The position numbers and the translations under genes are program-made. This document shows positions 1-64,000 of a stretch of 64,000 nt of DNA, one piece after another; within the stretch, counting starts at the first letter, position 1; each line of letters opens with the position of its first letter. The DNA comes from Escherichia phage ECO07P2, in sequence record OP172785. One strand, written 5' to 3'. The notes beneath the pieces were generated by a model. The model did no database searches, was not told where the DNA came from, and saw only the letters and a list, made by a program, of their open reading frames with translations.

Positions 1-219
1 GAAGCTCGTGATCTTACTAGAAAGGACTACGTCGATGGAGCAATAAATACTGTTACGGCAAATGCGAACTCTAGAGTGTTACGATCTGGCGACACTATGA
101 CAGGTAACTTAACTGCGCCAAACTTTTTCTCACAGAATCCCGCATCTCAACCTTCACATGTTCCACGATTTGACCAAATCGTAATTAAGGATTCTGTTCA
201 AGATTTCGGCTATTATTAA
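1..219 (+). CDS. 36: long tail fiber protein gp36, C-terminal fragment (5' end outside window)
   Basis: Frame 1 open from window edge to TAA at 217-219; ends ...[29 protein letters not shown]; directly upstream of gene 37 as in T4-type phages. Confidence 0.7.
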
Positions 220-227
220 GAGGACTT

Positions 228-3200
228 ATGGCTACTTTAAAACAAATACAATTTAAAAGAAGCAAAACCGCAGGTGCTCGTCCTGCTGCTTCAGTATTAG
301 CCGAAGGTGAATTGGCTATAAACTTAAAAGATAGAACAATTTTTACTAAAGACGATTTAGGAAATATCATTGATCTGGGTTTTGCTAAAGGCGGGCAAGT
401 TGATGGAAATGTGACTATCAATGGTCTTTTGAAATTAAACGGCGATTATGTACAAACTGGTGGAATGACCGTAAATGGACCTATTGGTTCTACTGAAGGC
501 ATAACTGCAAAAGTTTTCAGATCTACACAAGGTTCATTTTATACAAGAGCCTCAAATGATACTTCCAATGCCCATCTTTGGTTTGAAAATGCCGATGGCA
601 TTGAACGAGGCGTTATATATGCTCGTCCTCAAACTACAACTGACGGTGAAATACGTCTTAGAGTTAGACAAGGAACCGGAAGCACTATTAATAGCGAATT
701 CTATTTCCGTTCTATAAACGGCGGCGAATTTCAAGCCAACCGTATTTTAGCATCAGATTCGTTAGTAACTAAACGCATTGCGGTTGATACTGTTATTCAC
801 GATGCCAAAGCCTTTGGGCAATATGATTCTCAATCTTTGGTTAACTATGTTTATCCTGGAACCGGTGAAACAAACGGTATAAACTATCTTCGTAAAGTTC
901 GCGCTAAAGCTGCCGGAACCATGTGGCATGAAATCTGTACAGCTCAGACTGGCCAAGCAGATGAAATGTCTTGGTGGACGGGTAATACTCCATCATCTAA
1001 ACAATATGGTATTCGTAACGACGGCCGAATGGCTGGGCGTAATAGCCTTGCATTAGGTACATTCACTGCAGATTTCCCGTCTAGTGATTATGGTAACGTC
1101 GGTGTAATGGGCGATAAGTATCTTGTTCTCGGTGACACTGTAACTGGCTTGTCATACAAAAAAACTGGTGTATTTGATCTAGTTGGCGGTGGATATTCTG
1201 TTGCTTCTATTACTCCTGATAGTTTCCGTAGTACTCGCAAAGGTTTATTTGGACGTTCAGAAGACCAAGGCGCTACATGGAACATGCCTGGAAACAACGC
1301 CGCGCTTTTATCGGTTCAAACACAAGCTGATGGAAACACTGCTGGTGACGGTCAAACCCACATTGGATATAATTCTGGCGGTAAAATGAACCATTATTTC
1401 CGTGGTACAGGTCAGATGAATATCAATACCCAGCAAGGTACGGAAATTAACCCGGGTATTTTGAAATTAGTAACTGGCTCTAATAACGTACAATTTTATG
1501 CTGACGGCACTATTTCTTCTATCCAACCTGTTAAATTAGACAACGAATTATTTTTAAATAATTCTAATAATACTGCGGGCATTAAATTTGGCGCCCCTAG
1601 CAAAGTTGATGGCTCGAGAACTATCCAATGGAATGCCGGGACCCGTGCAGGACAAAATAAAAATTATCTGATTATGAAAGCTTGGGGTAATGCATTCGAC
1701 TCCACTGCCGGTAATCGCGAAACTGTATTTGAATTATACGATGGTCAGGGCTATCATTTTTATTCTCAACGTTTAGCTCCAACGGGTTCTGAAACTGTCG
1801 GTGCTCTTCAATTTAGAATTTCCGGCGCTTTACGTGTGGGTGGTGGTATTATATCAGCTGGTTCTATTGTTAGTGAATCAAGTTTAGTTGCAAATAATGG
1901 ATTGTCTATAAACGGCCAAGCTAAATTCGGTGGAACTGCAGATGCATTGAGAATTTGGAATGCTGAATATGGTGCTATTTTCCGTCGTTCAGAAACAGCA
2001 TTGCACATTATTCCTACTCTTAAAGACCAAGGAGAAAATGGTGAAATAGGTAATCTTCGTCCATTGAGCATCGCACTTCATAACGGTATGGTGCAAATGC
2101 GTCATTCCGTCACGTTAGGTGATGATGGTGCAGGCGGTAATATGGTTACTGTTGATAATGATAGTAAACTTGTTGTTGTTACTAGTAATAGTCGCATTTC
2201 TCCTAATTATAATATGCAATTAGGACAAAATGCTTATATAGATATTCAGGCTTCTGACGGCGTTCGTCCAGCAGGGTGTGGTTCATTTGCATCCCAGAAT
2301 GACGTAAACGTCAGAGCTCCAATTTATATGAATATAGAGCGTACTGCTACTTCTGAATACATTCCTATTATTAAACAACGGTATGTAAAGGGTGATAGCA
2401 CTTATTCTATTGGCACCTTAATTGCCCAAGGAGACTTCCGTGTCCATTATCACCAAGGTACTAGTACTACCGGAACCGATATAAGTTGGGAATTCCGTCG
2501 TACCGGTGACTTCCGCTTACCTGGTAAAATTATTGTAGGCAACACAACTTTAGGAACTGATGGTAATATCACCGGTGGCTCTGGTAACTTTGCTAACTTA
2601 AACAGTACGATTGAATCACTTAAAACTGATATTGTTTCAAGTTATCCTATTGGAGCTCCAATTCCATGGCCAACGGATACTCCTCCTGACGGTTACGCTA
2701 TTATGGAAGGTCAGACTTTTGATAAGTCTGCATATCCTAAGCTCGCTATCGCATATCCTACAGGTACTATTCCTGATATGCGTGGACAAACTATCAAGGG
2801 TAAACCAAGTGGTCGTGCTGTTTTGAGCGCAGAAGCAGATGGTGTTAAGGCTCATAGTCATAGTGCAAGTGCATCAAGCACAGATTTAGGTACTAAAACC
2901 ACATCAAGCTTTGACTATGGTACTAAGACGACAAGTAGTTTCGACTATGGTACTAAGACCAGTAATAATACTGGTGCTCATACGCATAGTTTGAGCGGTT
3001 CCACAAACACCGCCGGTGCGCACAGCCACACAAGCGCTCTTTATGCGGGCGATAGAGACTCTCCTGGTGGTAGTTCTGCAAGAGGATCCGCCGGTGGTGG
3101 TAATACGCTTGGAACTTCTTCTTCTGGGGCACATTCGCACTCTATATCTGGTACTGCTGCAAGCGCAGGCGCTCACGCACATACTGTTGGTATTGGTGCT

Positions 3201-3344
3201 CATACCCATACAGTTGGTATTGGTGCCCATACTCACTCTGTTGCGATTGGTTCGCATGATCATACTATCACTGTAAATAGTACAGGTAATACAGAAAACA
3301 CGGTTAAAAACATTGCTTTTAACTATATCGTTCGTTTAGCATAA
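228..3344 (+). CDS. 37: long tail fiber distal subunit gp37 (receptor-binding)
   Basis: 1038-aa ORF; N-terminus [13 protein letters not shown] and C-terminal His-x-His repeat region (GAHSHT, GAHTHT) as I recall for T4 gp37. Confidence 0.95.
2886..2950 (+). repeat. in-frame tandem repeat inside gene 37 encoding [10 protein letters not shown] twice
   Basis: Two ~30-bp units with synonymous differences (ggtactaaaaccacatcaagctttgactat / ggtactaagacgacaagtagtttcgactat). Confidence 0.7.
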
Positions 3345-3349
3345 GGAGA

Positions 3350-3363
3350 GGGGCTTCGGCCCC
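3350..3363 (+). terminator. GC hairpin GGGGC-UUCG-GCCCC between genes 37 and 38
   Basis: ggggcttcggcccc directly after gene 37 stop, followed by U-rich tract; overlaps gene 38 SD region. Confidence 0.4.
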
Positions 3364-3371
3364 TTCTAAAT

Positions 3372-3923
3372 ATGAAAATATATCATTATTATTTTGACAC
3401 TAAAGAATTTTACAAAGAAGAAAATTACAAACCGGTTAAAGGTCTTGGTCTTCCCGCTCATTCAACAATTAAAAAACCTTTAGAACCTAAAGAAGGATAC
3501 GCAGTTGTATTTGATGAACGTATTCAGGATTGGATTTATGAAGAAGACCATCGCGGTAAACGGGCTTGGACTTTTAATAAAGAAGAAATCTTAATAACTG
3601 ACATAGGAAGCCCGGTTGGTATAACTTTTGATGAACCCGGCGAATTTGATATATGGACTGATGATGGTTGGAAAGAAGACGAAACATATAAACGCGTTTT
3701 AATTCGTAATAGAAAAATTGAAGAATTATATAAAGAATTCCAAGTATTGAATAATATGATCGAAGCTTCAGTTGCAAATAAAAAGGAAAAATTCTATTAT
3801 CAAAACCTTAAACGGTTCTTTGCTCTTTTAGAAAAGCATGAGCATTTAGGTGGTGAATTTCCTAAATGGCCTGAAAAAGAACGGAAGCCTTGGTATAAGC
3901 GTTTATTCAGGAATTACGTATAA
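3372..3923 (+). CDS. 38: gp38 tail fiber assembly chaperone (T4 type, 183 aa)
   Basis: 183-aa ORF MKIYHYYFDTKEFYKEENYKP; same size and position as T4 gp38; SD aaggagagg upstream. Confidence 0.9.
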   Translation: MKIYHYYFDTKEFYKEENYKPVKGLGLPAHSTIKKPLEPKEGYAVVFDERIQDWIYEEDHRGKRAWTFNKEEILITDIGSPVGITFDEPGEFDIWTDDGWKEDETYKRVLIRNRKIEELYKEFQVLNNMIEASVANKKEKFYYQNLKRFFALLEKHEHLGGEFPKWPEKERKPWYKRLFRNYV

Positions 3924-3926
3924 ATA
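3919..3926 (+). promoter_or_regulatory. late promoter TATAAATA upstream of holin gene t
   Basis: Exact TATAAATA ~19 nt upstream of ATG 3945, followed by SD AAAGGAGG. Confidence 0.6.
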
Positions 3927-3944
3927 TCCTTAAAAGGAGGGTCT

Positions 3945-4601
3945 ATGGCAGCACCTAGAATATCATTTTCGCCCTCTGATATTCTGTTGGGTGTTCTAGA
4001 TCGCTTGTTCAAAGATAACGCTACCGGGAAGGTTCTTGCTTCCCGGGTAGCTGTCGTAATTCTTTTATTTATGATGGCGATTGTTTGGTATAGGGGAGAT
4101 AGTTTCTTTGAGTACTATAAGCAATCAAAGTATGAAACATACCGTGAAATTATTGAAAAGGAAAGAAATGCACGCTTTGAATCTGTCGCCCTGGAACAAC
4201 TCCAGATAGTTCATATATCATCTGAGGCAGACTTTAGTGCGGTGTATTCTTTCCGCCCTAAAAACTTAAACTATTTTGTTGATATTATAGCATATGAAGG
4301 AAAATTACCTTCAACAATAAGTGAAAAATCACTTGGAGGATATCCTGTTGATAAAACTATGGATGAATATACAGTTCATTTAAATGGACGTCATTATTAT
4401 TCCAACTCAAAATTTGCTTTTTTACCAACTAAAAAGCCTACTCCCGAAATAAATTACATGTACAGTTGTCCATATTTTAATTTGGATAACATCTATGCTG
4501 GAACAATAACCATGTACTGGTATAGAAATGATCATATAAGTAATGACCGCCTTGAATCAATATGTTCTCAGGCGGCCAGAATATTAGGAAGGGCTAAATA
4601 A
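3945..4601 (+). CDS. t: holin t (lysis inhibition-sensitive holin)
   Basis: 218-aa ORF MAAPRISFSPSDILLGVLDRLFKD with N-terminal TM segment; position after gene 38 as in T4. Confidence 0.9.
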   Translation: MAAPRISFSPSDILLGVLDRLFKDNATGKVLASRVAVVILLFMMAIVWYRGDSFFEYYKQSKYETYREIIEKERNARFESVALEQLQIVHISSEADFSAVYSFRPKNLNYFVDIIAYEGKLPSTISEKSLGGYPVDKTMDEYTVHLNGRHYYSNSKFAFLPTKKPTPEINYMYSCPYFNLDNIYAGTITMYWYRNDHISNDRLESICSQAARILGRAK

Positions 4602-4874
4602 TTATTTGTTCGTATACATCTCTAGATATCGATATACACTCTCAAAACCCTCGTTGAATTCGTCGATGAGGGTTTTCTTATCTTCTTGGGTTAATTCAGA
4701 AACAATTTTACGGAATGAATTCTGATTTAACTTTCTACCTTCATGCGTTACTCCAATCTCATTCAGAAATGCAATAAAATTAGCACGATTCTCAACAATA
4801 TCTTCTCTGGAAAATTTAATCAAAATAGACGCAACAGTAATAATTTCACGAACTGTATCAATGTTTTTATTCAT
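4602..4874 (-). CDS. asiA: anti-sigma70 factor AsiA
   Basis: 90-aa ORF MNKNIDTVREIITVASILIKFSREDIVENRANFIAFLNEIGV, recognised as T4 AsiA. Confidence 0.92.
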   Translation of the reverse strand: MNKNIDTVREIITVASILIKFSREDIVENRANFIAFLNEIGVTHEGRKLNQNSFRKIVSELTQEDKKTLIDEFNEGFESVYRYLEMYTNK

Positions 4875-4886
4875 TAACTATACCAC

Positions 4887-5039
4887 TCAATTAGTTGACT
4901 TTATTATAATATCATCAGACGTTTGATTTGTAAAATGGTCTGTGTTATTTTCTTCAAAAATTTTTTCTACGAATTCCTTGAACGACTCACGTTCCTGAGC
5001 TACATTATGCTCGATTACCTTTTCAAGATTATGACTCAT
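4887..5039 (-). CDS. small hypothetical protein (asiA.1 position, ~50 aa)
   Basis: ORF below track threshold; ATG overlaps arn stop (ATGA); MSHNLEKVIEHNVAQERESFKEF... Confidence 0.4.
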   Translation of the reverse strand: MSHNLEKVIEHNVAQERESFKEFVEKIFEENNTDHFTNQTSDDIIIKSTN

Positions 5040-5314
5040 TCGAAATAATCTTCAATTTCGTAATCATGGACGTAAATCATTATAGTTTTTAATACATCAT
5101 CAATACTTTTTCCTGGAGCTGGAATTACGTAAAAATATCCTGCTTTTGAGAGGTCTTTATAAGTTCCAACCAAGAAATCATTATTCTCGAGATGTAGTTC
5201 TTCAACTAATTCATCGACAATTGAGTGGTATAAATTTGGTAGAAACTTATATAGCTTTTCTAGAATATCAATTTTGATTGTGTATTGAACCACAGATTGA
5301 GAATCAATAATCAT
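5036..5314 (-). CDS. arn: Arn anti-restriction protein (McrBC inhibitor)
   Basis: 92-aa acidic ORF MIIDSQSVVQYTIKIDILEKLYKFLPN; size and position match T4 Arn. Confidence 0.8.
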   Translation of the reverse strand: MIIDSQSVVQYTIKIDILEKLYKFLPNLYHSIVDELVEELHLENNDFLVGTYKDLSKAGYFYVIPAPGKSIDDVLKTIMIYVHDYEIEDYFE

Positions 5315-5397
5315 AGACCTTCCCCTTATGTTTCTGTTTGCGATTAGATTCTTTAAACGCTTTCTTCTTATCTTTATGAACAGAAGCTTTATTAAAA

Positions 5398-5616
5398 TTA
5401 TGTTTTGCGACTAAATTGTTCATAGTGCTGAATCACCTCTCTTAAACATTCGCATGTGAATGAAAACTTTTTAGCTACACCACATTCAAATATATGTTCT
5501 CTTAAATCACGTGTGTCAGTATATCCCATCTCAACGATAAAATGCCGTATTAGGTTTTTATCTTTATCATTGAGAGAATTAAAATAATCGGATTTTGAAT
5601 TAATTTCCCTGGCCAA
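5398..5616 (-). CDS. hypothetical protein (arn-motA interval, 72 aa)
   Basis: Track ORF; co-oriented in compact early gene array. Confidence 0.5.
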   Translation of the reverse strand: MAREINSKSDYFNSLNDKDKNLIRHFIVEMGYTDTRDLREHIFECGVAKKFSFTCECLREVIQHYEQFSRKT

Positions 5617-5896
5617 ATTGAATCACCTTCAGTTGACGTTTTAGCTCTTTTATCATCTCTTCGTTCATCGCGATATAAAGATCGCGTAAAGCAGGTTTTA
5701 GCATTCCATTTATTGGGGAACTAAATGGACATACATAATCTTTTCCTACGAGCTTTTTAGTGAATTCCATATTACAGAACTGAAATGCCGGTTCATTGGC
5801 ATAAATTCCCCATTTGGTTGACATCATTTTATTGGCATATTCCAGCGCCTTGATTTGATTCATAATTCCATCAATTTGAAACTTTTTAATATTCAT
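5600..5896 (-). CDS. hypothetical protein (arn-motA interval, 98 aa)
   Basis: Track ORF; start overlaps next gene stop. Confidence 0.55.
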   Translation of the reverse strand: MNIKKFQIDGIMNQIKALEYANKMMSTKWGIYANEPAFQFCNMEFTKKLVGKDYVCPFSSPINGMLKPALRDLYIAMNEEMIKELKRQLKVIQFGQGN

Positions 5897-6357
5897 TAGT
5901 AAAGGTCCTCAGAGTAAAGTTCTTTTTCACTACCACCGCGTTCAATACGTACTTGTCCAGCGTAAGTTGCAATAATCATTGCTTCTTCACGTGTCCAATA
6001 ATTACTATATTGGTCAATAAACCCTTGGTCATCATCACAAACTTGTTGAGTAACTAATTGAGGTTTAACTACATCTAAAACTGCTGCCATATCTTTAGAA
6101 TAATGACGAGCACCCGGAATAACAAGAATTCGTCCATCTTTTAATTTAAAACGGTTGGCCGCGCAAACAATCCGTCGTTGGTACTTTTGATTTTCATCCC
6201 AATATGCGGTCTGCCAACAGATTTCAGGAACTTCTTTTAAAATATCTTCTTCTGTATATTCACCGCTGTAAGAAGCTAATTTAGCAGCCAGACTTTCTGG
6301 AGTCTCACGTGACAAAGCTTTATCTAACAGAGCTAAACGTTCTTTAAAAGTTTTCAT
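5896..6357 (-). CDS. hypothetical protein (153 aa)
   Basis: Track ORF with 4-nt overlaps to both neighbours typical of T4 early operons. Confidence 0.6.
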
Positions 6358-6683
6358 TTAAACCATCCTTTAATACGTTGCCACAAAGTTTTCTGTTGAG
6401 CTTTGTTAACGCCAATTGAGCGAATAACTGGTTGAGATTCCTGAAATTCTTTATAATCAGCAAGGTAAATTTCGTAAGCTGCATCCGTAAAGGAACTTAT
6501 CGCTGCCATGAAATTATTGCGAATACCTACTGGAACATCTTTACTTTCACGAATAATCATGTATTTGCCAGTCTTAATCTTTACGATAGTTCCAAGATAA
6601 GCTCCATGGTACCAGATATCCCACCCCTCTTGAGTGGGTTCTGCACAACGACGAAGTTCATTGATAATTTCTAACTTGTTCAT
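6354..6683 (-). CDS. hypothetical protein (109 aa)
   Basis: Track [30 protein letters not shown]; immediately downstream of motA. Confidence 0.6.
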
Positions 6684-6693
6684 TATTTATTCC

Positions 6694-7329
6694 TCACAGT
6701 TCAGATGCTACGGTGATTACTGCTTCAATGTTTTCTGCCGAGCGTTTAATGTCAAGATACACATTACCATTTTTAGCGATTTTGCATGACATACCGATGT
6801 CAGTAAATTTCTGAATATGATGTTCCATCATTTTGTATCCAAAAATTCGCATATTTCCATTGTTGTTAATTTCAAAATTACGAATTCCGTGAGTGCGTTT
6901 TTCTAAAATAGCGAGATAGTTACTACGATAAGTTTCAACTTTTTTAAGAACAAATCCATTTTCATCTAAAAGTTTTAACATGAAATCTTTATCTTCTTCC
7001 ATATCAGAAGTAATCTCGCGAGCTTTACGAGTTGCTCGTTTTTTCAGTAGTTCCGGAGCATTTTCCTGTGCGTATAAAGTTGCCGCGTTTGAAATAATAT
7101 CCTGAGCTTCACCAGTAATGATTAATCCATCACCAGATTTCTCCACCAGGCCTTTTTTAATCAATACCCCAATATTACTATTAACTACTGCATTACCTAA
7201 ATCTGGATGCACCTCACGAACTTCTGCAGCTGTAATGAAATCTTTCTTAGCAATGGTAATTAAAATCGCAGCAGTTTTTTCATTCAGAACATCGTTAGAA
7301 GCTTTGATGATGTAAGTTACTTTAGACAT
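6694..7329 (-). CDS. motA: MotA middle-transcription activator
   Basis: 211-aa ORF MSKVTYIIKASNDVLNEKTAAILITIAKKDFITAAEVREVHPDLG recognised as T4 MotA. Confidence 0.93.
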   Translation of the reverse strand: MSKVTYIIKASNDVLNEKTAAILITIAKKDFITAAEVREVHPDLGNAVVNSNIGVLIKKGLVEKSGDGLIITGEAQDIISNAATLYAQENAPELLKKRATRKAREITSDMEEDKDFMLKLLDENGFVLKKVETYRSNYLAILEKRTHGIRNFEINNNGNMRIFGYKMMEHHIQKFTDIGMSCKIAKNGNVYLDIKRSAENIEAVITVASEL

Positions 7330-7357
7330 TTTCTAATCTCCGTAATTCTGTATCAGC

Positions 7358-7391
7358 AGTTGATAGTTGTATAGTACCACAGTATGCTTTG
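7358..7391 (-). promoter_or_regulatory. early promoter (GTTTAC -35, TACTAT -10) upstream of motA
   Basis: Minus strand GTTTACAACCAAAGCATACTGTGGTACTATAC; upstream A/T tract; shares the conserved leader repeat. Confidence 0.55.
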
Positions 7392-7420
7392 GTTGTAAAC
7401 CGTTTTGTGAAAAAAATTTT

Positions 7421-7440
7421 AAAATAAAAAGGGAGAGCCA
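7421..7440 (-). terminator. intrinsic terminator-like hairpin
   Basis: gggagagccaaggctctccc perfect stem followed on minus strand by U-rich run; right after small gene stop. Confidence 0.5.
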
Positions 7441-7455
7441 AGGCTCTCCCTAAAA

Positions 7456-7605
7456 TTACTGCATGACTGTGATAACTGTCATGATAACACGTTGAATGCC
7501 GAACGCAAGAAGACCTCCTGCTACAGCTGGAACAACACCTAAACCCGCTAGTAAAATGCTACCAGATACTAATGCCGCGCTTGTAATACCTATGAATGGA
7601 CTCAT
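7456..7605 (-). CDS. small hydrophobic protein (motA.1 position, ~49 aa)
   Basis: ORF below track threshold; ATG overlaps gene 52 stop; MSPFIGITSAALVSGSILLAGLGVVPAVAGGLLAFGIQ. Confidence 0.5.
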   Translation of the reverse strand: MSPFIGITSAALVSGSILLAGLGVVPAVAGGLLAFGIQRVIMTVITVMQ

Positions 7606-8930
7606 TTGATTTCCTCTAAATCTTTAGTGTATTCTGTAACTACATCAGTAGTTTTCCAATATTCGTTTTCTTCTTTTTTAGCTTTAGCTTCTTCAGCAAG
7701 TTTCTTTGCTTCGTCGGAAGTCATATGAAAAATGTTCATTCCAACTAGTTTATCAACATAAGAAGAATACATATCAATTTTAGAAAGTTCTTCAGTCAGT
7801 TCTTTGCGAGTTTTACATTGTACAACAATTTCACCTGAAATCACTTTCTTAATGAAATGTGCCTTGGCAAAGGCTAAACGAAATGCTGATTCAGTTTCTT
7901 TGATTTTGTTATCAATTCGCTTTTGGACATAAGTTTTACGAACTTCAACGAAGTCTTTAATTAAATCAACTACGTTATCGTAAACTTGTAGTTTTCCTTT
8001 CTCATTAATAACGGTAATATTCTGGGAACGACGCTCAATCAACCCGAAGTCTTTCATGATTTTTGCATGGCGTTCTTCTTCGTTATCGCTCAAAGAGTAT
8101 TCTTTGCGGAATTTAATTTTAAAGCCAAAACCATGCTCACCACAAGCATCATCCCATGTAATGAAGCCTTTATCTTCAAGCGGGTCTAAGATTTTACTCA
8201 CATAAGTTTCACGATCATACTTATACGGAATCTCAGTGATATTCATTTGAATTCGTGAAGTAAACTTGTACGTTCCACGAATTTCATATTGACCGTCAAT
8301 TTCAACGACTTCACCACGAAATTCTGGGAATTCTACCTTCGGTTTAGTTACTTTCTTTCCTTGAAGAGCTTGTAGTACAGCTTTCTTGACAGAAGAAACA
8401 CTATGAGGAAGAATGTAAGTTGCATAACCAGTTGCAATACCGGAAACACCATTAAGAAGAACAGTAGGAATAATAGGCAAATAGAAAGCAGGCGGAATGT
8501 GTTCTTTATCTTGATGTACCGGAGCATATTCAGTATCTTTATATACGTTATAGAAATTTTTACTTACGCGAGCAAAAATATAACGACTTGCCGCTGCTTT
8601 TTGAACGGTACGAGAACCAAAGTTTCCTTGACCATCTAACAAAGGAAAGTTATTATTCCAAGTATTAGCCATCAAAGCCCCCGCGTCTTGCGCAGAGTTT
8701 TCGCCATGATGATATCCAAGGTCCGCTACACCGCCTGCAATAGAAGCGAGTTTGTGAAACTTATCTTTATTTCCTCGTGCCAAATCAAGAGCTCGAGCGA
8801 TAACAAATCGTTGAACTGGCTTAAATCCATCAATCATATTTGGGATAGCACGATTTTCAACGGTGTACATCGCATATGCTAAGGCTTCGTTATCAATAAT
8901 ACTTTTTAAATCGCGATTATTCAGTTGCAT
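7602..8930 (-). CDS. 52: DNA topoisomerase II medium subunit gp52
   Basis: 442-aa ORF MQLNNRDLKSIIDNEALAYAMYTVENRAIPNMIDGFKPVQRFV; GyrA-like breakage-reunion motifs. Confidence 0.95.
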   Translation of the reverse strand: MQLNNRDLKSIIDNEALAYAMYTVENRAIPNMIDGFKPVQRFVIARALDLARGNKDKFHKLASIAGGVADLGYHHGENSAQDAGALMANTWNNNFPLLDGQGNFGSRTVQKAAASRYIFARVSKNFYNVYKDTEYAPVHQDKEHIPPAFYLPIIPTVLLNGVSGIATGYATYILPHSVSSVKKAVLQALQGKKVTKPKVEFPEFRGEVVEIDGQYEIRGTYKFTSRIQMNITEIPYKYDRETYVSKILDPLEDKGFITWDDACGEHGFGFKIKFRKEYSLSDNEEERHAKIMKDFGLIERRSQNITVINEKGKLQVYDNVVDLIKDFVEVRKTYVQKRIDNKIKETESAFRLAFAKAHFIKKVISGEIVVQCKTRKELTEELSKIDMYSSYVDKLVGMNIFHMTSDEAKKLAEEAKAKKEENEYWKTTDVVTEYTKDLEEIK

Positions 8931-8934
8931 AAAT

Positions 8935-9075
8935 TTACCATACTAGTGAATGTAGTGCCATAATAACATCAGAAATGAAAAGCACGACTTGAATTAATCC
9001 GAACATTACTCCATAATATAGTGCTACCAATAAAGTAGCAAGGGCTACTGAGTAGCCCAAGATTTTCTTAATCAT
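8935..9075 (-). CDS. small membrane protein (52.1 position, ~46 aa)
   Basis: ORF below track threshold; MIKKILGYSVALATLLVALYYGVMFGLIQVVLFISDVIMALHSLVW. Confidence 0.45.
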   Translation of the reverse strand: MIKKILGYSVALATLLVALYYGVMFGLIQVVLFISDVIMALHSLVW

Positions 9076-9226
9076 TAGTAGATAACAACACAAATGTTAA
9101 ATATGCACACATACCCTGAGCTAAAGCTTGTGAAAACACGCTGCTGGCATCAATATAGATAGTTAAAACACATGCTACTATCCAACAAATAAATGAAATA
9201 ACTCCTAATAATTTTGCAATATTCAT
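9068..9226 (-). CDS. ac: Ac (acridine sensitivity) small membrane protein
   Basis: ~52-aa ORF MNIAKLLGVISFICWIVACVLTIYIDASSVFSQALAQGMCAYLTF; matches my recollection of T4 Ac and sits between stp and 52.1. Confidence 0.6.
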   Translation of the reverse strand: MNIAKLLGVISFICWIVACVLTIYIDASSVFSQALAQGMCAYLTFVLLSTND

Positions 9227-9233
9227 ATTTTCC

Positions 9234-9314
9234 TCACTGGCGTCCGAAGACGCCTTTAGTTTTAAGATTGTTACGATAGAACTGCATCACGTGTTCGTTA
9301 TGGAAATTACTCAT
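9234..9314 (-). CDS. stp: Stp peptide (suppressor of three-prime phosphatase; activator of PrrC anticodon nuclease)
   Basis: 26-aa [29 protein letters not shown], identical to T4 Stp as I recall it; ATG overlaps ndd stop. Confidence 0.8.
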
Positions 9315-9772
9315 TAATACGCCTGCAAAACAAATTTAAAGTTATCAGCCAACATACGATTCATTTCTTCAAGTGTTTGATACTCAGAATGATGATTACG
9401 GGTAAACGCCAAAGCTAACTGACCTTTTCCAAACCCCGTCGTCAGAGGTTTCATCTTAGAAGCAGGTAGATAAAATACCGTGTATGGAACATTGTTATTT
9501 GCAATAGTACGTGCAAGCTGAGACCGACGCTGACGAATATGACTTAGAACTGCACTGAATCCTTGCTTAGAACGCTGATTACCTACATAAAATCGTGCAG
9601 ACACACATGGATTACTAAATAGACGACCATCTAATTTACTTACTAAAAAGTAAAATCCAGGTTTAGATAAAATATCTTTATGTGGAACTCCCAAAAACCA
9701 TTCACCGTTCTTGATTGTACCAATAACGGTAGCGCCTGCATTGTTCAGATCAGTAACAGTCATATATTTCAT
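9314..9772 (-). CDS. ndd: Ndd nucleoid disruption protein
   Basis: [28 protein letters not shown]...; start trimmed from track 9820 to the ATG preceded by GAGGAAATTAAT SD. Confidence 0.85.
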
Positions 9773-9832
9773 ATTAATTTCCTCTAAATTATTTTCTACT
9801 CCAAGGCCGCATGAATACACACGGCCATTAAA

Positions 9833-10048
9833 TTAATCATCGCAGTCGACGCTTAATTCCCAGAACTCTTCTACAGTATAAGTTTCAGTATCATTTTCAA
9901 TACAGAAACGTTCATTGCTGTTATTTGCTAAAGTAGCGTTAACTGTCATTTTCTCGCTAGTGCTTTTAAGAGGCGAAATACGAATTAACTGATCACCATT
10001 ATCTAAGCAAAAAATTTCACCAACTTTTACATCTTTAAAGATTTTCAT
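9833..10048 (-). CDS. hypothetical protein (71 aa)
   Basis: Track ORF upstream of ndd. Confidence 0.5.
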   Translation of the reverse strand: MKIFKDVKVGEIFCLDNGDQLIRISPLKSTSEKMTVNATLANNSNERFCIENDTETYTVEEFWELSVDCDD

Positions 10049-10163
10049 AATTCACCTCAAGGAGTATAAAATCCAAATGCAGTTGTTGACCATCCCATCC
10101 AATATGGGAAATTTGCACCAATGTAAAACATAAGAATATAAAACCAAATGCTTAGTAAATTCA

Positions 10164-10382
10164 TTATTTTACACCATTCCAAATTGTTTCAACCACAGAT
10201 TTTAAGCCATTTTGGTGAATATCCATTCCGACAACTGCCATCAAATAGATTCCAACTACAACTGAACCTAAGGCAAAAATCAGCATGAAAATGAATAAAG
10301 CTGGAAAAATATTATCGAAAAACCATTCAATAAATGTAAAAGCACTGCGTTTACGCTTCATATTTTCCTCACATAAATCCAA
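10164..10382 (-). CDS. hypothetical membrane protein (72 aa)
   Basis: Track ORF with hydrophobic core FIFMLIFALGSVVVGIYLMAVVG. Confidence 0.5.
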   Translation of the reverse strand: MDLCEENMKRKRSAFTFIEWFFDNIFPALFIFMLIFALGSVVVGIYLMAVVGMDIHQNGLKSVVETIWNGVK

Positions 10383-10482
10383 AGTAAGCGTTTAATACAT
10401 CAATCATTAAAACGATTGGGAATATACTCAAAACTACTAGTATTATAACTACATTCCATATAGCTTTAACAATCTTTTTCAT
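10369..10482 (-). CDS. small membrane protein (~37 aa)
   Basis: Track ORF 10369-10617 reads through a promoter; likely start MKKIVKAIWNVVIILVVLSIFPIVLM after SD GGAGGAACAGAAAATG. Confidence 0.4.
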   Translation of the reverse strand: MKKIVKAIWNVVIILVVLSIFPIVLMIDVLNAYFGFM

Positions 10483-10510
10483 TTTCTGTTCCTCCGTAGT
10501 TGATAGTTGT

Positions 10511-10540
10511 ATAGTACCACAGAGGAACAGTCTTGTAAAC
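10511..10540 (-). promoter_or_regulatory. early promoter within conserved promoter/leader cassette
   Basis: Minus strand GTTTACAAGACTGTTCCTCTGTGGTACTATAC then leader ACAACTATCAACTACGGAGGAACAGAAAATG. Confidence 0.55.
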
Positions 10541-10725
10541 AACTTTTTTAAAAATATTCGTAATAAATGTGAATACCAACTACTACCGCTGAAACTTGTG
10601 CAACCCACCACGCACAAGCAATAAGTACAGAATTCAAAATTTTCATAATAACCTCATCACAAAAGTAAATACTAAACAAATCAATGGAATACTAATTAAC
10701 CAAACAAAACACCACCACAATGAAC

Positions 10726-10998
10726 TCATAGTTCAATCTCAGCGATTTTCATTTCATTACTATTAATAGCCGCTTTAAGACTATCTGAAAGAATTACATC
10801 CCAGTGGTCATTCATATGACCATTAACTAAGCGTGTAATTTCTTCAGGAGTTGAAAAATAAGGCGTATCAGACTCCCAGTGCGATAGTCCCAAGCGAGTA
10901 TAAATCATACCTTCATCATCGCTAGAATATTCAACTGACACAAACTCATCAGTTATTTTATGTTTAGCGTAATAAAATTTAAATTTCATTTTACTCAA
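10726..10998 (-). CDS. hypothetical protein (90 aa)
   Basis: Track ORF MSKMKFKFYYAKHKITDEF. Confidence 0.55.
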   Translation of the reverse strand: MSKMKFKFYYAKHKITDEFVSVEYSSDDEGMIYTRLGLSHWESDTPYFSTPEEITRLVNGHMNDHWDVILSDSLKAAINSNEMKIAEIEL

Positions 10999-11201
10999 TA
11001 ATCCGCTAAAAGATCGACGATTGCATCACGAAGACACTTATTCGCAATACGCTTAAAAGCAATTTCAGTTTCTGGAGCATTTTGAATAATCATTGAATTC
11101 AATTCAGCCTCAGCAAACTGAAGTTCTTTAACTAATTCAGCTTTATATTTTCCTTGCCCTTTCTTAGCTTTTGCTCGTTTTAATTCAGCTGTAGTAAACA
11201 T
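10995..11201 (-). CDS. hypothetical protein (~68 aa)
   Basis: Track ORF 10995-11300 reads through a promoter; probable start MFTTAELKRAKAKKGQGKYK. Confidence 0.5.
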   Translation of the reverse strand: MFTTAELKRAKAKKGQGKYKAELVKELQFAEAELNSMIIQNAPETEIAFKRIANKCLRDAIVDLLADY

Positions 11202-11235
11202 TTTATTCTCCAAATCCGTATCAGTTGATAGTTGT

Positions 11236-11265
11236 ATAGTACCACAGTCCTTGTGGTATGTAAAC
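11236..11265 (-). promoter_or_regulatory. early promoter (conserved cassette variant)
   Basis: Minus strand GTTTACATACCACAAGGACTGTGGTACTATAC with upstream AAATTTTCACAAAAC A/T tract. Confidence 0.5.
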
Positions 11266-11281
11266 CGTTTTGTGAAAATTT

Positions 11282-11839
11282 TTAAATGGAAAGATACCAT
11301 CCGTTGTAGTTGCTTTTTCTTACAACTTTACGAAGGTCTTCTCTATCACCAATGAACTTCGGAGTGTACTGGATGACACCTGGATGAATTTCTTTAGTGT
11401 TGAATATAATTATACAGTCAGCGACCTGATGATTCAGAATGGGCCCTAGATTTATTCCAGAACCGTATGGATACTCTCCGCTGCATCCTGTTGTTACAGA
11501 AATCCAACGTGAGTCAGTTTGGTGTGTTTTGACTTCTACACGAAGCCCGCAATATCTTGGATGAGCCAATACATCCCATGCATATGTATACGGGTCATTA
11601 ACATCCTCTTGGCCTTTGTTAACATACCCGCTCAGCCAATCTGCTACAAAAAACTCTGCATACACAGCGATACGGCATCTTTCGATGACTTCTGCTTTAT
11701 CCTGATTAGGATTTTGTTTTAAAGAGTATCTTGCTGTATCAGCAATTTTGACCTTCATTTCACTAGTCAAGTCATTGTTCGATAGGGTAAATGTCGGAAT
11801 CTGAAATAGTCTCTGTAAACCCGGATTCGTTTTCTGCAT
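11282..11839 (-). CDS. denB: DenB endonuclease IV (cytosine-DNA specific)
   Basis: 185-aa ORF, size and position next to rIIB match T4 denB; sequence identity not independently verified. Confidence 0.65.
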   Translation of the reverse strand: MQKTNPGLQRLFQIPTFTLSNNDLTSEMKVKIADTARYSLKQNPNQDKAEVIERCRIAVYAEFFVADWLSGYVNKGQEDVNDPYTYAWDVLAHPRYCGLRVEVKTHQTDSRWISVTTGCSGEYPYGSGINLGPILNHQVADCIIIFNTKEIHPGVIQYTPKFIGDREDLRKVVRKSNYNGWYLSI

Positions 11840-11907
11840 TAAACTTTCCTTTTACGTCGGAATCACTGATATTCATACAATAAATCATAGTTTCCCTTAA
11901 AACAAAA

Positions 11908-11919
11908 GGGCCGAAGCCC
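11908..11919 (-). terminator. GC tetraloop hairpin (gggccgaagccc)
   Basis: Perfect stem with CGAAG loop flanked by A/T runs, in intergenic space. Confidence 0.4.
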
Positions 11920-11925
11920 TTTATT

Positions 11926-12120
11926 TTATTTGAACTGTGCAATTCTTTTCTCTAAACAATCTGCGTAAGATTTCATTGAGATAAACTGCGAAAGCAGTAA
12001 TTCTTGCTCAACTGCATTAACCGTTGAAAACTTTTCACTTTCTAAAAATTTGCTCAGTGCATTAATTTTGAGCATTAATTGATCGTATTCTTCTTTTACT
12101 CGTGCTTGATAACCTAACAT
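11926..12120 (-). CDS. hypothetical protein (64 aa)
   Basis: Track ORF between rIIB and denB. Confidence 0.5.
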   Translation of the reverse strand: MLGYQARVKEEYDQLMLKINALSKFLESEKFSTVNAVEQELLLSQFISMKSYADCLEKRIAQFK

Positions 12121-12136
12121 AATTTTCCTTAGTTAA

Positions 12137-12148
12137 GGGCCGAAGCCC
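12137..12148 (-). terminator. GC tetraloop hairpin (gggccgaagccc) after rIIB stop
   Basis: Same hairpin family, immediately 3' of rIIB. Confidence 0.4.
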
Positions 12149-13087
12149 TTATTTAAATTGTTCAGTAACGTCTTCAACTACTTCGTATTGACAGGTACGC
12201 ATTTTAGCATCGTTGTAATCAATCGGAATTGATACTACATCACGAGGATGTACTTTAACTTTTACAACTCGGCTGGTTGAACTGCCAAAGTGACGAATAT
12301 AAGATTTAGAACACACATGCAGACCACGAGAACAAGTTTGTGTATCATCGTCATTCACGCGAGTACGTGGCATTTTAACTACTTTACCAGGACTGTTATC
12401 AAAGGTATTTGAGTGACAGTCAAAGTAATTGCTGCGAACTACTTTCCAAGCATAGAAGTAACCGTCTTCTGTAATTTCAATATCGTTTGCTACCAAGAAA
12501 TCAAAGAGTCGAGATACCGCTTTTTGGCTCGGGTTTTCCAACAGATTTTCCAAGAACGGAAAATAAAATTCAAAGTTTTCACCTTTTTCCATCGAATCGA
12601 GAATACGATCAACTAAACCAGACCGCAATTCAATGTTTTGATAGAACAAGCTTCCACCTTCAATTCGAACATCACCGGAAATATATTTTTCAACAGCACG
12701 ACGAACGTTAATTTTTTGCGCTGCTTCTTCCAATTTATCCGCAACAAGCAGATTAAGAATTTCTTGGAAGTTTGAATGAGTATTAGGAGTTGCGTTATAA
12801 GTTACACCATCAACAGTAATTGAAATGAATTTTTTAGATGCATTCCAAATAATGTCAGATTTAGCAACTGGAGCAATAGCTGCATCACTCTTAACTTTAA
12901 CTGTAATGTCACCGCTAATGGTAACTTTGGAGCGCTCAGCTTCTTCAGCATTTTTCAAAACACGACGGATTGTGTCCACCGATACACCTTGCCAATCAGC
13001 CAATTCCTGTTGGGTGTAATTACCACTTGAATACAGTTTGACAATTTCAGCTTGTTCGTTTTTGGTCAGGCATTTAATATTGTACAT
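12149..13087 (-). CDS. rIIB: rIIB membrane-associated protein
   Basis: 312-aa ORF MYNIKCLTKNEQAEIVKLYSSGNYTQQELADWQGVSVDTIRRVLKNAEEA recognised as T4 rIIB. Confidence 0.95.
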   Translation of the reverse strand: MYNIKCLTKNEQAEIVKLYSSGNYTQQELADWQGVSVDTIRRVLKNAEEAERSKVTISGDITVKVKSDAAIAPVAKSDIIWNASKKFISITVDGVTYNATPNTHSNFQEILNLLVADKLEEAAQKINVRRAVEKYISGDVRIEGGSLFYQNIELRSGLVDRILDSMEKGENFEFYFPFLENLLENPSQKAVSRLFDFLVANDIEITEDGYFYAWKVVRSNYFDCHSNTFDNSPGKVVKMPRTRVNDDDTQTCSRGLHVCSKSYIRHFGSSTSRVVKVKVHPRDVVSIPIDYNDAKMRTCQYEVVEDVTEQFK

Positions 13088-13098
13088 AATTTTCCTTA

Positions 13099-15276
13099 TT
13101 AGGCCGCAAGGGCCTTCATAGTTTTAGCGATTTGGGAAACTTCATCATCACTTAAAGAGTTGCGATAACCGATGAAGTCGGAAACAATACGGAATTTCTT
13201 GGTAAACTCAGCAACCATTTTATCACTGTTTTTTGAAGCATTACGTGATAATTCATCAAAAAGATTAGTTACTGTCCAGATGTCATGACCAATGGTATCT
13301 TTTCCACCATTAAAATATACACCCTGTAATGAACTAACCATATTAGCGAGTCGTGTATATTCTTCAGAAACTTCATCTACACTGAAGTACTTCATCATAA
13401 AATCTAGCTCAGGATACTTGATAATTTTATCAATATATCGTTTAGCTGAACTTGAATAACCTACATACTTATCATAATCTACATCATCAAAAGCATCTAC
13501 ATATAAATCACGCAAAGCTTCAAAAATACATTGGCACTGACCGAGTTCTTTTACCTTTTTCTGCAAAAGCGGACGAATAACATAAAATTCATTAATGCCA
13601 ATAAGATTAGCCATACGAATCAAAATATTCATAGATGGATGACAAAGCGATGTAGTACCATCCATAGAGAAAATATCAGAACGATGCATGTATGCTACAT
13701 AACCAGTAATTTCATCTGCTTCTGATGTGAGTGTAAACAGTTCCTCTTTTTCCCAGCGCCCGTCTTTAATTTCAAACTTAAATGCAGTAGCAGCTTTAGG
13801 ACGAGGAGCTGTACTTTTTACTGCCTTTGGAATATAACTTTTAACTAAAGCTTCAATTTCTGACAAATAATGAATGTTAACTTCATCACTTTCAAACATT
13901 GCCATAATATCAGGAAGCAAATCAATCTGCGATTCTACTTCCGGATTAATAAACAGAAGACGCTCATTGTGATGAATATTTAAGGTGTTATTAAATTCAC
14001 TATCATCTAACGCACGTGCTAATCCACGGACAATATTAACACGATTTTTAGTATTATCAATAACAATATTAATTTTTGTCGTATTAATACCAAACAGACG
14101 ATAGCTTGACGCAACGGCTGAAGTTTCATGGCTTTGCTTAATGCGTTTCAGTCGAGGGTCAAGATTTACTTCATACACAACCCCTGCATTGCATAACTTA
14201 CTGTCAGGTTCAAACATGCTTTGCATCTTCTTATATGACAGATTTTTAGTCGTGAATTTGACCGAATTACTAATCATATAATCTCGAGCAGAATATCCCA
14301 TCTTCATCAATTCACGGTATGTATGACGAGGAGATGTAGATTCTTTAAATCGTTTTACATCTTCATTGAATGCCTTCTCACTAAGCTCTTTAACACGCTC
14401 AATAATATTTTTACGAGTACGATCATCCAGCGAAAGAGCCTCACGCGATGGAGCAATATCAAGTGAACCCATTGGAAACTTAATATAATTCACTTCATTG
14501 CGAATGCTTAACCAGTTACGTTCTCTAATAACACCTTCGATAGGATAAACAATGCCGCCATAGATAGCATACAATCCACCACGATCTGGCCAGTATCTTT
14601 CTGGATTTACACCGTAATAGTCATCAAAATCCGGAAAATAATCAATTTCACGGTCAAGACCATTAATGATAGCCAAATCTTTGAATGGTCGCATGATATA
14701 AGAAACTTCATAAGCAAAGTTTCTAAAGTCTTTTTCTTCAACTGGAACTACGATTTCAATACCAGTTTTATCATCTGGACCCATTTCTTTTACGAATGTA
14801 GGTTTAATCTGTGGACCATCACCATCCATGTAAGCTACATAACCACGAATTTCACCTTTATGATATGAAGTAATACTAAATGTATCAGTATAACTAAACG
14901 GAGATTTAGAACCTAAACCAAATCCACCAATGAAATCATTAGATTCAGCCTTAGATGAACTGAAGTATGAATTATACAACCCAGGAGAATTATCATCACC
15001 TTGAATATCAAAATCGCTCATACCTGGACCAAAATCTCGACAAACAAATCGCGGATCTAATCGTCCTGGAACTTGAATGATAAATTTTTCAGGATTTCCA
15101 TTGAGAGCATGGGCATCAATCATGTTGGTAATCAATTCACGGACTACTGCGCGAATCTTGTTTGTATACAAATCAGATGACAGAATTTTGAATACTTTAG
15201 GAGATGCTGTGATGCTAAATGCTTTTGATTTAGAACCATTGCCAAGAATTGTTTCTTTTTCAGTGGTGATAATCAT
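13099..15276 (-). CDS. rIIA: rIIA protein
   Basis: 725-aa [63 protein letters not shown] (GHKL ATPase-like N-terminus). Confidence 0.95.
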
Positions 15277-15286
15277 AATTTCCTCA

Positions 15287-15490
15287 TTAATTCATATTGC
15301 GTTTAATAACTTCAGCAACTTCTAGTAATTCATCTTTAGTTGCGGTGTCGGATTGAATTTTATCTCTAATATCCTTAAAGCGGTTTTTAAACTCTTCGGC
15401 TTCTCCCATATCGAAAAAGCGTTGAATGATTCTATATTCTCGATGAACTGCTTTATCAAAAAGTTCTAAATTTACTTTATATGATTTCAT
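15287..15490 (-). CDS. hypothetical protein (rIIA.1 position, 67 aa)
   Basis: Track ORF directly upstream of rIIA. Confidence 0.6.
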
Positions 15491-15515
15491 TTCAATATCC
15501 TCATTTGCCCAATTA

Positions 15516-15545
15516 ATTATACCACATCCTTGTGGTAAAGTAAAC
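15516..15545 (-). promoter_or_regulatory. early promoter GTTTAC-18-TATAAT
   Basis: Minus strand GTTTACTTTACCACAAGGATGTGGTATAAT; contains CCACA/TGTGG inverted repeat. Confidence 0.6.
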
Positions 15546-17362
15546 TACTGACTCATCCATTCTTTACGAAGGTCAGCATTATCTCCCATGAGCATTTCAA
15601 AAAGCTCTTTCCAGTTCTCAGGAAGTTTAACAACATCATATACTGGATTTTGAATCATCTCACGATATTCAGATTTTTCCAAAGAGCCAAGTCCCTTAAT
15701 ATAACGGATGCTATGTTTAGGTAGAGCATCTTTAGCACTCTCATATTCAGCGACTGTATAAAACCATTCTTGTTTTTTACCGACCTGAGCGATGATTACA
15801 GGAGTTTTGACAAAGCGAATTCTTCCTTGTTCAAACAGTTCTGGCCAATTACTGAAAAATCCGAGCAGAGAAGGATAAATGCTTCCTAGACCATCGTGGT
15901 CAGCGTCAGTCATAATAGCAATATTATGATAATTCAAGTTTTCGGCTTTTTCACCAAGAACTAATCCAGTGATTGCGCAAATATCAAACAGTTCTTTGTT
16001 TTTAAGCATATCAGCATATGACATACCCCAACTGTTGAGAACTTTACCACGTAATGGATAACCACCATGAAGTTCTTTATCACGAACATCAATAAGATAT
16101 CCGATAGCGGAATCACCCTCAGTCAAGAAAAGAGTAGTGTCAGCATCTTTACCACAAAGATTCGCTTTAATATGTTTATGAACCTTAGCTTTAGAAGCCT
16201 TTTTAGCTGCTTTAGTTTCTGCTGCTTTTTCTGCCGCCAATTTACGAGCCAAGGCAGCTTCAATGATTGGCATTAAAATTGCTTCATTGTTTAAAATAGC
16301 GCGTGAAATCTTTTTAGCATCAAGCTGAATATGACTACGAATTTCACCAAAAGGAGAAGTCAAACGCTCTTTAGTTTGAGAATCAAATCGCATGTTTTTC
16401 ATATCACGAACAAACATAACGATAGTCAAACATTCTTTAACACGTGCTTTAGTTACATCAATTTTAAATTTACGTTTGATTTGTGGAATAAGGTCTTCAC
16501 AAATATCATCCATAACACAGTCAATGTGATGACCACCATTCTTAGTATGAATGTTATTGACGTATGTTAATTGACGAAAACCATCCGGTGAACGACCAAC
16601 CGCAATAGAGCAATTTTCCTGTTCTTGAACGATAGCATGCTCATCATACTGGCGTGCATACTTCTTAAAATTGCCCTGAACCTTTTTACCATTAAAGGTA
16701 AATTGAATATCAGGATAAACTACTGCAAGTGTCTGGAGACGATCTAGTGTAATGTCAAGATAAACTTGGGACAGCTCATTAGTTTCAAATGACATAAAAT
16801 CAGGAATGAAAGTAACGCGAGTTCCTTTCCATTTTCCAGGAATAGTTTCCCATGATTTATTTTCCATGCCGTTTGAACAACGAACTACAATATTATTTTG
16901 ACCGTCGCCAGTTTCACCGACAAACATCACAGAAAAAATGTTAGTTAAACTAGAACCAACACCGTTCATACCGCCAGTGACGCGTTCTTTGTCATCACCG
17001 AAGTTACCACCTGCTTTTGGAATAGTCCATGCAGCAACAGGACCAGGAATTTCTTCACCGGTAGGTGTTTTAACCATCGCCTGTGGAATACCACGACCGT
17101 TATCTTCAACTGTTACTTGATTGTTTTTAATAGTAACATTAATTTTATTCGCGAATTTAAACTTAGTACGAATACCTTCATCTACTGAGTTATCGATAAT
17201 TTCATCAATAAGCTTAACAAGACCAGGTACATACTGAACACTTTCCCATTTACCAAACAGAAAGCGCTCATGCATTTCATTAGCAGAAGAGCCAATATAC
17301 ATGCCGCTACGCTTTTTGATATGTTCAATATCGCTCAGAATTTTAATTTCATTCTTAATCAT
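15545..17362 (-). CDS. 39: DNA topoisomerase II large (ATPase) subunit, uninterrupted gp39 form
   Basis: ~605-aa ORF MIKNEIKILSDIEHIKKRSGMYIGSS ... RKEWMSQ with GyrB-like motifs through the C-terminus in one frame; start set to ATG after GTG in track. Confidence 0.9.
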   Translation of the reverse strand: MIKNEIKILSDIEHIKKRSGMYIGSSANEMHERFLFGKWESVQYVPGLVKLIDEIIDNSVDEGIRTKFKFANKINVTIKNNQVTVEDNGRGIPQAMVKTPTGEEIPGPVAAWTIPKAGGNFGDDKERVTGGMNGVGSSLTNIFSVMFVGETGDGQNNIVVRCSNGMENKSWETIPGKWKGTRVTFIPDFMSFETNELSQVYLDITLDRLQTLAVVYPDIQFTFNGKKVQGNFKKYARQYDEHAIVQEQENCSIAVGRSPDGFRQLTYVNNIHTKNGGHHIDCVMDDICEDLIPQIKRKFKIDVTKARVKECLTIVMFVRDMKNMRFDSQTKERLTSPFGEIRSHIQLDAKKISRAILNNEAILMPIIEAALARKLAAEKAAETKAAKKASKAKVHKHIKANLCGKDADTTLFLTEGDSAIGYLIDVRDKELHGGYPLRGKVLNSWGMSYADMLKNKELFDICAITGLVLGEKAENLNYHNIAIMTDADHDGLGSIYPSLLGFFSNWPELFEQGRIRFVKTPVIIAQVGKKQEWFYTVAEYESAKDALPKHSIRYIKGLGSLEKSEYREMIQNPVYDVVKLPENWKELFEMLMGDNADLRKEWMSQ

Positions 17363-17415
17363 CACTTATCCTCGTTTGGTTTCGGGAATATTATACTCCA
17401 GTAATCATAAAGCTA

Positions 17416-17431
17416 AAGGCCCGAAGGCCTT
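17416..17431 (-). terminator. GC hairpin aaggcccgaaggcctt
   Basis: Perfect 6-bp stem, tetraloop, flanked by T-rich tract. Confidence 0.4.
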
Positions 17432-17692
17432 TTATTTAAAGCGGATAGTCGAATCCTTGAAGAATAGACCAGAACATACGGTTCCTTCTACTTTCTGCCC
17501 GGTAGGTCCAATAGCACGAAATCCAGTATGTTGGAAATCATTTTCAGAGCAACCGAACCAATTATATCCAGTGATTTCAATATTAGTAAAACCACTTGAA
17601 GACAAAACTTTGGTTGCATTATCAGCATCAGTACATCCTACTAAAGATACTGCTAATACTAATGCCGCGATAGAACGATTAACATATTTCAT
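17432..17692 (-). CDS. putative lipoprotein (39.1 position, ~86 aa)
   Basis: MKYVNRSIAALVLAVSLVGC: signal peptide with lipobox L-V-G-C; start trimmed to ATG. Confidence 0.6.
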   Translation of the reverse strand: MKYVNRSIAALVLAVSLVGCTDADNATKVLSSSGFTNIEITGYNWFGCSENDFQHTGFRAIGPTGQKVEGTVCSGLFFKDSTIRFK

Positions 17693-17696
17693 AATT

Positions 17697-18068
17697 TCAC
17701 TCAAATTTAATGGCTTGAAGGAGACTAATAATTCTCAAGCGACTTCTTTCATCTTTAACTGTAAAAGAAAGAGGGTCACCAGATTTCATAGTGATGGTGC
17801 ATCCAAAATCAAAATCTTCTGTAACTTCTTCGAATAGGTCAAACTCTTCATCATAAATTAGAACATTACTCTGAAAACTGTGAAGAATTTTTCCATCATT
17901 TCCAGATGCTGTACTAATCATTGTAACATTATTACCCTTCATATCTTCAACGATAAATTCGCTTGTAGATATTACATTACTAATAGAACCATTCCTATAA
18001 ATAGCAGAAAATAGATATTTCTTTTCTTCGCCTTCGCGAATACGATACTTCTTACCGATTTTAAACAT
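17697..18068 (-). CDS. hypothetical protein (123 aa)
   Basis: Track ORF MFKIGKKYRIREGEEKKYLF. Confidence 0.55.
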   Translation of the reverse strand: MFKIGKKYRIREGEEKKYLFSAIYRNGSISNVISTSEFIVEDMKGNNVTMISTASGNDGKILHSFQSNVLIYDEEFDLFEEVTEDFDFGCTITMKSGDPLSFTVKDERSRLRIISLLQAIKFE

Positions 18069-18070
18069 AA

Positions 18071-18247
18071 TTACCCTTTAAGTAAGTCGTAAAAACCGCC
18101 ATTCACATGCTTAGGAGCAGAAGGCCGACGAATAGACAGACGATGACATTTAGGGCAAACATCATTTTCTCGTTCAGAAATCTTTTTAATTTTTTCATAT
18201 TCATGCCCGCAATCTTCGGATTGGCATTTATAATCATACATTGGCAT
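18071..18247 (-). CDS. FmdB-like zinc-ribbon protein (~58 aa)
   Basis: Not in ORF track; MPMYDYKCQSEDCGHEYEKIKKISERENDVCPKCH has the two Cys pairs and MPxYxY start of FmdB-type zinc ribbons. Confidence 0.5.
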   Translation of the reverse strand: MPMYDYKCQSEDCGHEYEKIKKISERENDVCPKCHRLSIRRPSAPKHVNGGFYDLLKG

Positions 18248-18249
18248 AA

Positions 18250-18654
18250 TTATTCCTTAAAATGTGCTTTTAACATCTGATACAAGGACCATGCATGTTC
18301 ATTATTTTCAATAGTAACTTTCATTACCGGGAATTCTGTGAAATCTTCTATCTGTTCTTGCTCTTCAGAAGCTTGGTATGGATTTTCCACTTCATCAAAG
18401 AACTCAGCTTCGTTAGTAGAGAGCCAAATAAAGTTTTCGTCAAGGATATCAGCGCCGGCACAACGTTTGAGTACACCTGTGGATGTCACAATTTTAGTAG
18501 GACGACTGAGATGGTCAACATCTAAAATTTTAAAAGGTTCCATACCTAAACGTCGTGCGTAGATTCCGTTATCAGTATGGTCTTTAATAAAAGCTTCTTG
18601 AGCTTGTTTATTTTTAAATTGATACCATTTATTAACTTCAAATCTAATAGCCAT
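18250..18654 (-). CDS. hypothetical protein (134 aa)
   Basis: Track [29 protein letters not shown]. Confidence 0.6.
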
Positions 18655-18869
18655 TAATAAATTTCCTTCCAGTAAGTTGTACCGTCTTCAGTGATTTCAC
18701 GGAATACACCATAAATCGGTTGTTTATCACCAACCTTTTCATACACATAAACCGAAGTCAAGTGAGTAAACTTGATGGTGTGTTCCTTTTGAACTACTAC
18801 CAAATCTGGATCGAATAATACATCTTCAAATTCGTCATTAGTGCAATTCTGAACAATTTTATGTTTCAT
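18654..18869 (-). CDS. hypothetical protein (71 aa; size matches T4 cef)
   Basis: Track ORF; identity with cef not verified. Confidence 0.5.
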
Positions 18870-18882
18870 TACAATTTCCTCA

Positions 18883-19164
18883 TTAATTGAACAGTGGAGC
18901 GATGCGTTTCAGAAGAGTAGCAGCACCTTTGGCAAATTTTACATCATGAAAAACAGTTTCTTCTTCCGTTACAACACGAACTTTAATGTTTTCACAATCC
19001 CAATTTTTGCGAACAATCTTCAAAAGCTGCAGTAAATCTTTACATTCAGCAATATCGATAACACATCCACGAGAATCTTCCATTATCGCACGATAACCAT
19101 AAGCCATACCATAATCGTTGAAAGATTGTTCGATGATAATTAAGTTTTCCATTTTATTCTCCAA
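18883..19164 (-). CDS. hypothetical protein (93 aa)
   Basis: Track ORF downstream of conserved promoter/leader cassette at ~19171-19240. Confidence 0.55.
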   Translation of the reverse strand: MENKMENLIIIEQSFNDYGMAYGYRAIMEDSRGCVIDIAECKDLLQLLKIVRKNWDCENIKVRVVTEEETVFHDVKFAKGAATLLKRIAPLFN

Positions 19165-19170
19165 GTTGTT

Positions 19171-19240
19171 TTCTGTATCAGTAGTTGATAGTTGTATAGT
19201 ACCATAATCAACTACTGATGTATATAGTTTTATGAAAAAA
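19171..19240 (-). promoter_or_regulatory. early promoter/leader cassette variant
   Basis: Contains gttgatagttgtatagtacca leader repeat and upstream A/T tract. Confidence 0.45.
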
Positions 19241-19248
19241 TTTAAACT

Positions 19249-19746
19249 TTATGCACAACGAGCTTTGCTGTAGTGTTTAATCCAACTTTCAGGAATGACT
19301 TTGTATGTTCCTAAAAATACCGCGTTGTACAGCTTAACACCATCTTCTACCCACTGATCGGTAATGTATGCGCACATAGCACGAGTACGGTGTTTTTGAA
19401 CAACCCCTTCCTCATCTTCAGTAAATTCGAATTCATAAGGAGCAACGAACTTAATAGCTTGACCGAGTTTCCACTTAAAGTCTACACCTACATGCGAAGT
19501 ATCAATCGTTTCAATTCCTTTAGCAGGAACAGCTTTCAAAAACGCAGATTCAAGAAATTTCGCACGAACATAGCCAAACTGGGGTTTAGACTTTCCATCT
19601 TTAGGAATGATACGCACTTTTACTTCAGAATCTTCATCTTTAACGCCATGTTTAAGCTGAATGCTTACAATTTCGACCAATTTTCCTGCTGCTTTAGAAC
19701 GGGATTTATCAGATACACGAGCTAATTCACCAATATTAATAATCAT
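19249..19746 (-). CDS. hypothetical protein, paralog A (165 aa)
   Basis: Shares motif TDQW(V/I)EDGV(K/E)L.N.V..G.Y.V.P with neighbouring ORF. Confidence 0.6.
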   Translation of the reverse strand: MIINIGELARVSDKSRSKAAGKLVEIVSIQLKHGVKDEDSEVKVRIIPKDGKSKPQFGYVRAKFLESAFLKAVPAKGIETIDTSHVGVDFKWKLGQAIKFVAPYEFEFTEDEEGVVQKHRTRAMCAYITDQWVEDGVKLYNAVFLGTYKVIPESWIKHYSKARCA

Positions 19747-19790
19747 AGTTATCTCTCACTTGTTAAAAAGATTTTATACTCCACAGGACC

Positions 19791-19820
19791 ATTATACTCT
19801 GGTCCCAAGAGTTTGTAAAC
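19791..19820 (-). promoter_or_regulatory. early promoter GTTTAC-18-TATAAT
   Basis: Minus strand GTTTACAAACTCTTGGGACCAGAGTATAAT. Confidence 0.55.
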
Positions 19821-20254
19821 TAGCTTACACGAACATTAATCACTGCGCTGCGAGGAACTACAGAGTATTCTCCAGCATGAACTACATTAAGAAGTTCAAC
19901 GCCATCTTCAATCCATTGGTCAGTTACCCAACCACCAATCGGATTCGCAAATGGACGACGAATGTAAACCGCCTTACACAACAAATCAGTCGGATCTTCA
20001 GGTTTTTCAATTTCTGTCAATAGATTAAAATCTTCTTCATAGATGATAAATGATGATACTGTTCCATGATAGTTTCTAATTTCCATGTACACTGTACCAA
20101 TAAGAATTCCGCTATTAACGCTAATAACAGTAAAAGGATACCCATAAGTTACACCAAGAAGGTCCCAAAACTTACCATAAGTCGTATTAGACATTGTTGA
20201 TAAATCAATTTTAGGGGATTTTTTCAATTTGTAAACAGTATTAATTTTAATCAT
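19820..20254 (-). CDS. hypothetical protein, paralog B (144 aa)
   Basis: C-terminal region similar to 19249-19746 product. Confidence 0.6.
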   Translation of the reverse strand: MIKINTVYKLKKSPKIDLSTMSNTTYGKFWDLLGVTYGYPFTVISVNSGILIGTVYMEIRNYHGTVSSFIIYEEDFNLLTEIEKPEDPTDLLCKAVYIRRPFANPIGGWVTDQWIEDGVELLNVVHAGEYSVVPRSAVINVRVS

Positions 20255-20264
20255 GATTTTCTCT

Positions 20265-20768
20265 TTAGTCTAAAGTAATAAAGCCTTTTAATTCAGCATG
20301 CGATTTACGGAACATTACTTGGTGTCCGCCAATTATAACTTCATCTTCAGGAACTTCGTATACAGCGAGATAAAATCCTTTAGAAGATAATTCTTCACGC
20401 TCTTCTCGAGTGAACCATCTCATCATATCATATTCACTAGCGAAAGCAAAATGATAAAGAGCTATAAACCATCCTGGAATATAGTGATCTACGCCTACAT
20501 ATTCCTCTTTCTCAAATTTAGTATTAATTGCTATATTAGCATTTTTAACTAATAATTTGTCTTCGCGCGGAAGAGGAATTCTTTTGTTATCATTACTATG
20601 ATGTGTAAAATTAGGTCTATCATAACCTACGTGTAATAACCACTCTTCGCTCCATGAATCTATTATACTCCTGTATGGAGTTATTTGAACACAAAGATTT
20701 CGACGTATTGTTATAGCATCTTCACAATTAAGAATACTAAACGATGATTCAACACGATAAATTTTCAT
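20265..20768 (-). CDS. hypothetical protein (~167 aa)
   Basis: Track ORF trimmed to MKIYRVESSF start, preceded by SD GAGGATAATAAA and promoter. Confidence 0.55.
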   Translation of the reverse strand: MKIYRVESSFSILNCEDAITIRRNLCVQITPYRSIIDSWSEEWLLHVGYDRPNFTHHSNDNKRIPLPREDKLLVKNANIAINTKFEKEEYVGVDHYIPGWFIALYHFAFASEYDMMRWFTREEREELSSKGFYLAVYEVPEDEVIIGGHQVMFRKSHAELKGFITLD

Positions 20769-20786
20769 TTTATTATCCTCAGTAGC

Positions 20787-20826
20787 TATGGTGTTATAAT
20801 ACCACAACTAACCGAGGAAGTAAACA
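20787..20826 (-). promoter_or_regulatory. early promoter GTTTAC-18-TATTAT
   Basis: Minus strand GTTTACTTCCTCGGTTAGTTGTGGTATTAT. Confidence 0.55.
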
Positions 20827-20831
20827 ACTTT

Positions 20832-21515
20832 TTATCGTTTTGTTGGAAGGGATAGAGGATCGCAATCTTCCTCTGACGGAGCATCTTCAAGACCCATAGC
20901 ATATCGTAAAGCATACTTCATCATCAGGATGTCTTTCGCACAGTCATGAATAGAATCATGTGCAACGAATCCATCTAAAGTTCCCTTTGGAAGAGGACAC
21001 GTGGTCATATCACGAACAAGAAGAAGTGCTTCAATTCTGGTACGAATATCACGCTGATTCCAGAATTTACATGGTTCTAACTTAAATGTGTCAAGTTCAT
21101 TCTCAGAAACGCCATTAAGACGTTGAATATCGCGAATGAGATCGACTAAAATTGGAAAATCAAACGACATTCCACGGCACCAGCCTTGAGATTTCCAAGG
21201 ATCAATATTATGTGCATTGATGTAATCATTAAATTTTGCAATACCATCGATAGTGCTTACATCTTCATCTGATGGTGCAATATTTTTTCGAGCTTCAGGA
21301 GACTGATTTTTCCACCATTCAATAGTGCTTTTAGTAAAAAGACGATGTCCTTTTTGGCTTTTTAAATCAAATTTGATTTTAATGCCGCGCGAAACTAATT
21401 CATCAAATGTTTCAACTACTTCTGGATTAGGGTCAAAGGCAATAACAGCCAAATCAATAACAGCTGCCTTTTCACCGCTTCCCATTGTTTCAAAATCTAT
21501 AATAAAATCAAACAT
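20832..21515 (-). CDS. dexA: DexA exonuclease A (3'-5' exonuclease)
   Basis: 227-aa ORF MFDFIIDFETMGSGEKAAVIDLAVIAF: DEDD-type exonuclease motif (D-F-E-T); size matches T4 DexA. Confidence 0.85.
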   Translation of the reverse strand: MFDFIIDFETMGSGEKAAVIDLAVIAFDPNPEVVETFDELVSRGIKIKFDLKSQKGHRLFTKSTIEWWKNQSPEARKNIAPSDEDVSTIDGIAKFNDYINAHNIDPWKSQGWCRGMSFDFPILVDLIRDIQRLNGVSENELDTFKLEPCKFWNQRDIRTRIEALLLVRDMTTCPLPKGTLDGFVAHDSIHDCAKDILMMKYALRYAMGLEDAPSEEDCDPLSLPTKR

Positions 21516-21757
21516 TAAATTTTCCTCGCTAAATCGCGAATTTGACCTACAGTATAATCTTGGATATAAACTTTATTAATGGGCTCATCAATAAATTTTG
21601 CCATAGATTCAATATCTTTTTGTATCTCTTCAAGACTGTATACTATCTTTGAAGCTTTTTCGCGAATAGTAACATTATCAGGTCCTGAATTTTCTTGAAT
21701 GACAGCTTTAACACTTGCCATAAGAGATTTAAACTGGTGCAAACTTAATTCAATCAT
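21515..21757 (-). CDS. hypothetical protein (80 aa)
   Basis: Track ORF; weakly similar to adjacent 81-aa ORF (LEEI..D...DY.LG.I). Confidence 0.5.
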   Translation of the reverse strand: MIELSLHQFKSLMASVKAVIQENSGPDNVTIREKASKIVYSLEEIQKDIESMAKFIDEPINKVYIQDYTVGQIRDLARKI

Positions 21758-21995
21758 TAATAACCGCCTTATAAAGATGGCTAATTTCGCCTAAAACATA
21801 ATCACTGATTGTAACAGTTTTCACTTCACCGCAAAAGAATTCTAACGCAATCAAATCTCGTTCAATTTCTTCCAATTGAAGCATTAACTTGCCTGATTCA
21901 ATTTTCACGTTTTTGCGATTTTTACTATAAGCTATTTCATAAATTTCGCTTACTTTATCTTGGAGCAGATAAAACTGATCTTTAGTTATTTCCAC
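21750..21995 (-). CDS. hypothetical protein (81 aa)
   Basis: Track ORF; possible tandem paralog of previous. Confidence 0.5.
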   Translation of the reverse strand: MEITKDQFYLLQDKVSEIYEIAYSKNRKNVKIESGKLMLQLEEIERDLIALEFFCGEVKTVTISDYVLGEISHLYKAVIND

Positions 21996-22016
21996 GAATA
22001 GATTCCTCGAATTTAA

Positions 22017-23336
22017 TCATACGTAAAACACATCATAACGACCACGTGTTACACCAACATAAAGAAGCTGCTGAGCTAGTTCAGCATCTGCATAATGAAT
22101 ACAAGGCGTATAGATAAAAGCACGGTCTACAGACATGCCCTGAGCTTTGTGGAATGTTGATGCAGGAAGTGCTTTCACTTTACTAAACTGCGATTTAGCA
22201 TCCCAAAAATCACTCCATGGAGCTTTTCCACCTTTATTCCAATTTTTATAAGTTTCTGCCGTTTTACCTAAAAATAAGTTAAACTTATACAGCTCTTCAT
22301 CAGATGAAATTATTTTAATCTTTTCACGATAATATTCATCATCGCCGTAAGTTTCTACTGTTAAATCCCAATGACGAATTAGATATTCTCCAGGAACACC
22401 ACGAGCTTTAACAAATGTTGATGTATACTCTGCTTCTATAATACGAACTAATTGTCCGTTATTAAAAATAATTTCTGACACAGGCTTTCCATCAATTTTA
22501 TATGTTTTAATTAATGGTTCCTGCATTACAATAATTTCACCAACGATAAAATCTTTATCAGTTTCAAAAATCTTTTTGCGAATAATGCTATTTAACTTGT
22601 CAACAGATTTATTCGTAAATGCCATTACGCGATTTTCAAACAAATCATCTAGTGATTTTACGATTGAAAAATAATTTACCATAAAATCGCGTAAAGCGGT
22701 ATCACCAGTAAATCCACGTACTCCATGCCCGTCAACAATTTTATCATAAATCCACTTACCATTACGAACATCAGTAGCTACATCAATAATAGGAGCATTA
22801 CTGCGTTTAACTTCAGTGAGTTCACACTGATAAAAATCTTTATGTGTAAAGAATGGACTGATATAAGCAGTGTTTTCTCCTGGGTCAACAGGTCTAATTT
22901 GCTTATTATCACCTATTCCAATTATAGTACACCATGGTGGAATAGTTGAAAGCAAAATTTTAAATAGCTTTCTATCATACATTGACACTTCGTCGCAGAT
23001 TAATACTCTGCATTTAGCCAAATCCGGTACTTCTTTTTGCTCAAAAAGAACGTTTTCTTCATATGTTACTGGGTTAATTTTGAGAATACTGTGAATAGTA
23101 CTCGCTTCTTTCCCTGACAGTTTTGAAAGAATCTTTTTAGCTGCATGAGTAGGAGCTGCTAAAATAATGCCAGTTTCGCCAGTAGATATTAAGGCTTCAA
23201 TGATGAACTTAGTAAGAGTAGTCTTACCAGTACCAGCAGGTCCATTAATAGTTACATGATGTTTCTTTTCTTTGATAGCCCTCATAACGATGTTAAAGGC
23301 ATTTTTCTGGCCTTCAGTCAAATCATCAAATGTCAT
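22017..23336 (-). CDS. dda: Dda DNA helicase (SF1B)
   Basis: 439-aa ORF; Walker A GPAGTGKT, helicase motifs; N-terminus MTFDDLTEGQKNAFNIVMRAIKEKKHHVTINGPAGTGKTT as T4 Dda. Confidence 0.95.
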   Translation of the reverse strand: MTFDDLTEGQKNAFNIVMRAIKEKKHHVTINGPAGTGKTTLTKFIIEALISTGETGIILAAPTHAAKKILSKLSGKEASTIHSILKINPVTYEENVLFEQKEVPDLAKCRVLICDEVSMYDRKLFKILLSTIPPWCTIIGIGDNKQIRPVDPGENTAYISPFFTHKDFYQCELTEVKRSNAPIIDVATDVRNGKWIYDKIVDGHGVRGFTGDTALRDFMVNYFSIVKSLDDLFENRVMAFTNKSVDKLNSIIRKKIFETDKDFIVGEIIVMQEPLIKTYKIDGKPVSEIIFNNGQLVRIIEAEYTSTFVKARGVPGEYLIRHWDLTVETYGDDEYYREKIKIISSDEELYKFNLFLGKTAETYKNWNKGGKAPWSDFWDAKSQFSKVKALPASTFHKAQGMSVDRAFIYTPCIHYADAELAQQLLYVGVTRGRYDVFYV

Positions 23337-23644
23337 CGTAAATTCCCTGCAATTGGTATACTAACAATACGCCCAGTATCTAAAATTCGCCGATATAATC
23401 TTTGCGTGTCTACATCAGGCTTAACGTGTTTAACTTCTATTTTATTAAACCAAAACTTGCGTGGAGTCTCAACTAATCTCGGAATTCCCATACCTAAAGC
23501 TAGTCGATACTGCTCTTTAAGAGTTGTAAAAACTTTATCAGCAATCTCCCTTTCAAAAAATACAGCAGGACGATGTTCATCAAGCGGAACAGGCACCGCA
23601 AATCCATCTTTATCTCTATACACTATCGCATATACATAAAACAT
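23333..23644 (-). CDS. hypothetical protein (dda.1 position, 103 aa)
   Basis: Track ORF, 4-nt overlap with dda. Confidence 0.55.
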   Translation of the reverse strand: MFYVYAIVYRDKDGFAVPVPLDEHRPAVFFEREIADKVFTTLKEQYRLALGMGIPRLVETPRKFWFNKIEVKHVKPDVDTQRLYRRILDTGRIVSIPIAGNLR

Positions 23645-23645
23645 A

Positions 23646-24392
23646 TTATCCTCGGATAAGTTTAAAAATTGAACAATTTAGCGGGTATCCTCTTTTCAGT
23701 TTAAGTTTATCAATAAAAGACAAGTTTTGATACCGCTCTACACCTTGAATAATTTTATCACACATATCATATTGCATTTCTGCTTCTGACAACTTTTTCA
23801 CGGTTTTCCAATCCGAGCCTTTAAGAAGAACGTTCAATTTAACAACTTCAGCGCCTTCTGCTATACGAGAACCATCAATACGAGCTTTGAGTGCTATAAT
23901 CGTTAGCTTAACGTCAGAAGTTTGTTTTGATTTAGAAAGCTGAGAAATGTGCTCAATTCGGTTTTCACGTTTTTTCTGTATAGCTTTAATTTGATTATAA
24001 GTCTTTTTGATTTTAGCCCATTTCTTTTCATCTAAATTTAGTTTATGAACTTTTTTCGCAGATGAACGACCAATTCGCAAAGCAAATAAATCACGCTTTT
24101 CAATCAACTCTTCTAAAGTATAATCAGAACGAAATGTATTATACTTTTTCTTTACTGCAATAACATTCCCTTTAATGTATCCAACGTTATTATCAAAACG
24201 TTCTAATGATAATTTCTCTCCTTCAATACGATTATCAAAAGGTTCTCCTGAGTAAGCGCAAACTTTCTGATCTAAAATGTTCTTAATGTAATTGAAGTCT
24301 AAGTTAAAATCTTTAGAACGTCTTTTGGCAGATGCCTGAGTGTGCTCTAGACGACGTGTAATTTTACGAATTTGATTATTAGACAGTTTCAT
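23646..24392 (-). CDS. hypothetical protein at srd position with degenerate HNH-like motif (248 aa)
   Basis: CAYSGEPF...LSLERFDNNVGYIKGNVIAV resembles HNH-type zinc-finger motif with His replaced; position between dda and modA corresponds to T4 srd. Confidence 0.6.
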   Translation of the reverse strand: MKLSNNQIRKITRRLEHTQASAKRRSKDFNLDFNYIKNILDQKVCAYSGEPFDNRIEGEKLSLERFDNNVGYIKGNVIAVKKKYNTFRSDYTLEELIEKRDLFALRIGRSSAKKVHKLNLDEKKWAKIKKTYNQIKAIQKKRENRIEHISQLSKSKQTSDVKLTIIALKARIDGSRIAEGAEVVKLNVLLKGSDWKTVKKLSEAEMQYDMCDKIIQGVERYQNLSFIDKLKLKRGYPLNCSIFKLIRG

Positions 24393-24418
24393 ATTTTTCT
24401 CACGGACGGTTAACTACT

Positions 24419-24451
24419 TATACTATAACATTTTTACTTCAGCTTGTAAAC
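24419..24451 (-). promoter_or_regulatory. early promoter GTTTAC-18-TATAGT
   Basis: Minus strand GTTTACAAGCTGAAGTAAAAATGTTATAGTATAAG. Confidence 0.5.
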
Positions 24452-24507
24452 AACTTTATGAAAAATGCTTTAAAACTTTCATGGTATAATGAATCTAAGT
24501 CCTTCCA

Positions 24508-25110
24508 TTATAGATTAAATCCTTCAAAATCAAGAGTATAGATAGTGTATGTTGAATACTTTTTATACTCGTATCTATCAGCAATTCTAAATACACTTCC
24601 AGCTGGTATCATTACTTCTTGTTCATCTGAAACTAATTCCATATTACGATAACGGTGGCTATCTGGAAACTTAAAACTTGGACTATATTCTTTACAACGT
24701 AAAGCTTTTATAGCATACTCCTGGAAATTAAACACCATAGGAGCTTTGAATTCAAAAATAACTTGCGTGTTGTATTCTAATCCAGAAGCAAAATGTAGAG
24801 CTATATTTTTATCATATGAAGCTGATACTACTTTATCAAATGTAATAATATCAATTCCTTGATTTAACACCTGCTTAGTCTCAACTGGAACACCTCTCCA
24901 AAGAGGTTTATCGTTTGGAACCAAACGAGATTTGATTATTTCATTTAACCAAGAATGATCGTCTGGCTTATTAGTAATACAATGAATTAAAAGTTCAATT
25001 TCGGATAAATTAAATCCTTCAGAAAGTAATTCTTCACGAATAGAAGCACGCACAGATGCATCCATTGATTTGATTTTAAAATCTTTTAATTGCATTGCTG
25101 AATATTTCAT
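24508..25110 (-). CDS. modA: ModA ADP-ribosyltransferase
   Basis: 200-aa ORF; R (LWRG), S-x-S (SAS) and E-x-E (EQEVMIP) motifs of R-S-E ADP-ribosyltransferases; size matches T4 ModA. Confidence 0.85.
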   Translation of the reverse strand: MKYSAMQLKDFKIKSMDASVRASIREELLSEGFNLSEIELLIHCITNKPDDHSWLNEIIKSRLVPNDKPLWRGVPVETKQVLNQGIDIITFDKVVSASYDKNIALHFASGLEYNTQVIFEFKAPMVFNFQEYAIKALRCKEYSPSFKFPDSHRYRNMELVSDEQEVMIPAGSVFRIADRYEYKKYSTYTIYTLDFEGFNL

Positions 25111-25730
25111 TCAACTACCTCAATATCATACACTTTAAATGTTCCAAATGAATCGTGTAATTTTTCTTTTGAAATAGAAGTTATTTTATACTTTCCAATT
25201 GGAATCATCCATTCTTGTTCACGTACAATCATCATTAAGTTATCAGTACGTTCTGAATCTAATCCATCAGTATCTTCATATGTATACTTAAACTCAGTAT
25301 TAGGAGAAGAAAGTATAATATCGCTGATATGGTCAGAGTAATTAAAAGCTTTATCAGTTTTTAAGCGAAGTATTGTGTCAGTGAAATATTCGGCATAAGA
25401 AAAAGAACACGCTGTATGCAAACTAGTAGTAAATGAATCTACTCTGTTCGTTGAAAACACTTCTCCGACTTGTAAATCTTTAATGAGTTCTTTTGTCGAT
25501 TTTGATATACCACGATATAGCTGATAAGGCGATTTAGTTAAATGCTTTTTAACGATTTTATTCAACTGCTGATGAAGAGCTTCATTCTTTTTGGCTTCCA
25601 TACATTGCCAAAGAACTGACTGTTCAAAGTCAGTAAATTTTTCACAGACCTTTTTATACATATCATATTGAAAATCGACACTTTCAGCTTTTATAGATAA
25701 CTGTTCAACATCTGCAAGATTAATAATCAT
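25107..25730 (-). CDS. modB: ModB ADP-ribosyltransferase
   Basis: 207-aa ORF; YRG, S-T-S-like and EQEWMIP motifs; tandem with modA. Confidence 0.85.
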   Translation of the reverse strand: MIINLADVEQLSIKAESVDFQYDMYKKVCEKFTDFEQSVLWQCMEAKKNEALHQQLNKIVKKHLTKSPYQLYRGISKSTKELIKDLQVGEVFSTNRVDSFTTSLHTACSFSYAEYFTDTILRLKTDKAFNYSDHISDIILSSPNTEFKYTYEDTDGLDSERTDNLMMIVREQEWMIPIGKYKITSISKEKLHDSFGTFKVYDIEVVE

Positions 25731-25752
25731 GATAGCCTCCGTATACTTCAGA

Positions 25753-25785
25753 AGCTATCATATCATTGTTAGGAAGGAAAGTAAA
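25753..25785 (-). promoter_or_regulatory. early promoter GTTTAC-18-TATGAT
   Basis: Minus strand GTTTACTTTCCTTCCTAACAATGATATGAT. Confidence 0.5.
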
Positions 25786-25797
25786 CAACTTTTTGAA

Positions 25798-25980
25798 TTA
25801 TTTTGCCCAGGGAGCCCAGGGCGGAGGGTCAAGATGGTATGAAGCTAGTTCTTCTAGAAGAGCATCTGGGGCTTCAATTCCATAATTCTGTAATACTATA
25901 CGGTACTCTTTCTTATAATCACTAGAATCATTCTGGATATTCGTAGAATGATTATCTTCTAACATCTCAAATAAATCCAT
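25798..25980 (-). CDS. hypothetical protein (60 aa)
   Basis: Track ORF. Confidence 0.4.
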   Translation of the reverse strand: MDLFEMLEDNHSTNIQNDSSDYKKEYRIVLQNYGIEAPDALLEELASYHLDPPPWAPWAK

Positions 25981-25988
25981 ATTAATTC

Positions 25989-26459
25989 CTAGCGATAAAA
26001 ACCAAAATAACGATTAGCTTCAATAATTTTTCTTTCTTCTTCGGACATTCTCCAGCGCAGTCCAACATCAAAATGAGCCCAGACCATCTTAACAAATGCA
26101 TTTATATCTTTAATATCTTCAATAATGAATGTTTTACTTTTAGAAGGTTGACTCGCTAATTTAACTTTATCATCTTCAAACAGGTCAAAAAGACCATATT
26201 CATGAGCTCTTTTATAGCCTTTAATAGTTAAAGCTTCAGAAGAAGAAAATGGTGAATCAGTATTCTGCAAAATATCTTCAGTATGCTTTATAATTAGAAT
26301 AACATTTTCTGGATATTTTCTTTCTTTTATATCTTTAATTAAAATATCCGGATTTTCTGCTAAAGGAATAATTAATGAGCACTTTTTGTCAAGTGTATTT
26401 ACCGATTTACCTTCTTTAGACATAAATTCTATTGAATAATGTTTTGCTACTTCAATCAT
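25989..26459 (-). CDS. hypothetical protein (156 aa)
   Basis: Track [23 protein letters not shown]. Confidence 0.55.
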
Positions 26460-26612
26460 GTGATTTCCTCTTGCCTACTAATGGGCCGTCAGGAATTTTG
26501 TTTTCCTGGATATATTTCTCATTTTCTTCCATCATTTTACTACCGACTTTAAGAAGCAAATCTAGTGCTTCATTTGCTTTAGCTTTAGCCTCTTCTAACG
26601 TCATATCTCTGT

Positions 26613-26816
26613 TCACGATTTATCCCCATAGATGTCTCTCATCAATTTAAGCGCTGAGCGTTCTAATTTCTTTTCTTTCTCAGCACTAATCATTGATTTC
26701 ATCCATTCTTCTGATTCGTTTTGCATTTCTTTATTTGCCTGTTCAACCCAACCATCGTCAATGTACATTGAGTTTGGTCTACTGAACCATTCAAGCATTT
26801 TCTTCAGAACTTTCAT
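26613..26816 (-). CDS. hypothetical protein (67 aa)
   Basis: Track ORF. Confidence 0.4.
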
Positions 26817-27288
26817 TTGTTTTACCTAAAACAACAGTAGGAGCATCGTCAAATTTATGAATTTTTAGCAATTTTGGATTTAAATTATTCCATACATAAT
26901 AAATGAAGTATGATAAAGCATCTTCACTCGCAATTATAAATTTATTTCCTTTATCTATTTTCCAGTCATATACTGAATCGTACGAATAAAAAGATAAAGG
27001 GTTATCATTATATTGTTCTGCGCTAACATTGATGTATTCGGATTTAGTAAATGCTTCAATTGCTCTAAACGGACTATTTGGCACAGTTTCAATAATTCCG
27101 ATCTTTTTAAGTTTTATTTCAGCATCTTCTGGAACTGGCATTGAAACAAAATTTTCTACGAGATACATTGGGTCACAATAACCCTTATCAATCATTACTG
27201 CTACGGTAATTGGAACGTCTTTAGCAAACGACATACTATTACTGCTAATATACATTTCAAACAAAATCGCTTCCATAATTTTCCTCAA
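26791..27288 (-). CDS. hypothetical protein (165 aa)
   Basis: Track ORF. Confidence 0.55.
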
Positions 27289-27626
27289 TCACAAGATGTA
27301 GATGAACAACTAGAATCGCAAGAACTTCCACACGAATCGCCCGTCCATACATGAACAGGAACATTAGTGTCATATGAATCAGAACTAGACTGTGTATTCT
27401 GTGTATTAGATGATGCAGTAGGTGTTGACCAGCGCCAAGGATTTTTATAATATTCTTGGGCTTCTTCATAAGTCATAGTAACTGCTTCTACTGTTCCATC
27501 TCCCATATAAACATATTCAACTACAGTTAAAGGAAGGTAGTCATTTGAAATAGGAACTACACCTTCTCCAGGAGCTGTAGAGAAAAAATCCGTAAAGAAA
27601 CTTTTAAACCAATTAAAGATAAACAT
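27285..27626 (-). CDS. hypothetical protein with Cys/Ser-rich C-terminal tail (113 aa)
   Basis: Ends [19 protein letters not shown]; 4-nt overlaps with neighbours. Confidence 0.55.
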
Positions 27627-27832
27627 TACAAAAAGCCTCTTTTGAATTCAACTTGCTTCTCGCCATAATCATATCGAATCTCTGCATTAAATTCGACAGA
27701 ACCATCTGCGTACATCATAAATGAATGCACAACAACTTCTGTAGACCATGGCTGTAATTCATATTTCTTCATTACATGCCGTGAAATGATAATATCTAAA
27801 TCTTCATTTGGTTTAATCCAACGATTTAACAT
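27626..27832 (-). CDS. hypothetical protein (68 aa)
   Basis: Track ORF downstream of promoter 27859-27888. Confidence 0.5.
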   Translation of the reverse strand: MLNRWIKPNEDLDIIISRHVMKKYELQPWSTEVVVHSFMMYADGSVEFNAEIRYDYGEKQVEFKRGFL

Positions 27833-27858
27833 AGTGCTCTCCTCTATAAGATAATTTT

Positions 27859-27888
27859 ATTATACCATACTCATTTTGGAAAGTAAAC
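27859..27888 (-). promoter_or_regulatory. early promoter GTTTAC-18-TATAAT
   Basis: Minus strand GTTTACTTTCCAAAATGAGTATGGTATAAT. Confidence 0.55.
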
Positions 27889-27904
27889 CAGTAAAATGAA
27901 AAAA

Positions 27905-27922
27905 GGACTCCCGGAGGAGTCC
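27905..27922 (-). terminator. terminator hairpin after soc
   Basis: ggactcccggaggagtcc perfect 7-bp stem flanked by A/T runs directly 3' of soc. Confidence 0.5.
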
Positions 27923-27930
27923 TTGAATTA

Positions 27931-28167
27931 TTAACCACCTATTTGTGTAGGCGTAAACATTGCAGCATTCTTAGTTTTCCAATCAGCTGCATCAGAAACT
28001 ACAGTAGAATATGCTGCCTTTTCTGACGGAAAGATTTGATAATGAGAATCTGCGATACGATGCTCGTTAGAATAAATTTCAAACGGAACAGAAACTTCCA
28101 TACCTTTAACTTCTTTGCCTTCACCTGCTGGATGAGTAAAGGTCTTGATGTTAACGAAACCACCCAT
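27931..28167 (-). CDS. soc: Soc small outer capsid protein
   Basis: 78-aa ORF with FVNIKTF and YQIFPSEKAAYSTV motifs recalled from T4 Soc. Confidence 0.8.
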   Translation of the reverse strand: MGGFVNIKTFTHPAGEGKEVKGMEVSVPFEIYSNEHRIADSHYQIFPSEKAAYSTVVSDAADWKTKNAAMFTPTQIGG

Positions 28168-28198
28168 AATAAACTCCTTTATTGTTTAATTACAGGTG

Positions 28199-28206
28199 TA
28201 TTTATA
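28199..28206 (-). promoter_or_regulatory. late promoter TATAAATA (minus strand) for soc
   Basis: Plus tatttata = minus TATAAATA ~32 nt upstream of soc ATG, followed by SD AAGGAG. Confidence 0.5.
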
Positions 28207-28380
28207 TCAGTTTTCAATGAAAACTTGTGCCATGAATTCATGTTCATCTTGAATTTGTTTATATAAAGCCATTACAGCATTTATATTAGAGCTATCTACT
28301 TTAAGTTGATAAGCATACAGCTCATGTAAATTAATTAAAGCTTTTTGACGTTTAATAAATTCTTCTTTGGATATTTTCAT
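28207..28380 (-). CDS. small hypothetical protein (~57 aa)
   Basis: Below track threshold; MKISKEEFIKRQKALINLHELYAYQLKVDSSNINAVMALYKQIQDEHEFMAQVFIEN. Confidence 0.4.
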   Translation of the reverse strand: MKISKEEFIKRQKALINLHELYAYQLKVDSSNINAVMALYKQIQDEHEFMAQVFIEN

Positions 28381-28580
28381 TTTGAATGCTCTATAATTAA
28401 TTTTAAGGCTTCTTCGCTGACAAAAATTTCATCAGGACCTTCTTCTACAACCCAATCAGCCATACGAAGCTGATTAGATAAGAGCTCACATACGAGCTCC
28501 TTATCATAATTTTTAAATAGCTGGTCAATACGTTTCTTGCGGGCTTTCTTAAGCTGGCGTTTATTTAAACGAGCCATCAA
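28377..28580 (-). CDS. hypothetical protein (67 aa)
   Basis: Track ORF; basic N-terminus MMARLNKRQLKKARKKRIDQ. Confidence 0.5.
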   Translation of the reverse strand: MMARLNKRQLKKARKKRIDQLFKNYDKELVCELLSNQLRMADWVVEEGPDEIFVSEEALKLIIEHSK

Positions 28581-29095
28581 TAACCTCGGTCTTGACGAGC
28601 GAAGTTTTCAGCATTTTTCAGATAATAAAGTTTAAAGATTTCTTCAGCCGTAAGACCAAGACCTTGGAACATGTTCAGAACGAAATGAAGAATATCAATC
28701 ATTTCGAATTTAATTTCCAACTGATCTTGCGGAGACAAATCAGTAATTAGAGTTTCACGGCGTTCACCATGTTGAGCTTTCCAAGGCTTCCATACAGCAG
28801 ATGCATCTTTTTCACCATTGCTCATGCCGCCAAGAGAAGTCAGAAGTTCACGGAATTCATCGTCAATATAATCTTTTTGATTACGCAGCCAATCAACAAC
28901 TTCGCCTGCAGTAGCCAAATCATCAGGATGACGGTTATATTCAGGTTTATCTTTAGCTAAACGAACCTGCAAAGATTTCTGCATATCAAGCATAACCTGT
29001 AGTGGGTCTTTTTCATCACCGAGAATATCCCAGTATTCATTTTGAGCTTTATCAGCGCCTTCGATCAGTTGTGAACATTCATTAAAGTATGCCAT
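28577..29095 (-). CDS. 56: dCTP pyrophosphatase gp56 (MazG-like)
   Basis: MAYFNECSQLIEGADKAQNEYWDILGDEKDPLQVMLDMQ...ENFARQDRGY; start trimmed from track 29188 to ATG after SD AAAGGA. Confidence 0.85.
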   Translation of the reverse strand: MAYFNECSQLIEGADKAQNEYWDILGDEKDPLQVMLDMQKSLQVRLAKDKPEYNRHPDDLATAGEVVDWLRNQKDYIDDEFRELLTSLGGMSNGEKDASAVWKPWKAQHGERRETLITDLSPQDQLEIKFEMIDILHFVLNMFQGLGLTAEEIFKLYYLKNAENFARQDRGY

Positions 29096-29166
29096 TATTT
29101 TTCCTTTCAATTCATGGGTTAGTAGATTAATTATACAATAAATATATAAAGCAATAAGGAGGACAT

Positions 29167-29367
29167 ATGGTACAAAAATTAATGGCACTTGTTAATGCCA
29201 TAAAAGGTAATAAAAAACGTATAGCTTTTACTATTTCTGCTATGGTAGGAATTTTACTTTGGAATTTTGTTTTATCGCCAATTGCTATTGCTCATGGCGT
29301 TAATATTCCAGTAATTACTCTTGATACATTCGTAGATTTAGCATTTGCTTTAGTTGGGTTAATTTAA
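29167..29367 (+). CDS. small hydrophobic protein on opposite strand (66 aa)
   Basis: Strong SD AAGGAGG 7 nt before ATG; two predicted TM segments; lies in 56-61 gap. Confidence 0.5.
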   Translation: MVQKLMALVNAIKGNKKRIAFTISAMVGILLWNFVLSPIAIAHGVNIPVITLDTFVDLAFALVGLI

Positions 29368-30392
29368 ATCTTAGCATATTTAGATAGCCGCATTTTAGCC
29401 ATCAACCCCTGCGCAATATTATTTTTCATATATTCCATAATTTGTTCAGGGGTTGCACCTTCCTTTCTAATCATATCATTAACATCTTTTGATTTCCAGG
29501 GAGATTTGTCCCAAAACATAACCCTTTCTCCTGCATCAACCAATTTAGTCATTCGTTTAATAGTGTCAGGATGACGAGGTTCATTATCTAAAACCCATAC
29601 ACGTCTATCTTTAAATGGAACAATTTCTAGGTCTAATTGACCACCTGTAATAGCTATACCATTTTCAATAAAAAGTGAATCTATAGGTCCTTCTAGAACA
29701 TATACATCACCATCTTTGACCCGTTCAACGCCATAGATTTTTGTTGCCTCAGGATAAGCTTTGATGGTGATATATTTTTGGGGAGCATCTTTCTTTAACG
29801 CACGTCCTTGAAAAGACTCAGCTTTTCCATTAGCATTATAAATTGGAATAACAAGACGAGGCTCAGGTATTTCCTTTTTGTATGTTCCTGGTGCTATACT
29901 ATTAACTAATTTAGGCCATTCGGTTGTAAACCAAAGATATTTCCATTTGTCCTTTGGAATACAACGAGCTTTTACGTATTTTATAATTGGATGGTCTTCC
30001 GCCAGTTTATCTAATCTAACACATGACGGAAGAGATTTAATTATTTTCTTCTCAGGTTGTTTAGGAAGTTCTTTAGGTTTTTCTACTGGACGACTTTTAC
30101 CTTTTTCTTTTCTTATTTCAAAGATATACTCACGATATAAATCGGGTTCAAACTCCTTTAAATATATTCCGATTGGTGCATGATAGTTACAGTTATAACA
30201 ATGAATATTTCCTTCATTATTATCGCCATAATACCATCCACGAGCTTTATTTTGGTCGGTTTTTGAATCTCCACAAACAGGGCATCTAAACCGCAATTTA
30301 AAAGTTGAACTATTATTTACTTGTGTAAATTTAGGTAAATGAGCTAATGCACGATATGCAAACTCATTATCAATCCAAGGTATTGATGACAT
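29364..30392 (-). CDS. 61: DNA primase gp61
   Basis: 342-aa ORF; zinc ribbon CPVCGD...CYNC and TOPRIM-like region; N-terminus MSSIPWIDNEFAYRALAHLPKF. Confidence 0.93.
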   Translation of the reverse strand: MSSIPWIDNEFAYRALAHLPKFTQVNNSSTFKLRFRCPVCGDSKTDQNKARGWYYGDNNEGNIHCYNCNYHAPIGIYLKEFEPDLYREYIFEIRKEKGKSRPVEKPKELPKQPEKKIIKSLPSCVRLDKLAEDHPIIKYVKARCIPKDKWKYLWFTTEWPKLVNSIAPGTYKKEIPEPRLVIPIYNANGKAESFQGRALKKDAPQKYITIKAYPEATKIYGVERVKDGDVYVLEGPIDSLFIENGIAITGGQLDLEIVPFKDRRVWVLDNEPRHPDTIKRMTKLVDAGERVMFWDKSPWKSKDVNDMIRKEGATPEQIMEYMKNNIAQGLMAKMRLSKYAKI

Positions 30393-30394
30393 TT

Positions 30395-30559
30395 TTACTC
30401 TTCTTTTTCTTTAGATTCCTCTTTTTTCTTTTTAGGAATCTGTTCAGGGCCTTTATTTACTACAGCGCCTGACGTTGTTCCAGTAGAGATATTTTCAGGA
30501 TTACTACCCGAATCTCCAGCTACCATATCTTCTTTGATAAATTCTTTATATGTTTTCAT
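30395..30559 (-). CDS. small acidic/basic protein (~54 aa)
   Basis: Below track threshold; MKTYKEFIKEDMVAGDSGSNPENISTGTTSGAVVNKGPEQIPKKKKEESKEKEE. Confidence 0.4.
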   Translation of the reverse strand: MKTYKEFIKEDMVAGDSGSNPENISTGTTSGAVVNKGPEQIPKKKKEESKEKEE

Positions 30560-30560
30560 A

Positions 30561-30610
30561 TTAACCTCTATTCATAAAAGCATTAAAAATTTGGTCATCA
30601 ATCGATGGAA
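30561..30610 (-). repeat. direct repeat copy 1 (gene 3' end)
   Basis: ttaacctctattcataaaagcattaaaaatttggtcatcaatcgatgg vs copy at 30919-30965. Confidence 0.7.
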
Positions 30611-30917
30611 CAGCAACCTTTTCTACATCATTTAGCAAATCATTAATTTCATCAGATAGCATAACACATGTACCTTTATTTCCTGTAATTGTTACTGCAC
30701 AATTACGAACGTTTTCTTTATCAAATTTTAGGTTAATATTTTCGTAGTGAAAATCCTTTAATGCCGAATATATCTTTAAAATGAAATTGTCTTTTACTAC
30801 AATAAACCCAACCTCACTATTAAAACGCGGTTCATGGAAACTGTAATAAACCTTTTCATCTATAAAATCGTATGAAATTTTTTCCATTTTTAAATATGAA
30901 AATTCAGAACTATACAT
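30561..30917 (-). CDS. hypothetical protein (118 aa), shares C-terminal tail with next gene
   Basis: Ends SIDDQIFNAFMNRG; 3' ~45 bp nearly identical to 3' end of 30919-31551. Confidence 0.55.
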   Translation of the reverse strand: MYSSEFSYLKMEKISYDFIDEKVYYSFHEPRFNSEVGFIVVKDNFILKIYSALKDFHYENINLKFDKENVRNCAVTITGNKGTCVMLSDEINDLLNDVEKVAVPSIDDQIFNAFMNRG

Positions 30918-30918
30918 A

Positions 30919-30965
30919 TTAACCTTTATTCATAAAAGCATTAAAAATTTGATCGTCAATAGAAA
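30919..30965 (-). repeat. direct repeat copy 2 (gene 3' end)
   Basis: ttaacctttattcataaaagcattaaaaatttgatcgtcaatagaaac. Confidence 0.7.
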
Positions 30966-31551
30966 CTTTTACTTTAGGCTGTTCTTCAAACGGTAATTCA
31001 TATCCACATATTACAATTTTGTGATCGATACCAAAATACACAGAAGCAATATTATTAATATTATTTTCAGTGAAATCTAAATCAACATCAATATCTTTTT
31101 GACTAACGCTCAAAGGATAATTAATACGAATAATTCGATTATCTTTAACAAAGATTCCACCGACATACTCTGTGCTGCGTTTAAAGTTTACACGTTTCCT
31201 AAATGAAAAATATTCAGGTTCTTTATGGGCTCGACTCATAGGGCTTAAAGTGTATTCCGAATATGAAATATCAAATCCTACACCTTCAATATGAGCCAAA
31301 GTATCATGATTAAACCAATTATAATCGTATGCCAAATCCATTAAATTGTAATATGTGAAAGGCACCGGATTAACATCATATGTTGTACCTTTAAAATCTG
31401 CCCAGGCAACGATTTCGTTATCTTTAACAATTACAAAAATTGTGCCAATAAGATATCCACGGTTATTTTCATTAGGTGTTATATTATAACATTGTGCATC
31501 AGGAAATTTACCGTATTTAAACGGTGGATTTTTGTGCATATAATAAATCAT
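30919..31551 (-). CDS. hypothetical protein (210 aa; 61.2 position)
   Basis: Track ORF ending SIDDQIFNAFMNKG. Confidence 0.6.
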   Translation of the reverse strand: MIYYMHKNPPFKYGKFPDAQCYNITPNENNRGYLIGTIFVIVKDNEIVAWADFKGTTYDVNPVPFTYYNLMDLAYDYNWFNHDTLAHIEGVGFDISYSEYTLSPMSRAHKEPEYFSFRKRVNFKRSTEYVGGIFVKDNRIIRINYPLSVSQKDIDVDLDFTENNINNIASVYFGIDHKIVICGYELPFEEQPKVKVSIDDQIFNAFMNKG

Positions 31552-31552
31552 A

Positions 31553-31846
31553 TTATTCGCCTGTGATTTCGGTTACGATATTTTTATTATTAAAGTTTTT
31601 ATCGCAATACAGAACATAATTATACTGCATTACACCACCAGACTTAAGTTGTTTTTGCACTTCAGCTTTCATTTCAGGACGATCACGCTCAACGATATTC
31701 ATAATATCGGCTTCAATCTGAGTTTCAACCTCAGTCTGATCTGCAGTCATAGACCACTCACACAAATCTTTGTCATAACCCGCCATAGCAGGCTGAGCAG
31801 CGCAAGAAGATAAAGCAAAAATTGCAGCAAAGATAAATTTTTTCAT
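31553..31846 (-). CDS. sp: Spackle (Sp) periplasmic protein
   Basis: 97-aa ORF with signal peptide MKKFIFAAIFALSSCAAQPAMA; size and sequence as I recall T4 Sp. Confidence 0.7.
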   Translation of the reverse strand: MKKFIFAAIFALSSCAAQPAMAGYDKDLCEWSMTADQTEVETQIEADIMNIVERDRPEMKAEVQKQLKSGGVMQYNYVLYCDKNFNNKNIVTEITGE

Positions 31847-31949
31847 GATAATCTCCTCAGTAGTTTATGTTTATAGTATCTCAATTTTCAACAAAAGTAA
31901 ACACTAGTAGAAGCAAACAGACAAATTACAATAATTGGTGATTTCAGTT

Positions 31950-32141
31950 TCATTCTTCTCCTCCATGTTGATGAACATATTCTTTTTCAAGTCTAGAGCA
32001 CAAGTTTTCATATTCAACTAATAAAAATGAATCAAGTGCGTTATTTCTATGCTGACACCGTTCTTGTAAAGAATCCATCTCTGAACGTTGTTCTTGTGTT
32101 AATAATTGATAACCTGATACTTTAGACATTTTATTCTCCAT
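31950..32141 (-). CDS. hypothetical protein (63 aa)
   Basis: Track ORF. Confidence 0.45.
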   Translation of the reverse strand: MENKMSKVSGYQLLTQEQRSEMDSLQERCQHRNNALDSFLLVEYENLCSRLEKEYVHQHGGEE

Positions 32142-32193
32142 TTACTCGTTTGTTTTGATAGGTCTATAATAACATGTTTAAAACAAAAGTAAA

Positions 32194-32448
32194 CTATTTT
32201 ATTTCCTCAAGTTCGTTAATCAATAAAAGTTCTCTGACGCTAAAAACAAAGAAAAATGTGTTCCCATCAACCAGAGCATGACCGCTAATAGAACACCCTC
32301 TGCGGAATTTAGAAACTTCACAATCTAGAACTGTAAAGGGTTTTAATCCTATGACTTTAACTGTGCGTCTATTCAGTTCACAACCACTCGCGAATTTTTC
32401 CAAATCTTCTTCTGATTTAAACTGATATTCTCTATTAACTAGCATCAT
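32194..32448 (-). CDS. hypothetical protein (84 aa)
   Basis: Track ORF downstream of promoter 32478-32509. Confidence 0.5.
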   Translation of the reverse strand: MMLVNREYQFKSEEDLEKFASGCELNRRTVKVIGLKPFTVLDCEVSKFRRGCSISGHALVDGNTFFFVFSVRELLLINELEEIK

Positions 32449-32477
32449 TTTCTTTTCTCCGCGATTAGCTGATAGAA

Positions 32478-32509
32478 TTACTATAACACAACTCTATCAG
32501 CTTGTAAAC
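32478..32509 (-). promoter_or_regulatory. early promoter GTTTAC-18-TATAGT
   Basis: Minus strand GTTTACAAGCTGATAGAGTTGTGTTATAGTAAT. Confidence 0.5.
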
Positions 32510-32511
32510 TA

Positions 32512-32811
32512 CTATTTTAAAACTTCTGTATAATCACATGTTACAAACTGTTTCTCTAACTTGACGATTTTACGAAAGTATCTTTTGCATTGGCGAATCT
32601 GCCGCTTTGTAGGGCGCACAGCAAACTTAATAAATTCCACTCGACCAAATGGAGGGCTTTCTTCTGCTGGAATATCTAATACCAATTCCCACGTATCTGC
32701 GATAAGTGCTTTGAATTGAGTATTTTTCCTTACGTTATACGGAGTAGGTTTAAATAAAACAATATGCATATTATCCTCGGCAATCCACTTCGCATACTTT
32801 CTTGTCATCAA
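32512..32811 (-). CDS. hypothetical protein (61.4 position, ~98 aa)
   Basis: Track ORF; likely ATG one codon inside TTG start; overlaps dmd 3' end. Confidence 0.5.
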   Translation of the reverse strand: MMTRKYAKWIAEDNMHIVLFKPTPYNVRKNTQFKALIADTWELVLDIPAEESPPFGRVEFIKFAVRPTKRQIRQCKRYFRKIVKLEKQFVTCDYTEVLK

Positions 32812-32953
32812 TGAAAGCTTTAACTAGCGCTTTATTAACTTCAGCATATTGAGTAGTAGCCCATTGAACGTCATCTTTCATCATTGTGATTTCTTTAGTA
32901 AACATGCTTTCATTCTTAAACCACCCCATAAAAACTACCTTTACCAATTCCAT
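32771..32953 (-). CDS. dmd: Dmd (discriminator of mRNA degradation; antitoxin against RnlA/LsoA)
   Basis: 60-aa ORF MELVKVVFMGWFKNESMFTKEITMMKDDVQWATTQYAEV; matches my recollection of T4 Dmd, directly downstream of gene 41. Confidence 0.7.
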   Translation of the reverse strand: MELVKVVFMGWFKNESMFTKEITMMKDDVQWATTQYAEVNKALVKAFIDDKKVCEVDCRG

Positions 32954-32978
32954 AAAAATCTCCTCATTTAACCGACAA

Positions 32979-33011
32979 GACTACTATACCATAGTCTTGT
33001 CGGCTTGTAAA
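32979..33011 (-). promoter_or_regulatory. early promoter with 12-bp perfect inverted repeat spanning -10
   Basis: Minus strand GTTTACAAGCCGACAAGACTATGGTATAGTAGTCTTGTCGG; arms CCGACAAGACTA / TAGTCTTGTCGG. Confidence 0.55.
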
Positions 33012-34439
33012 CTAAAATTTTAATTCATTTGCCAAAGCATCTAACTGAGCTCGAGCGGATTCGTTTCTTTGATAGCGATTCTGTTCAGCCTGAATCTGCT
33101 GTGAACCTGCTACTTCGTTCACTTCAGTTGGAGTAGAATCTTGTTCAATTTCTACCCATTTCTGATTTCCTTTTTGAACACCCATCAAAAACTTATTCCA
33201 TTTATTCTTATCACCGTATCGTGATTTGATTTGCTTAATGAGTTGTTGTTCAGCAGCTGCTAACTCCTCAGTTTCAATGACCGCAAGCATAAAATCGGCT
33301 GTTGCTGGAAGACCGGCAGATTCTGCAATATCGCTCATGTTAACATCAGAAGAATCCCAAGCTTGCTTACCAACCTGTGCTGCAGTCCAAAGAACAGTTT
33401 CGGTTTCAACAGCCAGAGCACGCAATTCTTCTGCGATGGCTTTAACAGTTGTGTAACTATTTTCTGAGTAAACTCTGATGCGGCAAGATTTACAAATACC
33501 TAGATAGTCGACAATAATGATTGTTGGAACAAAATTCTTCTTGAGCTTTAATTCATTTAAAAGCGACCGAAATGTATTAGCGTCTGCTCCACCAGTAGGA
33601 TACTGTTTAACGATTAAACGACCGAGAGTAGATTTCTCACGCCATTTTTCCATTTTTCCTTTATACTCAGCGTAAGAAATATGCCCATCATCAATGTCAT
33701 CAAGAGAAACATCAAGCATATTAGCGTCAATACGCTTAGCACAGACTTCTTCTGCCATTTCCATGGAAATGTAAAGAACATTATGTCCGAGCTGCAAATA
33801 ATCTGCTGCCAATGAACATAGACCTAATGACTTACCAACGTTAACACCAGCCATTAAAACGTTCAGTGTTCCAGTCTCAGCTCCGCCTTTAGTAATTTTA
33901 TTTAGAATTTTGAGTTTAAATGGAACCTTACGAGCTTTATTCATATAAGATAGCCAACGTGCTTCGTAGTCATCCATCCAATCATGGCCAACGTAGCTAT
34001 CAAATGAAATTGATAATGCTTGGCGCATGATGTCAGGAATAGCACCTACATCTGGCATTTTCTTATTTCGTTTTTCTGGAGGAAGCTCAGCATTAGTTTG
34101 AATTTCAATTATTTTAGATGTGGCGTTAAACATCGCCCTTTGCTGAACGTATTTTTCTGTTTCTTTTACTAACCAGCTATGGTCTTCTGGAGAATCGGTT
34201 AGTTTCGAAATAAGTGTTTTTACACCAGAATATTCTGTTTCAGTAAATGAACTATTTTCTAATGCAACATTTAACGCATTAATAGATGGAACGCTATGGT
34301 ACTCATTGACATGAGATTTAATTAATTTGAATGTATTTTTAGCTGGACCACTTTCAAAATATTCTGAATCCATATATGGCCAAACTTTTGAAAAATAAGC
34401 TTGATCAAATATGAGATGAGAAAGAATAATTTCTACCAC
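33012..34439 (-). CDS. 41: replicative DNA helicase gp41 (DnaB family)
   Basis: 475-aa ORF MVEIILSHLIFDQAYFSKVWPYMDSEYFESGPAKNTF; Walker A GVNVGKS. Confidence 0.95.
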   Translation of the reverse strand: MVEIILSHLIFDQAYFSKVWPYMDSEYFESGPAKNTFKLIKSHVNEYHSVPSINALNVALENSSFTETEYSGVKTLISKLTDSPEDHSWLVKETEKYVQQRAMFNATSKIIEIQTNAELPPEKRNKKMPDVGAIPDIMRQALSISFDSYVGHDWMDDYEARWLSYMNKARKVPFKLKILNKITKGGAETGTLNVLMAGVNVGKSLGLCSLAADYLQLGHNVLYISMEMAEEVCAKRIDANMLDVSLDDIDDGHISYAEYKGKMEKWREKSTLGRLIVKQYPTGGADANTFRSLLNELKLKKNFVPTIIIVDYLGICKSCRIRVYSENSYTTVKAIAEELRALAVETETVLWTAAQVGKQAWDSSDVNMSDIAESAGLPATADFMLAVIETEELAAAEQQLIKQIKSRYGDKNKWNKFLMGVQKGNQKWVEIEQDSTPTEVNEVAGSQQIQAEQNRYQRNESARAQLDALANELKF

Positions 34440-34448
34440 ACTTACTCC

Positions 34449-34811
34449 TTAAAAGAATTTAAATTTTTTCTTTGACCTTTTATTAAATGCATCTTGTAGT
34501 TGCATTGTAATACATTTTTCTACATGAGGAGCTAACTCAGCTTTTCTTTCTTGGTCAAGAATAGCAAAGTCCATTACGACTTTTCCATCAACCCAATCTA
34601 ATTTTGTCACATACACAATGTGTGTAGAACCGTCTTCTAGTTTAATGACAATCTCCTGGATAACATTTTCCATAGCAGATTTAATTATCTTAAGAGATTC
34701 ATTAAAAAGACGTTCTTTTCTTTCTTCTTCCCCCTCCGAAGAGGGGGATTCATCGATAATTTCTAGATCTAAATCTAAATCATCTTTATTCATTAAATTC
34801 TTCCATATCAC
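34449..34811 (-). CDS. 40: gp40 head vertex assembly protein (probable)
   Basis: Track ORF of 120 aa between uvsX and 41 as in T4; start may be internal. Confidence 0.55.
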   Translation of the reverse strand: MIWKNLMNKDDLDLDLEIIDESPSSEGEEERKERLFNESLKIIKSAMENVIQEIVIKLEDGSTHIVYVTKLDWVDGKVVMDFAILDQERKAELAPHVEKCITMQLQDAFNKRSKKKFKFF

Positions 34812-35967
34812 TTAACTGGTCTAGGTCAGTTTCTAAATCAGCTGCTGATTTACTTTTACTTTCTGGAGATTTAAATTTTTCAACCTTTGAGTTAATCAAT
34901 TCGTCAACTTCAGCTTCAACAATTTCATTACTATCAATAGCACCTAACTGATAAGCGCGTTTAATAGCATCTCGGAATGGTTGATGCTTAAATAAAGGAC
35001 CCCAGAATGTAGTACAGTTGGTATCTTTTGCACGCCAAGATTTTTCTTCGCGAATCATCTCGCCAGTTTCTTCATCAAGAAATTCACGAGCATACCAACC
35101 GTTTTTAGGTTTTACTACAAATCCTAATTCAAGAGCCATATCTAACAATCCAGAATAAGGATCGATGCCACCGTCAAATTTAACATCAATGAAGAATTTA
35201 CTTTTTTCTTTAACGGTACGAGATTTTTCTACATTTAGAACAAATTGATACCCCTGAAGATCAGAACCATCTTTAATCTGGCGCTTACCGATAATGAATA
35301 CAGTATCAGCCGAATACATTACGCCTGTACCACCTGTCATCACGGTTTTACTAAACATCTCAATTGTTTCAATTGTATGGTTAACCGCAACACATGGAAT
35401 GTTTTTAATACTAAAATAAGGAGTAACAATACGGAATAATGACTTCAGCGATTTAGCACGAGTCATATCTGCCACAGATTTTTCATTCAAGGCATCTTCC
35501 GTTTCTTTCTTAGAAGCCATATTACCGATTGAGTCGATGAATACAATAACTTTTTCACCGCGCTCAATAGCTTCAAGCTGATTCACCATATCAATTTTCA
35601 GTTGTTCAACTGACTGGATTGGTGTATGAATTACTCGTTCCGGGTCAACTCCCATAGATCGCAAATAAGCTGGAGTGATACCAAATTCGCTATCATAGAA
35701 TAAACAAACCGCATCAGGATATTTGTTCAAATACGCCGCAACCATAGTCAAAGACATATTTGATTTAAAGTGTTTAGAAGGACCTGCAAAAATAGTTAAA
35801 CCAGACTGCATACCACCGTCAATCGCACCTGAAATAGCGATATTAAGCATTGGGATTTTTGTACGGATTACATCCTTTTCATTAAAGAATTTAGATGTAG
35901 TCAGTTCAGCAGTCATTTTAGAAGTGGAAGCTTTAATCAAACGGGATTTTAAATCTGCAATAGACAT
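34786..35967 (-). CDS. uvsX: UvsX recombinase (RecA-like)
   Basis: 393-aa ORF; Walker A GPSKHFKS; C-terminal SAADLETDLDQLSDMEEFNE as in T4 UvsX. Confidence 0.95.
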   Translation of the reverse strand: MSIADLKSRLIKASTSKMTAELTTSKFFNEKDVIRTKIPMLNIAISGAIDGGMQSGLTIFAGPSKHFKSNMSLTMVAAYLNKYPDAVCLFYDSEFGITPAYLRSMGVDPERVIHTPIQSVEQLKIDMVNQLEAIERGEKVIVFIDSIGNMASKKETEDALNEKSVADMTRAKSLKSLFRIVTPYFSIKNIPCVAVNHTIETIEMFSKTVMTGGTGVMYSADTVFIIGKRQIKDGSDLQGYQFVLNVEKSRTVKEKSKFFIDVKFDGGIDPYSGLLDMALELGFVVKPKNGWYAREFLDEETGEMIREEKSWRAKDTNCTTFWGPLFKHQPFRDAIKRAYQLGAIDSNEIVEAEVDELINSKVEKFKSPESKSKSAADLETDLDQLSDMEEFNE

Positions 35968-36044
35968 TCATTTTTTCCATAGGCATCATTATATTTTCCT
36001 CACTGGTTAAAGATAGAGTAATTATAACACAATAAATTTAGGCA

Positions 36045-36893
36045 TTAATCAACTGCTATTGGATGAATAGCATTAAACTTATGAAATGCTTCTGACTTTT
36101 CTTTGCGCGAAACACACATGCGAAGAACCTTTAATGGCTCGTCTTCTTCACCCAACGATTTTCGTTTTTCAATATTAGAAGTTTTCCAACGAGCTTGCTC
36201 TGGAAACTCTCTATTGATTTGCTCAAGCGCTCTATTATGTTTAGAATTACTACGAATTGAACTGCACCCGCCAGGAGCTTGTGCTTTTCCAGATACAACC
36301 AGATATTTGAACAAGGCCAAATGCGGATAACCTTGATTAATTAAATTGAGAAATGCATACATATCTTCGCACAAATCAATTTTTCCATACCCAATTTGTT
36401 CTGTCGTAAGTTTTCCAAGGTCATACCATGTATTCGTGAATCCATATGAATTTTCACGATAATTACCCCAAGATGAAGTAATTTTAAAAATTGGTAGGCG
36501 AGCATGGCCGTGATAATACCCGCAATCCATGGCATCTTCCACGTATTGAATCAATTCATAGAACTGTTCACGAGTTAATTGATTAATTTTATCTACACAG
36601 CGACGATCATCTTTCTTTCGCATTGAACTCATACGAATAGTAGTATCATCATCAATCATCCAGATTCGTTGACCTGCATACATATCAGTAATTGCTTTAC
36701 GAGTACCAGCAATTCCATTAACATCATCAGGAATAGTTATAATTTTAGCTCTAGACCCGTAAGCGTCATAATAAGCTTTTTCTTCGTGTTCACGTACTAC
36801 AATATGAGGTTCATAATCAGTCGGAAACATATCAAGGGCAGAAACTGCCCCTACGCGTTGATAGCTTGGAATTACGAATTGAATCATTTCCAC
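36045..36893 (-). CDS. putative glycosyltransferase with DxD motif at the beta-gt locus
   Basis: 282-aa ORF with IWMIDDDTTIR; does not resemble T4 beta-gt N-terminus as I recall; sits between uvsX and gene 42. Confidence 0.6.
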   Translation of the reverse strand: MEMIQFVIPSYQRVGAVSALDMFPTDYEPHIVVREHEEKAYYDAYGSRAKIITIPDDVNGIAGTRKAITDMYAGQRIWMIDDDTTIRMSSMRKKDDRRCVDKINQLTREQFYELIQYVEDAMDCGYYHGHARLPIFKITSSWGNYRENSYGFTNTWYDLGKLTTEQIGYGKIDLCEDMYAFLNLINQGYPHLALFKYLVVSGKAQAPGGCSSIRSNSKHNRALEQINREFPEQARWKTSNIEKRKSLGEEDEPLKVLRMCVSRKEKSEAFHKFNAIHPIAVD

Positions 36894-37624
36894 TCACCGT
36901 TATAATCTTTTTTCGCAATATGAGTTTCGCCAGTTTTCCACCAATGGTCAACCAAATAAAAATGACGGGAATACACATGAAGGCTCCCGACATTCCATAT
37001 AATGGAACCTGCTTTATACTGACGAGTTGAATCACCTGCATTCAAATCAGATACTAATTTATCTAGTACGTATTTTTGCCATGCATAATCATTACGGAAT
37101 CCGAAGACCACGTCATTTGAACGCATGTTAACCACTGCATTGACTTTCTTATCACGAATCAGGTACTGCACTGTATTCGTACACATGAAATCTGACATGC
37201 CATCTTTATTGTAGTCAAACTGCATGGATGGACGAGTATAAATCATGATACCGCGGCGAGAATCAGGATTTTGACCAAGTTCAGCTAAACACATATCATA
37301 CTGGGCATAGTTATCTTCTGACCAGATGGCCCAACCATAATTCGAGTTAATTTCGCCTTTAGAAGATGCTACCTGCTGCCAAATCTTCGGCGTTTCACCT
37401 GGAATATCTTTAACAAACAGACTTTGAGACTTATACCATTCAAGTTCACGCTGAATGTATTCATCATTAAGAGCGCCAAAAATAAAAGGTTCATCTGCTA
37501 CAAATGATGCACCAATAATTTCAATAGTTTTAGCCCCGGTTTTATCAATTACGAAATCTTTTTCCTTTAATGCAAGACCCAAATCAAGACGGATTTCTTC
37601 AACTGTCATATAATCGTTAATCAT
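36884..37624 (-). CDS. 42: dCMP hydroxymethylase gp42
   Basis: 246-aa ORF MINDYMTVEEIRLDLGLALKEKDFVIDKTG; thymidylate-synthase-like fold motifs. Confidence 0.93.
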   Translation of the reverse strand: MINDYMTVEEIRLDLGLALKEKDFVIDKTGAKTIEIIGASFVADEPFIFGALNDEYIQRELEWYKSQSLFVKDIPGETPKIWQQVASSKGEINSNYGWAIWSEDNYAQYDMCLAELGQNPDSRRGIMIYTRPSMQFDYNKDGMSDFMCTNTVQYLIRDKKVNAVVNMRSNDVVFGFRNDYAWQKYVLDKLVSDLNAGDSTRQYKAGSIIWNVGSLHVYSRHFYLVDHWWKTGETHIAKKDYNGEWK

Positions 37625-37631
37625 TTAAACC

Positions 37632-37781
37632 TCAATTGATGCATTCATATTTAACTTGTAACAGTAATAAACTCCACCCTATAATAAGCGTTGGAATCAT
37701 ACAAGGAACTGCTACGCTATAGTATATACTTATTATAATCATCAAGATTAAAAGCAATACTGCTAAAATTTTGCTTTTCAT
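37632..37781 (-). CDS. small membrane protein (~49 aa)
   Basis: Below track threshold; ATG overlaps imm stop; MKSKILAVLLLILMIIISIYYSVAVPCMIPTLIIGWSLLLLQVKYECIN. Confidence 0.45.
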   Translation of the reverse strand: MKSKILAVLLLILMIIISIYYSVAVPCMIPTLIIGWSLLLLQVKYECIN

Positions 37782-38029
37782 TCCTTCTCTCTGATGATAA
37801 TTACTTGATTTTGCTGTACAGATTTTTTAGTTTCACCTGCAATTGACCAAATAAATGTAATAAACCAACCAATGATTGACCAGTTAAACAGTAAAGATGT
37901 GAAAAAGATTCCTACTGTCGATTTTGACCCACGCATCAAGGCGATGAACCATGGAAGCATGTATATAATAATAGCCAACACGCCTGAAACTAAAACCATA
38001 AAAATTGAACCTGCTACTAAAGTTTCCAT
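37778..38029 (-). CDS. imm: Imm superinfection immunity membrane protein
   Basis: 83-aa two-TM ORF METLVAGSIFMVLVSGVLAIIIYMLPWFIALMRGSKS; size matches T4 Imm. Confidence 0.8.
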   Translation of the reverse strand: METLVAGSIFMVLVSGVLAIIIYMLPWFIALMRGSKSTVGIFFTSLLFNWSIIGWFITFIWSIAGETKKSVQQNQVIIIREKE

Positions 38030-38036
38030 GTTTTCC

Positions 38037-38417
38037 TCACTTAGTCAAATTTTTTACACATGAATTATAAGAATTCACTACATACTCCATCGGAGCATTT
38101 TTACCAGTACGCCATTGGTAATTATTAGCCCAATTAGCCCAAAGCTCAGCGCAGTAGTTTTCAATTTTTTCTTCGCGTGTAATCACATCTGAATTACGAT
38201 ATGCTTGTGCAGATTCATCTGGACGAATAGCTTCGTCAAAATTCGCCTGCATTTGTTCTACTGTCTGTTTTGGAGCTTCTTTATAACACTTAACATTAGG
38301 ATTATAAAATTTGCTTGAACAGTTTACAATTTTTCCTACATCAGACTGATTTACTACCGGTCCTTGAGCTACACAACCAGTAAGACCCAATGCAATAACC
38401 AAAATAGCGATTTTCAT
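38037..38417 (-). CDS. putative lipoprotein (126 aa)
   Basis: MKIAILVIALGLTGC signal peptide with lipobox; Cys-containing mature domain. Confidence 0.6.
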   Translation of the reverse strand: MKIAILVIALGLTGCVAQGPVVNQSDVGKIVNCSSKFYNPNVKCYKEAPKQTVEQMQANFDEAIRPDESAQAYRNSDVITREEKIENYCAELWANWANNYQWRTGKNAPMEYVVNSYNSCVKNLTK

Positions 38418-38429
38418 AATAATTTCCTC

Positions 38430-38681
38430 TTAAAACTTAACAAATAACTTTAAAGCATCTTCAGTTTTAATTCCTTTTCTTACACCCATAACAGAAATTG
38501 GCTGTGACTGAAATTTTCCTTTACCATTATAAATTTCCAATCCTGTCACCATTCCATTTTGTTCTATAATACCGTAAGTATTACCTTCATTTTCAAATTC
38601 TTTAACTTTAAAGAGTTTATTAGCTTTTTCTGCATTAACAACTTTTAAATTTTGAATAAAATTAGTTTGAATATTTTTCAT
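38430..38681 (-). CDS. hypothetical protein (~83 aa)
   Basis: Track ORF trimmed to MKNIQTNFIQNLK start after conserved promoter/leader cassette. Confidence 0.55.
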   Translation of the reverse strand: MKNIQTNFIQNLKVVNAEKANKLFKVKEFENEGNTYGIIEQNGMVTGLEIYNGKGKFQSQPISVMGVRKGIKTEDALKLFVKF

Positions 38682-38709
38682 TTTGTGTTCCTCCGTAGTT
38701 GATAGTTGT

Positions 38710-38739
38710 ATAGTACCATGGAAGAACAGGGATGTAAAC
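38710..38739 (-). promoter_or_regulatory. early promoter GTTTAC-18-TACTAT (cassette variant)
   Basis: Minus strand GTTTACATCCCTGTTCTTCCATGGTACTATAC + leader ACAACTATCAACTACGGAGGAACAC. Confidence 0.55.
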
Positions 38740-38827
38740 AGTTTTGTGAAAAAATTTTTAATGAATTCCAGAGGTCCAGAATCATCTATTTTTCCTAAGT
38801 ATAGATTTATATTACTTGTATGAAAAA

Positions 38828-38844
38828 GGGACCCGGAGGTCCCC
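38828..38844 (-). terminator. terminator hairpin after gene 43
   Basis: gggacccggaggtcccc stem-loop immediately 3' of gene 43 stop. Confidence 0.5.
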
Positions 38845-38856
38845 AGATTTATTCTA

Positions 38857-41553
38857 TCAGCCAAACAGGAAGTCTAACGAAGCTTTTTCCTCATAGTCCA
38901 TACCTGCCGATTCACACATACCCGCAAGCGGTTTAACAAACGATTTTTGGAACAAAGTTGAGTAGTCAATCCAAGCCAGTACATCAGAACGAATTTCTTT
39001 TGGAAGTTCCGTACCCGATGGCCAAGCAATGCACTTGTCACCAAATGGATTTCCCTCACGTAACGGAAGAACCATTACCTTATTTCCATCCAAAATTGGA
39101 GCTACACCTAAACCACTAACAGCTCGACGATAAGTTAGCACACCGCGAATGTGGAACGGGCATTTAAATCCTGGCCAACCTTTATCATCATATTTCGCTA
39201 TATCATTCGCAGTTTTTACTTCAGCAATAACTTTATAGTCAAGTTGACGATATTCTTTCTCAAAGTTCTTGTAGTATTCTTGGACAGACTCTTCGCCTTC
39301 CTGAAGAATGCGACGAATACTTTCTTCGAGAGCTTCTTGTACTGCTTTTGGTGTTGAACTCTGCTGAGTTTCCATACCCATGATTTTTAGATGTGGTTCA
39401 GCAAATCGCTTATCTTCCATATCATAAACGTTCAGAGCATAACGTTTTTTCGCTTTCCAAAATCCACCAACACCCTTTGAACCAAGTGGAGGGCAAGAAA
39501 TAGCTTCACGGTCCATATGCATCAGATGCTCGCGGTTATTCATATAATCACATAACTCACGATATGCAACATCAATCATAGGTTCCATCTTTTTCTTACC
39601 GAACTGATTCATGAATTCAACTAAATCGTTCTGCTCTTTGAATCGGTCAAGACCTACTTTTTCAATTACTTTATCTACACAAACATATACAGAATCAGTG
39701 TCACCCGCTGCGATGAAATCTTCACCATCAGTTCCACACACTTTATTTAGATATTCATTAATTTTACGAGCAATCCACTGAATACCAACTTGTCCAAAAA
39801 TCGTGATAGCAGTAGCATTTCGCAAATCATAGTAGCGGAAATGAATATTACCAAGAGCACCATAAAGACTGTTGATAAGAATTTTACGGTTCAGCTGATT
39901 TGTGTTAGCAAGTGTAGCTGCTTTTTCACATTCTTCGATCAGACTATTAAGAACAGATTCAGTGTAATTCGATAATTCATTTAAGAAATCATCGCTGAAC
40001 TTAACATATCGTTCAACTTCTGGTTTAGTTGAGCAAGACCCTGCACCTTTCATAATAATCTTTTTAATAGCTTCGGCATTCATTTCTTCGGCGAACATTT
40101 TCTTTTTCCAATCTTTACGCTGGAAAAATACTTTAGCGATTTCCTTTGGAATGATACCTTCTTGATGCTTATCATACATCCATCCATTCGGAGAACAAGA
40201 ATATTCATCACTTGGCTTAGGAGCTGTTCCTGCGATATATTCATGAATTGGATGAACTTTAAACTGTCCACGAATAGTCTCAGGACTAATGTTAACCTGA
40301 CGAATAATGCTAGGATACAGAGACGTCAAGTCAAAACTCATAATGTATCGACGAGCAATAGGTTTAGGTTCAAACACAAATGCACCTGGAAAACTTTGTT
40401 TAACGTGCGAACCTTGCTGAGGAATAACCTTATGTTCACTTTTCAACGAGTTAAAAATAATAGCATCCCAAGTTTTAATAGGACTCATTACACCAGAAAA
40501 AGGCATTTTAGCATAATAAGACATACTTAAAACTAGATCGATAAACCCACGAATTTTATCAATTGCTTGAACTGATTCTACGTCAATGATGTTATAACTA
40601 ATGTATCGTTGATGATTAGTCTCACGAAGTTTATTAATAGGACCATCGTACGGTAATTTACCCTTTTTGGTTTCATGCTGAGCAACTGATTCCAAAGAGA
40701 ATGATGGCAAATTAGTAAATGCGAACTTCTTGTACAAATCTAAATAATCAAGAATAGATACGCCATCAATAGAATAAATTTCTTTGCTACCGTACATATT
40801 TTGAATTAGTTTAGATTTTACTCGACCGATTGGAGAGAAGCGTTTCATACTGCGTTCGCCCAGAACCATTTTAACACGATTCATGATATACGGAACGTCA
40901 AATCCCTCAATATTCCAACCGGTAAAAATAGCAGGTCGTTTCTGTTCCCAGAGATTAATATATTCCATGAGCATATCACGCTCATTATCAAATGGCATAT
41001 AAATTACTCGGTCAAGAATTTCTTGAGGAACTTCATCACCACCTTCACAGTCAAGCTTAGCAGCTAACTTTGCATCCCATTTTGATACTGAACCGTACAT
41101 TGAATTCAACAAATCAAAGACGTAAAAACGGTCGTCAATTGAATCATAATGAGTGATAGCATCAATTTCATATTCTGCTTTCATTGGGTCAGGAAATTTA
41201 TCGCCAGTAACCTCAATGTCACAGTTAGCTACACGAACAAATTTTCGGTCATAAACAATTTCTGAACCATATGTATCACTGATATAAGCGAGTTTAAAAT
41301 CGTTCATACCGAGAGCTTCGAGACCGATGTCTTCCATTCGTTTCATCCAATCTCGGGCATCTTTCATTGATGGAAATTTTTGAGGAGCACAGTTTTTACC
41401 ATAAATGTCTTTGTATTTTGACTCTTCCTTACAATGCCTAAACATAGTCGGAAGATATTCTACTTCGCGAGTACGTTCCTTTCCGTTTTCATCAATATAA
41501 CGTTCAACAATGCTATTTCCGACTGTTTCAATAGAGATATAAAATTCTTTCAT
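38857..41553 (-). CDS. 43: DNA polymerase gp43 (family B)
   Basis: 898-aa ORF MKEFYISIETVGNSIVERYIDENGKERTREVEYLPTMF; exo motifs FDIE and polymerase motif YGDTDS. Confidence 0.97.
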   Translation of the reverse strand: MKEFYISIETVGNSIVERYIDENGKERTREVEYLPTMFRHCKEESKYKDIYGKNCAPQKFPSMKDARDWMKRMEDIGLEALGMNDFKLAYISDTYGSEIVYDRKFVRVANCDIEVTGDKFPDPMKAEYEIDAITHYDSIDDRFYVFDLLNSMYGSVSKWDAKLAAKLDCEGGDEVPQEILDRVIYMPFDNERDMLMEYINLWEQKRPAIFTGWNIEGFDVPYIMNRVKMVLGERSMKRFSPIGRVKSKLIQNMYGSKEIYSIDGVSILDYLDLYKKFAFTNLPSFSLESVAQHETKKGKLPYDGPINKLRETNHQRYISYNIIDVESVQAIDKIRGFIDLVLSMSYYAKMPFSGVMSPIKTWDAIIFNSLKSEHKVIPQQGSHVKQSFPGAFVFEPKPIARRYIMSFDLTSLYPSIIRQVNISPETIRGQFKVHPIHEYIAGTAPKPSDEYSCSPNGWMYDKHQEGIIPKEIAKVFFQRKDWKKKMFAEEMNAEAIKKIIMKGAGSCSTKPEVERYVKFSDDFLNELSNYTESVLNSLIEECEKAATLANTNQLNRKILINSLYGALGNIHFRYYDLRNATAITIFGQVGIQWIARKINEYLNKVCGTDGEDFIAAGDTDSVYVCVDKVIEKVGLDRFKEQNDLVEFMNQFGKKKMEPMIDVAYRELCDYMNNREHLMHMDREAISCPPLGSKGVGGFWKAKKRYALNVYDMEDKRFAEPHLKIMGMETQQSSTPKAVQEALEESIRRILQEGEESVQEYYKNFEKEYRQLDYKVIAEVKTANDIAKYDDKGWPGFKCPFHIRGVLTYRRAVSGLGVAPILDGNKVMVLPLREGNPFGDKCIAWPSGTELPKEIRSDVLAWIDYSTLFQKSFVKPLAGMCESAGMDYEEKASLDFLFG

Positions 41554-41611
41554 AGATATTCCTTAGTTTATAGCCCGAGTTATTAGGCTCTTGATATATT
41601 ATACTCCAAAT

Positions 41612-41629
41612 AAGGGGCCGAAGCCCCTT
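41612..41629 (-). terminator. GC tetraloop hairpin (aaggggccgaagcccctt)
   Basis: Between small ORF and gene 43 start. Confidence 0.45.
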
Positions 41630-41631
41630 GC

Positions 41632-41853
41632 TTAAATTAATACCATTTGTCGGTGAAAAATTGTCAATCCATCTGCATTAATTGACTTAACCACTGCGGT
41701 AAAGTGTTTTTGTTCTGGGTGAACTAATTTTTGAAATTCTACCTGAAATTTTAGTTGGAGATTTTCTGGTAAATCAAAAAGTGTTTCTGTTGCAGAAAGA
41801 TTATATTTTTCTTTAAGAGACACCATGTATTCTTGCGGGGTTATAGCAGTCAT
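41632..41853 (-). CDS. hypothetical protein (~73 aa)
   Basis: Track ORF trimmed to ATG overlapping regA stop; MTAITPQEYMVSLKEKYNLS. Confidence 0.45.
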   Translation of the reverse strand: MTAITPQEYMVSLKEKYNLSATETLFDLPENLQLKFQVEFQKLVHPEQKHFTAVVKSINADGLTIFHRQMVLI

Positions 41854-41854
41854 A

Positions 41855-42223
41855 TTAATTACCAATCGTATATTTTGGAACGAGTTTCCATTCATGTTTT
41901 TGTTTAAAAGAAATAACTCGGAAGTTATTGGTTAAATCTTTCATAAAAGTTCTTTGACCAGGAACGATTTCAATCAGCCCCCAATCTTCTAACAGCCATG
42001 CAATCGAATCACGACGAACTTCATCTTCTTCTGTCATTTCAACCTGGCGACCATCCATACGAAGCATTTCTTTAAAATGAACGATATAGTATAGTCCTTT
42101 TTTCTGAAGAATATGACAGGACTGATACAGAACTTTATCTTTATTATTAGCAATTCCCATGCGAGTCAAAGTTTCTTTTACTTTCAGAAAATCTTCAGGT
42201 TTTTTAAGAGTAATTTCAATCAT
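41855..42223 (-). CDS. regA: RegA translational repressor
   Basis: 122-aa ORF MIEITLKKPEDFLKVKETLTRMGIANNKDKVLYQSCHILQKKG as T4 RegA. Confidence 0.9.
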   Translation of the reverse strand: MIEITLKKPEDFLKVKETLTRMGIANNKDKVLYQSCHILQKKGLYYIVHFKEMLRMDGRQVEMTEEDEVRRDSIAWLLEDWGLIEIVPGQRTFMKDLTNNFRVISFKQKHEWKLVPKYTIGN

Positions 42224-42224
42224 T

Positions 42225-42788
42225 TTACCATTCCAATGCTAGTTTTTTGAGTTGTTTCTGTTCTTTTACGTTCTTAGTCACTTCTTTCAAAAAATCATCC
42301 GTGACTAAACCTTTTAGTTCTTTTAATACTAAAGGAAGTTTTCCATTTTTAGTAAGAATTGATTTATAGTTAATTGCATCATTTGTATTAACTTGATACC
42401 GCTTAGCAAGTAACTTAATAATCAATACTTCAGTAGAATCTTCGACCAGTTTTGCCCATTTACCATATCTTTTACCCCGAGGAACAGCAGCCATCAGGTA
42501 ATTAAAATGGGCTTCATCGCTTAAACCTGATCCAATTAAATTCATAGCATATACAGCTGGCATGCATTCAGGAAATTGTGATAATGCATTCTCAACCATG
42601 TATTTTGAATAATCTTTTTGAGCAATAGAGCATTTAGTTTTATTATTAATAGCTCCAATTATTTCAAAAAATTCATTTTCAGCTTTTTCTTTAAAAGAAT
42701 CAGCAGCAGATTGGACAGCTGTCCAATCTTTTGAATACCAAGCAACTTGATGCTCGTTTAATTGAATATCATCTTCAAATAAGCTCAT
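42225..42788 (-). CDS. 62: clamp loader small subunit gp62
   Basis: Start trimmed to [20 protein letters not shown] (187 aa), ATG overlapping gene 44 stop. Confidence 0.88.
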
Positions 42789-42789
42789 A

Positions 42790-43749
42790 TCACTTCCACT
42801 GCATTTCACATGCCAATTGAATGAAAAGATATGCTAAATGTAATTCAGTATTAGCCGCAATTCCATGATACTGGTTATTTTCACCAACAATTTCATACAT
42901 ACGAATAATACTTTGCGGAGTTACGCGTGTATAGATTTCTTCGACAAGTTTACCAACGAACCACGAATAATCAGCCGCATATTTTGGTGCTAAAGCTCTG
43001 AGTTGTTTAACATCTTTATTTTTGAGAGACTCAAGAACATCATCAATAGCACCACGATCGTTAGTAACCAGTGATAAAATACCAGCATCCAAAACACCTT
43101 TAGATGAATAACTATCGAGCTCACCAATAGTTTTACGAAAATCAGGAAAATTCTTTTTAACCAAAGCTGCTACAACTTTCATATCAGCTATAGCAATTCC
43201 TTCATGCTTACAGATTTCAGTCAATCGACGAATCATCTGCTTCATCATTTCAATTTTATCTTCATCGGTCGGTTGACCGAACGTAATAACTCGGCAGCGT
43301 GACTGAAGCGGTTTAATAATACCATCAATATTGTTAGCAGTAATAATAATACTACAGTTTGAACTATAAGCTTCCATAAAGGAACGAAGATGTCGCTGAG
43401 ACTCTGCTAACCCTGAACGGTCAAATTCATCAATAACAATTACTTTTTGACGACCATCAAATGAAGCTGCACTAGCAAAATTAGTCAAAGGACCACGAAC
43501 GAAATCAATTTTACAATCTGACCCATTCACAAACATCATATCAGCATTTACATCATGACACAATGCTTTTGCTACAGTTGTTTTACCTGTTCCTGGAGAA
43601 GGAGAATGAAGAATAATATGTGGAATCTTACCTTTACTTGTAATAGATTTAAAGGTTTCTTTATCAAAGGCGGGAAGAATACATTCATCGATAGTAGATG
43701 GACGATATTTCTGTTCAAGAATGTGTTCTTTTTCATTTACAGTAATCAT
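42790..43749 (-). CDS. 44: clamp loader ATPase subunit gp44 (AAA+)
   Basis: [35 protein letters not shown]; Walker [11 protein letters not shown]; 319 aa after trimming. Confidence 0.93.
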
Positions 43750-43783
43750 AATTTCCTCATTCAAGTTTTAGTGTAAATTATAA

Positions 43784-43797
43784 AGGGCCGAAGCCCT
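43784..43797 (-). terminator. GC tetraloop hairpin between genes 45 and 44
   Basis: agggccgaagccct. Confidence 0.45.
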
Positions 43798-43800
43798 CTA

Positions 43801-44487
43801 TTAAAAATCGTGGGTAGAATCAGCTTCAAGAGCTACTACATAATTCGCATGTTCACCTTCAAATTTAGCAGCGCCTTGTTTACCTTTTGCCCAGAGAAGA
43901 AGTTTATAATTTCCTGGTTGCATTTTCATATTTGCCATATTGATAATGAAATTAAATGTATTTTCACCATCATAATCACCAAGAGTCAAAGAATATTTAA
44001 CACGGGTCAAAGCAGAATCTTCTACTTTGTTAAAACCGTTAATTACAATTTTACCTTCTTTTACTGTGATAGCAATTGTATCAATCTGCAGACCGCGAGA
44101 TACACGCAACAGCTGTTGAAGGTCTTCAGCTTTAATTTCAGTAACAACAGATGCTACCGGGAATGGAATTGGTTTATTAGGAGCAACTACTGTACTCGGA
44201 TCGGCTGCTGGCCAAAAAATTGTTGAACGGGCATCAGCAATTTTAATATTTCCATCTTCTGACTGGGAAATTTCTGCATCGTCATTAACTAGAGACAGAA
44301 TACCGAGAAAACCGTTCAAATCGTAAATCGCTACATCAAAATCAATAGTGTCAGAAATATTTGCTTCTGCATAAGTTGTACCATTAACCGCGCGAGTCAT
44401 AATAAATTGACCGGATTTAAGCATAATACCGGAGTTAATAGTAGCGAAATTTTTAAGCAGAGCAGTAGTATCTTTAGACAGTTTCAT
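43801..44487 (-). CDS. 45: sliding clamp gp45
   Basis: 228-aa ORF MKLSKDTTALLKNFATINSGIMLKSGQFIMTRAVNGTTYAEANI as T4 gp45. Confidence 0.95.
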   Translation of the reverse strand: MKLSKDTTALLKNFATINSGIMLKSGQFIMTRAVNGTTYAEANISDTIDFDVAIYDLNGFLGILSLVNDDAEISQSEDGNIKIADARSTIFWPAADPSTVVAPNKPIPFPVASVVTEIKAEDLQQLLRVSRGLQIDTIAITVKEGKIVINGFNKVEDSALTRVKYSLTLGDYDGENTFNFIINMANMKMQPGNYKLLLWAKGKQGAAKFEGEHANYVVALEADSTHDF

Positions 44488-44542
44488 GTAATTTCCTTCA
44501 ATTCAAATGAGATTTAATTTTATAACTAATTTAATAAAGCAA

Positions 44543-44932
44543 TTAACGATTAAAATCAGCAGCAATTGTTTCCGCAACAATTTGAGCAGCAACAATTAGA
44601 CGTTCATCTGCATTACCGCAATAATCATCTTCAAGGCGTTCACCGCATGAAGTCATAATAAATTTAGCACCAGCATTTAGAGATTCTGTCGTATGTTTGC
44701 GCATTAGTTCAATCCATTTATCACTCACTTCACGATCGATAGCTTCATAATACGCATGACGAGCAGGTGCAGATTTAATTTTATTCTGAATAACTTCCAT
44801 TGCGTTATCAGAAAGAGACAAAACCCATGCTCGACGAATTTTATTTTGGTTTTGCGGATTTGATTCAGAACGCACATGTTTTGGCTGAATATCTTTTACA
44901 TCAACAGTATAATTCACAGTAATTTTAGTCAT
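44543..44932 (-). CDS. rpbA: RpbA RNA polymerase-binding protein
   Basis: 129-aa ORF at the 45-46 interval; size/position as T4 rpbA. Confidence 0.65.
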
Positions 44933-44941
44933 AATACACCT

Positions 44942-45130
44942 TTAGTCATAATAATCAGTAACAGTCCAAGCTTCATTCCTGTTGGACATTATTTTCGTAT
45001 ATTCTGATTTAAATGCATTCTTAAGCATAGATTCAGTAACTATATGCTCTTCATTAGAAAAATTATTTCTCAGAATATATCGTTTTATTTCAGGAATAGT
45101 TAATAGATGCTGTCCAGTTGAATATTCCAT
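44942..45130 (-). CDS. hypothetical protein (45.2 position, 62 aa)
   Basis: Track ORF. Confidence 0.5.
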   Translation of the reverse strand: MEYSTGQHLLTIPEIKRYILRNNFSNEEHIVTESMLKNAFKSEYTKIMSNRNEAWTVTDYYD

Positions 45131-45185
45131 GTTTTTCCTCCATAGAGATTATACTCTAATAAATTAAAGCATAATCTCTTATAAA

Positions 45186-46868
45186 TTAAACCATTACAGT
45201 AAACCGACCAACTTTCTTCATTTGGAGATGCTGACCATATGTTTGTGGGTCATGGTCTCTATGCGAAATAACAAAAACGTTAGTATTTTTTAAACTATCT
45301 AAAATAGTTGAAATAGCTTTTACACCTTCAACATCAGTTGCTGAATCAAAAACTTCATCGAGAATTAGTGTGTTTATTTTAACACCTGAAACTTTTTCAG
45401 CAATATCACGCCAAGTAAATAAAAGAGCAATATCAATTCGTGCTTTTTCACCTTGACTAAATGAAGCATAACTAAAATCTTCACGACCACGGGATTTAAT
45501 TGTTTCATTAAATTCTTCATCTAATGTAAACACATAATCCGCTTCCATTATTTTAAGATAATGGTTAATCTGCTTATTAAATAATGGAATGTACTTTTTA
45601 ATAATAGCACCTTTAATACCAGAATCTTTGAGCATATCAGTCAAAATTCCTCTGTGGTATTTTTCCATTACTAAATTAGTTTTTGTCTTAACAATTTTAT
45701 CAAGTTCTTCTTGAAGCAGTGCTATTTCATCAGCATGGTCAATAAACTCAGATGATGCTTTTTCTATAGCTGCTTTAACTTTTTTAGCTTTATCTACAGT
45801 CGTGATTAGAGATTGCTTTTTATTGCGAATATCATTTGCCAACGTCTGCTGGGTTTTAATATTATCTCGGTATTCATCAACAAGAACTTTTAAATTATCA
45901 CGATGTGTTGAAAGCTGTTCAAACGAATGCGTGCATTCAGAAACTTTATCTTTAATTTTAGAAACAACTTTATCACCGGAACTTAATTGTGACAAACAGG
46001 TTGGACATAATCCACCTTCGTGATACATATTAATGACTTTATTATACGAGTCAATTTTTGATTTAATTAAAAATGCTTCTTGACCGATTTTATTAAATGC
46101 ATCAGTCGGGTCTTCATCCAAAACAATATTAACTAATCTTTCATTAGCTTCTTCTATTTCCGATTTTAACGTTCTAGCTTCTTTTGCCAAATCATCATAC
46201 ATGTTCTGCAGACGAGTAAGGTTATCACCAGTTAATTTTTTCTGGCGTTCAACGTTATCATTATATATTTTAATTTGTTGGATAATACTATCTTTTTTAA
46301 CATCAAGCACTTGGTTTTGTGAATTTAATTCACGTATTAGTGCTTTATTAAGCTTATCCATTTCAGCTAATGTTCCTACCTCGAGCAGGTCTTCCACAAG
46401 CTTTCTTCGCGCAGGGGTCGACAAACCCATGAAAGGGGTATACCCTGCTGTACCAAGGACAACAATCTGCTTGAAACTGGCATATGACATTCCGATAAGC
46501 TGTTCAAATTCTGCTTGGAAATCTTTACTGCTGGCAGATTCATTAAGACGTGTACCGTTAACGGTGATTTCGAAAACGTTTGGTTTTTGTCCTCTTTTGA
46601 TATAGTACTTTTTCTCATCATATTCCATCCACAGTTCAACTAAAAGTTCTTTCTTATTTGTGCTGTTTATTAATTGACCTTTCTTTACATCACGAAATGG
46701 CTTGCCAAAAAGCCCAAATGTGATGGCTTCTAACATAGTAGACTTACCACCACCATTTCGCCCAGTAATAAGAGTTTTTTGAACCTTATCTAGTTGAATG
46801 TCAATAGGATTTCCACCTACTGACATTATATTTTGATACCTAACTCGGTTTAGTTTAAAATTCTTCAC
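45186..46868 (-). CDS. 46: recombination endonuclease subunit gp46 (Rad50/SbcC-like)
   Basis: 560-aa ORF; Walker A GRNGGGKST, central coiled coil with CPTC zinc hook, C-terminal signature/Walker B. Confidence 0.95.
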   Translation of the reverse strand: MKNFKLNRVRYQNIMSVGGNPIDIQLDKVQKTLITGRNGGGKSTMLEAITFGLFGKPFRDVKKGQLINSTNKKELLVELWMEYDEKKYYIKRGQKPNVFEITVNGTRLNESASSKDFQAEFEQLIGMSYASFKQIVVLGTAGYTPFMGLSTPARRKLVEDLLEVGTLAEMDKLNKALIRELNSQNQVLDVKKDSIIQQIKIYNDNVERQKKLTGDNLTRLQNMYDDLAKEARTLKSEIEEANERLVNIVLDEDPTDAFNKIGQEAFLIKSKIDSYNKVINMYHEGGLCPTCLSQLSSGDKVVSKIKDKVSECTHSFEQLSTHRDNLKVLVDEYRDNIKTQQTLANDIRNKKQSLITTVDKAKKVKAAIEKASSEFIDHADEIALLQEELDKIVKTKTNLVMEKYHRGILTDMLKDSGIKGAIIKKYIPLFNKQINHYLKIMEADYVFTLDEEFNETIKSRGREDFSYASFSQGEKARIDIALLFTWRDIAEKVSGVKINTLILDEVFDSATDVEGVKAISTILDSLKNTNVFVISHRDHDPQTYGQHLQMKKVGRFTVMV

Positions 46869-47128
46869 AAAAGATTCCTTTTAATGTATCTTTTAGACCA
46901 TTCTATCATATCATCATAATCTAAAAAGTATTCATCAAATTCAGCCATGCAAACAACACCTTGTGCTGCTTTTGATGTGATATAAATTATTCCAACATAT
47001 CTAGAATCTTCTTCGGTGTAATCAATATTTGCTATGAATTCATCGTTAATGTCAAATGTCGAAAACTTCACAATATGCATCCTTAATACAAGATACAGCC
47101 ATATCTTGTAATGATTTAGGTGTGTCAT
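46865..47128 (-). CDS. hypothetical protein (46.1 position)
   Basis: Track ORF 87 aa; start probably internal, overlaps next ORF. Confidence 0.5.
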   Translation of the reverse strand: MTHLNHYKIWLYLVLRMHIVKFSTFDINDEFIANIDYTEEDSRYVGIIYITSKAAQGVVCMAEFDEYFLDYDDMIEWSKRYIKRNLL

Positions 47129-47315
47129 TATCTAAAATGTTGAAGTTAAAAGATACAGCCCAGTCAGTGCAGACCGTGACCTTTTTAATACAATTATCTT
47201 CAACCTCTAGTGGTTCAAACCAGTATTCAATAATTTCTTTATGGCCAATATCATCTTTTACTTCGCATTCAAAATGCTGACTCATCATAACATTTTTAAA
47301 TTCATCAAAAGTCAT
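47052..47315 (-). CDS. hypothetical protein (46.2 position, 87 aa)
   Basis: Track ORF, 4-nt overlap with gene 47. Confidence 0.5.
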   Translation of the reverse strand: MTFDEFKNVMMSQHFECEVKDDIGHKEIIEYWFEPLEVEDNCIKKVTVCTDWAVSFNFNILDNDTPKSLQDMAVSCIKDAYCEVFDI

Positions 47316-48331
47316 TGTGTTGCCTCTACATATAACTGATTTGCATATTGAATAAGTGCTTCACGGTCAGAATCAGTGATGTCTGGAATTGCATTAATGT
47401 ATTCTTCCATCAACGTCTGAAGAGATTGAACTTCAACTTCTTCACTATCATCTGACTCGACAGAGTTATCAATCTTTGATACAACTCGTAATGAATGCAC
47501 AACTTTTTCTAGTTCAGATTCGAACTTCGTTAGATTTTTGTCTACCTCAGTTACTATAACACGTACTGATAGATTTGTAAAATCTTTATAGTCAATTTTT
47601 CCCTTAAATGGATATTGAATTCGACGATGCCAGGTAGTGTTGTTTGGAATAAATTCCATTCGTTCTGTTTCTGTATCAAACATCCAGAACCCACGAGGGT
47701 CATTCTCGTCACCTGCAGTTAGTGTCCATGGTGTCCCAATATATCTGACGTTAGCAGCCTCAGAGATAGTATGGAAGTGACCAGACCACACTTCTTTATA
47801 AGTCTTAAGGAAATCAGGTTCAAGACCGTGAGATTTCATTCCTTTATAAAAATAAAATCCATTCAGTTCCCAGTGACCAACACAAAAAGAAGCAGATGAA
47901 GTTTTGATATGTTCAAGAATTTCACCAGTATTTTCTTCGCACATCCAAGGAATTAAATCAATCAAACATCCGTCAAAATCTACTGTAGTAGGCTTATCAT
48001 ATACTTTAACATTAGGATATTTAGCCAAAAGCTCAGTAGAAGCATTTGGAGTTAAAGTATTTTTAAAGTGCATATCATGGTTTCCTACAACAGTATGCAG
48101 GGTAATACCAGCATCATCAAGCATTTGAACTATTTCACGAGCGAACTCCATAGTTTTATGCGTGATTGCTTTTCGCACATCAAAAATATCGCCGTATTGA
48201 ATCCATGTAGTAATTCCATTTTTCTTAGAATATTCTATTGCTTGTTTAATTCCATCCAACTGAATGGATTGAATCCACTCATCATCGGCTTTAACACCTA
48301 AATGCCAATCACCTAAATTTAAAATTTTCAT
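47312..48331 (-). CDS. 47: recombination nuclease subunit gp47 (Mre11/SbcD-like)
   Basis: 339-aa ORF MKILNLGDWHLG; phosphoesterase motifs GDWH, GDIFD, GNHD. Confidence 0.95.
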   Translation of the reverse strand: MKILNLGDWHLGVKADDEWIQSIQLDGIKQAIEYSKKNGITTWIQYGDIFDVRKAITHKTMEFAREIVQMLDDAGITLHTVVGNHDMHFKNTLTPNASTELLAKYPNVKVYDKPTTVDFDGCLIDLIPWMCEENTGEILEHIKTSSASFCVGHWELNGFYFYKGMKSHGLEPDFLKTYKEVWSGHFHTISEAANVRYIGTPWTLTAGDENDPRGFWMFDTETERMEFIPNNTTWHRRIQYPFKGKIDYKDFTNLSVRVIVTEVDKNLTKFESELEKVVHSLRVVSKIDNSVESDDSEEVEVQSLQTLMEEYINAIPDITDSDREALIQYANQLYVEATQ

Positions 48332-48468
48332 ATATCAAGAACCGTCATTGAAATGCAAAATAAAATTATTGAAATAAATCCATCTGGAGTGCTAAAGAAC
48401 CCAATCCAACACGCTCTAGTGAATAGATAAAACGCTAGAAAAAGTATCACATATCCAAGAAATATCAT
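48328..48468 (-). CDS. small membrane protein (47.1 position, ~46 aa)
   Basis: Below track threshold; MIFLGYVILFLAFYLFTRACWIGFFSTPDGFISIILFCISMTVLDI. Confidence 0.4.
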   Translation of the reverse strand: MIFLGYVILFLAFYLFTRACWIGFFSTPDGFISIILFCISMTVLDI

Positions 48469-48491
48469 TATATCAAACTCCGTATAAAGCT

Positions 48492-48509
48492 AAAGGGCCG
48501 AAGCCCTTT
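48492..48509 (-). terminator. GC tetraloop hairpin after a-gt
   Basis: aaagggccgaagcccttt overlapping a-gt stop codon, flanked by T runs. Confidence 0.45.
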
Positions 48510-49710
48510 ATTTTGTAATAATGTCAAACTGTTCTTTAAAGCAGAAGCTTGAATCTTGATGCTGATACAAAAATTCATAAGCTTTTTCGCGTTCACGGTC
48601 ATAAAGAGCTCGGTCAGATGACAGTTCTTTAATACGCTCAAATGTTGATTCCATGTCATTTTCATCAAACCAAACGATACCGCTATCATGAGAAATTAAC
48701 GGAGTATTATCAACACGGAATTTTAAATTTTCACCAGTAGATTTCCAAAATACTGGAATTGTTCCGCATGCACCAAGCTCGAGATGAGTGTATTCTAAAG
48801 AACGTTGTAGATATTTTTTATCTAATTTACTCAGCTGATAACCAAATCCGGATTTACTCATACGTTCAAGCATTTCGCTATTTACATAACGGTCGAGAAT
48901 TTGCGTTGGCAAATTAGGAGCAATTTTAATTTGGTCTACCTGATGAAGACGATAATACTCGTATGGAATTCCTTTTTCTTTAATAGGAATGAATGCTGGA
49001 GAACGTTCCAGACCTTCCATAATAGTACTTAGTCCTGCAGGTTTAAGATGTTTTTCATGAAAATCAAACATCTGATAAAAGCCTTTCCATGTAGTAGTAC
49101 GACCAATCCAACGGTTGATATTCATGTTAATTTCAGAAACATCTTTCCAGTAGGTTGATCGAACCTTCGCAATATCCATAGGAGGCTGAAAGTTGTATAC
49201 GGTCGGTGCTTCTTCAATATCATCAAACAGAGAAACTGTTTCTGGATACCATTCTTTCATCAGAACTTTATTAAAGTCACCATTATCAGAATGGCTAAAA
49301 ATAACATCAGCTCGACGAACAGTTTCTTCTAATCCCAAATTTCGGCGTAAAGAAAGAGAAGAATGGTCATGCTGGTAAACTACAACACGAACCGAAGGTT
49401 TAATGTTATCAATAATTTTTTTATAGTTATTAATGGTGTCTTCTTCTACTGAAGTAGCAGGAACTGAATTGATAATTAGAATATCACAATCATTTACCAG
49501 CTTAAGGGTTTTATCGTATTCTTTTGCCAATAAAACCGGAATTGAAAATGATTTATAATCATGCGCGCAATTACGAGTAAATGATTTATCTTTAGCATAA
49601 ACCAAAGTTACTTCATGACCATTTTTAATAAACCAATCACGTTGCTCAAGAGAAAATTTAGTTACGCCACAACCTTCAAGACCTCGAGCCATAAAAATGC
49701 ATACTTTCAT
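48508..49710 (-). CDS. a-gt: alpha-glucosyltransferase (hmC DNA alpha-glucosylation)
   Basis: 400-aa ORF MKVCIFMARGLEGCGVTKFSLEQRDWFIKNGHEVTLVYAKDKSF as T4 alpha-gt. Confidence 0.93.
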   Translation of the reverse strand: MKVCIFMARGLEGCGVTKFSLEQRDWFIKNGHEVTLVYAKDKSFTRNCAHDYKSFSIPVLLAKEYDKTLKLVNDCDILIINSVPATSVEEDTINNYKKIIDNIKPSVRVVVYQHDHSSLSLRRNLGLEETVRRADVIFSHSDNGDFNKVLMKEWYPETVSLFDDIEEAPTVYNFQPPMDIAKVRSTYWKDVSEINMNINRWIGRTTTWKGFYQMFDFHEKHLKPAGLSTIMEGLERSPAFIPIKEKGIPYEYYRLHQVDQIKIAPNLPTQILDRYVNSEMLERMSKSGFGYQLSKLDKKYLQRSLEYTHLELGACGTIPVFWKSTGENLKFRVDNTPLISHDSGIVWFDENDMESTFERIKELSSDRALYDREREKAYEFLYQHQDSSFCFKEQFDIITK

Positions 49711-49776
49711 TTAATATCCTCATTGTTTTGGTTTATTTTACCAAAAATTTATAAAGCAATATAGGAGCCGAAGCTC

Positions 49777-49950
49777 CTATCCGCATAATACACCATACAG
49801 AGGCTCATTAGAGCTTCTAAATTTTATACGTTTATATGTTATAGTTCCTTCTGCTTTAGCTTTATCATGAGACTCTTTAAAGCGCCTCATCATTTCTACT
49901 TTAGAGGAACGAATTTTATTATAATCTATTTCAGAAGTCTGGGTGTTCAT
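49777..49950 (-). CDS. small hypothetical protein (~57 aa)
   Basis: Below track threshold; MNTQTSEIDYNKIRSSKVEMMRRFKESHDKAKAEG; stop lies in hairpin ataggagccgaagctcctat. Confidence 0.4.
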   Translation of the reverse strand: MNTQTSEIDYNKIRSSKVEMMRRFKESHDKAKAEGTITYKRIKFRSSNEPLYGVLCG

Positions 49951-49953
49951 CTT

Positions 49954-50160
49954 TCACAGTTGCCACCATTTTTTGACTTGATAAGAATCAACCAACACTT
50001 TCATATTAGGGTCTGCTCTTACAATAGGAGGATTAACTTCTTTAATTGAACTATCATGGTATTCTTTTTCAGAAATTTTCACACAAAGATGACCGTTCAA
50101 AGATTCAGTAAATCCTGCATTAATTTTAAGACGCTTGAATTTTACGCGTGTAAGCATCAA
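49954..50160 (-). CDS. hypothetical protein (68 aa)
   Basis: Track ORF. Confidence 0.5.
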   Translation of the reverse strand: MMLTRVKFKRLKINAGFTESLNGHLCVKISEKEYHDSSIKEVNPPIVRADPNMKVLVDSYQVKKWWQL

Positions 50161-50443
50161 TCATATCCTCAATCTGCGATCTAGTAGTCTTCCAAAGAAT
50201 ACTAATAAGTTCATCGTTATATGGCTGTTTTAGAATATCCCGACTTTTCTTGATAGCATATTCGTATTGAGCAAAATTATTGTTTTCAGCTGCAATCTGA
50301 GCGTGTTTATAAAGACGGTTCAGTTCGCGTTTGTTTTTAGACAATAACTTATTTGCTTTTCTTTCTGCTTCAAGACGGTTCTTTTCTTCAATAGAAGAAA
50401 TAAGCTTTTCCACTTCATCATTAATTTCGGGTTTATCAGTCAT
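50126..50443 (-). CDS. hypothetical protein (105 aa)
   Basis: Track ORF. Confidence 0.55.
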   Translation of the reverse strand: MTDKPEINDEVEKLISSIEEKNRLEAERKANKLLSKNKRELNRLYKHAQIAAENNNFAQYEYAIKKSRDILKQPYNDELISILWKTTRSQIEDMIDAYTRKIQAS

Positions 50444-50444
50444 A

Positions 50445-50663
50445 TTATTTCTCTAATATAAAATAAAAATCATCATCTGTTAAATGATACCGATAGTTTA
50501 ATTCTACACCATTAGATTTAAAAGCGGTATCATACGGATTTTCTGGATCAATATCAATGTCAAGAGCTAAAACTTCCCTGAGATACATTTTAAGTAAATA
50601 GGGAATAGCTTCAACTTCAGGTATTTCTTCCAAGAATCCGGAGAGGTTAATCGTTAGCCTCAT
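50445..50663 (-). CDS. hypothetical protein (72 aa)
   Basis: Track ORF directly downstream of gene 55. Confidence 0.5.
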
Positions 50664-51204
50664 ATAAAAAATCCAAACTAGGAGAATCGTCTACAACACT
50701 TTTCTTTTCAGCCCCCGGTGTTCTATAGGTTGATTCTTCGTAATGCGTCATTTTATCGTAGATGTCTTGAATAAAAGTTTCATCTACTAACGCAACCATA
50801 TCGTCGTCACGACTGTCATAGACATTGTGAACGAAGTAACTATATTTCTTTGCAACTTCCTTACGTTCTTTTTTAATACGTTGGACGAATGCATTAAAAC
50901 AAGCTTGAGTTATATATGCATGTGGGTTTTTATATTTCGTTTCGTCAAAATTATGAAGCCCCTTAATAGAAGCTTCTATACCATCTGCAATCATTTCTTG
51001 TTTCCAGGATTGGGTGTATCCTGAAAAGTTGAAACGTTTAGATAAGCCTTCTGCAATAAGCATAATGGCTAATCCGATAGTATCATTCTGACGAACTACT
51101 TTATTTGGGTCTTTATTATTTGCTAATTCTGTTTTCCAATCAATAATAGCTTGTAAAAGCTCTTTATTGTTTACGTAATTATATTTAGGCTTAGTTTCTG
51201 ACAT
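50647..51204 (-). CDS. 55: late sigma factor gp55
   Basis: [32 protein letters not shown] (185 aa after trimming GTG-extended track start). Confidence 0.9.
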
Positions 51205-51282
51205 TTTCACCTCTTAGCTCAATTCATAGATCTATTATATCATAATATTTGAAGATCTATCTTAAAGCATAGAGGATATCAG

Positions 51283-51552
51283 TTATCTAAGTAAGCAGTA
51301 TGCTTGGAATACTTTCTCCATCATCTTTTTAAATTCATGAATATCTATGTAATGACTAGTTAAATCAGCATGATATAAAAAGTCTAAAAACTTTTCATGT
51401 GTGCTAACATATTCGCTTTCATTTAATTCAGAAACATGGCTTTCCCAATATCCAACACCAGTCTTATTTGGGAAAAATGAAATTTTCATGTATTGGTCAA
51501 CATAGAAAATTCCATAATTTTCAATAGTAATAGAAATATTAATAAATTTCAT
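51283..51552 (-). CDS. hypothetical protein (89 aa)
   Basis: Track ORF. Confidence 0.5.
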   Translation of the reverse strand: MKFINISITIENYGIFYVDQYMKISFFPNKTGVGYWESHVSELNESEYVSTHEKFLDFLYHADLTSHYIDIHEFKKMMEKVFQAYCLLR

Positions 51553-51764
51553 GCATTCATCAACTTAGCCGCTTCAAGAGCTGCATCTAGTGAATCAAAC
51601 TGGTCAACATATTCAATCAGTTTACCGTAATTGGCATATAACCACCATTGGCTAAATTCATACTCAAGGATGAATCCGTTTCCTTCAATTTGAGTTAAAC
51701 CAATGCCGTTTGTATTTACTTCATATCCGGCAAGACGTAAATCGTTAATAAGAGCTTCGTTCAT
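51549..51764 (-). CDS. hypothetical protein (71 aa)
   Basis: Track ORF. Confidence 0.5.
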   Translation of the reverse strand: MNEALINDLRLAGYEVNTNGIGLTQIEGNGFILEYEFSQWWLYANYGKLIEYVDQFDSLDAALEAAKLMNA

Positions 51765-51766
51765 AA

Positions 51767-52093
51767 TTATGCCTTAGTAATTTTCAGGTCAGCAAATTTT
51801 TTCTTGCGTTGATTTTTCATACGACGAATAGTTTTATCAGAAATTTCATGCTTTTGATAAGCTTTAGATTCTACACCAAAAGCTTTAACATCAAATTCTG
51901 ACAGGATATATTGAACCAACAATTCACGGATAGTATTTCGTCCAATTTTTTGATCATTCTGTTTCATCGTCTGATGAAGCTCTTTTTCCCATTTATCCAA
52001 AATTTGAGGAGTAACAATATCGCCTTTTTCTAGCAGAGAAACTACTTTATCATATGCATAAGAATTGATGGCGTTTTTAATTTGAATAGTCAT
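51767..52093 (-). CDS. hypothetical protein (108 aa)
   Basis: Track ORF. Confidence 0.55.
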   Translation of the reverse strand: MTIQIKNAINSYAYDKVVSLLEKGDIVTPQILDKWEKELHQTMKQNDQKIGRNTIRELLVQYILSEFDVKAFGVESKAYQKHEISDKTIRRMKNQRKKKFADLKITKA

Positions 52094-52132
52094 ACATTAT
52101 CCTCAATTACATTAAAATTTTATTATCCAAAA

Positions 52133-52144
52133 AGGGCCGAAGCC
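52133..52144 (-). terminator. GC tetraloop hairpin (gggccgaagccc)
   Basis: Intergenic, flanked by A/T runs. Confidence 0.4.
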
Positions 52145-52145
52145 C

Positions 52146-52346
52146 TTAGCTAAACTTTTTGGCACCCTTCCAGCCTTCGTACATCATTGCAGCTGATATT
52201 AATATTGCTCCTGCGCATTTTGAATATTTGTGATTCCAAAACCAGTTCAGAAAAACTTCGTCATCAATACCTTGGGCTATCATATTTTCAAAGAACTGAC
52301 GACGAGCTTCGGCAATTCGTTGTGATAATTTAGATTCAGGATTCAT
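52146..52346 (-). CDS. hypothetical protein (66 aa)
   Basis: Track ORF. Confidence 0.5.
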   Translation of the reverse strand: MNPESKLSQRIAEARRQFFENMIAQGIDDEVFLNWFWNHKYSKCAGAILISAAMMYEGWKGAKKFS

Positions 52347-52562
52347 TTAAATTTTCCAGTTACCGTTTTCATCAATGAATTTAATCCAGTCATTTACTGA
52401 CCACTTGGTCGTATCGCCTTTTGGAGCAATATTTAAAGTGTATAATCCTTGTTTAAAAAGCATGCGTTTAATATTCATATTTTCCTCAGCTGTAACGATA
52501 GCACTCGTTTGATTTACGCTTAGCAACTCGTTGAGAAGTATTATAATCAAAATCGTCATCAA
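52347..52562 (-). CDS. small hypothetical protein (start uncertain; likely ~43 aa from MNIKRMLFKQG)
   Basis: Track ORF overlaps next gene; SD GAGGAAAAT precedes internal ATG near 52478. Confidence 0.35.
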   Translation of the reverse strand: MMTILIIILLNELLSVNQTSAIVTAEENMNIKRMLFKQGLYTLNIAPKGDTTKWSVNDWIKFIDENGNWKI

Positions 52563-52779
52563 TGTAAACTGATTTTTTCAACTTTCTTACTTCACTACGT
52601 AATTGACGATTTAACTCATCTTTAACTTCTGAATCAATGCCTTTCATTCTACGCCATTTATCAGAGCGAAAAATGTTTTCAACCATATCTTTATGACTTA
52701 CGCCATCAGGAGCTTTACGCTTTCCGAAATAGTCATAATCACGTACTTTTAAATCTTTACGACGATACGTTTTACCCAT
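52486..52779 (-). CDS. basic hypothetical protein (~97 aa)
   Basis: Trimmed to MGKTYRRKDLKVRDYDYFGKRK after SD AAGGAAATTAAA. Confidence 0.5.
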   Translation of the reverse strand: MGKTYRRKDLKVRDYDYFGKRKAPDGVSHKDMVENIFRSDKWRRMKGIDSEVKDELNRQLRSEVRKLKKSVYIDDDFDYNTSQRVAKRKSNECYRYS

Positions 52780-52954
52780 GGAGTTTAATTTCCTTAGCAA
52801 CTGAACTAAATACAGCACGATCACAAATCATCTGTTTATGTAACTTGAGTATAAGATAATAAACTTCAAAACCGTTTACATAAGTAACACGAACAACATT
52901 ACCATTAATAAAATAATATTGCCCCTTTTTAATTTCTTTATCAACCACAACCAT
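52772..52954 (-). CDS. hypothetical protein (60 aa)
   Basis: Track ORF downstream of promoter 52984-53014. Confidence 0.45.
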   Translation of the reverse strand: MVVVDKEIKKGQYYFINGNVVRVTYVNGFEVYYLILKLHKQMICDRAVFSSVAKEIKLHG

Positions 52955-52983
52955 ATCAAATCCTCAAAGGCAATTCATATGTT

Positions 52984-53014
52984 AATAATACCACAGTTTG
53001 AACTTCTTGTAAAC
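52984..53014 (-). promoter_or_regulatory. early promoter GTTTAC-18-TATTAT
   Basis: Minus strand GTTTACAAGAAGTTCAAACTGTGGTATTAT with upstream A/T tract. Confidence 0.55.
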
Positions 53015-53095
53015 AACTTTGTGAAAATTATTTTAGGGAACGATAAGAAGGGAACGATAGCTTAGAATGGTAATATACAGAATGTGAGAAAGAAA

Positions 53096-53109
53096 GGCCC
53101 AGAGGGCCC
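53096..53109 (-). terminator. GC hairpin ggcccagagggccc
   Basis: Perfect 5-bp stem immediately 3' of glutaredoxin-like gene. Confidence 0.45.
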
Positions 53110-53112
53110 GTC

Positions 53113-53436
53113 TTAGTCTTCTATGATATCTCTATCATATCCAAGTGAAATGAGAGTTTCTTTGAAGTGTTTAATGTTCTTTTGTCTAGAATCATTAATG
53201 AAAATGACTGGATAACGAATGTTAAGAGATGTGAATCCAGCGCGTTTAGCAAGAGATACAATCAATGGACGATCATACTCGATCTTACCATTATTTGTAA
53301 GAACTTTATAGAAAGTAAAAGGAGCATTGAGCTCCTTTAGAAGTTTTGTAACTGATTGACATCCAGGACAACGACCTACTTCATCTGGAATTCCATAGAC
53401 TTCAATCTTATTCTTTAAGTTCGAGTTTTGTTCCAC
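53113..53436 (-). CDS. glutaredoxin-like protein (NrdH-like), start uncertain
   Basis: CPGC redox motif (KIEVYGIPDEVGRCPGCQSV); no ATG just upstream, candidate GTG start ~53436 overlapping upstream gene; track ORF extends to 53565. Confidence 0.5.
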   Translation of the reverse strand: MEQNSNLKNKIEVYGIPDEVGRCPGCQSVTKLLKELNAPFTFYKVLTNNGKIEYDRPLIVSLAKRAGFTSLNIRYPVIFINDSRQKNIKHFKETLISLGYDRDIIED

Positions 53437-53719
53437 GAGAAATAATTCCTTGATAAGCCCAATATGGCGGGTTAACAGAATCCTCACCAGAGTTTTCTTC
53501 AGGAAAATAAACCTGGATAACAAATCCAGATGCATCAAAGGTAAAATAAACCGTAGGCAGTTCACCTAACAATTCGGCACGAGCATTAATTTCTTCGAGA
53601 TCTCGTTCACGTCCAGCCCAAAAACTAGGATTTAGATTACATTCGTAAAAATAATAGTCATTACCGAACATATCAAACCCCTTCCAACTCTCTACCACAT
53701 ACCGCTCAAAACTAATCAT
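53408..53719 (-). CDS. hypothetical protein (103 aa)
   Basis: Track ORF. Confidence 0.55.
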   Translation of the reverse strand: MISFERYVVESWKGFDMFGNDYYFYECNLNPSFWAGRERDLEEINARAELLGELPTVYFTFDASGFVIQVYFPEENSGEDSVNPPYWAYQGIISRGTKLELKE

Positions 53720-53721
53720 AA

Positions 53722-53961
53722 TTAAGCCTTTTTATCAAGAACATCATTCAGTTTGTTAGTAATTTTATCCAGACGCTCATTGAATTCGCTAGAAGATAAG
53801 CCTTTTTCTGGAGAAATTAAGCTAATCACGAAAAATATAGCAATAAAAGGAATAAGGAAAATAGCTCCAACTGCCATAAACAAAAAGAACGTTACAGTTG
53901 TAAGAAAATCAGCTAAACCTTTACGAAATTTATACATATTTACCCTTAATTGATTAACCAA
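53722..53961 (-). CDS. hypothetical membrane protein (79 aa)
   Basis: Central TM segment FLFMAVGAIFLIPFIAIFFVISLI. Confidence 0.5.
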   Translation of the reverse strand: MVNQLRVNMYKFRKGLADFLTTVTFFLFMAVGAIFLIPFIAIFFVISLISPEKGLSSSEFNERLDKITNKLNDVLDKKA

Positions 53962-54051
53962 GCATTGATAAGTACTAAACTATACTGCGAATAAAATTCT
54001 GGACCAAAATGAAAAATCATATCATTTATAGTATCAATAATATAATTCAAT

Positions 54052-54522
54052 TTAATCATGTTTCCACACCCCATCGGTATTTGACCAAAGTCGCTGATTA
54101 TCTGAACCTCGCCACAGCTTTTTGGTCGGAAGATTTTTCTCATACTTCCCATCAATAATAACATCAACATATTTAAGCATTTCTAGTTGTTTAATATCTT
54201 CAAACTTATATCCTGTCCACAACCAAATGCTTTTATTCGGATAAAGATTTTTTACTGTTTGAACAATGCAATGAATAACATCTCGGTTATCAGGATAAAG
54301 AGGGTCACCTCCAGTTATAGTTAATCCTTCTATATAATCATTATTCAAACATTCAATTAATTGTTCCAGTGTTTCACCAGTGAATGGAACGCCATTTCTA
54401 GCATTCCATGTTGATTTATTATAACAACCTTCGCATTTATGCAAACAACCTGTAACGAAAAGAACGACCCTGCAACCAGGGCCATTCACAAAATCACAGG
54501 GATAAAATCTATCGTAATTCAT
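54052..54522 (-). CDS. nrdG: anaerobic ribonucleotide reductase activating protein NrdG (radical SAM)
   Basis: 156-aa ORF with Cys cluster CLHKCEGC typical of NrdG activases. Confidence 0.9.
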   Translation of the reverse strand: MNYDRFYPCDFVNGPGCRVVLFVTGCLHKCEGCYNKSTWNARNGVPFTGETLEQLIECLNNDYIEGLTITGGDPLYPDNRDVIHCIVQTVKNLYPNKSIWLWTGYKFEDIKQLEMLKYVDVIIDGKYEKNLPTKKLWRGSDNQRLWSNTDGVWKHD

Positions 54523-56336
54523 TGGTGTTTAACCCTATGCATAATTTCTTTATTTTTGCCGAGATTAAATCCGCGTTCATTCGGATTTCCCAAATAACCA
54601 CAAGTTCTTCTTATTGTGTTCATCTTTTTAGGATCAGTTTCTCCACAAATAGAACAAACAAATCCGTTTTCAGTAGGAGTCATTTCATGGGTACTTCCAC
54701 ACGTAAAACATTTATCTACTGGCATGTTAACACCAAAATAATCTAAATGTTGTGCAGCATAATCCCATACAGCCTCAAGACCTTTTAGGTTATTTTTCAT
54801 ATCAGGAAGTTCAACATAAGAAATGTGACCACCTGTCGCAATGAAATGATATGGGGCTTCTCGAGAAATCTTTTCAAACGGAGTGATATTTTCTTCTACT
54901 GAAACGTGGAAACTATTAGTGTACCATCCTTTATCAGTAACATCCTTTACACTTCCATATTTCTCGGTATCAAGTTTACAGAAGCGATAACAAAGGTTTT
55001 CAGCAGGTGTAGAATACAAGCTAAAAGCAAAACCAGTTCTTTCAGTCCACTGCTTAAGACGAGCATTCATTTTAGTTAAAATTTCCTGTCCAATATCACG
55101 ACCGACAAGAATATTCAATTCGTGAATACCGATGTATCCTAGGGACACTGAACTTCTACCATTTTTAAATAACTCAATTATGTCATCATCAGGTTTAAGA
55201 CGAACCCCGAATGCACCTTCTTGGTAAAGAATAGGAGCAACAGTCGCTTTAACTCCTTTTAAGGAACTAATTCTACACATCAAAGCTTCAAAACACAAAT
55301 CCATTCGTTCATTGAACAATTCGGCAAATTTCTGTTCATTGAACTGTGTTCCAATATAAGAATCTAACGCAATACGAGGAAGATTCAGTGTTACAACACC
55401 AAGATTATTACGTCCATCAAGAATTTCATTACCAGTCGAATCTTTCCATACGCCCAAGAAACTACGACAACCCATTGGAGAAACAGGAATAGATGAACCT
55501 GTGATAGCTTTATTATTCTTAACTGAAATAATATCAGGATACATTCTTTTACTTGCACACTCTAGAGCAAGCAGCTTAATATCATAGTTCGGATCGTCTT
55601 TATAAAGATTAACACCTTCTTCAACGAACATAACAAGTTTAGGGAAAATAGGAGTTATCCCATCACGACCGAGACCTTTAATACGATTTTTCAGAATTGC
55701 TTTCTGAATCATTCGTTCAGTCCAGTCAGTTCCCGTGCCAAATGTAATTGTTACAAAAGGCGTTTGTCCGTTTGAACTAAAGAGAGTATTTACTTCATAC
55801 TCATAAGCTTGGAATGCATCGTATACGTCTTTTTCTGTTTTAGATTGGGCATAATTCAACGCATCAGTGATTTGCCATTTTTCCGCGTCCTCAATATGTT
55901 TTGCGTAGGTGCGTTTAACATAAGGAGAAAGTACTTTATCTACATTCGCAAAAGTCGTTCCGCCATATTGATGAGAAGCAACCTGCGCAGTAATTTGTGC
56001 CATAATTGCAGTAGCAACACCGATTGATTTAGGAGTTTCAATCTGTGCATTACCGAGCTTAAATCCATTCTCAAGCATTCCTTTTAAATCTACTAAACAG
56101 CAATTAGTAAATGGAAGAGCAGGAGAATAATCAATATCATGGAAATGGATAATTCCGCTTTCATGTGCTTTCATAATAAAAGACGGGACCATATTTTTGG
56201 CAATGTGTTTAGACACAATACCAGCCATAAGGTCCCGTTGAGTTGGAAAAACACGAGAATCTTTATTAGCATTCTCGTTTAAAAGGTCTTTATTAGTTTT
56301 ATGAATTAATCCTTCAATTTCTTTTTCAATTGTCAT
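54519..56336 (-). CDS. nrdD: anaerobic ribonucleoside-triphosphate reductase NrdD (uninterrupted)
   Basis: 605-aa single ORF; C-terminal glycyl-radical motif RTCGYLG and zinc site CFTCG...CSICG. Confidence 0.95.
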   Translation of the reverse strand: MTIEKEIEGLIHKTNKDLLNENANKDSRVFPTQRDLMAGIVSKHIAKNMVPSFIMKAHESGIIHFHDIDYSPALPFTNCCLVDLKGMLENGFKLGNAQIETPKSIGVATAIMAQITAQVASHQYGGTTFANVDKVLSPYVKRTYAKHIEDAEKWQITDALNYAQSKTEKDVYDAFQAYEYEVNTLFSSNGQTPFVTITFGTGTDWTERMIQKAILKNRIKGLGRDGITPIFPKLVMFVEEGVNLYKDDPNYDIKLLALECASKRMYPDIISVKNNKAITGSSIPVSPMGCRSFLGVWKDSTGNEILDGRNNLGVVTLNLPRIALDSYIGTQFNEQKFAELFNERMDLCFEALMCRISSLKGVKATVAPILYQEGAFGVRLKPDDDIIELFKNGRSSVSLGYIGIHELNILVGRDIGQEILTKMNARLKQWTERTGFAFSLYSTPAENLCYRFCKLDTEKYGSVKDVTDKGWYTNSFHVSVEENITPFEKISREAPYHFIATGGHISYVELPDMKNNLKGLEAVWDYAAQHLDYFGVNMPVDKCFTCGSTHEMTPTENGFVCSICGETDPKKMNTIRRTCGYLGNPNERGFNLGKNKEIMHRVKHQ

Positions 56337-56806
56337 TTTAAACTCTTTCTAAGCTGCTTCTTAAATGAAGCTATTAATTGTGTTTTAGTGTCAGATTCAT
56401 TATATTCAAATCCTCTTTGAAGCATCTCAGCCATCATTTCCTCTTTTCCTAAACGAGAAAATTCCTTTGATTTATCTCCAACGAAGTTAGGGTGAATATT
56501 ATTTTGGGTGTAATCGGATTTTAAATAAGTAAGTAAATTTTCTAGCCATTCAAGATAATCAACACCTTGTCCCTTTAAGCCAGAACGATTGAATTTATGC
56601 TTCATTTGACCTTCTGCAGCATTACAGAGATTACATAGCAACCCACGTACCTTTCCTGCTTTTGGTCCATTTAATTCATGGTCATGGTCAAGGTGATTAG
56701 CTTGAACATCAGGATTTAGTTCTCGTTGGCAAATTAAGCATTTACCGTTTTGTGCATTATAAAATTTCTGTTTTTCTTCTTTGTACAATTTGCCAGTCAA
56801 TAACAT
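56333..56806 (-). CDS. 49: endonuclease VII gp49 (Holliday junction resolvase)
   Basis: 157-aa ORF with Cys-rich zinc site CLICQ...HLDHDHELNG...CNLCN as T4 endo VII. Confidence 0.88.
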   Translation of the reverse strand: MLLTGKLYKEEKQKFYNAQNGKCLICQRELNPDVQANHLDHDHELNGPKAGKVRGLLCNLCNAAEGQMKHKFNRSGLKGQGVDYLEWLENLLTYLKSDYTQNNIHPNFVGDKSKEFSRLGKEEMMAEMLQRGFEYNESDTKTQLIASFKKQLRKSLK

Positions 56807-56848
56807 AATAAAACCCTTACCTTGAATAGATAAGGGTATTTATTATTT

Positions 56849-57352
56849 TCATGTATTGTAAAACATTTGATTCAATCGCTTATATTGCCGAATCTTTTGG
56901 TCAGAAAAAGAAATTTGAGTTTCAAGCCATTCAATATATTCTGCTGCAGCTTGCATCAAATTTCCTTCATAGCCATCGTTATTTTCTTGTGCAGCTAATT
57001 TAGCTAATGCATATGAAATACGTTCACCCTGAAAAGCGGCTTTAGGTTTATGAATAGCTTGATCAACTCGTTCTACAACTTCTTCAATTTCGCCATTTTC
57101 TACTGATTCAGTATTCCACAAGCACCAATACGTAATTGGCTTATCATAGATGTTAATAACCTTTCCATCAGAAAGTTCAATTTCAATAATTCCAGTATCA
57201 GGTTCTATATCATCTTCACATTCTTCTGCAAGTTCACGAACTTTAAAGACAGTACCTGCACTAAGTTCCGGCCAGTAATTACACAGCCCTTTATCAGCAC
57301 GATTAATTCTAAACCACTTATCTACTGTAATCATGTCCCATCTCCATATCAA
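56849..57352 (-). CDS. hypothetical protein (167 aa; size similar to T4 Pin)
   Basis: Track ORF; identity with pin not verified. Confidence 0.5.
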   Translation of the reverse strand: MIWRWDMITVDKWFRINRADKGLCNYWPELSAGTVFKVRELAEECEDDIEPDTGIIEIELSDGKVINIYDKPITYWCLWNTESVENGEIEEVVERVDQAIHKPKAAFQGERISYALAKLAAQENNDGYEGNLMQAAAEYIEWLETQISFSDQKIRQYKRLNQMFYNT

Positions 57353-57457
57353 TTATGTCATTTATTGTAGGTTCATTATATACTGTTTCTTCATCAGTGT
57401 AAACCGGTTCTTCCGGCTCTGGCTCTACTGTTTCCCATCTAGCCGCCCACCAAGGTT

Positions 57458-57778
57458 TTATAGCGTAATCCATTCTCGTATTGTCTGAGTTACTACACGT
57501 TCACGGGGCTCGACTAGTTCAACAGTCGGAACTGCATAATACCAGTCAGAATGGTAAGAACCTGAGCGAGATTCATTTACAGACACATGTACGTTATGTT
57601 TTGGACTAAAATAAACGCACTGCCGATATTGGCATTTGCCATCTTGTACCCAATCTTCTATTTCGACAGGTTTAAGATAATCCGAAAAATCGAAATCATA
57701 ATTTTCTGAAAATGCATCATGGTCTTCGATGATTTCACTCAGAACTGCATCAACATCTAATTTATTTTCAATAGTCAT
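57458..57778 (-). CDS. hypothetical protein (106 aa)
   Basis: Track ORF. Confidence 0.5.
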   Translation of the reverse strand: MTIENKLDVDAVLSEIIEDHDAFSENYDFDFSDYLKPVEIEDWVQDGKCQYRQCVYFSPKHNVHVSVNESRSGSYHSDWYYAVPTVELVEPRERVVTQTIREWITL

Positions 57779-57963
57779 TTGTCACCACTTAATTTCGCAA
57801 TTTATTAAGTTCTTCATAATCAATCCAGGATTCTAATCCTGATGGCAAATCAGATTCAATTTCCCAAAGAAGCTCTTCAATTTTCTGAAGACGATCTAAT
57901 TCTTCAGCTGGAATAGTATAACCATTGACGGAGTTCTTGATACACTAATATCGTAAATCATAT

Positions 57964-58179
57964 TTACCCCAGTTTGACCATGCAATCGCCATATTTCCAT
58001 TTAGAAATAGACTTTTCACCGTTAGAATAATAAACTTCGAGTTTAGCGCGGCCATTTTTAATTTGAATAACCTTTGCTGTCATCAAAGTTCCATACCCAT
58101 AATAAACTGCAACCTCATCACCCACATATACCGCGCTTCCGCGGTAGTCATGGATATAATCAGTTCCTTCGAGCATCAT
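57964..58179 (-). CDS. hypothetical protein (71 aa)
   Basis: Track ORF, 4-nt overlap with nrdC. Confidence 0.5.
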   Translation of the reverse strand: MMLEGTDYIHDYRGSAVYVGDEVAVYYGYGTLMTAKVIQIKNGRAKLEVYYSNGEKSISKWKYGDCMVKLG

Positions 58180-58439
58180 TTAAAGTATTCCCGCAATTGG
58201 TCAAATCCACCAATATGACTTCCATCAGGAGCAAATACTTGCGGCATCGTCAGTCCAATTTGAGTATCACGACCCAGTTTAGTTAGAAGCTCAGCGATTT
58301 TCTCATCATCAAAAACACCTTTTTCCGGCATAATGCTGATAAATTCAAACGGCTGTTTCTTCACAGTCAAGAGACGTTTTGCATTATCGCAATACACACA
58401 TTTGTGGATGTTGCTATCATAACCATATACTTTAAACAT
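58176..58439 (-). CDS. nrdC: NrdC thioredoxin/glutaredoxin
   Basis: 87-aa ORF MFKVYGYDSNIHKCVYCDNAKRLLTVKKQPFEF with CVYC active site as T4 NrdC. Confidence 0.9.
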   Translation of the reverse strand: MFKVYGYDSNIHKCVYCDNAKRLLTVKKQPFEFISIMPEKGVFDDEKIAELLTKLGRDTQIGLTMPQVFAPDGSHIGGFDQLREYFK

Positions 58440-58440
58440 A

Positions 58441-58683
58441 TTATTCCTTAATTCCTAGTACTTGTTTAAAAGTCTCGTCGTAATCAAGACTTTGACCTGT
58501 TTGTTCTTTATGTTTGTATATAATATCACTTACTTCTGATAGCATATTTTTATATGAACGAGTTAAAGCAGATTTAAGCACGCTATATCTATCAGGAAAT
58601 TTACCGTGTTCATTATAATACGCTATTGCTAATTCACGGACTGCCTTTTCAGCAGTCTCCATATATTCTTTACGCTTTGTCAT
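58441..58683 (-). CDS. hypothetical protein (80 aa)
   Basis: Track ORF. Confidence 0.5.
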
Positions 58684-58987
58684 TTTCTTCTCGGTTAAAT
58701 CGGTGTTTGCAATGACGGCATTTATAACGAAGATTACTAGTCTGCCAATGGACTAATTGAACCTGTTCAGTACCGCATTTTGGACAGTTCGGAACATTCT
58801 TAGAAGCCCTTTCGCGACGTTCAACCATAGCCATAATAGCATCCCAAGCAGGAGGTTTAAAGTCTAGATCGTCACAACCATGAATCTTTCCGCGCATTTC
58901 TAGATCGTCTTCTTCACCAGCCATAATAATTTTAATTAGACTGGAATTACTTGAAGCTGCAATATCTTCTAATAAACGCTTTTTCAT
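58670..58987 (-). CDS. zinc-ribbon protein (105 aa)
   Basis: CPKCG ... CRHCKHRF four-Cys motif. Confidence 0.55.
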
Positions 58988-59913
58988 TTCAGTACCTCAA
59001 TAGCATCACGTAAACCATTTGCTTTTGCATTAAGAGCTTTTAACAATTTGGTATGTTCGGCAATCTGAGCTTCAACTTCAATCAAACGAGCATTGAGATA
59101 TTCACGTTCTTCGCTCAGGTTATCAACCTTTTCTACTTTAGGTTCTTTTACAACTGGCTTATATGTATTAGGATTCTTCAGTTTAATTAGAATGCGTGAA
59201 CTGTATAGCATTGAACCATTATCTTCGGTTTCGTCATACATTTCCACTACGTCCATCATCTCCACCATCGTGCAGAGTTTATAAGACAACGAACGAATAG
59301 TTTTGTTGTGCTTATTAATTTCTCTAGCTGTCATGGTGCCGAGATTACGTGAGTAATAATAAGGAACCTGGATATTAATTAATACTGATGAACCACCTGG
59401 CTTGTGTGTTACTTCATCAGCAATAACCCAGTCCTTAACATGAACTGTATTTGTACGGTCATCGCCTGCGGTAAATAGTCTGCGAGCATGCTTAAAAAGC
59501 ATATTCACTTGGTCGTTGAATTGACAAGCAAATTTATCAGCAAATTTAGTTTCAGGAATGGTAGATAACCAATCAGCCAAATGGGTCTTTTTAACATTGT
59601 TAACAATAGTAAATTCAACCAAATCAGTTATAGATGTCTCAGATTTAATAAAGCTCGGCTTCATAAAGTTTTTAATGTTATCACGAGCTATCACAGAAGA
59701 TAGTAATCGGGAACGTTTGAACCACTCTAGCAAAGAACCAAGAGAATGTGAATACGCATTTTGTGTATCTTTACAAATATGGTTTTCCCATCCAATATAG
59801 TCTAAAAAATCACGAAGAATATTATTGATTACTGCTCTGTGTCCTATCTGATAATTACGATGTTTAGTAATAAGACTATCAAAATAATCAATATAATGTT
59901 TACGAGTTTTCAT
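58984..59913 (-). CDS. hypothetical protein with C-terminal coiled coil (309 aa)
   Basis: N-terminus MKTRKHYIDYF; C-terminal heptad-rich [44 protein letters not shown]. Confidence 0.6.
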   Translation of the reverse strand: MKTRKHYIDYFDSLITKHRNYQIGHRAVINNILRDFLDYIGWENHICKDTQNAYSHSLGSLLEWFKRSRLLSSVIARDNIKNFMKPSFIKSETSITDLVEFTIVNNVKKTHLADWLSTIPETKFADKFACQFNDQVNMLFKHARRLFTAGDDRTNTVHVKDWVIADEVTHKPGGSSVLINIQVPYYYSRNLGTMTAREINKHNKTIRSLSYKLCTMVEMMDVVEMYDETEDNGSMLYSSRILIKLKNPNTYKPVVKEPKVEKVDNLSEEREYLNARLIEVEAQIAEHTKLLKALNAKANGLRDAIEVLK

Positions 59914-59929
59914 GTTCTTCTCACTTGGT

Positions 59930-59965
59930 TAATGATTTATACTCCGAGCCATCCTTGGCTTTAAA
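59930..59965 (-). promoter_or_regulatory. promoter-like element (TATAAAT -10 with CCAAGGATGG spacer)
   Basis: Minus strand TTTAAAGCCAAGGATGGCTCGGAGTATAAAT. Confidence 0.4.
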
Positions 59966-60967
59966 TTACTTAATTAACTGTAAAGCTTGTTCAAGACGAT
60001 CCAGACGATTAACAGATTCTTCCCAAATCCTTTTAGCCTGCTCATATTCTTTCTGCGCTTTATTAGAAATTTCTAGAACTTCTTTATAAGCCTTTTCTAG
60101 TGCAATAACTTCTGGACGAATTTCTACAGGTTCAGGCGAATCATCAAGATTATCCATTAGTTCCTCAAGTGTAATTTCTTCTTTAGGAGTATTCACAATT
60201 TCATCACATTTTTGTTGGTAAATTTCTTTATCAGTCGGTGAGTACGCACATTTCACTTCACGAAGACTAACTACAATTTTATATCCTTCCCAACCGCATA
60301 TATTCTTAAAAGGATACGTATGAATATTTTCTACTGTTTCCATACAAAGTAATGCGGTTTCTAATTGACGAGTTATAGTGCTAGCAATTGAGAAAAATTT
60401 ATTAATATTCTTTTGGTTAGTTTCTGGTGTAAAAAATCCATAATTCACAAAAATAGATACTTTATTTTTATCAAGTTCATATTCTTTTATGATAATCATA
60501 TCAGAAGCCAAAGGATGAATTTGACGATAATCGCCATAACATAATTTAGAAGCTGATTTTAGAATCTGTCCTTTGAAAAGCCTGAAATTACTAATCCAAC
60601 GACGAGTAAAAATATTCTCAGGGTCTTCTTTATTATTAAGATGATAAGAATTAACATCACCGAACCAATTATATCCTATTACATCTTTGGTTCGTTTAAT
60701 TTCTTTCCCAAAATTACCAAGAATATCCCGATTAACCAAATATGAAAGAAGACGAGACTCTTTAAAGGTTTTCTTGATAACATCTTTATCTACACGACTA
60801 GAAATTTTACGAATTTCATGAATAAATTTAGTAGAAGAAACAATACCTGCATCAACACTATTGAGCCATTGATTGATAATAGAAATAACGCTATTTTGGC
60901 CAAACAACGGTATAGCTTTATCATCAATAACGCTATTGAATGATTTGATATATTCGTTACGAGTCAT
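59966..60967 (-). CDS. hypothetical protein with C-terminal coiled coil (~333 aa)
   Basis: Track start trimmed to MTRNEYIKSF after SD GAGGAG and promoter; C-terminal KAQKEYEQAKRIWEESVNRLDRLEQALQLIK. Confidence 0.6.
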   Translation of the reverse strand: MTRNEYIKSFNSVIDDKAIPLFGQNSVISIINQWLNSVDAGIVSSTKFIHEIRKISSRVDKDVIKKTFKESRLLSYLVNRDILGNFGKEIKRTKDVIGYNWFGDVNSYHLNNKEDPENIFTRRWISNFRLFKGQILKSASKLCYGDYRQIHPLASDMIIIKEYELDKNKVSIFVNYGFFTPETNQKNINKFFSIASTITRQLETALLCMETVENIHTYPFKNICGWEGYKIVVSLREVKCAYSPTDKEIYQQKCDEIVNTPKEEITLEELMDNLDDSPEPVEIRPEVIALEKAYKEVLEISNKAQKEYEQAKRIWEESVNRLDRLEQALQLIK

Positions 60968-60994
60968 ATTAATCTCCTCAGTAGAAAGTAAGAA

Positions 60995-61025
60995 CATTAT
61001 ACCACATCCTTGTGGCAAAGTAAAC
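60995..61025 (-). promoter_or_regulatory. early promoter GTTTAC-18-TATAAT
   Basis: Minus strand GTTTACTTTGCCACAAGGATGTGGTATAAT. Confidence 0.6.
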
Positions 61026-62053
61026 TAGTTTAGTGCATTTAGTGCATTGTTCAGTTTAGAACGTTGCTTCGTGAGATTTTTAACTTTTTCTTGAGCTTTT
61101 TCTAGCATCTTTTCAGCTTCTAGCACTTCATTAGTCGCTTTAACGAGTTCATCATCTACTGCCTTAAGAGACTTCTCAATCGCATCAGCATGCCATTTTT
61201 CAACAGGTTTAAGACTCGGATTTTCAGTAGGAAGAAAACTCACTTTATTAAGTTTACATGCATCTATATTGCTTGAGCTATACATCCAAAATTTAGGATC
61301 GTTTGATGAGTAATTGGATAAATTTAAATTTAAGTTATCTTGCACTTCCTGCTTTTTCTCTTGCGTGACTTCGTCCTTTCTCAAAAAATCGTATTTAAAT
61401 GAAACGATCATATCAAGTTCATATGTTGTTGTGTCTAATTTAAATCGTTCGAAATGTTGTGAAATCTTAGACTGAACAGCAGCAACAACATCCATATACT
61501 TAAATGCTTCTGTCAACTGCGATTTAAGGCATTCGCAAATTGAAAGAGAATTTTTTGTATTAGGTTTAAAGCTAATTCGTGCAGTTCTATTATTTTCTTT
61601 TAATGGTCTTACTTCCATCTGAAGAGTATAACCATCAAATTTCAGATTCTTTAAGTTAATATCAGAACCTTTTAATCGACTCGCAGTTGATAAAATTTGC
61701 TTTAATTGTCTACGGAACAGAGCAATAAATCTCCATTCAATACGATAATGATTTGGATTGAAAAATCCAGATGATAAATCGACCTTACTTTGACCAATGC
61801 CTTGAACAAATAAAGGATTTTTATAATCAATAGTTTTACAGAAATCGGTGAGCTGCTCACGAGCCGTCATTTGCGTAATATACCCTGCTTTACTAAAATT
61901 ACTCACCCATTCACTGCTATTCAGATATTTAAAGTGATGAATAACACGATTAACTTTATCAGGGTCTAAATTATTTTCACACAAAAATATCATAGCATCA
62001 CGAGTATAGCTGGCATTACGAACCATATCTTCAATTTGAGAACGAGTTTTCAT
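61025..62053 (-). CDS. hypothetical protein with C-terminal coiled coil (342 aa)
   Basis: N-terminus MKTRSQIEDMV; shares W..F.LF..Q.L.SAS.L segment with 59966-60967 product; ends LNNALNALN. Confidence 0.6.
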   Translation of the reverse strand: MKTRSQIEDMVRNASYTRDAMIFLCENNLDPDKVNRVIHHFKYLNSSEWVSNFSKAGYITQMTAREQLTDFCKTIDYKNPLFVQGIGQSKVDLSSGFFNPNHYRIEWRFIALFRRQLKQILSTASRLKGSDINLKNLKFDGYTLQMEVRPLKENNRTARISFKPNTKNSLSICECLKSQLTEAFKYMDVVAAVQSKISQHFERFKLDTTTYELDMIVSFKYDFLRKDEVTQEKKQEVQDNLNLNLSNYSSNDPKFWMYSSSNIDACKLNKVSFLPTENPSLKPVEKWHADAIEKSLKAVDDELVKATNEVLEAEKMLEKAQEKVKNLTKQRSKLNNALNALN

Positions 62054-62061
62054 GGTATTCC

Positions 62062-62973
62062 TTAAGATTTAAGTAAATCAACGATTTTAATTAACTTTTC
62101 ACGCTCAGATTTAGCTTTACTACTCAATCCAGATAGTCTGAAAATTTCATCGTCATATTGTTGAATAGAAATATTCAGCTCTTCAATCTGCTTATTAAAA
62201 TAATCAATTTGTTCAGAATGTTTTTCGTTACTACGAACTGGTACAGGTTTTGTAGGCAATGTAGTTGAACTGGATTCATTCGGGCGATAAATTAAAATAC
62301 AACTTGAACCAATAGGGCATTTTGCACCAGATGAATATTCTAATGTTCCAGCTTCTTTTAAAACTTCAAAAGCTAAACAGAGATGATGCCCCATATTGAC
62401 ATAATCTGTAGAGTGGGCTCTGATGTAATAATCATCTCCACGAATACTAAATTTAAAGCATTTAAGGTCTTCTGTATTATTGGTCTTAAAAATCATTTGT
62501 TTATCTAGACCTTTAGCTAATCGAGCGCCCAATGCTAATAATCGTCGTTGATTTTCCCACAAATCCGCAATCATTTGGTCGAATGATAATTTTGGCATTA
62601 GTCGACCATAAAGGTCATATCCTTTATTATAATTACGAAGGATTTCGCTCGCATTAATACGAGACAACGCTCCAATTTTATTAAGGGCTTTCATAATGCG
62701 ATTAGATAAACTCATTCCAGACCCGGTTGTTCGCTGCAAATGTTTTTCTAATCCAAATCCAATATCAACTTTAAACTTATCTAAAATTTCAGCATGAACA
62801 TCTTTGTCGATAACATTCAAATCCAAAGTTGGGTTAAATCTATGAAAAAATTTATCTGGCTCTCCACGACGAAGTACAGTCCATTCATTCATCATTTTTT
62901 TATTAACTAAAGATTTAATTACTGCATTGACATTATTAATTACTACTGACATATTTTCCTCACTCAATTTCAA
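62062..62973 (-). CDS. hypothetical protein with C-terminal coiled coil (303 aa)
   Basis: Track ORF; C-terminal QIDYFNKQIEELNISIQQYDDEIFRLSGLSSKAKSEREKLIKIVDLLKS. Confidence 0.6.
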   Translation of the reverse strand: MKLSEENMSVVINNVNAVIKSLVNKKMMNEWTVLRRGEPDKFFHRFNPTLDLNVIDKDVHAEILDKFKVDIGFGLEKHLQRTTGSGMSLSNRIMKALNKIGALSRINASEILRNYNKGYDLYGRLMPKLSFDQMIADLWENQRRLLALGARLAKGLDKQMIFKTNNTEDLKCFKFSIRGDDYYIRAHSTDYVNMGHHLCLAFEVLKEAGTLEYSSGAKCPIGSSCILIYRPNESSSTTLPTKPVPVRSNEKHSEQIDYFNKQIEELNISIQQYDDEIFRLSGLSSKAKSEREKLIKIVDLLKS

Positions 62974-63367
62974 TTTTACTAAATATACAGAATATGATTG
63001 AACAGACTACATAAGCGCCACACACGGATTGAACTAATACCATCCCAAAGAACCAAACAATATTATCAAACAGTGTCTGTTTTACGTCGAAAGGACGTAA
63101 ACTTACAGTAATATTATCACCTTTTTCTATTGAAGAATACATCTCTGGGGAAATATATTCACTAAATCTATAACCGTCTTTGAGTTCATATACGGCAATA
63201 AACGATAAACTAGACCCTTTTCCTTGTGTTCCTGTAATGGTATTAACTACAGTAACATCATAATCTTTATAATGCATATAATCATTAATTGCGTAATAAC
63301 CATATGCAACTACTACACATAAACAACATATCAATAAATTCAATCTTTTAATTATCAACTGTTTCAT
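62960..63367 (-). CDS. hypothetical membrane protein (135 aa)
   Basis: N- and C-terminal hydrophobic segments (LLICCLCVVVAYGYYAI ... IVWFFGMVLVQSVCGAYVVCSIIFCIF). Confidence 0.55.
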   Translation of the reverse strand: MKQLIIKRLNLLICCLCVVVAYGYYAINDYMHYKDYDVTVVNTITGTQGKGSSLSFIAVYELKDGYRFSEYISPEMYSSIEKGDNITVSLRPFDVKQTLFDNIVWFFGMVLVQSVCGAYVVCSIIFCIFSKIEIE

Positions 63368-63389
63368 AATAATCTCAATTAAAAGGGCT

Positions 63390-63420
63390 TAGAACCATTA
63401 TACCATCCTTGGTATAAAGC
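63390..63420 (-). promoter_or_regulatory. promoter-like element with extended -10 TGGTATAAT
   Basis: Minus strand CCAAGGATGGTATAATGG upstream of 62960-63367. Confidence 0.4.
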
Positions 63421-63422
63421 GG

Positions 63423-63950
63423 TTATGCGAGTACCGTCTTTAACCGTTCTTCAAACTTCCGAAGAGTATTTTGGCGTTCAGCTCTTTGCTTTTTGTAAGT
63501 TTCAATACGCTCTGAAATGAGAGTGTATCGTTCATTCACTGATTCTTTCATAAAATCAGGAATTTCACGAGAAGCTTTAATCTCGTCAAATTTATCAATA
63601 ACAGCTTGCTCTTCAGCAATTAAGTTATCATACATTAAAATATCTTTCTTGATGAACTCAATATCTTCTTGAGTTACACGAGATAATTTAGATGCTTTAT
63701 CCTTTTTGTACTGTTCATTAGTATCACGAGACCAGTGTAATGTACGATTTTTATTCGTATTCTTGTAAATTTCTACAATACCAATCTCATCAATAATAAC
63801 GATCCAATTCCAACGTGATTTGTAAATTTGTCCTCCATCAACAGTGATTTCACCTCCGATTGAGATGTCGTTAAAGAACTTGCTTTGTGCTTCAGATTTA
63901 AATTTACCATCGTTGTAATTTACCAAGTTGAAAATATCTTTAGCGTTCAT
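63423..63950 (-). CDS. hypothetical protein (175 aa)
   Basis: Track ORF MNAKDIFNLVNYNDGKFKSE preceded by conserved leader GGAGGAACAGAAAATG. Confidence 0.55.
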   Translation of the reverse strand: MNAKDIFNLVNYNDGKFKSEAQSKFFNDISIGGEITVDGGQIYKSRWNWIVIIDEIGIVEIYKNTNKNRTLHWSRDTNEQYKKDKASKLSRVTQEDIEFIKKDILMYDNLIAEEQAVIDKFDEIKASREIPDFMKESVNERYTLISERIETYKKQRAERQNTLRKFEERLKTVLA

Positions 63951-64000
63951 TTTCTGTTCCTCCGTAGTTGATAGTTGTATAGTACCACAGAGGAACAGTC
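63951..64000 (-). promoter_or_regulatory. conserved promoter/leader cassette (truncated by window end)
   Basis: ttctgttcctccgtagttgatagttgtatagtaccacagaggaacagtc, near-identical to the copy at 10483-10531. Confidence 0.45.

Follow-up and report, generated by a model that had tools for sequence, protein, structure and literature searches.

PeSL-type early-promoter cassettes repeated in a Tequatrovirus genome, and a hairpin that may mask the SD on read-through RNA

Examining 64,000 nucleotides of Escherichia phage ECO07P2 DNA (record OP172785; "the window" hereafter means this whole stretch), we read the element in front of ndd.4 as one of six copies of a PeSL-type early-promoter cassette, with a core that would serve recombination and a hairpin that would mask the SD on read-through RNA, an overall explanation to which we assign a probability of about 0.7. 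The literature on T4-like phages already describes PeSL cassettes, this locus included, and the finding as stated rediscovers them, along with T4 early promoters, in a phage whose identity to T4 is 95%. It also provides a clean worked example, with junctions legible base by base, an ectopic conversion patch and one slot with three contents, all within a single window, and its main interest lies in whether the stems act on translation rather than on transcription.

The window is Tequatrovirus DNA (~95% identical to T4) with a G+C content of ~35% and minus-strand genes from ~4.2 kb onward; all features given below lie on the minus strand, in window coordinates. It is colinear with T4 from gene 37/38 through rIIB/rIIA to nrdC.8 at 92–97% identity, a colinearity broken by ~17 indels or replacements. 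The 3-kb piece around the 10480–10540 cassette, carrying rIIB, denB, the ndd.x genes and ndd, is 96–98% identical to many Tequatrovirus genomes (95–98% for the region overall), the ndd.5/ndd.4 junction with its cassette is present in 492 of 505 matching records, and positions 10000–11400 are colinear with PST at 96%, ORF269 and ORF268 included. Scanning the whole window against 4227 Rfam families, we found none that reached its gathering threshold.

Promoter anatomy and the six copies

The ndd.4 cassette (10480–10540; read from 10540 to 10480, GTTTACAAGACTGTTCCTCTGTGGTACTATACAACTATCAACTACGGAGGAACAGAAAATG) consists of GTTTACA, a 17-nt spacer, TGG plus TACTAT, a leader, the SD and ATG. Its -35 hexamer TTTACA occupies 10534–10539 with a G preceding at 10540, its extended -10 spans 10511–10519 (TGG at 10517–10519, TACTAT at 10511–10516), and an UP-like AT-rich region lies at 10541–10564, with 84% A+T in the 25 nt before the -35. 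The cassette drives the ndd.4 ORF (10369–10482), which encodes a predicted small membrane protein of 37 aa. A promoter scan returned TTTACA-17-TACTAT with a TGn at 10539, 11264 and 7399, fitting the T4/PST consensus TTTACW-N17-TAYWAT, and the element likewise matches the generic T4 early consensus GTTTAC(N14)gtggTAttaT (Miller et al. 2003, as quoted in OL960580), together with an UP element and a position ahead of an early gene. In OL960580, a South African isolate, the homologous ndd.4 and denB-proximal sites are annotated as T4 early promoters, each overlapped by a predicted terminator.

The predicted transcription start is the A at 10504, 7 nt after the -10, by analogy with T4 Pe26.4. For T4 Pe26.4 the region is given as starting at map unit 27,044 (PMC6024815), which is the A 7 nt after TACTAT in the orthologue of our 38738 copy. 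By this analogy, transcription by the host sigma-70 RNA polymerase is expected to begin near 10504 directly upon infection, and we infer that a sigma-70-type early promoter is active in this phage.

A sequence-only reading had reported near-identical elements at six minus-strand sites, and all six were recovered with exact cores: the 21-nt core TGGTACTATACAACTATCAAC occurs six times without a mismatch, at 7359–7379, 10499–10519, 11224–11244, 19184–19204, 38698–38718 and 63967–63987, with 0 copies expected in shuffles. A longer 42-nt query (TGTGG...AAAATG) is exact at 10480–10521 and 63948–63989 and has 3 mismatches at 38679–38720 (0 matches expected, from 100 shuffles). The same copies emerged from a repeat search of the window as families D1–D3. 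Aligned to T4, they correspond to the promoters of motA (7399) and ndd.4 (10539), the slot before ndd.6 (11264), the cef/motB intergenic slot (19224), the imm.1 slot (38738) and nrdC.8 (63948).

Each copy consists of an A/T-rich tract, TTTACA, a 17-nt spacer, TGn plus TACTAT, a 20–37-nt leader, an SD and ATG, with 72–88% A+T in the 25 nt before the -35 in the five copies whose upstream region lies inside the window. The SD and start context were said to recur in all six, and an SD and ATG do stand at each, but the whole leader plus SD is common to just three (10539, 38738 and 63948); the remaining three share the UP region, -35 and core and have different leaders. Likewise, the copies do precede different ORFs, as claimed, but these are not all small, the motA product being 211 aa and that of nrdC.8 about 175 aa.

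Among the three that share a leader, the nrdC.8 copy (63948–64000; ATG 63948–63950) is identical to the ndd.4 copy 53 kb away, with hairpin arms at 63984–63998 and 63954–63968; its -35 is not visible because the window end cuts the copy. The imm.1-slot copy (38679–38740), equivalent to T4 Pe26.4, drives an 86-aa ORF absent from T4 and has arms at 38715–38728 and 38686–38699 with one mismatch. In the PST-type ORF269 copy (11199–11265) the core is kept with a different leader, and the spacer holds the palindrome CCACA AGGAC TGTGG. The cef/motB-slot copy (19150–19225) also keeps the core; it has a degenerate -35 (TATACA), a 13-bp hairpin bracketing the -10 (19207–19219/19177–19189) and an ORF that is cut to 11 codons in T4. 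The motA copy (7329–7451) runs from a canonical terminator hairpin with a T-run (7430–7451) through an UP region, the -35 (7394–7399), the core (7359–7379) and the leader to the ATG at 7329.

One might suppose that these copies are alike by convergence of strong sigma-70 promoters, the inverted repeat being chance and recombination playing no part, given that the UP tract, GTTTAC and TGTGGTA..T are the generic T4 early consensus and that family D1 also draws in ordinary early promoters at 63–73% identity. The observations contradict this, and we give it almost no credence. Because the annotated T4 early consensus is GTTTAC(N14)gtggTAttaT, the copies exceed it by 12 nt after the -10 (ACAACTATCAAC); among the 18 early promoters that can be listed on the minus strand of the window, these 12 nt are identical in the six copies and absent from the other 12. 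The alignment proposed in the sequence-only reading thus extends beyond generic promoter hexamers in every copy, and three copies share the full leader and SD as well. Further evidence against convergence comes from the mosaic cassette halves, a conversion patch (p=2e-4) and a hairpin (z -3.9) kept in T4 and PST.

The irregular spacing and promoter-like content of the copies agree with the earlier statement that they are not CRISPR repeats, and on the same two grounds we dropped the tandem-repeat and att-site readings. An 'attL' label on a T6 cassette is apparently an automated call on a direct repeat, the neighbouring notes being in PHASTER format.

Gene exchange at the cassettes and the match to PeSLs

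The cassettes had been tied to modular gene shuffling, and four indels relative to T4 have junctions that we could read directly at cassettes, whether at the ATG, in the core or at GTTTAC. PST ORF269/ORF268 (10759–11198) are found in the window and in PST and are absent from T4, with the upstream junction exactly after the ATG of the 11264 cassette. At the imm.1 slot, a module comprising the leader-1 SD and the 86-aa ORF (38418–38691) is absent from T4 and T6, and its upstream junction falls inside the cassette core, immediately after ...CAACTAC: window and T4 are the same through ...ACAACTATCAACTAC and then diverge, the window continuing into a GGAGGAACAC leader and the ORF. The slot therefore has three states, being empty in T4 and T6, filled with the 86-aa ORF here and filled with a different, 78-aa ORF in wV7 (empty, ORF-A and ORF-B), and the window's version occurs in just 30 of 532 matching records. 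At the 19224 slot T4 retains ATGGAAAAT followed by unrelated sequence, an 11-codon remnant of the ORF. In the fourth event, two promoter-plus-ORF modules absent from T4 (31903–32504) have both junctions exactly on the GTTTAC of early promoters (31901 and 32508), which are two other early promoters and not six-copy cassettes. Comparing flanking genes among related phages (T4, PST, T6 and wV7), as had been proposed, thus places indels and replacements beside cassettes.

Evidence of exchange is also seen within the cassettes. Across loci and phages (the window, T4 and IMG/VR contigs), a small number of spacer types is joined in varying ways to a small number of leader types, a mosaic of halves such as crossovers in the shared core would produce. 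The IMG/VR part of this mosaic table came from a scan with a 20-nt core that yielded 21 stretches on few T4-like contigs, too few for statistics. Compared with T4, the ndd.4 cassette has 7 differences in 32 nt as against 10 in 339 nt of its flanks (p=2e-4); this clustering, together with the identity of the cassette to the one before nrdC.8, indicates a short ectopic conversion.

From these patterns we consider it likely that the repeated core takes part in recombination. The near-invariant core would act as a homology patch for the phage recombination system, such that one cassette could convert another and the small ORFs carried on cassettes could be inserted, deleted or replaced. Measured against other gene boundaries, the association of cassettes with indels (4 of about 10 non-endonuclease events, in one window) is not statistically separable, and cassettes are not the sole shuffling route, because no cassette is present at six further non-endonuclease indels relative to T4, which fall at plain stop/start overlaps.

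These properties are those of a published class. A PeSL combines an AT-rich tract, a sigma-70-like early promoter, a stem-loop and an SD/ATG (Arbiol et al. 2010, PMC2839356), the stem lying mostly between -35 and -10 or overlapping the -10, with G-T pairs allowed (PMC2839356). Comeau et al. 2014 extended PeSLs to T4/PST with the consensus TTTACW-N17-TAYWAT and gave, as a worked example in their Fig. 6A, an exchange at ndd.4/.5 versus PST ORF268/269 (PMC4122927); since window and PST are colinear there, the ndd.4 cassette and its 11264 neighbour are a published PeSL pair. Stable stem-loops near the promoter are found at 10539 (15 bp, z -3.85), 38738 (z -2.6) and 19224 (13 bp, z -5.5), with CCACA/TGTGG in the spacer at 11264 and the upstream terminator hairpin at 7399 as the corresponding structures there. 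The SD and start codon of the downstream gene stand at the 3' end, the copies are intergenic in variable regions (three of the six adjoin an indel relative to T4), and recombination between cassettes is reflected in the chimeric spacer/leader combinations, the conversion patch and the junction in the core. The suggestion that these are PeSL cassettes of T4-type phages thus holds up on promoter, AT tract, stem-loop, SD/ATG and the published ndd locus, and we are highly confident in identifying the cassette as a T4-type early promoter/PeSL.

A hairpin over the promoter and the SD

A 9-bp inverted repeat, CTGTTCCTC/GAGGAACAG, is located at 10522–10530/10486–10494 and 63990–63998/63954–63962, as the sequence-only reading had noted for these two copies, and the 38738 copy, described there as degenerate, keeps 9+4 pairs around one mismatch. 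G.U pairs lengthen the ndd.4 repeat to a 15-bp hairpin whose 5' arm (CTGTTCCTCTGTGGT, 10516–10530) lies in the promoter spacer, upstream of the +1, whose 15-nt loop holds the -10 and +1, and whose 3' arm (ACTACGGAGGAACAG, 10486–10500) contains the SD GGAGG (10491–10495). It folds at -23.4 kcal/mol (z -3.85), a stability reached by none of 200 shuffles; the T4 orthologue folds at -20.9 kcal/mol (z -4.2), and the hairpin is kept in both T4 and PST. Because the 5' arm is upstream of the predicted start and absent from the cassette's own transcript, only read-through RNA can form the hairpin. Such RNA should reach the cassette, since the ndd.5 stop TAA (10548–10550) sits in the UP-like region, 17 nt before the 5' arm, and a scan found no terminator between the two.

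Modelling the SD in both RNAs, we obtained an unpaired probability of 0.000 in read-through RNA (-75..+30 context) and 0.72 in the transcript from the predicted +1. In other words, the SD is predicted to be paired in long transcripts by an arm (10516–10530) that lies upstream of the predicted +1 at 10504. The same flip is predicted at 38738, 20824, 25785, 24450 and 52568, and the calculation recovers the documented case of gene 49, which served as positive control. Strong flips were predicted for 6 of 18 promoter-preceded genes versus 11 of 87 others, a modest enrichment (one-sided p=0.04, at a threshold chosen after the fact), and overall SD accessibility does not differ significantly between promoter-preceded and other genes (Mann-Whitney p=0.20). 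About half of the hairpins that bracket a -10 leave the SD uncovered (33011, 32508, 19224 and 19819).

Pairing between spacer and leader extends to unrelated promoters. Across the 18 early promoters, spacers pair with their own leaders at a mean of -11.5 kcal/mol versus -7.1 kcal/mol with the leaders of other promoters (0 of 20,000 permutations). Unrelated arm sequences at 20824, 33011, 32508, 19224 and 19819 indicate that the stem is not peculiar to the six-copy family; at the unrelated motB.2 early promoter (20765–20826), for example, the spacer pairs with its own SD over 17 bp (-23.7 kcal/mol).

Across genera a stem over the promoter is kept as a structure even where, as for nrdC.8 and motB.2, its sequence turns over, the SD being covered usually, not always. 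The nrdC.8 arms are CCGTTCCTCTGTGG and CTACGGAGGAAC in T4 (also given as CCGTTCCTC/GAGGAAC) and TCTCCAGTAG and CTACTGGAGG, masking the SD, in Dhakavirus IME341; in Mosigvirus JS09 an inner hairpin of spacer and -10 is accompanied by an outer helix on the SD, and in Gaprivervirus SP18 and TH15 a 13-bp hairpin surrounds the -10, with the SD left free. At motB.2, TTCTCCTCATG/CATGAGGAGAA replace the Tequatrovirus arms in IME341, and the SD is masked. At modB, four genera have largely the same -10/start-codon stem, in which the SD and AUG pair with the -10 of the gene's own promoter.

Would such a stem act as DNA or as RNA? In five of seven strong cases the sense strand folds better because of G.U pairs (the antisense is 4–8 kcal/mol weaker), the other two folding about equally on both strands, and when the stems of the window, T4 and PST are compared, most changes turn C-G into U.G or G-C into G.U, PST also having one U-A to U.G change; this sense-strand bias and the type of change favour RNA over DNA. 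A covariation test on seven distinct leader-1 cassettes returned 94% of cells paired, no double-sided change and no improvement over shuffles, and is uninformative because these sequences are too close; two basal pairs are broken in some of the seven. T4, T6 and wV7 can dispense with the hairpin at their imm.1 slot, because the CTGTTCTTCC spacer there is followed by leaders without a complement.

A role in DNA, in which the inverted repeat would be a cruciform or hairpin recombination hot spot (for endonuclease VII or gp46/47) or a dimeric-protein operator for early shut-off, would suit the indel junctions and the conversion patch inside cassettes, and the PeSL authors themselves speculated on a stem-specific DNA-binding protein, the shut-off of early promoters being described as not fully understood (PMC3014915). 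We regard it as very improbable, however: arm sequences differ so completely between promoters that there is no common operator, the G.T pairs of the stem are A.C mismatches on the other strand, which with the weaker antisense fold in five of seven cases speaks against a symmetric DNA structure, and three junctions fall outside the stems, lying in the core, at GTTTAC or at ATG.

Intrinsic terminators are short-loop, GC-rich hairpins directly followed by a U-tract. The ndd.4 hairpin (10486–10530) falls outside this class, having a 15-nt loop and, in place of a U-tract, the tail AAAAUGAAAAAG; U-runs are also missing from the other hairpins that bracket a -10, and neither 10539 nor 11264 was called in a terminator scan, whose loop limit of 8 would in any case rule out the 10539 hairpin. 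All the same, the PeSL authors proposed that the stem-loop is a terminator or attenuator for polymerase arriving from upstream, under which the SD pairing would be incidental. Their RB49 PeSL stem-loop, placed between promoter and lacZ, cut expression as much as rrnB T1 (PMC2839356), an assay in which termination and effects on translation are not distinguished. In OL960580 a 'rho-independent terminator' predicted by WebGeSTer overlies the homologous site, and directly upstream of the motA copy there is indeed a canonical terminator (7430–7451). That the arms changed in two other genera, yet the 3' arm stayed on the SD, is something a terminator would not need, and on balance we consider this proposal unlikely for the ndd.4 stem. 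Attenuation or termination and SD masking are not mutually exclusive, and both could possibly operate.

Returning to SD masking, we lean towards it as a physical effect, and hold it slightly short of an even chance as a selected function. On read-through RNA from the upstream genes (ndd.6/ndd.5) the spacer would fold back on the SD, and transcripts starting at the cassette would have a short A/C-rich leader with the SD free. With the SD so buried in read-through RNA, we propose that ndd.4 is therefore translated mainly from its own early promoter. RNA structure is known to protect GGAG from RegB (PMC3014915), and the GGAG of ndd.4 would be shielded on read-through RNA for that reason. More broadly, a subset of T4-type early cassettes may be 'promoter-of-origin' translational gates, with spacer or -10 as the anti-SD arm, an idea that we advance tentatively. 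Under such a gate, translation of a gene and its exposure to RegB would be confined to transcripts from its own early promoter, and the gene would stay silent on RNA reading through from early or middle promoters upstream; this would explain why the stem is kept on the promoter while its sequence turns over. Gates of this kind go unmentioned in the PeSL papers and the 2010 T4 reviews consulted.

If it is true that the stem masks the SD on read-through RNA, inserted ORFs would come translationally insulated besides carrying their own promoter, which would help explain how T4-like phages tolerate the constant insertion of small, possibly toxic early genes. Some of the GGAG sites at which RegB cuts early transcripts and not longer ones might be explained by masking as well.

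Comparison with known systems

The promoter itself is no different from T4 early promoters such as Pe26.4 and PmotA (Hinton 2010, PMC2988021), with which it shares the UP element, GTTTAC -35, TGn, -10 and A start; what the six-copy subfamily adds is the identical 12 nt after the -10. In position, the copies are orthologous to the T4 promoters of motA, ndd.4, ndd.6, imm.1 (Pe26.4) and nrdC.8. With intrinsic terminators, including the UUCG-tetraloop hairpins of T4, the ndd.4 structure has in common that it is a stable, G.U-tolerant, intergenic RNA hairpin, but the true terminators of the window (7430–7451 and 11905–11922) look quite different, and the tail of the ndd.4 hairpin is A-rich, not U-rich.

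Like PeSLs, these copies are intergenic, lie in hyperplastic regions and stand beside indels and replacements, and their crossover zones, between the -10 and the SD/ATG, are those of the RB49 mini-circles. They differ in how the stem is placed and read: the legend of the PST figure puts stems just upstream of the promoter, whereas the ndd.4 stem brackets the -10, and the PeSL papers view the stem as a terminator or attenuator, whereas here the 3' arm is the SD, without a U-tract. Translation is mentioned 0 times in both PeSL papers (PMC2839356, PMC4122927).

Closest in logic are T4 e, soc, 49 and I-TevI, in which a promoter lies inside an SD-sequestering hairpin (PMC3014915). There, as in our model of ndd.4, the 5' arm is upstream of the internal promoter, such that the long RNA buries the SD and the short RNA is translatable. 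The internal promoter of those genes is late (or middle) and their expression is delayed, whereas the promoter of the ndd.4 cassette is early; unlike them, the ndd.4 device would, according to the modelled folds, restrict translation to the gene's own early transcripts.

Predicted pairing at ribosome-binding sites with and without an early promoter

Evaluating the modB promoter (25725-25789) alongside three comparison sequences (L034, L035 and L036), we found that the -10 hexamer and discriminator of the gene's own promoter pair with its Shine-Dalgarno (SD) sequence and AUG (TATGATAGCTTC / GGAGGCTATCATG), and that Tequatro-, Gelderland-, Karam- and Jiaodavirus all retain this pairing. A second early-promoter subfamily, with members of 32 nt at 15516-15547 and 60996-61027 that are 97% identical, possesses a small palindrome (CCACAAGGATGTGG) between the -35 and -10, and belongs to the class of promoter-early stem-loop (PeSL) cassettes with a 'stem between the boxes'. 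Nearly complete SD pairing was also predicted, in a -75 to +30 context, at some genes possessing no early promoter (minus-strand starts at 56806, 51204, 42788 and 18247); gene 55 is one of these, as is gene 49, where such pairing is already documented.

The 'attL' label in T6

The 'attL' annotated in T6 falls on a cassette of the Pe26.4 type, named for a T4 early promoter (RefSeq NC_054907, 24507-24546; 2483-2522 in L026, our T6 sequence). We rejected this cassette as an attachment site; the label is apparently an automated call on the cassette as a direct repeat, the adjoining notes being in PHASTER format.

Terminator hairpins and gene content relative to T4

Scattered across the window is a family of GGGC-UUCG-GCCC tetraloop hairpins followed by T-runs on the minus strand (11898-11927, 12135-12162, 17408-17437, 41605-41634, 43775-43804, 48485-48514 and 52124-52153), which are canonical intrinsic terminators. 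Two copies in direct orientation, 229 nt apart, flank denB.1, and another lies at the edge of an indel between the window and T4 (41635).

Compared with T4, the window is missing the gene 60 bypass region with 60.1/mobA, segF, dam, segA with beta-gt (replaced), mobB, mobC and the nrdD intron with I-TevII (window sites 15880-15945, 28206-28614, 29135-29156, 35955-36902, 49701-49726, 54502-54522 and 55798-55799). An ORF of ~310 bp between 61.1 and 61.2 that T4 does not have is bracketed by a 49-nt direct repeat (30557-30605 and 30915-30963, 92% identical) of a gene-end/gene-start junction, and the arrangement resembles an insertion or duplication at the level of an ORF, with no promoter cassette.

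Tail-fibre repeats

The tail-fibre region, with a G+C of 0.40 that exceeds the rest of the window, possesses tandem 27-nt units on the plus strand (3168-3221) encoding GAHAHTVGI and GAHTHTVGI, which resemble the His-box repeats at the tips of T-even tail fibres.

Follow-up and report, generated by a model that had tools for sequence, protein, structure and literature searches.

Gene content and organization of the srd locus

The stretch of DNA analysed here (the window, 64 kb in length) represents a T4-type phage genome, whose region 23000–25200 shares 99% identity with Escherichia phage ECO07P1 and 98–99% with many other Tequatrovirus genomes. The open reading frame at 23646..24392 on the minus strand begins with ATG and encodes 248 residues followed by a stop codon. 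The product is identical to T4 Srd (NP_049634.1) at 244 of 248 positions (98%), with none of the four substitutions at a conserved motif position, and it matches the PHROG family phrog_1400 ('Srd anti-sigma factor') over residues 4–248 with an E-value of 7.7e-108. The flanking genes are also arranged as in T4, with dda.1, dda and dexA downstream and modA and modB upstream. This gene is therefore orthologous to srd of phage T4, as the initial annotation had proposed from its position. The srd gene itself is already well known and, since the two proteins are nearly identical, published data on T4 Srd should apply directly to the window protein.

The gene order mod-srd-dda.1-dda-dexA is kept in Tequatrovirus, Kanagawavirus, Krischvirus and Jiaodavirus (the phages compared include T4, PEi26, MIZ5 and KEN22), and in Lazarusvirus (phage Lazarus) srd lies near dda with a few small open reading frames between the two. 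Across these five Straboviridae genera, the Srd proteins encoded at the conserved locus share 22–98% identity, with position and orientation unchanged. Matches to Srd are present in 1251 phage records. No second copy or paralog of the N-terminal domain of Srd (see below) is found elsewhere in the 64-kb window.

The stop codon of srd (23646–23648) is separated by a single base from the start of dda.1 (23644), and dda.1 overlaps the start of dda by four bases (23333–23336, minus strand). The three genes are therefore tightly packed, which suggests that they may be translationally coupled. Directly upstream of srd lies a promoter-like site (24422..24450, minus strand) consisting of TTTACA, a 17-nt spacer and TATAGT with TG before the −10 hexamer, which scored 10 of 12 matches in a consensus scan. 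The number of promoter-like sites in this region is not above that expected from shuffled sequence, and the site is suggestive only. Its −35 element (GTTTACA) is similar to that of T4 early promoters and its −10 element is extended; the site resembles the T4 early promoter consensus, GTTTAC...TATAAT. Transcripts of srd and dda.1 are among the most abundant NAD-capped T4 RNAs (2026 preprint, 10.1101/2024.04.04.588121).

Two pairs of paralogs lie close to srd. The genes modA and modB (24508–25110 and 25107–25730, minus strand) are adjacent and overlapping, and their products share 26% identity over 179 residues (E-value 3e-14), a relationship already known for T4. Between dexA and dda, the small genes dexA.1 and dexA.2 (21515–21757 and 21750–21995, minus strand; 80 and 81 residues) are tandem paralogs with 25% identity and a pairwise E-value of 3e-8. 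The T4 RefSeq record (NC_000866, 9143–9388) names dexA.2 'dextranase', which looks like a misannotation of this 81-residue protein taken from the gene name.

The N-terminal finger and its relation to PacI

The full-length AlphaFold model of Srd, computed from an alignment of 17 orthologs, has a pLDDT of 88.8 and consists of two helices, two strands (residues 61–65 and 77–81), a helix at about residues 82–90, three long helices and a short tail. When residues 1–112 were modelled alone on an alignment of 65 sequences, the pLDDT was 91.8. The N-terminal domain (residues 1–110; 24063..24392, minus strand) is predicted to form a His-Me (beta-beta-alpha-metal) finger of the PacI type after the first two helices. 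Its core motif (residues 45–88; 24129..24260, minus strand) can be written as C45-AYSGE ... E64-R65 ... G71-Y72 ... G75-N76-V77 ... N85 ... R88. It includes the two segments quoted in the initial annotation, C45-A-Y-S48-G49 and L61-SLERFDNNVGYIKGNV77, which are indeed present in the 248-residue product and are encoded at about 24129–24260.

Several lines of evidence place this domain among the His-Me fingers. Residues 10–98 match PHROG families labelled 'endonuclease' (E-value 1.8e-18), 'HNH endonuclease' (5.4e-17) and endonuclease VII (1.2e-7). A Foldseek search with the full model returned the restriction enzyme PacI (3ldy_A) with a probability of 0.99 over 98 columns, most of the other matches being to coiled coils. 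A search that made no use of structure, with a profile of 34 diverse domain sequences against 177,635 PDB sequences, also ranked PacI first, at an E-value of 0.056, and hhalign aligned the domain profile with the PacI segment at 75% probability in the same register as the HMMER alignment. PacI is thus the closest solved structure to the Srd finger. Two antiparallel strands followed by a helix, with structural likeness to solved members, are seen as expected of a His-Me finger, and the likeness to a beta-beta-alpha nuclease finger far exceeds what chance would give. We therefore assign residues 1–110 with high confidence to the His-Me (HNH) fingers of the PacI branch.

The initial annotation had noted a resemblance to fingers of the HNH/AP2 type and had named profile and structure searches for an HNH-like fold as the appropriate check. 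The HNH-like part of this proposal is borne out by the PHROG, AlphaFold, Foldseek and profile results, whereas the AP2/HNH_3 part is not, as no HNH, HNH_3 or AP2 family of Pfam matches Srd even at E-values up to 10. NCBIfam, PADLOC and a whole-protein sequence search of the PDB likewise gave no useful matches, and a word-indexed homolog search with the N-terminal domain alone as query returned only four fragments. Some genome annotations label Srd orthologs "HNH endonuclease"; in the literature searched, no paper links Srd with HNH nucleases or with PacI, and its assignment to the PacI branch, with the active site regarded as intact, appears to be new there.

In the HMMER and hhalign alignments, the Srd residues C45, E64-R65, G71-Y72, N76, N85 and R88 correspond to C63, D92-R93, G99-Y100, N104, N113 and K116 of PacI, respectively. 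The canonical histidine position of HNH fingers, the last residue of the first strand, is occupied by R65, and the catalytic histidine is absent. Because R65 is the residue that ends this strand, the initial reading of Arg-Phe in place of the catalytic Asp-His was shifted by one residue, and the pair that stands in place of Asp-His is Glu64-Arg65. The literature on PacI lists its catalytic residues as H, DR, the Tyr following DR, and CxxCN (PMC11529989), and gives its metal ligands as Asp and Asn and its general base as Tyr (PMC4081073, PMC5714182). PacI is described there as a known exception among HNH nucleases, which works without the histidine and uses instead a tyrosine of the loop between the strands (PMC5714182, PMC4081073). 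Since PacI is an active enzyme with Asp-Arg, a loop Tyr and Asn, and the equivalents of all of these are present in Srd, the Srd residues make up a set of the PacI type and not a damaged version of the HNH one. Judging from the alignment together with the secondary structure, E64, R65, Y72, N76 and N85 would converge on one site.

The two proteins share the acidic-Arg pair that ends strand 1, the loop Gly-Tyr, the Asn before strand 2, the helix Asn-x-x-Lys/Arg and the helices ahead of the finger (PacI: PDB 3LDY/3M7K, group 20 of the His-Me classification of Jablonska et al. 2017). The relationship is remote, with 16% identity and with Glu in Srd for the Asp of PacI. At the zinc site of PacI (CxxC...CxxC), which stabilises that enzyme and is required for its activity, Srd has C45, S48, K81 and Y84, such that three of the four cysteines are replaced; the Asn of the CxxCN motif is kept as N85. 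The active-site His42 of PacI aligns with K27, which is variable in Srd-type proteins and is I, K or L in the family as a whole, so that this histidine has no conserved counterpart. Srd, unlike PacI, also contains an additional helical half, which is about 140 residues long. As a restriction enzyme, PacI cleaves double-stranded DNA in a Mg-dependent manner and works as a homodimer, whereas the sole known activity of Srd is stimulation of RNase E. In contrast to the canonical HNH nucleases (T4 endonuclease VII, Hpy99I, Cas9 HNH and I-HmuI), which have a His general base and mostly zinc sites, Srd has Arg at the histidine position and a loop Tyr.

Conservation of the finger and the wider family

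The core motif is invariant in the 17 orthologs. Among 53 non-redundant Srd-type proteins, which are 22–74% identical to the window protein, twelve positions are 100% conserved: C45, Y47, E64, R65, G71, Y72, G75, N76, V77, V80, N85 and R88. The C-terminal half is conserved far less. Residues 111–222 (23727..24062, minus strand) comprise a linker followed by three long helices in the AlphaFold model (residues 122–153, 159–191 and 193–222); no position in this region is conserved in at least 85% of the 53 proteins, and its structural neighbours are coiled coils or helical bundles only. From the model, we presume that it acts as a coiled-coil or helical-bundle tether. The tail that follows (residues 223–248, NLSFIDKLKLKRGYPLNCSIFKLIRG; 23649..23726, minus strand) is specific to Srd-type proteins, being found in about 68 Srd-type representatives and absent from the stand-alone and tandem members of the family described below. 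Its best conserved positions among Srd-type proteins are G235 (98%), L238 (88%) and P237 (83%), and G235 and L238 are the only positions within the C-terminal 140 residues that reach at least 85%. Since the finger residues are 100% kept while the C-terminal half is barely conserved, selection is concentrated on the presumed active site.

This pattern does not fit the view that the motif is degenerate and the protein a relic: E64, R65, Y72, N76 and N85 are kept in all 53 Srd-type proteins, and Arg is the family-wide state. In genuine relics, of which the Smad MH1 domain is one, the active site is relaxed, the opposite of the Srd pattern (PMC5714182). With all of its active-site residues conserved, Srd thus looks unlike a decayed relic.

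The finger belongs to a much larger family. An exhaustive HMMER search recovered 1398 clusters (50% identity; E-value at most 0.001), nearly all of them through residues 10–100, and a profile search of clusters at 90% found 1172, none with a Pfam domain on record. This PacI-like domain family of more than 1000 clusters has no Pfam model. The pattern [DE]-R-Y-N-N occurs in 321 of 330 domain copies; the exceptions are fragments, tandem second copies and a single protein that has His for the Tyr in each of its two copies. Arg occupies the histidine position in 325 copies and His in none. For the remaining residues, the counts out of 330 are 329 for N76, 327 for N85, 327 for Tyr72 (with His in two) and 327 for Cys45. 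Not one of the 330 copies has all four zinc-site cysteines, so that loss of the zinc site is a family-wide property and is not specific to Srd. The protein with the His replacements is a metagenomic sequence of 437 residues (P0138), which has 'GH' for 'GY' in both copies (residues 138–214 and 333–407); a swap from Tyr to His at position 72 would be expected for a general-base position. Cys45 (codon 24258–24260) is the lone near-invariant cysteine and lies beside the presumed active site; no role readily suggests itself for it.

Three architectures are observed: the Srd type, stand-alone proteins of 100–200 residues (e.g. gp085 of Pseudomonas phage PN09 and gp23 of vB_PpS_SYP), and tandem proteins with two to four copies of the domain. 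The tandem members include P0051 (852 residues, four copies) and P0078, P0082, P0086, P0094, P0095 and others (two copies each). By analogy with the PacI homodimer, they could be single-chain pseudo-dimers. The stand-alone and tandem proteins occur in phages and metagenomes under the label 'HNH endonuclease / anti-sigma factor' (phrog_3322, phrog_3118 and phrog_4592). They share with Srd the domain of about 90 residues and its invariant C, [DE]-R, G-Y, N and N, but are without the helical half and the C-terminal tail. A Pfam scan of ten long multi-copy members detected no informative fused domains. The many tail "matches" in one protein of 1496 residues (P0068) proved to be an artefact of low-complexity repeats and were rejected. 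In the literature searched, no experimental study of stand-alone or tandem members was found.

Srd, RNase E and the proposed role of the finger

The link to host mRNA turnover that the initial annotation attached to this position has a basis in the literature. According to three reports (PMC7430671, PMC4980113 and PMC13232886), all of which cite Qi et al. 2015 (Genetics 201:977), Srd speeds the decay of host mRNA through RNase E: it stimulates the enzyme and reportedly associates with the N-terminal half, where catalysis takes place. There is no report of Srd acting as a nuclease.

The reading that we consider the probable one is that Srd is built of two modules, a PacI-type finger and a helical tether for RNase E, with the finger functional and with RNase E cleavage increased as the outcome. 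The reported binding to the N-terminal, catalytic part of RNase E would be due to the helical half and the tail, which would thereby tether Srd to the enzyme. The finger, to judge from its conservation, would be a metal-dependent site that is still functional and makes contact with phosphodiester backbones, and tether and finger together would raise cleavage of host mRNA by RNase E. As in PacI, the metal would be held by the acidic E64, next to R65, and by N85 of the helix, while Y72 of the loop would serve as general base. The same explanation takes srd to be an early, vertically inherited host-takeover gene.

The chances that the finger still catalyses, and does not only hold its substrate, are about even. 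That catalysis would be required for the stimulation of RNase E is less likely. The corresponding full proposal, in which Srd is an active nuclease using PacI-type tyrosine chemistry without a zinc site and needs this activity to stimulate RNase E, is put forward as a speculative one.

The explanation to be weighed most seriously against a functional finger is that the domain only binds, whether to RNA, DNA or RNase E, and that Srd activates RNase E by protein contact in the manner of RapZ. A non-cleaving nucleic-acid binder or regulator, as the initial annotation envisaged, is possible. RapZ is an E. coli adaptor that binds the N-terminal domain of RNase E, and a similar mode, protein contact with the catalytic half, has been proposed (PMC7430671); the two folds are unrelated, however, and the targets differ, being a single small RNA for RapZ and a broad range of host mRNAs for Srd. 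RNase E-dependent effects and association with the N-terminal half are all that the published data on Srd describe (PMC7430671, PMC13232886), the zinc-binding cysteines are lost, the equivalent of PacI His42 (K27) is not conserved, and His-Me fingers that have turned into binders exist, for example Smad MH1 and the nuclease-like domain of Enpp (PMC5714182). The known inert His-Me fingers, however, are without the catalytic residues (PMC5714182), whereas in Srd the acidic ligand, the Arg, the Tyr and both Asn are 100% kept even among proteins with only 22% identity, although the remainder of the sequence diverges. The loss of the zinc site, moreover, is common to the whole family. An inert adaptor is accordingly a credible explanation to which we give a minority weight.

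A further possibility, which we consider improbable, is that Srd itself nicks host transcripts and that RNase E is drawn by its 5' sensor to the resulting 5'-monophosphate ends. In favour of this, Srd has an intact active site of the PacI type, 5'-monophosphate ends are the usual product polarity of HNH-type nucleases, and T4 offers a precedent in PNK, which makes 5'-P ends to stimulate host RNases and is named alongside Srd (PMC9409239). PacI and the structural neighbours, however, are DNA enzymes. In addition, Qi et al. in 2015 reportedly observed that the effect of Srd disappears in cells defective in RNase E, and one 5'-triphosphate RNA is said to still need RppH for Srd-stimulated decay. 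Loss of the effect without RNase E, taken together with this dependence on RppH, argues against degradation of RNA by Srd alone.

That the gene is a free-standing homing endonuclease, or a recent remnant of one, at the srd locus is very unlikely. In its favour, related PHROG families carry the label endonuclease or HNH endonuclease, and the PacI-like HNH genes of lactococcal phages, which occur sporadically, are taken to be homing enzymes (PMC12724721); srd, by contrast, keeps its place and orientation between mod and dda.1-dda in five Straboviridae genera, occurs in 1251 phage records and carries a conserved Srd-specific C-terminal half. The conserved gene order, together with the single copy of the domain in the window, argues against a mobile element. 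The distribution of srd is not of the sporadic, mobile kind, and the homing-endonuclease origin suggested in the initial annotation is not supported.

An anti-sigma factor or a decoy of sigma-70 and sigma-S, as the database name implies, is scarcely credible: the T4 RefSeq record notes a 'postulated decoy of sigma factors RpoD and RpoS' and BLASTP aligns Srd 89–118 with region 4.2 of E. coli RpoD (569–598; 13 of 30 residues identical, pairwise E-value 0.008), but no sigma-70 domain of Pfam is detected even at E-values up to 10, the hhalign profile comparison with E. coli RpoD gives a probability of 0.3%, the 'T-L-E-E-L' stretch within the match recurs generally in the PacI-like family, in the helix after the finger, and experiments have pointed to RNase E as the partner and not to RNA polymerase. 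The similarity between this segment (24039–24128) and RpoD probably gave rise to the name 'similarity with rpoD'. By these sequence comparisons, support for the "anti-sigma" label is negligible.

The conclusion that an Arg in place of His means a dead enzyme is a tempting misreading, and it would equally affect more than 1000 related phage clusters. Placing Srd in the PacI branch with an intact site opens a mutational route to the mechanism by which it acts on RNase E, a question since 2015. If Srd does prove to be an active nuclease that needs its catalysis to stimulate RNase E, the shut-off of host mRNA by T4 would involve a phage nuclease physically coupled to the main RNA-decay enzyme of the host, and the family of more than 1000 clusters would represent a widespread, unrecognised class of zinc-less PacI-like phage nucleases.

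What the first reader, a model, noticed from the sequence alone, without database searches (positions are those of the whole stretch)
29096..29367. Opposite-strand small membrane ORF in the gene 56 - gene 61 gap
In ~59 kb of minus-strand genes this is the only convincing plus-strand ORF: 66 aa, two hydrophobic segments, and a near-perfect SD (AAGGAGG) 7 nt before the ATG. It occupies the interval where T4, as I recall it, has dam and a replication-origin region; no methyltransferase is present here. It could be a late-expressed or antisense-regulated peptide, or part of an origin region.
Basis: partly seen in the sequence, partly recalled or inferred. Interest (0 to 1): 0.45.

Follow-up and report, generated by a model that had tools for sequence, protein, structure and literature searches.

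The report
Conserved late small membrane-protein gene
The plus-strand 66-codon ORF between the dCTPase (56) and primase (61) genes of this T4-type phage is a real, conserved gene for a small inner-membrane protein with its own late promoter; related phages already list it as a hypothetical protein (RB69ORF029w / PHROG 2024), the classic T4 annotation omits it, and its function is unknown.

Summary
Window 29167-29367 (+) is a 66-codon ATG ORF with AAGGAGG 4 nt upstream. It is the only plus-strand ORF with a ribosome-binding site outside the minus-strand genes in 4602-64000.

It is a genuine gene:
- It matches PHROG 2024 over its full length (E 5e-31).
- Identical or near-identical proteins occur in about 690 phage records.
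- dN/dS is about 0.05-0.2.
- Orthologues or paralogues sit in the same place and orientation, convergent on primase gene 61, in at least eight T-even lineages. T4 itself has it, but RefSeq does not annotate it.

An AATAAATA box lies 22 nt before the ATG. It is the commonest variant of the T4 late promoter TATAAATA. The heptamer is strongly depleted in the window and otherwise marks late genes (t, soc, 49). 14 of 15 lineages keep NATAAATA there.

The product is predicted to be N-in with one transmembrane helix and a short periplasmic tail, with an invariant W-N-x4-P-x5-G-x3-P motif.

It does not replace dam. T4 has a roughly 900-bp dam cassette inserted beside it. It is not part of oriA, although the adjoining 71-bp spacer carries the MotA-type middle promoter of gene 56.

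No homologue has a known function. A late membrane or lysis-timing role is a guess. This is an ordinary, already catalogued gene of low to moderate interest.

The parts
29167..29367 (+). CDS, 66 aa plus stop: small membrane protein, orthologue of RB69ORF029w / RB32ORF030w (PHROG 2024)
   Evidence: ORF; phrog_2024, E 5.4e-31, residues 2-66 of 66; annotated orthologues, 692 records; dN/dS 0.05-0.2; helices 2-12, 16-42, 52-63
29156..29162 (+). Shine-Dalgarno AAGGAGG, 4-nt spacer to the ATG
   Evidence: A GGAGG-core SD with a 4-6 nt spacer is present in all 15 lineages.
29137..29144 (+). Predicted gp55-type late promoter box AATAAATA (positions -13 to -6). Predicted transcript start near 29150, giving a 17-nt leader.
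   Evidence: ATAAATA occurs only 4 times per strand in 64 kb against 16-23 expected; other copies precede t, soc and gene 49; NATAAATA 12-33 nt upstream in 14 of 15 lineages, 3 of them perfect TATAAATA; A at -13 is the commonest variant. In vivo use is not shown.
29147..29153 (-). MotA box TGCTTTA of the middle promoter for gene 56 (minus strand). It overlaps the predicted late start site.
   Evidence: the box, an 11-12 nt spacer and TATAAT are conserved in the window, T4, VR25, F31, JS98 and SEA1; consensus from PMC2988021
29130..29135 (-). -10 hexamer TATAAT of the gene 56 middle promoter, 11 nt downstream of the MotA box
29172..29201 (-). Terminator-like hairpin ATGGCATTAACAAGTGCCAT plus T-run on the minus strand, about 165 nt past the gene 61 stop and inside codons 6-12 of the ORF. 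Found in Tequatrovirus only.
   Evidence: scan; present in the window and T4, absent in the 8 other lineages
29364..29367 (.). TTAA shared by the two convergent stop codons (ORF TAA at 29365-29367; gene 61 TAA read from 29366 down to 29364)
   Evidence: The same 4-nt overlap is seen in F31, VR25, JS98, Marfa, Entb_45, PEi26 and RB69.
28577..29095 (-). Flanking gene 56 (dCTPase/dUTPase), 172 aa
   Evidence: phrog_173, E 1e-46
29364..30392 (-). Flanking gene 61 (DNA primase), 342 aa
   Evidence: phrog_47, E 9e-107; 98.8% identical to T4 gp61

Best explanation
This is a bona fide protein-coding gene, the window phage's copy of the RB69ORF029w / RB32ORF030w family (PHROG 2024).

Expression (inferred). 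It is transcribed clockwise, against the surrounding early genes, from its own gp55-type late promoter (AATAAATA at 29137-29144, start near 29150). It is translated from a strong SD.

Product (predicted). The protein is about 7 kDa and sits in the inner membrane:
- a basic N-terminal amphipathic helix in the cytoplasm,
- one transmembrane helix (about residues 19-42),
- a 24-residue acidic/hydrophobic tail on the periplasmic side.
The invariant residues W32, N33, P38, G44 and P48 lie in the outer half of the helix and the start of the tail.

Mechanism (inferred, not shown). The protein most likely works by binding another membrane protein through helix-helix and tail contacts late in infection. 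The most plausible target process is the timing or control of lysis or envelope events, in the manner of a holin modulator. That last step is a guess, at about 0.2 on its own.

Because the ORF and primase gene 61 share a TTAA stop, the late mRNA necessarily runs antisense into gene 61. This may be incidental.
For: Coding:
- Full-length PHROG 2024 match.
- 692 phage records encode it, 686 at 80% coverage or more.
- The frame and a GGAGG-core SD are kept in 15 lineages.
- dN/dS is 0.09-0.23 for the more diverged pairs within Tequatrovirus (closely related pairs with few substitutions range from 0 to 1.2), 0.08-0.13 in Mosigvirus and about 0.05 in Kanagawavirus. In subfamily B, synonymous sites are saturated (pS 0.80-0.93) while pN is 0.13-0.20.
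- The position and orientation are conserved between 56 and 61 in Tequatro-, Mosig-, Gapriver-, Dhaka-, Marfa-, Kanagawa- and Gelderlandvirus and in Klebsiella T4-likes.

Late expression:
- The AATAAATA box lies 22 nt before the ATG, the same geometry as the holin t promoter in this window (18 nt).
- ATAAATA is the rarest of the 21 A5T2 heptamers. Other copies sit in front of t, soc and gene 49.
- The box stays with the ORF on both sides of the dam indel, and its position shifts relative to the gene 56 MotA box.
- Published rules: the box occupies -13 to -6, A(-13) is found in 9 of 50 T4 sites, and early and middle transcripts all have the other polarity.
- No sigma-70-type promoter above background lies on the plus strand upstream.

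Membrane protein:
- Hydropathy, with charge +5 on the N-terminal side and -2 on the C-terminal side.
- AlphaFold helices, mean pLDDT 76.
- TMHMM 21-41 for RB69ORF029w.
- Invariant W-N...P...G...P motif.
Against: - No transcript, ribosome-footprint or peptide evidence was found. The T4 dRNA-seq start-site table is not held.
- Nolan et al. 2006 predicted 31 RB69 late promoters and none is upstream of RB69ORF029w, although the AATAAATA box is there.
- The first base of the box is non-consensus in most lineages. In VR25, Entb_45 and PEi26 the predicted leader is only about 10 nt, so the SD sits at the very 5' end.
- SEA1 has ATTAAATA (6 of 8).
- Nothing links the protein to lysis. It has no homology to any holin, antiholin or spanin, it is not next to lysis genes, and its C-terminus lacks the charged tail typical of holins.
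- dN/dS is 0.68 between the two Gaprivervirus copies.
Confidence: 0.72

Rival explanations
1. The main product is RNA. The late plus-strand transcript exists chiefly to pair with the 3' part of the primase (61) mRNA and shut off or process it late in infection, and the peptide is secondary.
For: - The stop codons of the ORF and gene 61 share TTAA in most lineages, so the transcripts must overlap.
- No plus-strand intrinsic terminator lies within 3.6 kb downstream.
Against: - Strong purifying selection acts on the amino-acid sequence, with synonymous sites saturated.
- A strong SD is conserved.
- In the Logan contig carrying P0120, a different 124-aa gene lies between the ORF and the primase.
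- In Roth76 there is an 18-nt gap containing a GC hairpin.
- In SEA1 the two genes do not overlap at all.
- An antisense role could coexist with the peptide but cannot explain its conservation.
Confidence: 0.1
2. It is a membrane protein, but it acts in superinfection exclusion or counter-defence, like the neighbouring early accessory genes (sp, imm, 61.x), rather than in a late lysis or envelope step.
For: - It lies in a block of host-interaction genes; spackle is two to three genes away.
- It evolves faster than its enzyme neighbours: 47-55% identity between genera against 61-85% for gp56 and gp61.
- Two paralogous subfamilies exist, with gain and loss in Gaprivervirus. This pattern is common in arms-race genes.
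Against: - It is on the late-only strand and has a late box. It has no sigma-70 or MotA promoter on its own strand.
- No PADLOC-type or other functional homology was found. NCBIfam and Pfam searches were empty.
- A late-made protein could still protect against late-acting abortive-infection systems, so this rival is not excluded.
Confidence: 0.13
3. It is not a gene. The interval is only the 3' untranslated region and terminator of gene 61 plus the promoter or origin region of gene 56, and the open frame is fortuitous.
For: - A minus-strand terminator-like hairpin lies inside the ORF.
- A good MotA-type promoter for gene 56 lies just upstream.
- T4 oriA is annotated nearby.
- The curated T4, T2, JS98 and PEi26 records do not annotate the ORF.
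Against: - The hairpin is confined to Tequatrovirus, whereas the frame, the SD and the motif are kept in all lineages.
- dN/dS is far below 1.
- In T4 the ORF is separated from the gene 56 promoter and oriA by the dam cassette.
- Gene callers find it in T4 as well.
Confidence: 0.03

Closest known systems
RB69ORF029w / RB32ORF030w (PHROG 2024), hypothetical proteins of T-even phages
   Same: The protein is an orthologue of these. It is 100% identical to the proteins of phages ECO07P3 and vB_SsoM_113 (the latter labelled RB32ORF030w), 97% to RB51's and about 55% to RB69-type proteins. It has the same locus, strand and size and a single predicted transmembrane helix.
   Different: Nothing material differs. 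No member of the family has a tested function. The late promoter proposed here was not among those predicted for RB69 in 2006.
Phage holins (T4 T; small class II holins and pinholins such as S21-68)
   Same: Small, membrane-embedded, apparently late-expressed. The promoter-SD-ATG geometry is like that of T4-type gene t in this window. One depositor labelled a family member 'Holin'.
   Different: It matches no Pfam family at E up to 1, holin families included. The C-terminus is hydrophobic and acidic rather than basic and hydrophilic. It is not linked to lysis genes, and the phage already has holin T. The second hydrophobic segment is too short to span the membrane and is not conserved.
Small single-pass holin modulators (T4 RI antiholin; Salmonella phage BSPM4 ORF52, 64 aa, PMC11657625)
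   Same: This is the kind of mechanism proposed: a protein of about 65 aa with one transmembrane helix that tunes holin triggering and lysis timing.
   Different: The resemblance is by analogy only, with no sequence relationship. The ORF52 and RI roles were shown experimentally. Here nothing has been tested.
T4 late promoters (gp55/gp33/gp45-dependent, TATAAATA at -13 to -6)
   Same: The box matches 7 of 8 positions with A at -13, the commonest natural variant (9 of 50 T4 sites). The segment downstream is AT-rich, and the box sits 15-22 nt ahead of the start codon in most lineages.
   Different: Activity in vivo is not shown. The site is not in the published RB69 prediction. I could not check the published T4 list.
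T4 oriA / gene 56 middle promoter region
   Same: The 71-bp spacer 29096-29166 holds a MotA box, an 11-nt spacer and TATAAT reading toward gene 56. It is homologous to the promoter upstream of T4 gene 56, whose transcript the T4 record names as the oriA primer.
   Different: This is a minus-strand feature beside the ORF, not part of it. No repeats or origin-specific elements were found in the ORF.

Membership tests
PHROG 2024 (RB69ORF029w-like small membrane proteins) | Full-length profile match | tested here: met
   E 5.4e-31, protein residues 2-66 on profile positions 1-65 of 65. Subfamily B, Kanagawavirus and Mosigvirus members hit the same PHROG.
PHROG 2024 (RB69ORF029w-like small membrane proteins) | Locus: between gene 56 and primase gene 61, on the strand opposite to both, converging on gene 61 | tested here: met
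PHROG 2024 (RB69ORF029w-like small membrane proteins) | Basic N-terminus, one transmembrane helix, and the invariant W-N-x4-P-x5-G-x3-P motif | tested here: met
   W32, N33, P38, G44 and P48 are invariant in 13 diverse members.
Holins | At least one transmembrane domain in a small protein | tested here: met
Holins | Highly charged, hydrophilic (usually basic) C-terminal domain | tested here: not met
   The C-terminal 24 residues are hydrophobic with net charge -2 and contain no Lys or Arg.
Holins | Sequence membership in a described holin family | tested here: not met
   No Pfam family at E up to 1, no credible NCBIfam match (only a chance 0.12 hit far below its cut-off), no PDB relative. In the structure search only family members match, and the 'Holin' label is a depositor's name.
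Holins | Forms lethal membrane lesions at a programmed time and is required for endolysin release | not testable with these tools
   Needs expression and lysis assays. The phage already encodes holin T.
T4-type late promoter | TATAAATA box (single deviations tolerated, A at -13 the commonest) with an AT-rich segment downstream | tested here: met
   AATAAATA at 29137-29144 followed by tataaagcaat.
T4-type late promoter | The signal is non-random and conserved at the orthologous place | tested here: met
   The heptamer occurs 4 times per strand against 16-23 expected, and the other copies lie at late genes. 14 of 15 lineages keep NATAAATA.
T4-type late promoter | gp55/gp33/gp45-dependent initiation in vivo | not testable with these tools
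   No start-site data were accessible.
T4 replication origin (oriA-type) | Middle-mode promoter whose transcript primes leading-strand synthesis | tested here: inconclusive
   A MotA-type promoter for gene 56 is present on the minus strand at 29130-29153, but it lies outside the ORF. In T4, dam separates it from the ORF. Origin activity cannot be judged from sequence.

The most novel reading that the evidence does not exclude
T4 and its relatives carry an overlooked late gene, absent from the T4 reference annotation. Its 7-kDa membrane product would be a new player in a classic late membrane process such as lysis timing, lysis inhibition or a late envelope step. Its mRNA, forced by the shared TTAA stop to run antisense into primase gene 61, would at the same time help switch off primase synthesis, making one locus with both a peptide and an antisense function.
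Probability: 0.12. Interest if true: 0.55.

Novelty: already known. Interest (0 to 1): 0.25.

Why it matters
T4 is the reference model for this whole virus family, and its curated annotation (NC_000866) has a 309-bp 'empty' gap between dam and 61. That gap holds a gene under clear purifying selection with a plausible late promoter, shared by at least eight related lineages. Adding it to the T4 gene list, and testing a knockout, would be cheap. It could reveal a new small membrane factor of late infection.

The practical consequences are otherwise modest. The ORF is already called by modern pipelines and listed as a hypothetical protein in hundreds of genomes. Nothing in the sequence points to an unusual mechanism.

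Tried and rejected
Homology to known functions came back empty:
- No Pfam family at E up to 1, and only one chance-level NCBIfam hit.
- A profile search against PDB sequences gave only chance hits at E of 0.5 or more.
- A Foldseek search of the AlphaFold model against BFVD found only family members.
- An exhaustive profile search of 1.8 billion cluster representatives gave 6 hits, all family members or fragments.
- A profile word search gave 117 hits, all small proteins with no informative name; those that carry a source are from T4-like phages.

No paralogue exists elsewhere in the window (six-frame hmmsearch).

Literature: full-text searches for the ORF names, for T4 ribosome profiling or small ORFs, and for T4 small late membrane proteins found nothing on this gene. 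The T4 dRNA-seq preprint reports 150 phage start sites including 22 antisense, but its table is not held. The T4 omics paper does not mention it. Miller et al. 2003 could not be read.

Rejected ideas:
- The ORF as a dam substitute.
- The ORF as an origin element.
- Conservation explained by the gene 61 terminator hairpin, which is Tequatrovirus-only.
- Expression from a sigma-70 promoter, since no site above shuffle background lies on the plus strand.
- A plus-strand terminator after the ORF; none was found.

The 178-aa plus-strand ORF at 17301-17837 was considered as a second opposite-strand gene. It was set aside because it has no SD and overlaps minus-strand genes.

Full report
**Context.** The window is a Tequatrovirus (T4-type) genome segment. 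The 2-kb stretch around the finding is 98.6% identical to Shigella phage SH-2 and at least 97% identical to many E. coli, Shigella and Salmonella T4-like phages. Positions 228-4601 carry plus-strand late genes, including holin t at 3945-4601. From 4602 to the end, minus-strand genes cover 94% of the sequence. The finding lies between gene 56 (28577-29095, minus; phrog_173) and primase gene 61 (29364-30392, minus; phrog_47).

**The observation.** An ATG ORF of 66 codons runs from 29167 to 29367 on the plus strand.
- AAGGAGG is at 29156-29162, 4 nt before the ATG.
- Among plus-strand ORFs of at least 25 aa that lie mostly outside minus-strand ORFs in 4602-64000, it is the only one with a Shine-Dalgarno sequence.
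- Hydropathy shows two hydrophobic stretches, with 19-residue window maxima of 2.0 at residues 19-41 and 1.9 at 47-66.
- T4 Dam has no match anywhere in the window.

**Is it a gene?** Yes.
- The protein matches PHROG 2024 ('unknown function') end to end at E 5e-31.
- tblastn finds it in 692 phage records. 274 of these are at least 95% identical, including 100% matches, one of them labelled RB32ORF030w. Phage ime09 labels its copy RB69ORF029w.
- For the more diverged Tequatrovirus pairs, dS is about 0.1-0.25 against dN of about 0.02-0.03, giving omega of 0.09-0.23. Closely related pairs have too few substitutions to be informative, with values from 0 to 1.2.
- Mosigvirus gives omega 0.08-0.13. 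Kanagawavirus gives dS 0.72 and dN 0.04. In a second subfamily, synonymous sites are saturated (pS 0.80-0.93) while pN is 0.13-0.20.
- The replacements seen are conservative: V/I, A/T and A/V.

**Family and locus.** There are two paralogous subfamilies.
- Type A includes this ORF and is found in Tequatrovirus, Mosigvirus (including RB69) and Gaprivervirus.
- Type B is found in Gaprivervirus, Dhakavirus (JS98), Marfavirus, Kanagawavirus, Gelderlandvirus and Klebsiella T4-likes.
- All hit PHROG 2024.
- All lie between 56 and 61, on the opposite strand and converging on 61. The stop codons usually share a TTAA.
- Gaprivervirus VR25 has A and B in tandem. In TH40 the B copy is decayed.
- The family is narrow. 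A search of 1.8 billion cluster representatives returned 6. A profile word search returned 117 small proteins with no informative name; those that carry a source are from T4-like phages.
- Invariant residues in 13 diverse members are W32, N33, P38, G44 and P48.
- The ORF evolves faster than its enzyme neighbours: 47-55% identity between genera for type A, against 61-85% for gp56 and gp61.

**T4 itself.** The same ORF, 94% identical, lies in the 309-bp unannotated gap between dam (16846-17625) and 61 (17935-18963) of NC_000866, with its ATG at 17738.
- The curated T4, T2, JS98 and PEi26 records omit it. A Pharokka-annotated T4 record calls it, with phrog=2024.
- Aligning T4 with the window shows that about 900 bp of T4 (dam and its flanks) replace window positions 29136-29155.
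- The ORF is therefore not a substitute for dam. Dam is an extra cassette inserted between the gene 56 promoter and this ORF.

**Expression signals.**
- AATAAATA lies at 29137-29144, 22 nt before the ATG.
- The T4 late promoter is TATAAATA at -13 to -6. Of 50 listed T4 sites, 32 are perfect and 9 have A at -13, and this position is poorly conserved in related phages (PMC2988020; PMC1524935).
- In this window ATAAATA occurs only 4 times per strand, against 16-23 expected from dinucleotide content. It is the rarest of all 21 A5T2 heptamers, with 8 copies on both strands where most have 43 or more.
- The other copies include the site 18 nt before holin t, the site before the soc-type capsid gene (27931-28167, minus) and the site before endonuclease VII gene 49, which is also AATAAATA. 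That soc and gene 49 have late transcripts is from my own knowledge of T4.
- Across 15 lineages, 14 have NATAAATA 12-33 nt upstream of the ATG. Marfa, Q7622 and Entb_45 have a perfect TATAAATA. SEA1 has ATTAAATA.
- The box stays with the ORF in T4, where dam separates the ORF from the gene 56 promoter. Its position relative to the minus-strand MotA box differs between genera.
- According to PMC2988020, all early and middle T4 transcripts have one polarity, here the minus strand, and only late transcripts can have either.
- No sigma-70-like site above shuffle background lies on the plus strand upstream.

I therefore infer late transcription starting near 29150, with a 17-nt leader. This is not shown experimentally. 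The 2006 HMM prediction of 31 RB69 late promoters did not include this site, although the box is present there.

**What else is in the interval.** On the minus strand, TGCTTTA (29153-29147), an 11-nt spacer and TATAAT (29135-29130) match the MotA-dependent middle-promoter consensus, which is (a/t)3TGCTTtA placed 12 +/- 1 bp from the -10 element (PMC2988021).
- This arrangement is conserved upstream of gene 56 in T4, VR25, F31, JS98 and SEA1.
- The T4 record places oriA inside the 5' end of gene 56, with the gene 56 transcript as primer.
- A terminator-like hairpin on the minus strand (29201-29182, then a T-run) lies inside codons 6-12 of the ORF, about 165 nt past the gene 61 stop. It is found only in Tequatrovirus, so it cannot explain the wider conservation.
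- No plus-strand terminator follows the ORF for 3.6 kb. A late transcript would therefore run antisense into gene 61.

**The product.**
- AlphaFold, run on a 9-sequence alignment, gives mean pLDDT 76 and helices at 2-12, 16-42 and 52-63.
- The N-terminal 18 residues carry net charge +5 and the last 24 carry -2. The positive-inside rule therefore predicts N-in, C-out.
- The published TMHMM result for RB69ORF029w is one transmembrane segment (21-41) and no signal peptide.
- The C-terminal segment is hydrophobic only in type A.

The family architecture is thus one transmembrane helix plus a short periplasmic tail. The invariant W-N, P, G and P residues sit in the outer half of the helix and the start of the tail. 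A membrane-buried Asn and a Pro kink are typical of helix-helix contacts; this is general knowledge and an inference here.

**Function.** No homologue has a known role, and no paper on the gene was found.
- My best guess is a small late membrane modulator that binds a larger membrane protein. Lysis timing or lysis inhibition is the most plausible process, because the known late membrane proteins of T4 are lysis proteins.
- Small single-pass holin modulators exist elsewhere, for example BSPM4 ORF52, 64 aa (PMC11657625).
- It fails the holin tests that can be run. It has no charged C-terminal tail, matches no Pfam family (holin families included) and is not linked to lysis genes.
- The 'Holin' label on one family member is a depositor's name only.
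- Rivals are a counter-defence or exclusion role, or a mainly antisense role against gene 61. Neither can be excluded. The non-coding reading is effectively excluded.

**Verdict.** This is a real but ordinary, already catalogued gene. The points worth recording are that the curated T4 annotation still lacks it, and that it appears to have its own late promoter.

Noticed in passing
window 17996-18003 (+): A perfect late-promoter box TATAAATA sits on the plus strand in the early region, antisense to the minus-strand ORF 17697-18068. No SD-ATG follows it. It may be a late antisense promoter.
   Followed up: no
window, whole (both strands): ATAAATA is the rarest of all 21 heptamers made of five A and two T. 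It has 8 copies where most have 43 or more, against 16-23 expected per strand. This implies genome-wide avoidance of stray late-promoter boxes.
   Followed up: partly
window 4066-4073 (-) and 6684-6691 (-): Two further late-box variants on the minus strand. CATAAATA lies inside and antisense to holin gene t. AATAAATA directly abuts the ATG of the 109-aa gene at 6354-6683 (phrog_1594).
   Followed up: no
window 29130-29153 (-): A textbook MotA-dependent middle promoter for gene 56 (TGCTTTA, 11 nt, TATAAT). It overlaps the predicted late start site of the plus-strand ORF, so the 71-bp spacer holds two divergent, temporally separated promoters. It is conserved in six lineages.
   Followed up: yes
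window 29172-29201 (-): A terminator-like hairpin for gene 61 transcripts is embedded in codons 6-12 of the plus-strand ORF. It is present in T4 as well but absent outside Tequatrovirus.
   Followed up: yes
window 28577-30392 compared with L004 (T4): Mosaicism. gp61 is 98.8% identical to T4 gp61, but gp56 is only 73.8% identical to T4 gp56 and 90.8% to JS98 gp56. The window lacks dam, and between soc and 56 it has two small soc.1/soc.2-type ORFs where T4 has segF.
   Followed up: partly
L005 2495-2901 (VR25) and L007 (TH40): Gaprivervirus carries both subfamilies in tandem. In TH40 the second copy is a pseudogene (ATG followed directly by TGA, plus a deletion). The first copy shows relaxed constraint, with dN/dS 0.68 between VR25 and TH40. 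This suggests the two paralogues are functionally redundant.
   Followed up: partly
window 17301-17837 (+): A 178-aa plus-strand ORF overlaps the start of gene 39 and two minus-strand ORFs. It has no SD and is probably spurious, though unusually long for an AT-rich genome.
   Followed up: no
database records of family members (P0025, P0056, P0065): Source names are misleading: 'Holin' (OE5505, UniRef), 'DNA packaging ATPase' (SAKp28) and 'dCTP pyrophosphatase' (SEA1, UniRef). None is backed by similarity to those families.
   Followed up: partly
L025 1533-1540 (RB69 16032-16039, +): RB69 has AATAAATA 21 nt before RB69ORF029w, but this site is not among the 31 late promoters predicted for RB69 in Nolan et al. 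2006. That paper stated late promoters were found only upstream of T4 late-gene orthologues.
   Followed up: yes

Follow-up and report, generated by a model that had tools for sequence, protein, structure and literature searches.

The window, that is, the whole 64,000-nucleotide stretch of Escherichia phage ECO07P2 (record OP172785) analysed here, comes from a Tequatrovirus with 99.7% identity to phage GEP001. Between the primase gene (29364–30392) and the helicase gene (33012–34439) lie eight small genes, as the initial annotation had counted, against five in T4, and the interval is indeed expanded (Table 1). Its reading of two of these genes, from the letters alone, as Spackle and Dmd agrees with the Pfam assignments. 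The 41–61 interval is the published "anti-TA island", comprising dmd, tifA (61.4), sp and adfA (61.2); the product of dmd inhibits the RnlA/LsoA toxins, the product of tifA inhibits ToxN (PMC9391042), and other genes of the region have been proposed as antitoxin-like candidates (Srikant et al. 2022, PMC9391042). Among the further genes of the window, the 59-aa open reading frame is annotated as a coding sequence in GEP001 and is absent from NR1, Ozark, T4 and most Tequatroviruses, and the 84-aa goF-like protein resembles the N-terminus of the product of a 134-aa reading frame at 18250–18654 (tblastn, 34% over 41 aa, E 1.6e-4).

Table 1. Genes, repeats and promoter-associated elements between primase and helicase (positions in the window)
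Feature	Position	Strand	Description
gene 61.1	30395..30559	-	54 aa; phrog_1823 E 4e-33; annotated gp61.1 in NR1 and T4
repeat copy 1	30557..30605	-	short-paralogue tail codons SIDDQIFNAFMNRG, stop, T, 61.1 ATG (AGAGGTTAATATG)
single-domain AdfA-family paralogue (RB32ORF033c / HY01_0032 type)	30561..30917	-	118 aa; phrog_4122 E 1e-72
repeat copy 2	30915..30963	-	adfA tail codons SIDDQIFNAFMNKG, stop, T, short-paralogue ATG (AAAGGTTAATATG)
adfA (T4 gene 61.2), anti-DarT factor A	30919..31551	-	210 aa; Pfam PF23813; phrog_3781; synteny with T4 61.2
sp (Spackle)	31553..31846	-	97 aa; Pfam PF25676 E 7.6e-46; synteny
extra small ORF	31950..32129	-	59 aa (63 aa from the ATG at 32141); phrog_37915 E 3.5e-43
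extra cassette gene, goF-like	32194..32448	-	84 aa; phrog_2980 E 4.8e-20
second PeSL-like element, upstream of the goF-like gene	32456..32520	-	repeat D1; promoter scan 10/12; fold z -3.5
tifA (T4 gene 61.4)	32512..32769	-	85 aa, ToxN inhibitor; Pfam DUF7279 E 2e-20; 98% identity to T4 61.4
dmd (61.5)	32771..32953	-	60 aa; Pfam PF17587 E 1.6e-46
PeSL-like element upstream of dmd	32959..33023	-	early promoter TTTACA-17-TATAGT overlapping a 14-bp hairpin; repeat D1; promoter scan 10/12; fold z -6.6

The two genes between 61.1 and sp, both on the minus strand, encode proteins that end in ...PSIDDQIFNAFMNRG (118 aa) and ...VSIDDQIFNAFMNKG (210 aa) and thus share the terminus SIDDQIFNAFMN(R/K)G. 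The direct repeat of about 45 bp that had been noticed at their 3' ends spans 49 nt, of which 45 (92%) are identical in the two copies (repeat family D2). A 46-nt pattern with at most three mismatches finds just these two sites in the 64-kb window, and with 0.00 sites expected (100 shuffles) a chance repeat is ruled out. The repeat extends beyond the stop codon to the ATG of the next gene (TAA-T-ATG), and the last codons, the stop and this ATG constitute the Shine–Dalgarno sequence and start of that next gene (AGAGGTTAATATG in front of 61.1; A[G/A]AGGTTAATATG in general form). For 61.1, the Shine–Dalgarno GAGG is located inside the Arg-Gly codons of the short-paralogue tail, and the start of the gene is coupled to the short-paralogue stop.

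The 210-aa protein is a full-length member of Pfam family PF23813 (AdfA), which it matches at profile positions 1–211 of 211 (E 7.4e-139, 460.5 bits, cutoff 27). Its AF2 model (pLDDT 70.5) suggests two domains and, after them, a helix at the C-terminus. An internal duplication, with the N-terminal half compared against the C-terminal half, is left as suggestive: hhalign gives E 7e-4 at a probability of 26%, and the secondary structure of the AF2 model does repeat. The AdfA proteins of RB69 and T4 have been shown by experiment to bind the toxin DarT1, a DNA ADP-ribosyltransferase, and thereby to neutralise it (PMC11257639, PMC9391042), and a histidine at the column of RB69 residue 164 characterizes DarT1-neutralising AdfA (PMC11257639). 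At this specificity column the neutralising AdfA has His and RB69 has Arg, whereas both window proteins have Asn (Asn167 in AdfA and Asn72 in the short protein); in the family as a whole the column is highly variable (N/H/R/D). Deletion of adfA from T4 results in no phenotype (PMC11257639), and the natural targets of the whole AdfA family are therefore uncertain.

Outside the tail, the two proteins had been described as different. Instead, the 118-aa protein is a full-length homologue of the C-terminal half of AdfA. It aligns along its entire length to AdfA residues 98–210 (BLASTP, 36% identity, E 1e-11) and matches the AdfA profile PF23813 at 34.4 bits (cutoff 27) over positions 113–211 only; the precomputed Pfam assignment likewise lists PF23813 for the 118-aa clusters. 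Unlike the T4 and RB69 AdfA proteins, which have a two-domain architecture of 208–216 aa, it consists of a single domain, with the whole N-terminal half missing and the helix that carries the DarT1-specificity column kept. The gene is a paralogue within the AdfA family, not an AdfA orthologue. Its AF2 model (pLDDT 82.7) and that of AdfA have the same strand-strand-strand-strand-helix pattern and a low-confidence terminal helix, and the BFVD matches to the short-protein model include a 212-aa protein, which is of AdfA length, and a 145-aa protein of VR25. A dN/dS of 0.2–0.3, together with the presence of the short gene at no less than 75% identity in about 298 phage records (sequenced T-even-type records of the collection searched), indicates a real gene. 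The same gene is annotated as "61.2" in phage T2, which has been described as having no adfA homologue (PMC11257639). According to the literature, T2 becomes sensitive to DarTG1 once adfN is lacking, although it still carries the short gene; at its native level, then, the short gene fails to neutralise that DarT1. Most probably the short protein would bind and inhibit a toxin, with a specificity that differs from that of AdfA.

The family is small. Among 1.84 billion representative proteins, a profile search returned just 10 clusters, all of the AdfA family, a BFVD structure search returned family members only, and a PDB sequence search for fold relatives returned none. All members found, whether in Tequatro-, Dhaka- and Mosigvirus-like contigs or in two further T4-like lineages, lie in the block directly downstream of sp, adjoining either sp or another family member. 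The columns invariant in the two family alignments (A1 and A2) are G37, D43, I46, V85, E90 and D107–M115. All family members found have the peptide DDQIFNAFM unchanged, even P0027 and P0029 with their barely matching bodies, and both window genes, as well as all aligned members, end in DDQIFNAFM(N/K)(R/K)(G/D) followed directly by the stop. The idea of a common C-terminal module is supported, the tail being the only invariant segment across bodies that are 17–30% identical (short forms against AdfA C-terminal halves). In the case of the Dhakavirus 145-aa proteins, profile comparison detects just the tail and about 17 preceding residues. Synonymous codons of the tail vary across genera (GCT/GCC/GCA, CAA/CAG and AGA/CGA) while the peptide does not, which points to selection on the protein. 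Within IMG/VR the tail occurs at this locus only; elsewhere it is found just inside unrelated bacterial proteins (a histidine kinase and an aminotransferase), and since the octapeptide is only internal in these, it provides no evidence of host mimicry.

For the tail, the models predict a short amphipathic helix that follows a segment of low confidence, the pLDDT being 50–60 for the terminal helix in both AF2 models and below 50 for the preceding segment in the AdfA model. A likeness to clamp-binding or PIP-box motifs was dropped, as the spacing between the Gln and the aromatic residues does not fit. Such a helix could be a portable interaction tag that docks all members on one conserved partner (a DarT-type pocket, or a phage or host factor), with the bodies serving as interchangeable specificity modules. 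Its invariance on such dissimilar bodies, the Dhakavirus proteins that have little else in common with the family, and the predicted placement of the helix after a low-confidence segment would all suit a tag, as would the variable DarT1-specificity column, which is expected if specificity lies elsewhere than in the tail. However, an AdfA-T18 two-hybrid fusion binds DarT1 with the tail buried upstream of T18 (PMC11257639, strain and primer tables), so that a free C-terminus is not needed, and the helix might instead simply belong to the fold or to a dimer interface; we consider a docking tag arguable but doubtful. A broader scheme, which we hold to be unlikely, would make the invariant 12-residue helix a portable anchor on a conserved DarT-like site or other common partner and let the fast-evolving domain before it set the toxin variant; the tandem one- and two-domain paralogues would widen counter-defence, and the tail would be the homologous joint for cassette swaps between co-infecting phages.

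Conservation might also act on the nucleotides, the tail being a cis-acting RNA or DNA element (for translational coupling, regulation or as a recombination hotspot) and the peptide incidental. The last codons of every member hold a Shine–Dalgarno sequence, the stop and the next start, and which codons occupy the last two places depends on the gene that follows: adfA always ends in AGAGG before 61.1, and in AAAGG or AGAGA before the short gene. In addition, identical residues of the two window proteins are encoded by the same codon at 9 of 12 positions in the tail, compared with 9 of 28 in the body (Fisher p 0.018). Yet the synonymous sites vary freely across genera under an invariant peptide, no structured RNA or known RNA family was found in 30000–33300 (Rfam), and ribosome binding explains just the final ~13 nt, not the 30 nt upstream of them. 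Such an element, with the peptide a by-product, is in our judgement quite improbable.

The relationship between the two genes bears on when they separated. Outside the tail they are 45% identical in nucleotides, about 30–36% in amino acids and 31% at third positions. Dhakavirus has orthologues of the short form (44% body identity), as do two other T4-like lineages; the short genes of Tequatrovirus and Dhakavirus are separated by a dS of 2.3, which is saturated. In a neighbour-joining tree the short forms of several T4-like lineages make up a clade apart from the AdfA C-terminal halves, and T2-type phages and the two other lineages have the short form only. That the short gene arose recently, when the 3' end of adfA underwent partial tandem duplication and left the repeat as a remnant, as the initial annotation proposed, is very hard to credit: the genes are adjacent, homologous, in the same orientation and 92% identical over their 49-nt ends, but the divergence of their bodies and the separate grouping of the short forms in the tree refute it, and the occurrence of the short form alone also speaks against it. 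Sequence divergence marks the duplication as old rather than recent. Within the AdfA family the single-domain form is the more widespread, and possibly the ancestral one.

The same proposal had offered a "recombination scar" for the repeat; a role of the repeat in recombination fits the natural gene arrangements. These are adfA alone (as in T4), the short gene alone (as in T2) and both genes (as in the window), with counts that are approximate. Both types of adfA allele occur with and without the short gene, one type in G10400 and L081 compared with T4, the other in the window compared with L058–L060. The two repeats of G10400 match at 48 of 49 positions, and a crossover within them yields the T4 sequence exactly. 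In VR20 the tails agree over a 37-nt stretch, in VR25 they differ at three sites, and GAY-GAY haplotypes are common to long and short tails of different genomes. The junctions are consistent with gain or loss of the short-gene cassette by recombination in the tail repeat, direct repeats giving no direction. Separately, we note that simple repeat-mediated deletion does not account for the T2-type junction, in which the short gene comes after sp; if the two TGAATA copies, one at the sp end and one in the tail of adfA, had been the deletion endpoints, the resulting junction would not be exactly that of T2.

We therefore favour, as probable, the account in which both genes belong to one small phage-specific family whose tail is kept by selection on the protein, doubles as a start signal and serves as a cassette joint. 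The gene at 30919–31551 is adfA, and that at 30561–30917 an old single-domain paralogue matching the AdfA C-terminal half, which includes the helix with the residue known to decide DarT1 binding. The ending of both proteins, DDQIFNAFMN(R/K)G, would be maintained by protein selection, and, the operon being tightly packed, the final two codons together with the stop and the following ATG would double as Shine–Dalgarno sequence and start of the next gene. Occasional recombination between the tandem tails may make their synonymous sites more alike than those elsewhere in the genes, a likeness that concerns few sites and few haplotypes. The 358-bp short-gene cassette would also enter or leave the genome at the repeat, with adfA alone, both genes, or the short gene alone as the outcome. 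We infer that the short protein would be a toxin-binding inhibitor directed at a different target, its specificity coming from the variable helix and a function shared across the family from the invariant tail.

AdfA is among the few known phage inhibitors of DarT, and the finding is incremental within this known family. It puts a half-size paralogue into roughly 300 of the T-even-type records searched, including T2, which was reported to be without adfA, and it singles out one short C-terminal helix as the sole invariant element of the family. The Asn/His/Arg/Asp specificity column, the tail and the short protein provide handles for experiments, and the region would be a clean natural case of a coding repeat at which cassettes are joined within an anti-defence island.

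Besides AdfA itself, three known systems are comparable. The anti-TA island of T4-like phages (PMC9391042) is the same locus, and dmd, tifA and adfA are all in the window, which has in addition three genes that T4 is without: the short AdfA paralogue, the 84-aa goF-like gene and the 59-aa reading frame. At the adjacent dmd-tifA locus of T4, recombination-driven amplification and deletion have been shown (PMC9391042), there through microhomologies of 2–10 bp, whereas the putative exchange joint in the window is a 49-nt coding repeat. The second system is the PeSL (promoter-early stem-loop), which mediates modular shuffling in T4-type phages, likewise with short conserved repeats at gene borders as exchange points in hyperplastic regions (PMC2839356, PMC4122927). 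Two PeSL-like copies, 71% identical, flank the dmd-tifA unit and precede the goF-like gene; they combine T4 early-promoter hexamers with a stem-loop at cassette borders, and it is by these features that they are likened to the published PeSL. Unlike a PeSL, the AdfA tail repeat is itself part of the coding sequence, has neither promoter nor hairpin, and is conserved through its peptide and a ribosome-binding site. The third comparison is with tandem paralogous anti-defence genes, such as anti-CRISPR or Ocr/ArdA-type arrays, which are also small, phage-restricted and without cellular homologues, and which also combine fast-evolving specificity positions with tandem paralogues in an accessory island.

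The interval between the primase and helicase genes holds eight genes in the window versus five in T4, and two of them, adjacent minus-strand ORFs of 118 and 210 amino acids, end in a shared C-terminal segment, the tail (PSIDDQIFNAFMNRG and VSIDDQIFNAFMNKG, respectively). A repeat search aligns their 3' ends with 45 of 49 nt identical, and a 46-nt pattern allowing at most three mismatches occurs only at these two sites in the 64-kb window (0.00 expected in shuffles). The initial annotation is thus borne out on the expanded interval, the shared ending and the near-identical direct repeat, and Pfam supports its Spackle and Dmd identities. The repeat runs past the stop codons into the start of the next gene (TAA-T-ATG).

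Features of the 61-41 interval and related sites, genes in minus-strand order
Feature	Position	Strand	Match or remark
41 helicase		minus	
dmd		minus	Pfam Dmd, E 1.6e-46
tifA/61.4		minus	DUF7279; T4 61.4 at 98% identity
goF-like gene, 84 aa	32194-32448	minus	PHROG 'goF mRNA metabolism modulator'
ORF, 59 aa	31950-32129	minus	phrog_37915
sp		minus	Pfam T4_Spackle, E 7.6e-46
adfA, 210 aa	30919-31551	minus	PF23813
short gene, 118 aa	30561-30917	minus	Pfam AdfA profile positions 113-211
61.1		minus	
61 primase		minus	
Tail repeat	30557-30605; 30915-30963		
Last-two-codon sites	30557-30569; 30915-30927		
Asn codon 167, AdfA	31051-31053		specificity column
Asn codon 72, short protein	30702-30704		specificity column
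ORF, 134 aa	18250-18654	minus	probably goF
Promoter-hairpin, before dmd	32959-33023	minus	hairpin z -6.6
Promoter-hairpin, before goF-like gene	32456-32520	minus	hairpin z -3.5

The 210-aa protein is AdfA, matching the whole PF23813 profile (E 7.4e-139). The entire 118-aa protein aligns by BLASTP to AdfA residues 98-210 (36% identity, E 1e-11) and exceeds the gathering score of the AdfA Pfam profile, and the PHROG families of the two proteins match each other. Outside the tail, the alignments share the columns G37, D43, I46, V85 and E90, and conserved non-tail columns fall within the motif G-x-I-x-V-K-D-N-x-I. The AlphaFold models (pLDDT 70.5 for AdfA; 82.7, with pTM 0.71, for the short protein) agree in a core of four strands plus one helix, followed by a low-confidence terminal helix; the short protein adds one strand at the start and a short strand and helix ahead of the terminal helix, which in AdfA is preceded by a segment with pLDDT below 50. 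A BFVD structure search with the short-protein model returns only family members, among them one protein as long as AdfA (212 aa) and the 145-aa protein of phage genome VR25, and a search for a related solved structure found none. An unrelated body with a borrowed tail is ruled out by BLASTP, Pfam, PHROG, the shared non-tail columns and the models. With dN/dS of 0.2–0.3, the short gene shows purifying selection.

This end-to-end homology overturns the view that the rest of the two proteins differ, and a recent partial duplication, also proposed initially, is rejected by the divergence outside the tail. Without the last 14 codons, the short gene and the window adfA are identical at 36% of amino acids, 45% of nucleotides and 31% of third positions, and a neighbour-joining tree of the bodies places all short forms apart from all AdfA C-halves, so that the split is older than the genera. 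Short single-domain members occur in Dhakaviruses (119 and 117 aa, 44% body identity) and in two further T4-like lineages (P0027, 125 aa; P0029, 120 aa), always directly after sp. Since several lineages carry the single-domain form alone, the two-domain AdfA may be the derived form. Weak similarity between the AdfA N-half and C-half (hhalign E 7e-4), together with repeated secondary structure in the model, hints at an internal duplication.

The tail peptide DDQIFNAFM shows no variation among the members found, including those with bodies only 17–30% identical. In profile comparison of the Dhakavirus 145-aa proteins, the tail and about 17 residues before it are the only detectable part. Synonymous tail codons vary among genera (GCT/GCC/GCA, CAA/CAG, TTT/TTC, AGA/CGA), which argues for constraint on the peptide. 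A degenerate DNA pattern of the tail is found in IMG/VR only at the AdfA-family locus (16 contigs), all C-terminal occurrences in metagenomes are in T4-like AdfA-family proteins, and bacterial genomes have the tail only internally, in unrelated proteins; a profile search over 1.84 billion representative proteins gave 10 clusters. The tail may serve the whole family by binding a common partner, by dimerisation or in folding. That it is a portable anchor helix joined to swappable specificity domains seems unlikely.

The final tail codons also overlap the ribosome-binding site of the next gene: in AGA-GGT-TAA-T-ATG, GAGG lies five bases upstream of ATG. The stop-N-start layout holds for all members except locus L057, in which a short spacer has its own AGAGG ahead of ATG. 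The last two codons are AGA GGT (Shine-Dalgarno GAGG) before 61.1, and AAA GGT or AGA GAT, a weakened Shine-Dalgarno encoding K-G or R-D, before a short family member. This rule spans Tequatrovirus and Dhakavirus (the window, L012, L014, L052, L077 and L081) with one exception, L049. The altered codons may reduce how strongly the short paralogue is translated, or reflect divergence of the tail itself.

Where the two window genes encode the same residue, their codons also agree in 9 of 12 tail positions, compared with 9 of 28 body positions (Fisher p 0.018). Each of two GAY-GAY haplotypes, GAC-GAT and GAT-GAC, is seen in long as well as short tails, in different genomes, and the two tails of phage genome VR20 are identical across 37 nt, whereas those of the related VR25 differ at three sites. 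These patterns, which rest on few informative sites, suggest that the tandem tails occasionally exchange sequence.

Three arrangements are found: sp-adfA-61.1 (T4 and loci L006, L007, L010 and L058-L060), sp-short-61.1 (T2 and L008), and sp-adfA-short-61.1 (the window, NR1, Ozark, L009, G10400, L070, L071 and L081). Each of the 208-aa and 210-aa adfA alleles is seen in genomes that have the short gene and in genomes that lack it, and the adfA 3' end tracks the downstream gene rather than the allele, being AGAGG when 61.1 follows and AAAGG or AGAGA when the short gene does. The G10400 repeats are identical at 48 of 49 positions, and a crossover inside them gives exactly the T4 sequence. Arrangements, adfA ends and G10400 fit what would be expected of a 358-bp cassette that enters and leaves genomes through recombination within the tail repeat. 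In the phage collection, 486 records contain the AdfA N-half, about 298 the short gene (at least 75% identity) and about 157 both genes side by side, junction counts being rough because the search joins nearby pieces and blurs the numbers. In Escherichia phage Elenatom (L053, 1866-2488), adfA is split into two short ORFs, with the tail, the junction and a downstream 119-aa short paralogue intact, a natural decay of adfA with the short gene kept. The T2-type sp/short-gene junction (T2, L004, 2473-2500; L008, 3631-3642) reads TAA-TTAGAGGTTAGT-ATG and resembles the AdfA tail end AGAGGTTAATATG; a simple repeat-mediated deletion does not account for it.

Residue 164 of RB69 AdfA decides DarT1 binding by experiment: AdfA(R164H) gives DarT1 binding and phage rescue, with His as the neutralising state (PMC11257639). 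The short protein retains this specificity column within a helix. The residue there varies widely: most AdfA proteins carry His and the RB69 type carries Arg, both window proteins carry Asn, and short forms other than the window's carry His or Asp. In the 16 clusters of AdfA found at 90% identity, His occupies the column in 14 and Arg in the RB69 type, and Asn is confined to the window's cluster (94 member sequences). T2 is described as lacking adfA and, without adfN, is DarTG1-sensitive (PMC11257639). T2 nevertheless has the short paralogue, annotated '61.2', so that a phage treated until now as without an adfA homologue carries an AdfA-family member, and this gene at native levels is no neutraliser of that DarT1. 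There is an even chance that the short protein inhibits a toxin by binding it, the target being another DarT variant or a different toxin.

The AdfA gene is known, and the Pfam profile already assigns the short gene to its family; no discussion of the short gene was found in the literature searched. The single-domain architecture, invariant tail and cassette joint are modest additions to a known family.

The 61-41 locus is an anti-TA island, in which gene 61.2, encoding AdfA, counters DarT (PMC9391042; PMC11257639), Dmd inhibits RnlA and TifA inhibits ToxN (PMC9391042). Over the 2.8-kb region, the window and Escherichia phage GEP001 are 99.7% identical; 672 phage records match the region, nearly all Tequatrovirus, with at least 80% covered in only five and full coverage only in GEP001. 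The 59-aa ORF, preceded by a candidate early-promoter -35 motif (GTTTAC), is found among the records inspected only in GEP001, and is absent in Ozark, NR1 and T4. The goF-like protein is 34% identical over 41 residues to the N-terminus of the 134-aa protein and is a second partial paralogue in the interval. Dhakavirus-like contigs (L011-L018, L049 and L077) carry, in addition to tifA beside dmd, a second TifA-like gene (73 aa, 35–41% identical to the window TifA) downstream of the AdfA-family gene or genes, so the island has paralogue pairs from more than one anti-toxin family.

Two elements, 71% identical to each other, combine an early promoter (TTTACA-17-TATAGT) with a strong hairpin that overlaps it. 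Both resemble the PeSL elements described at cassette borders in T4-type phages.
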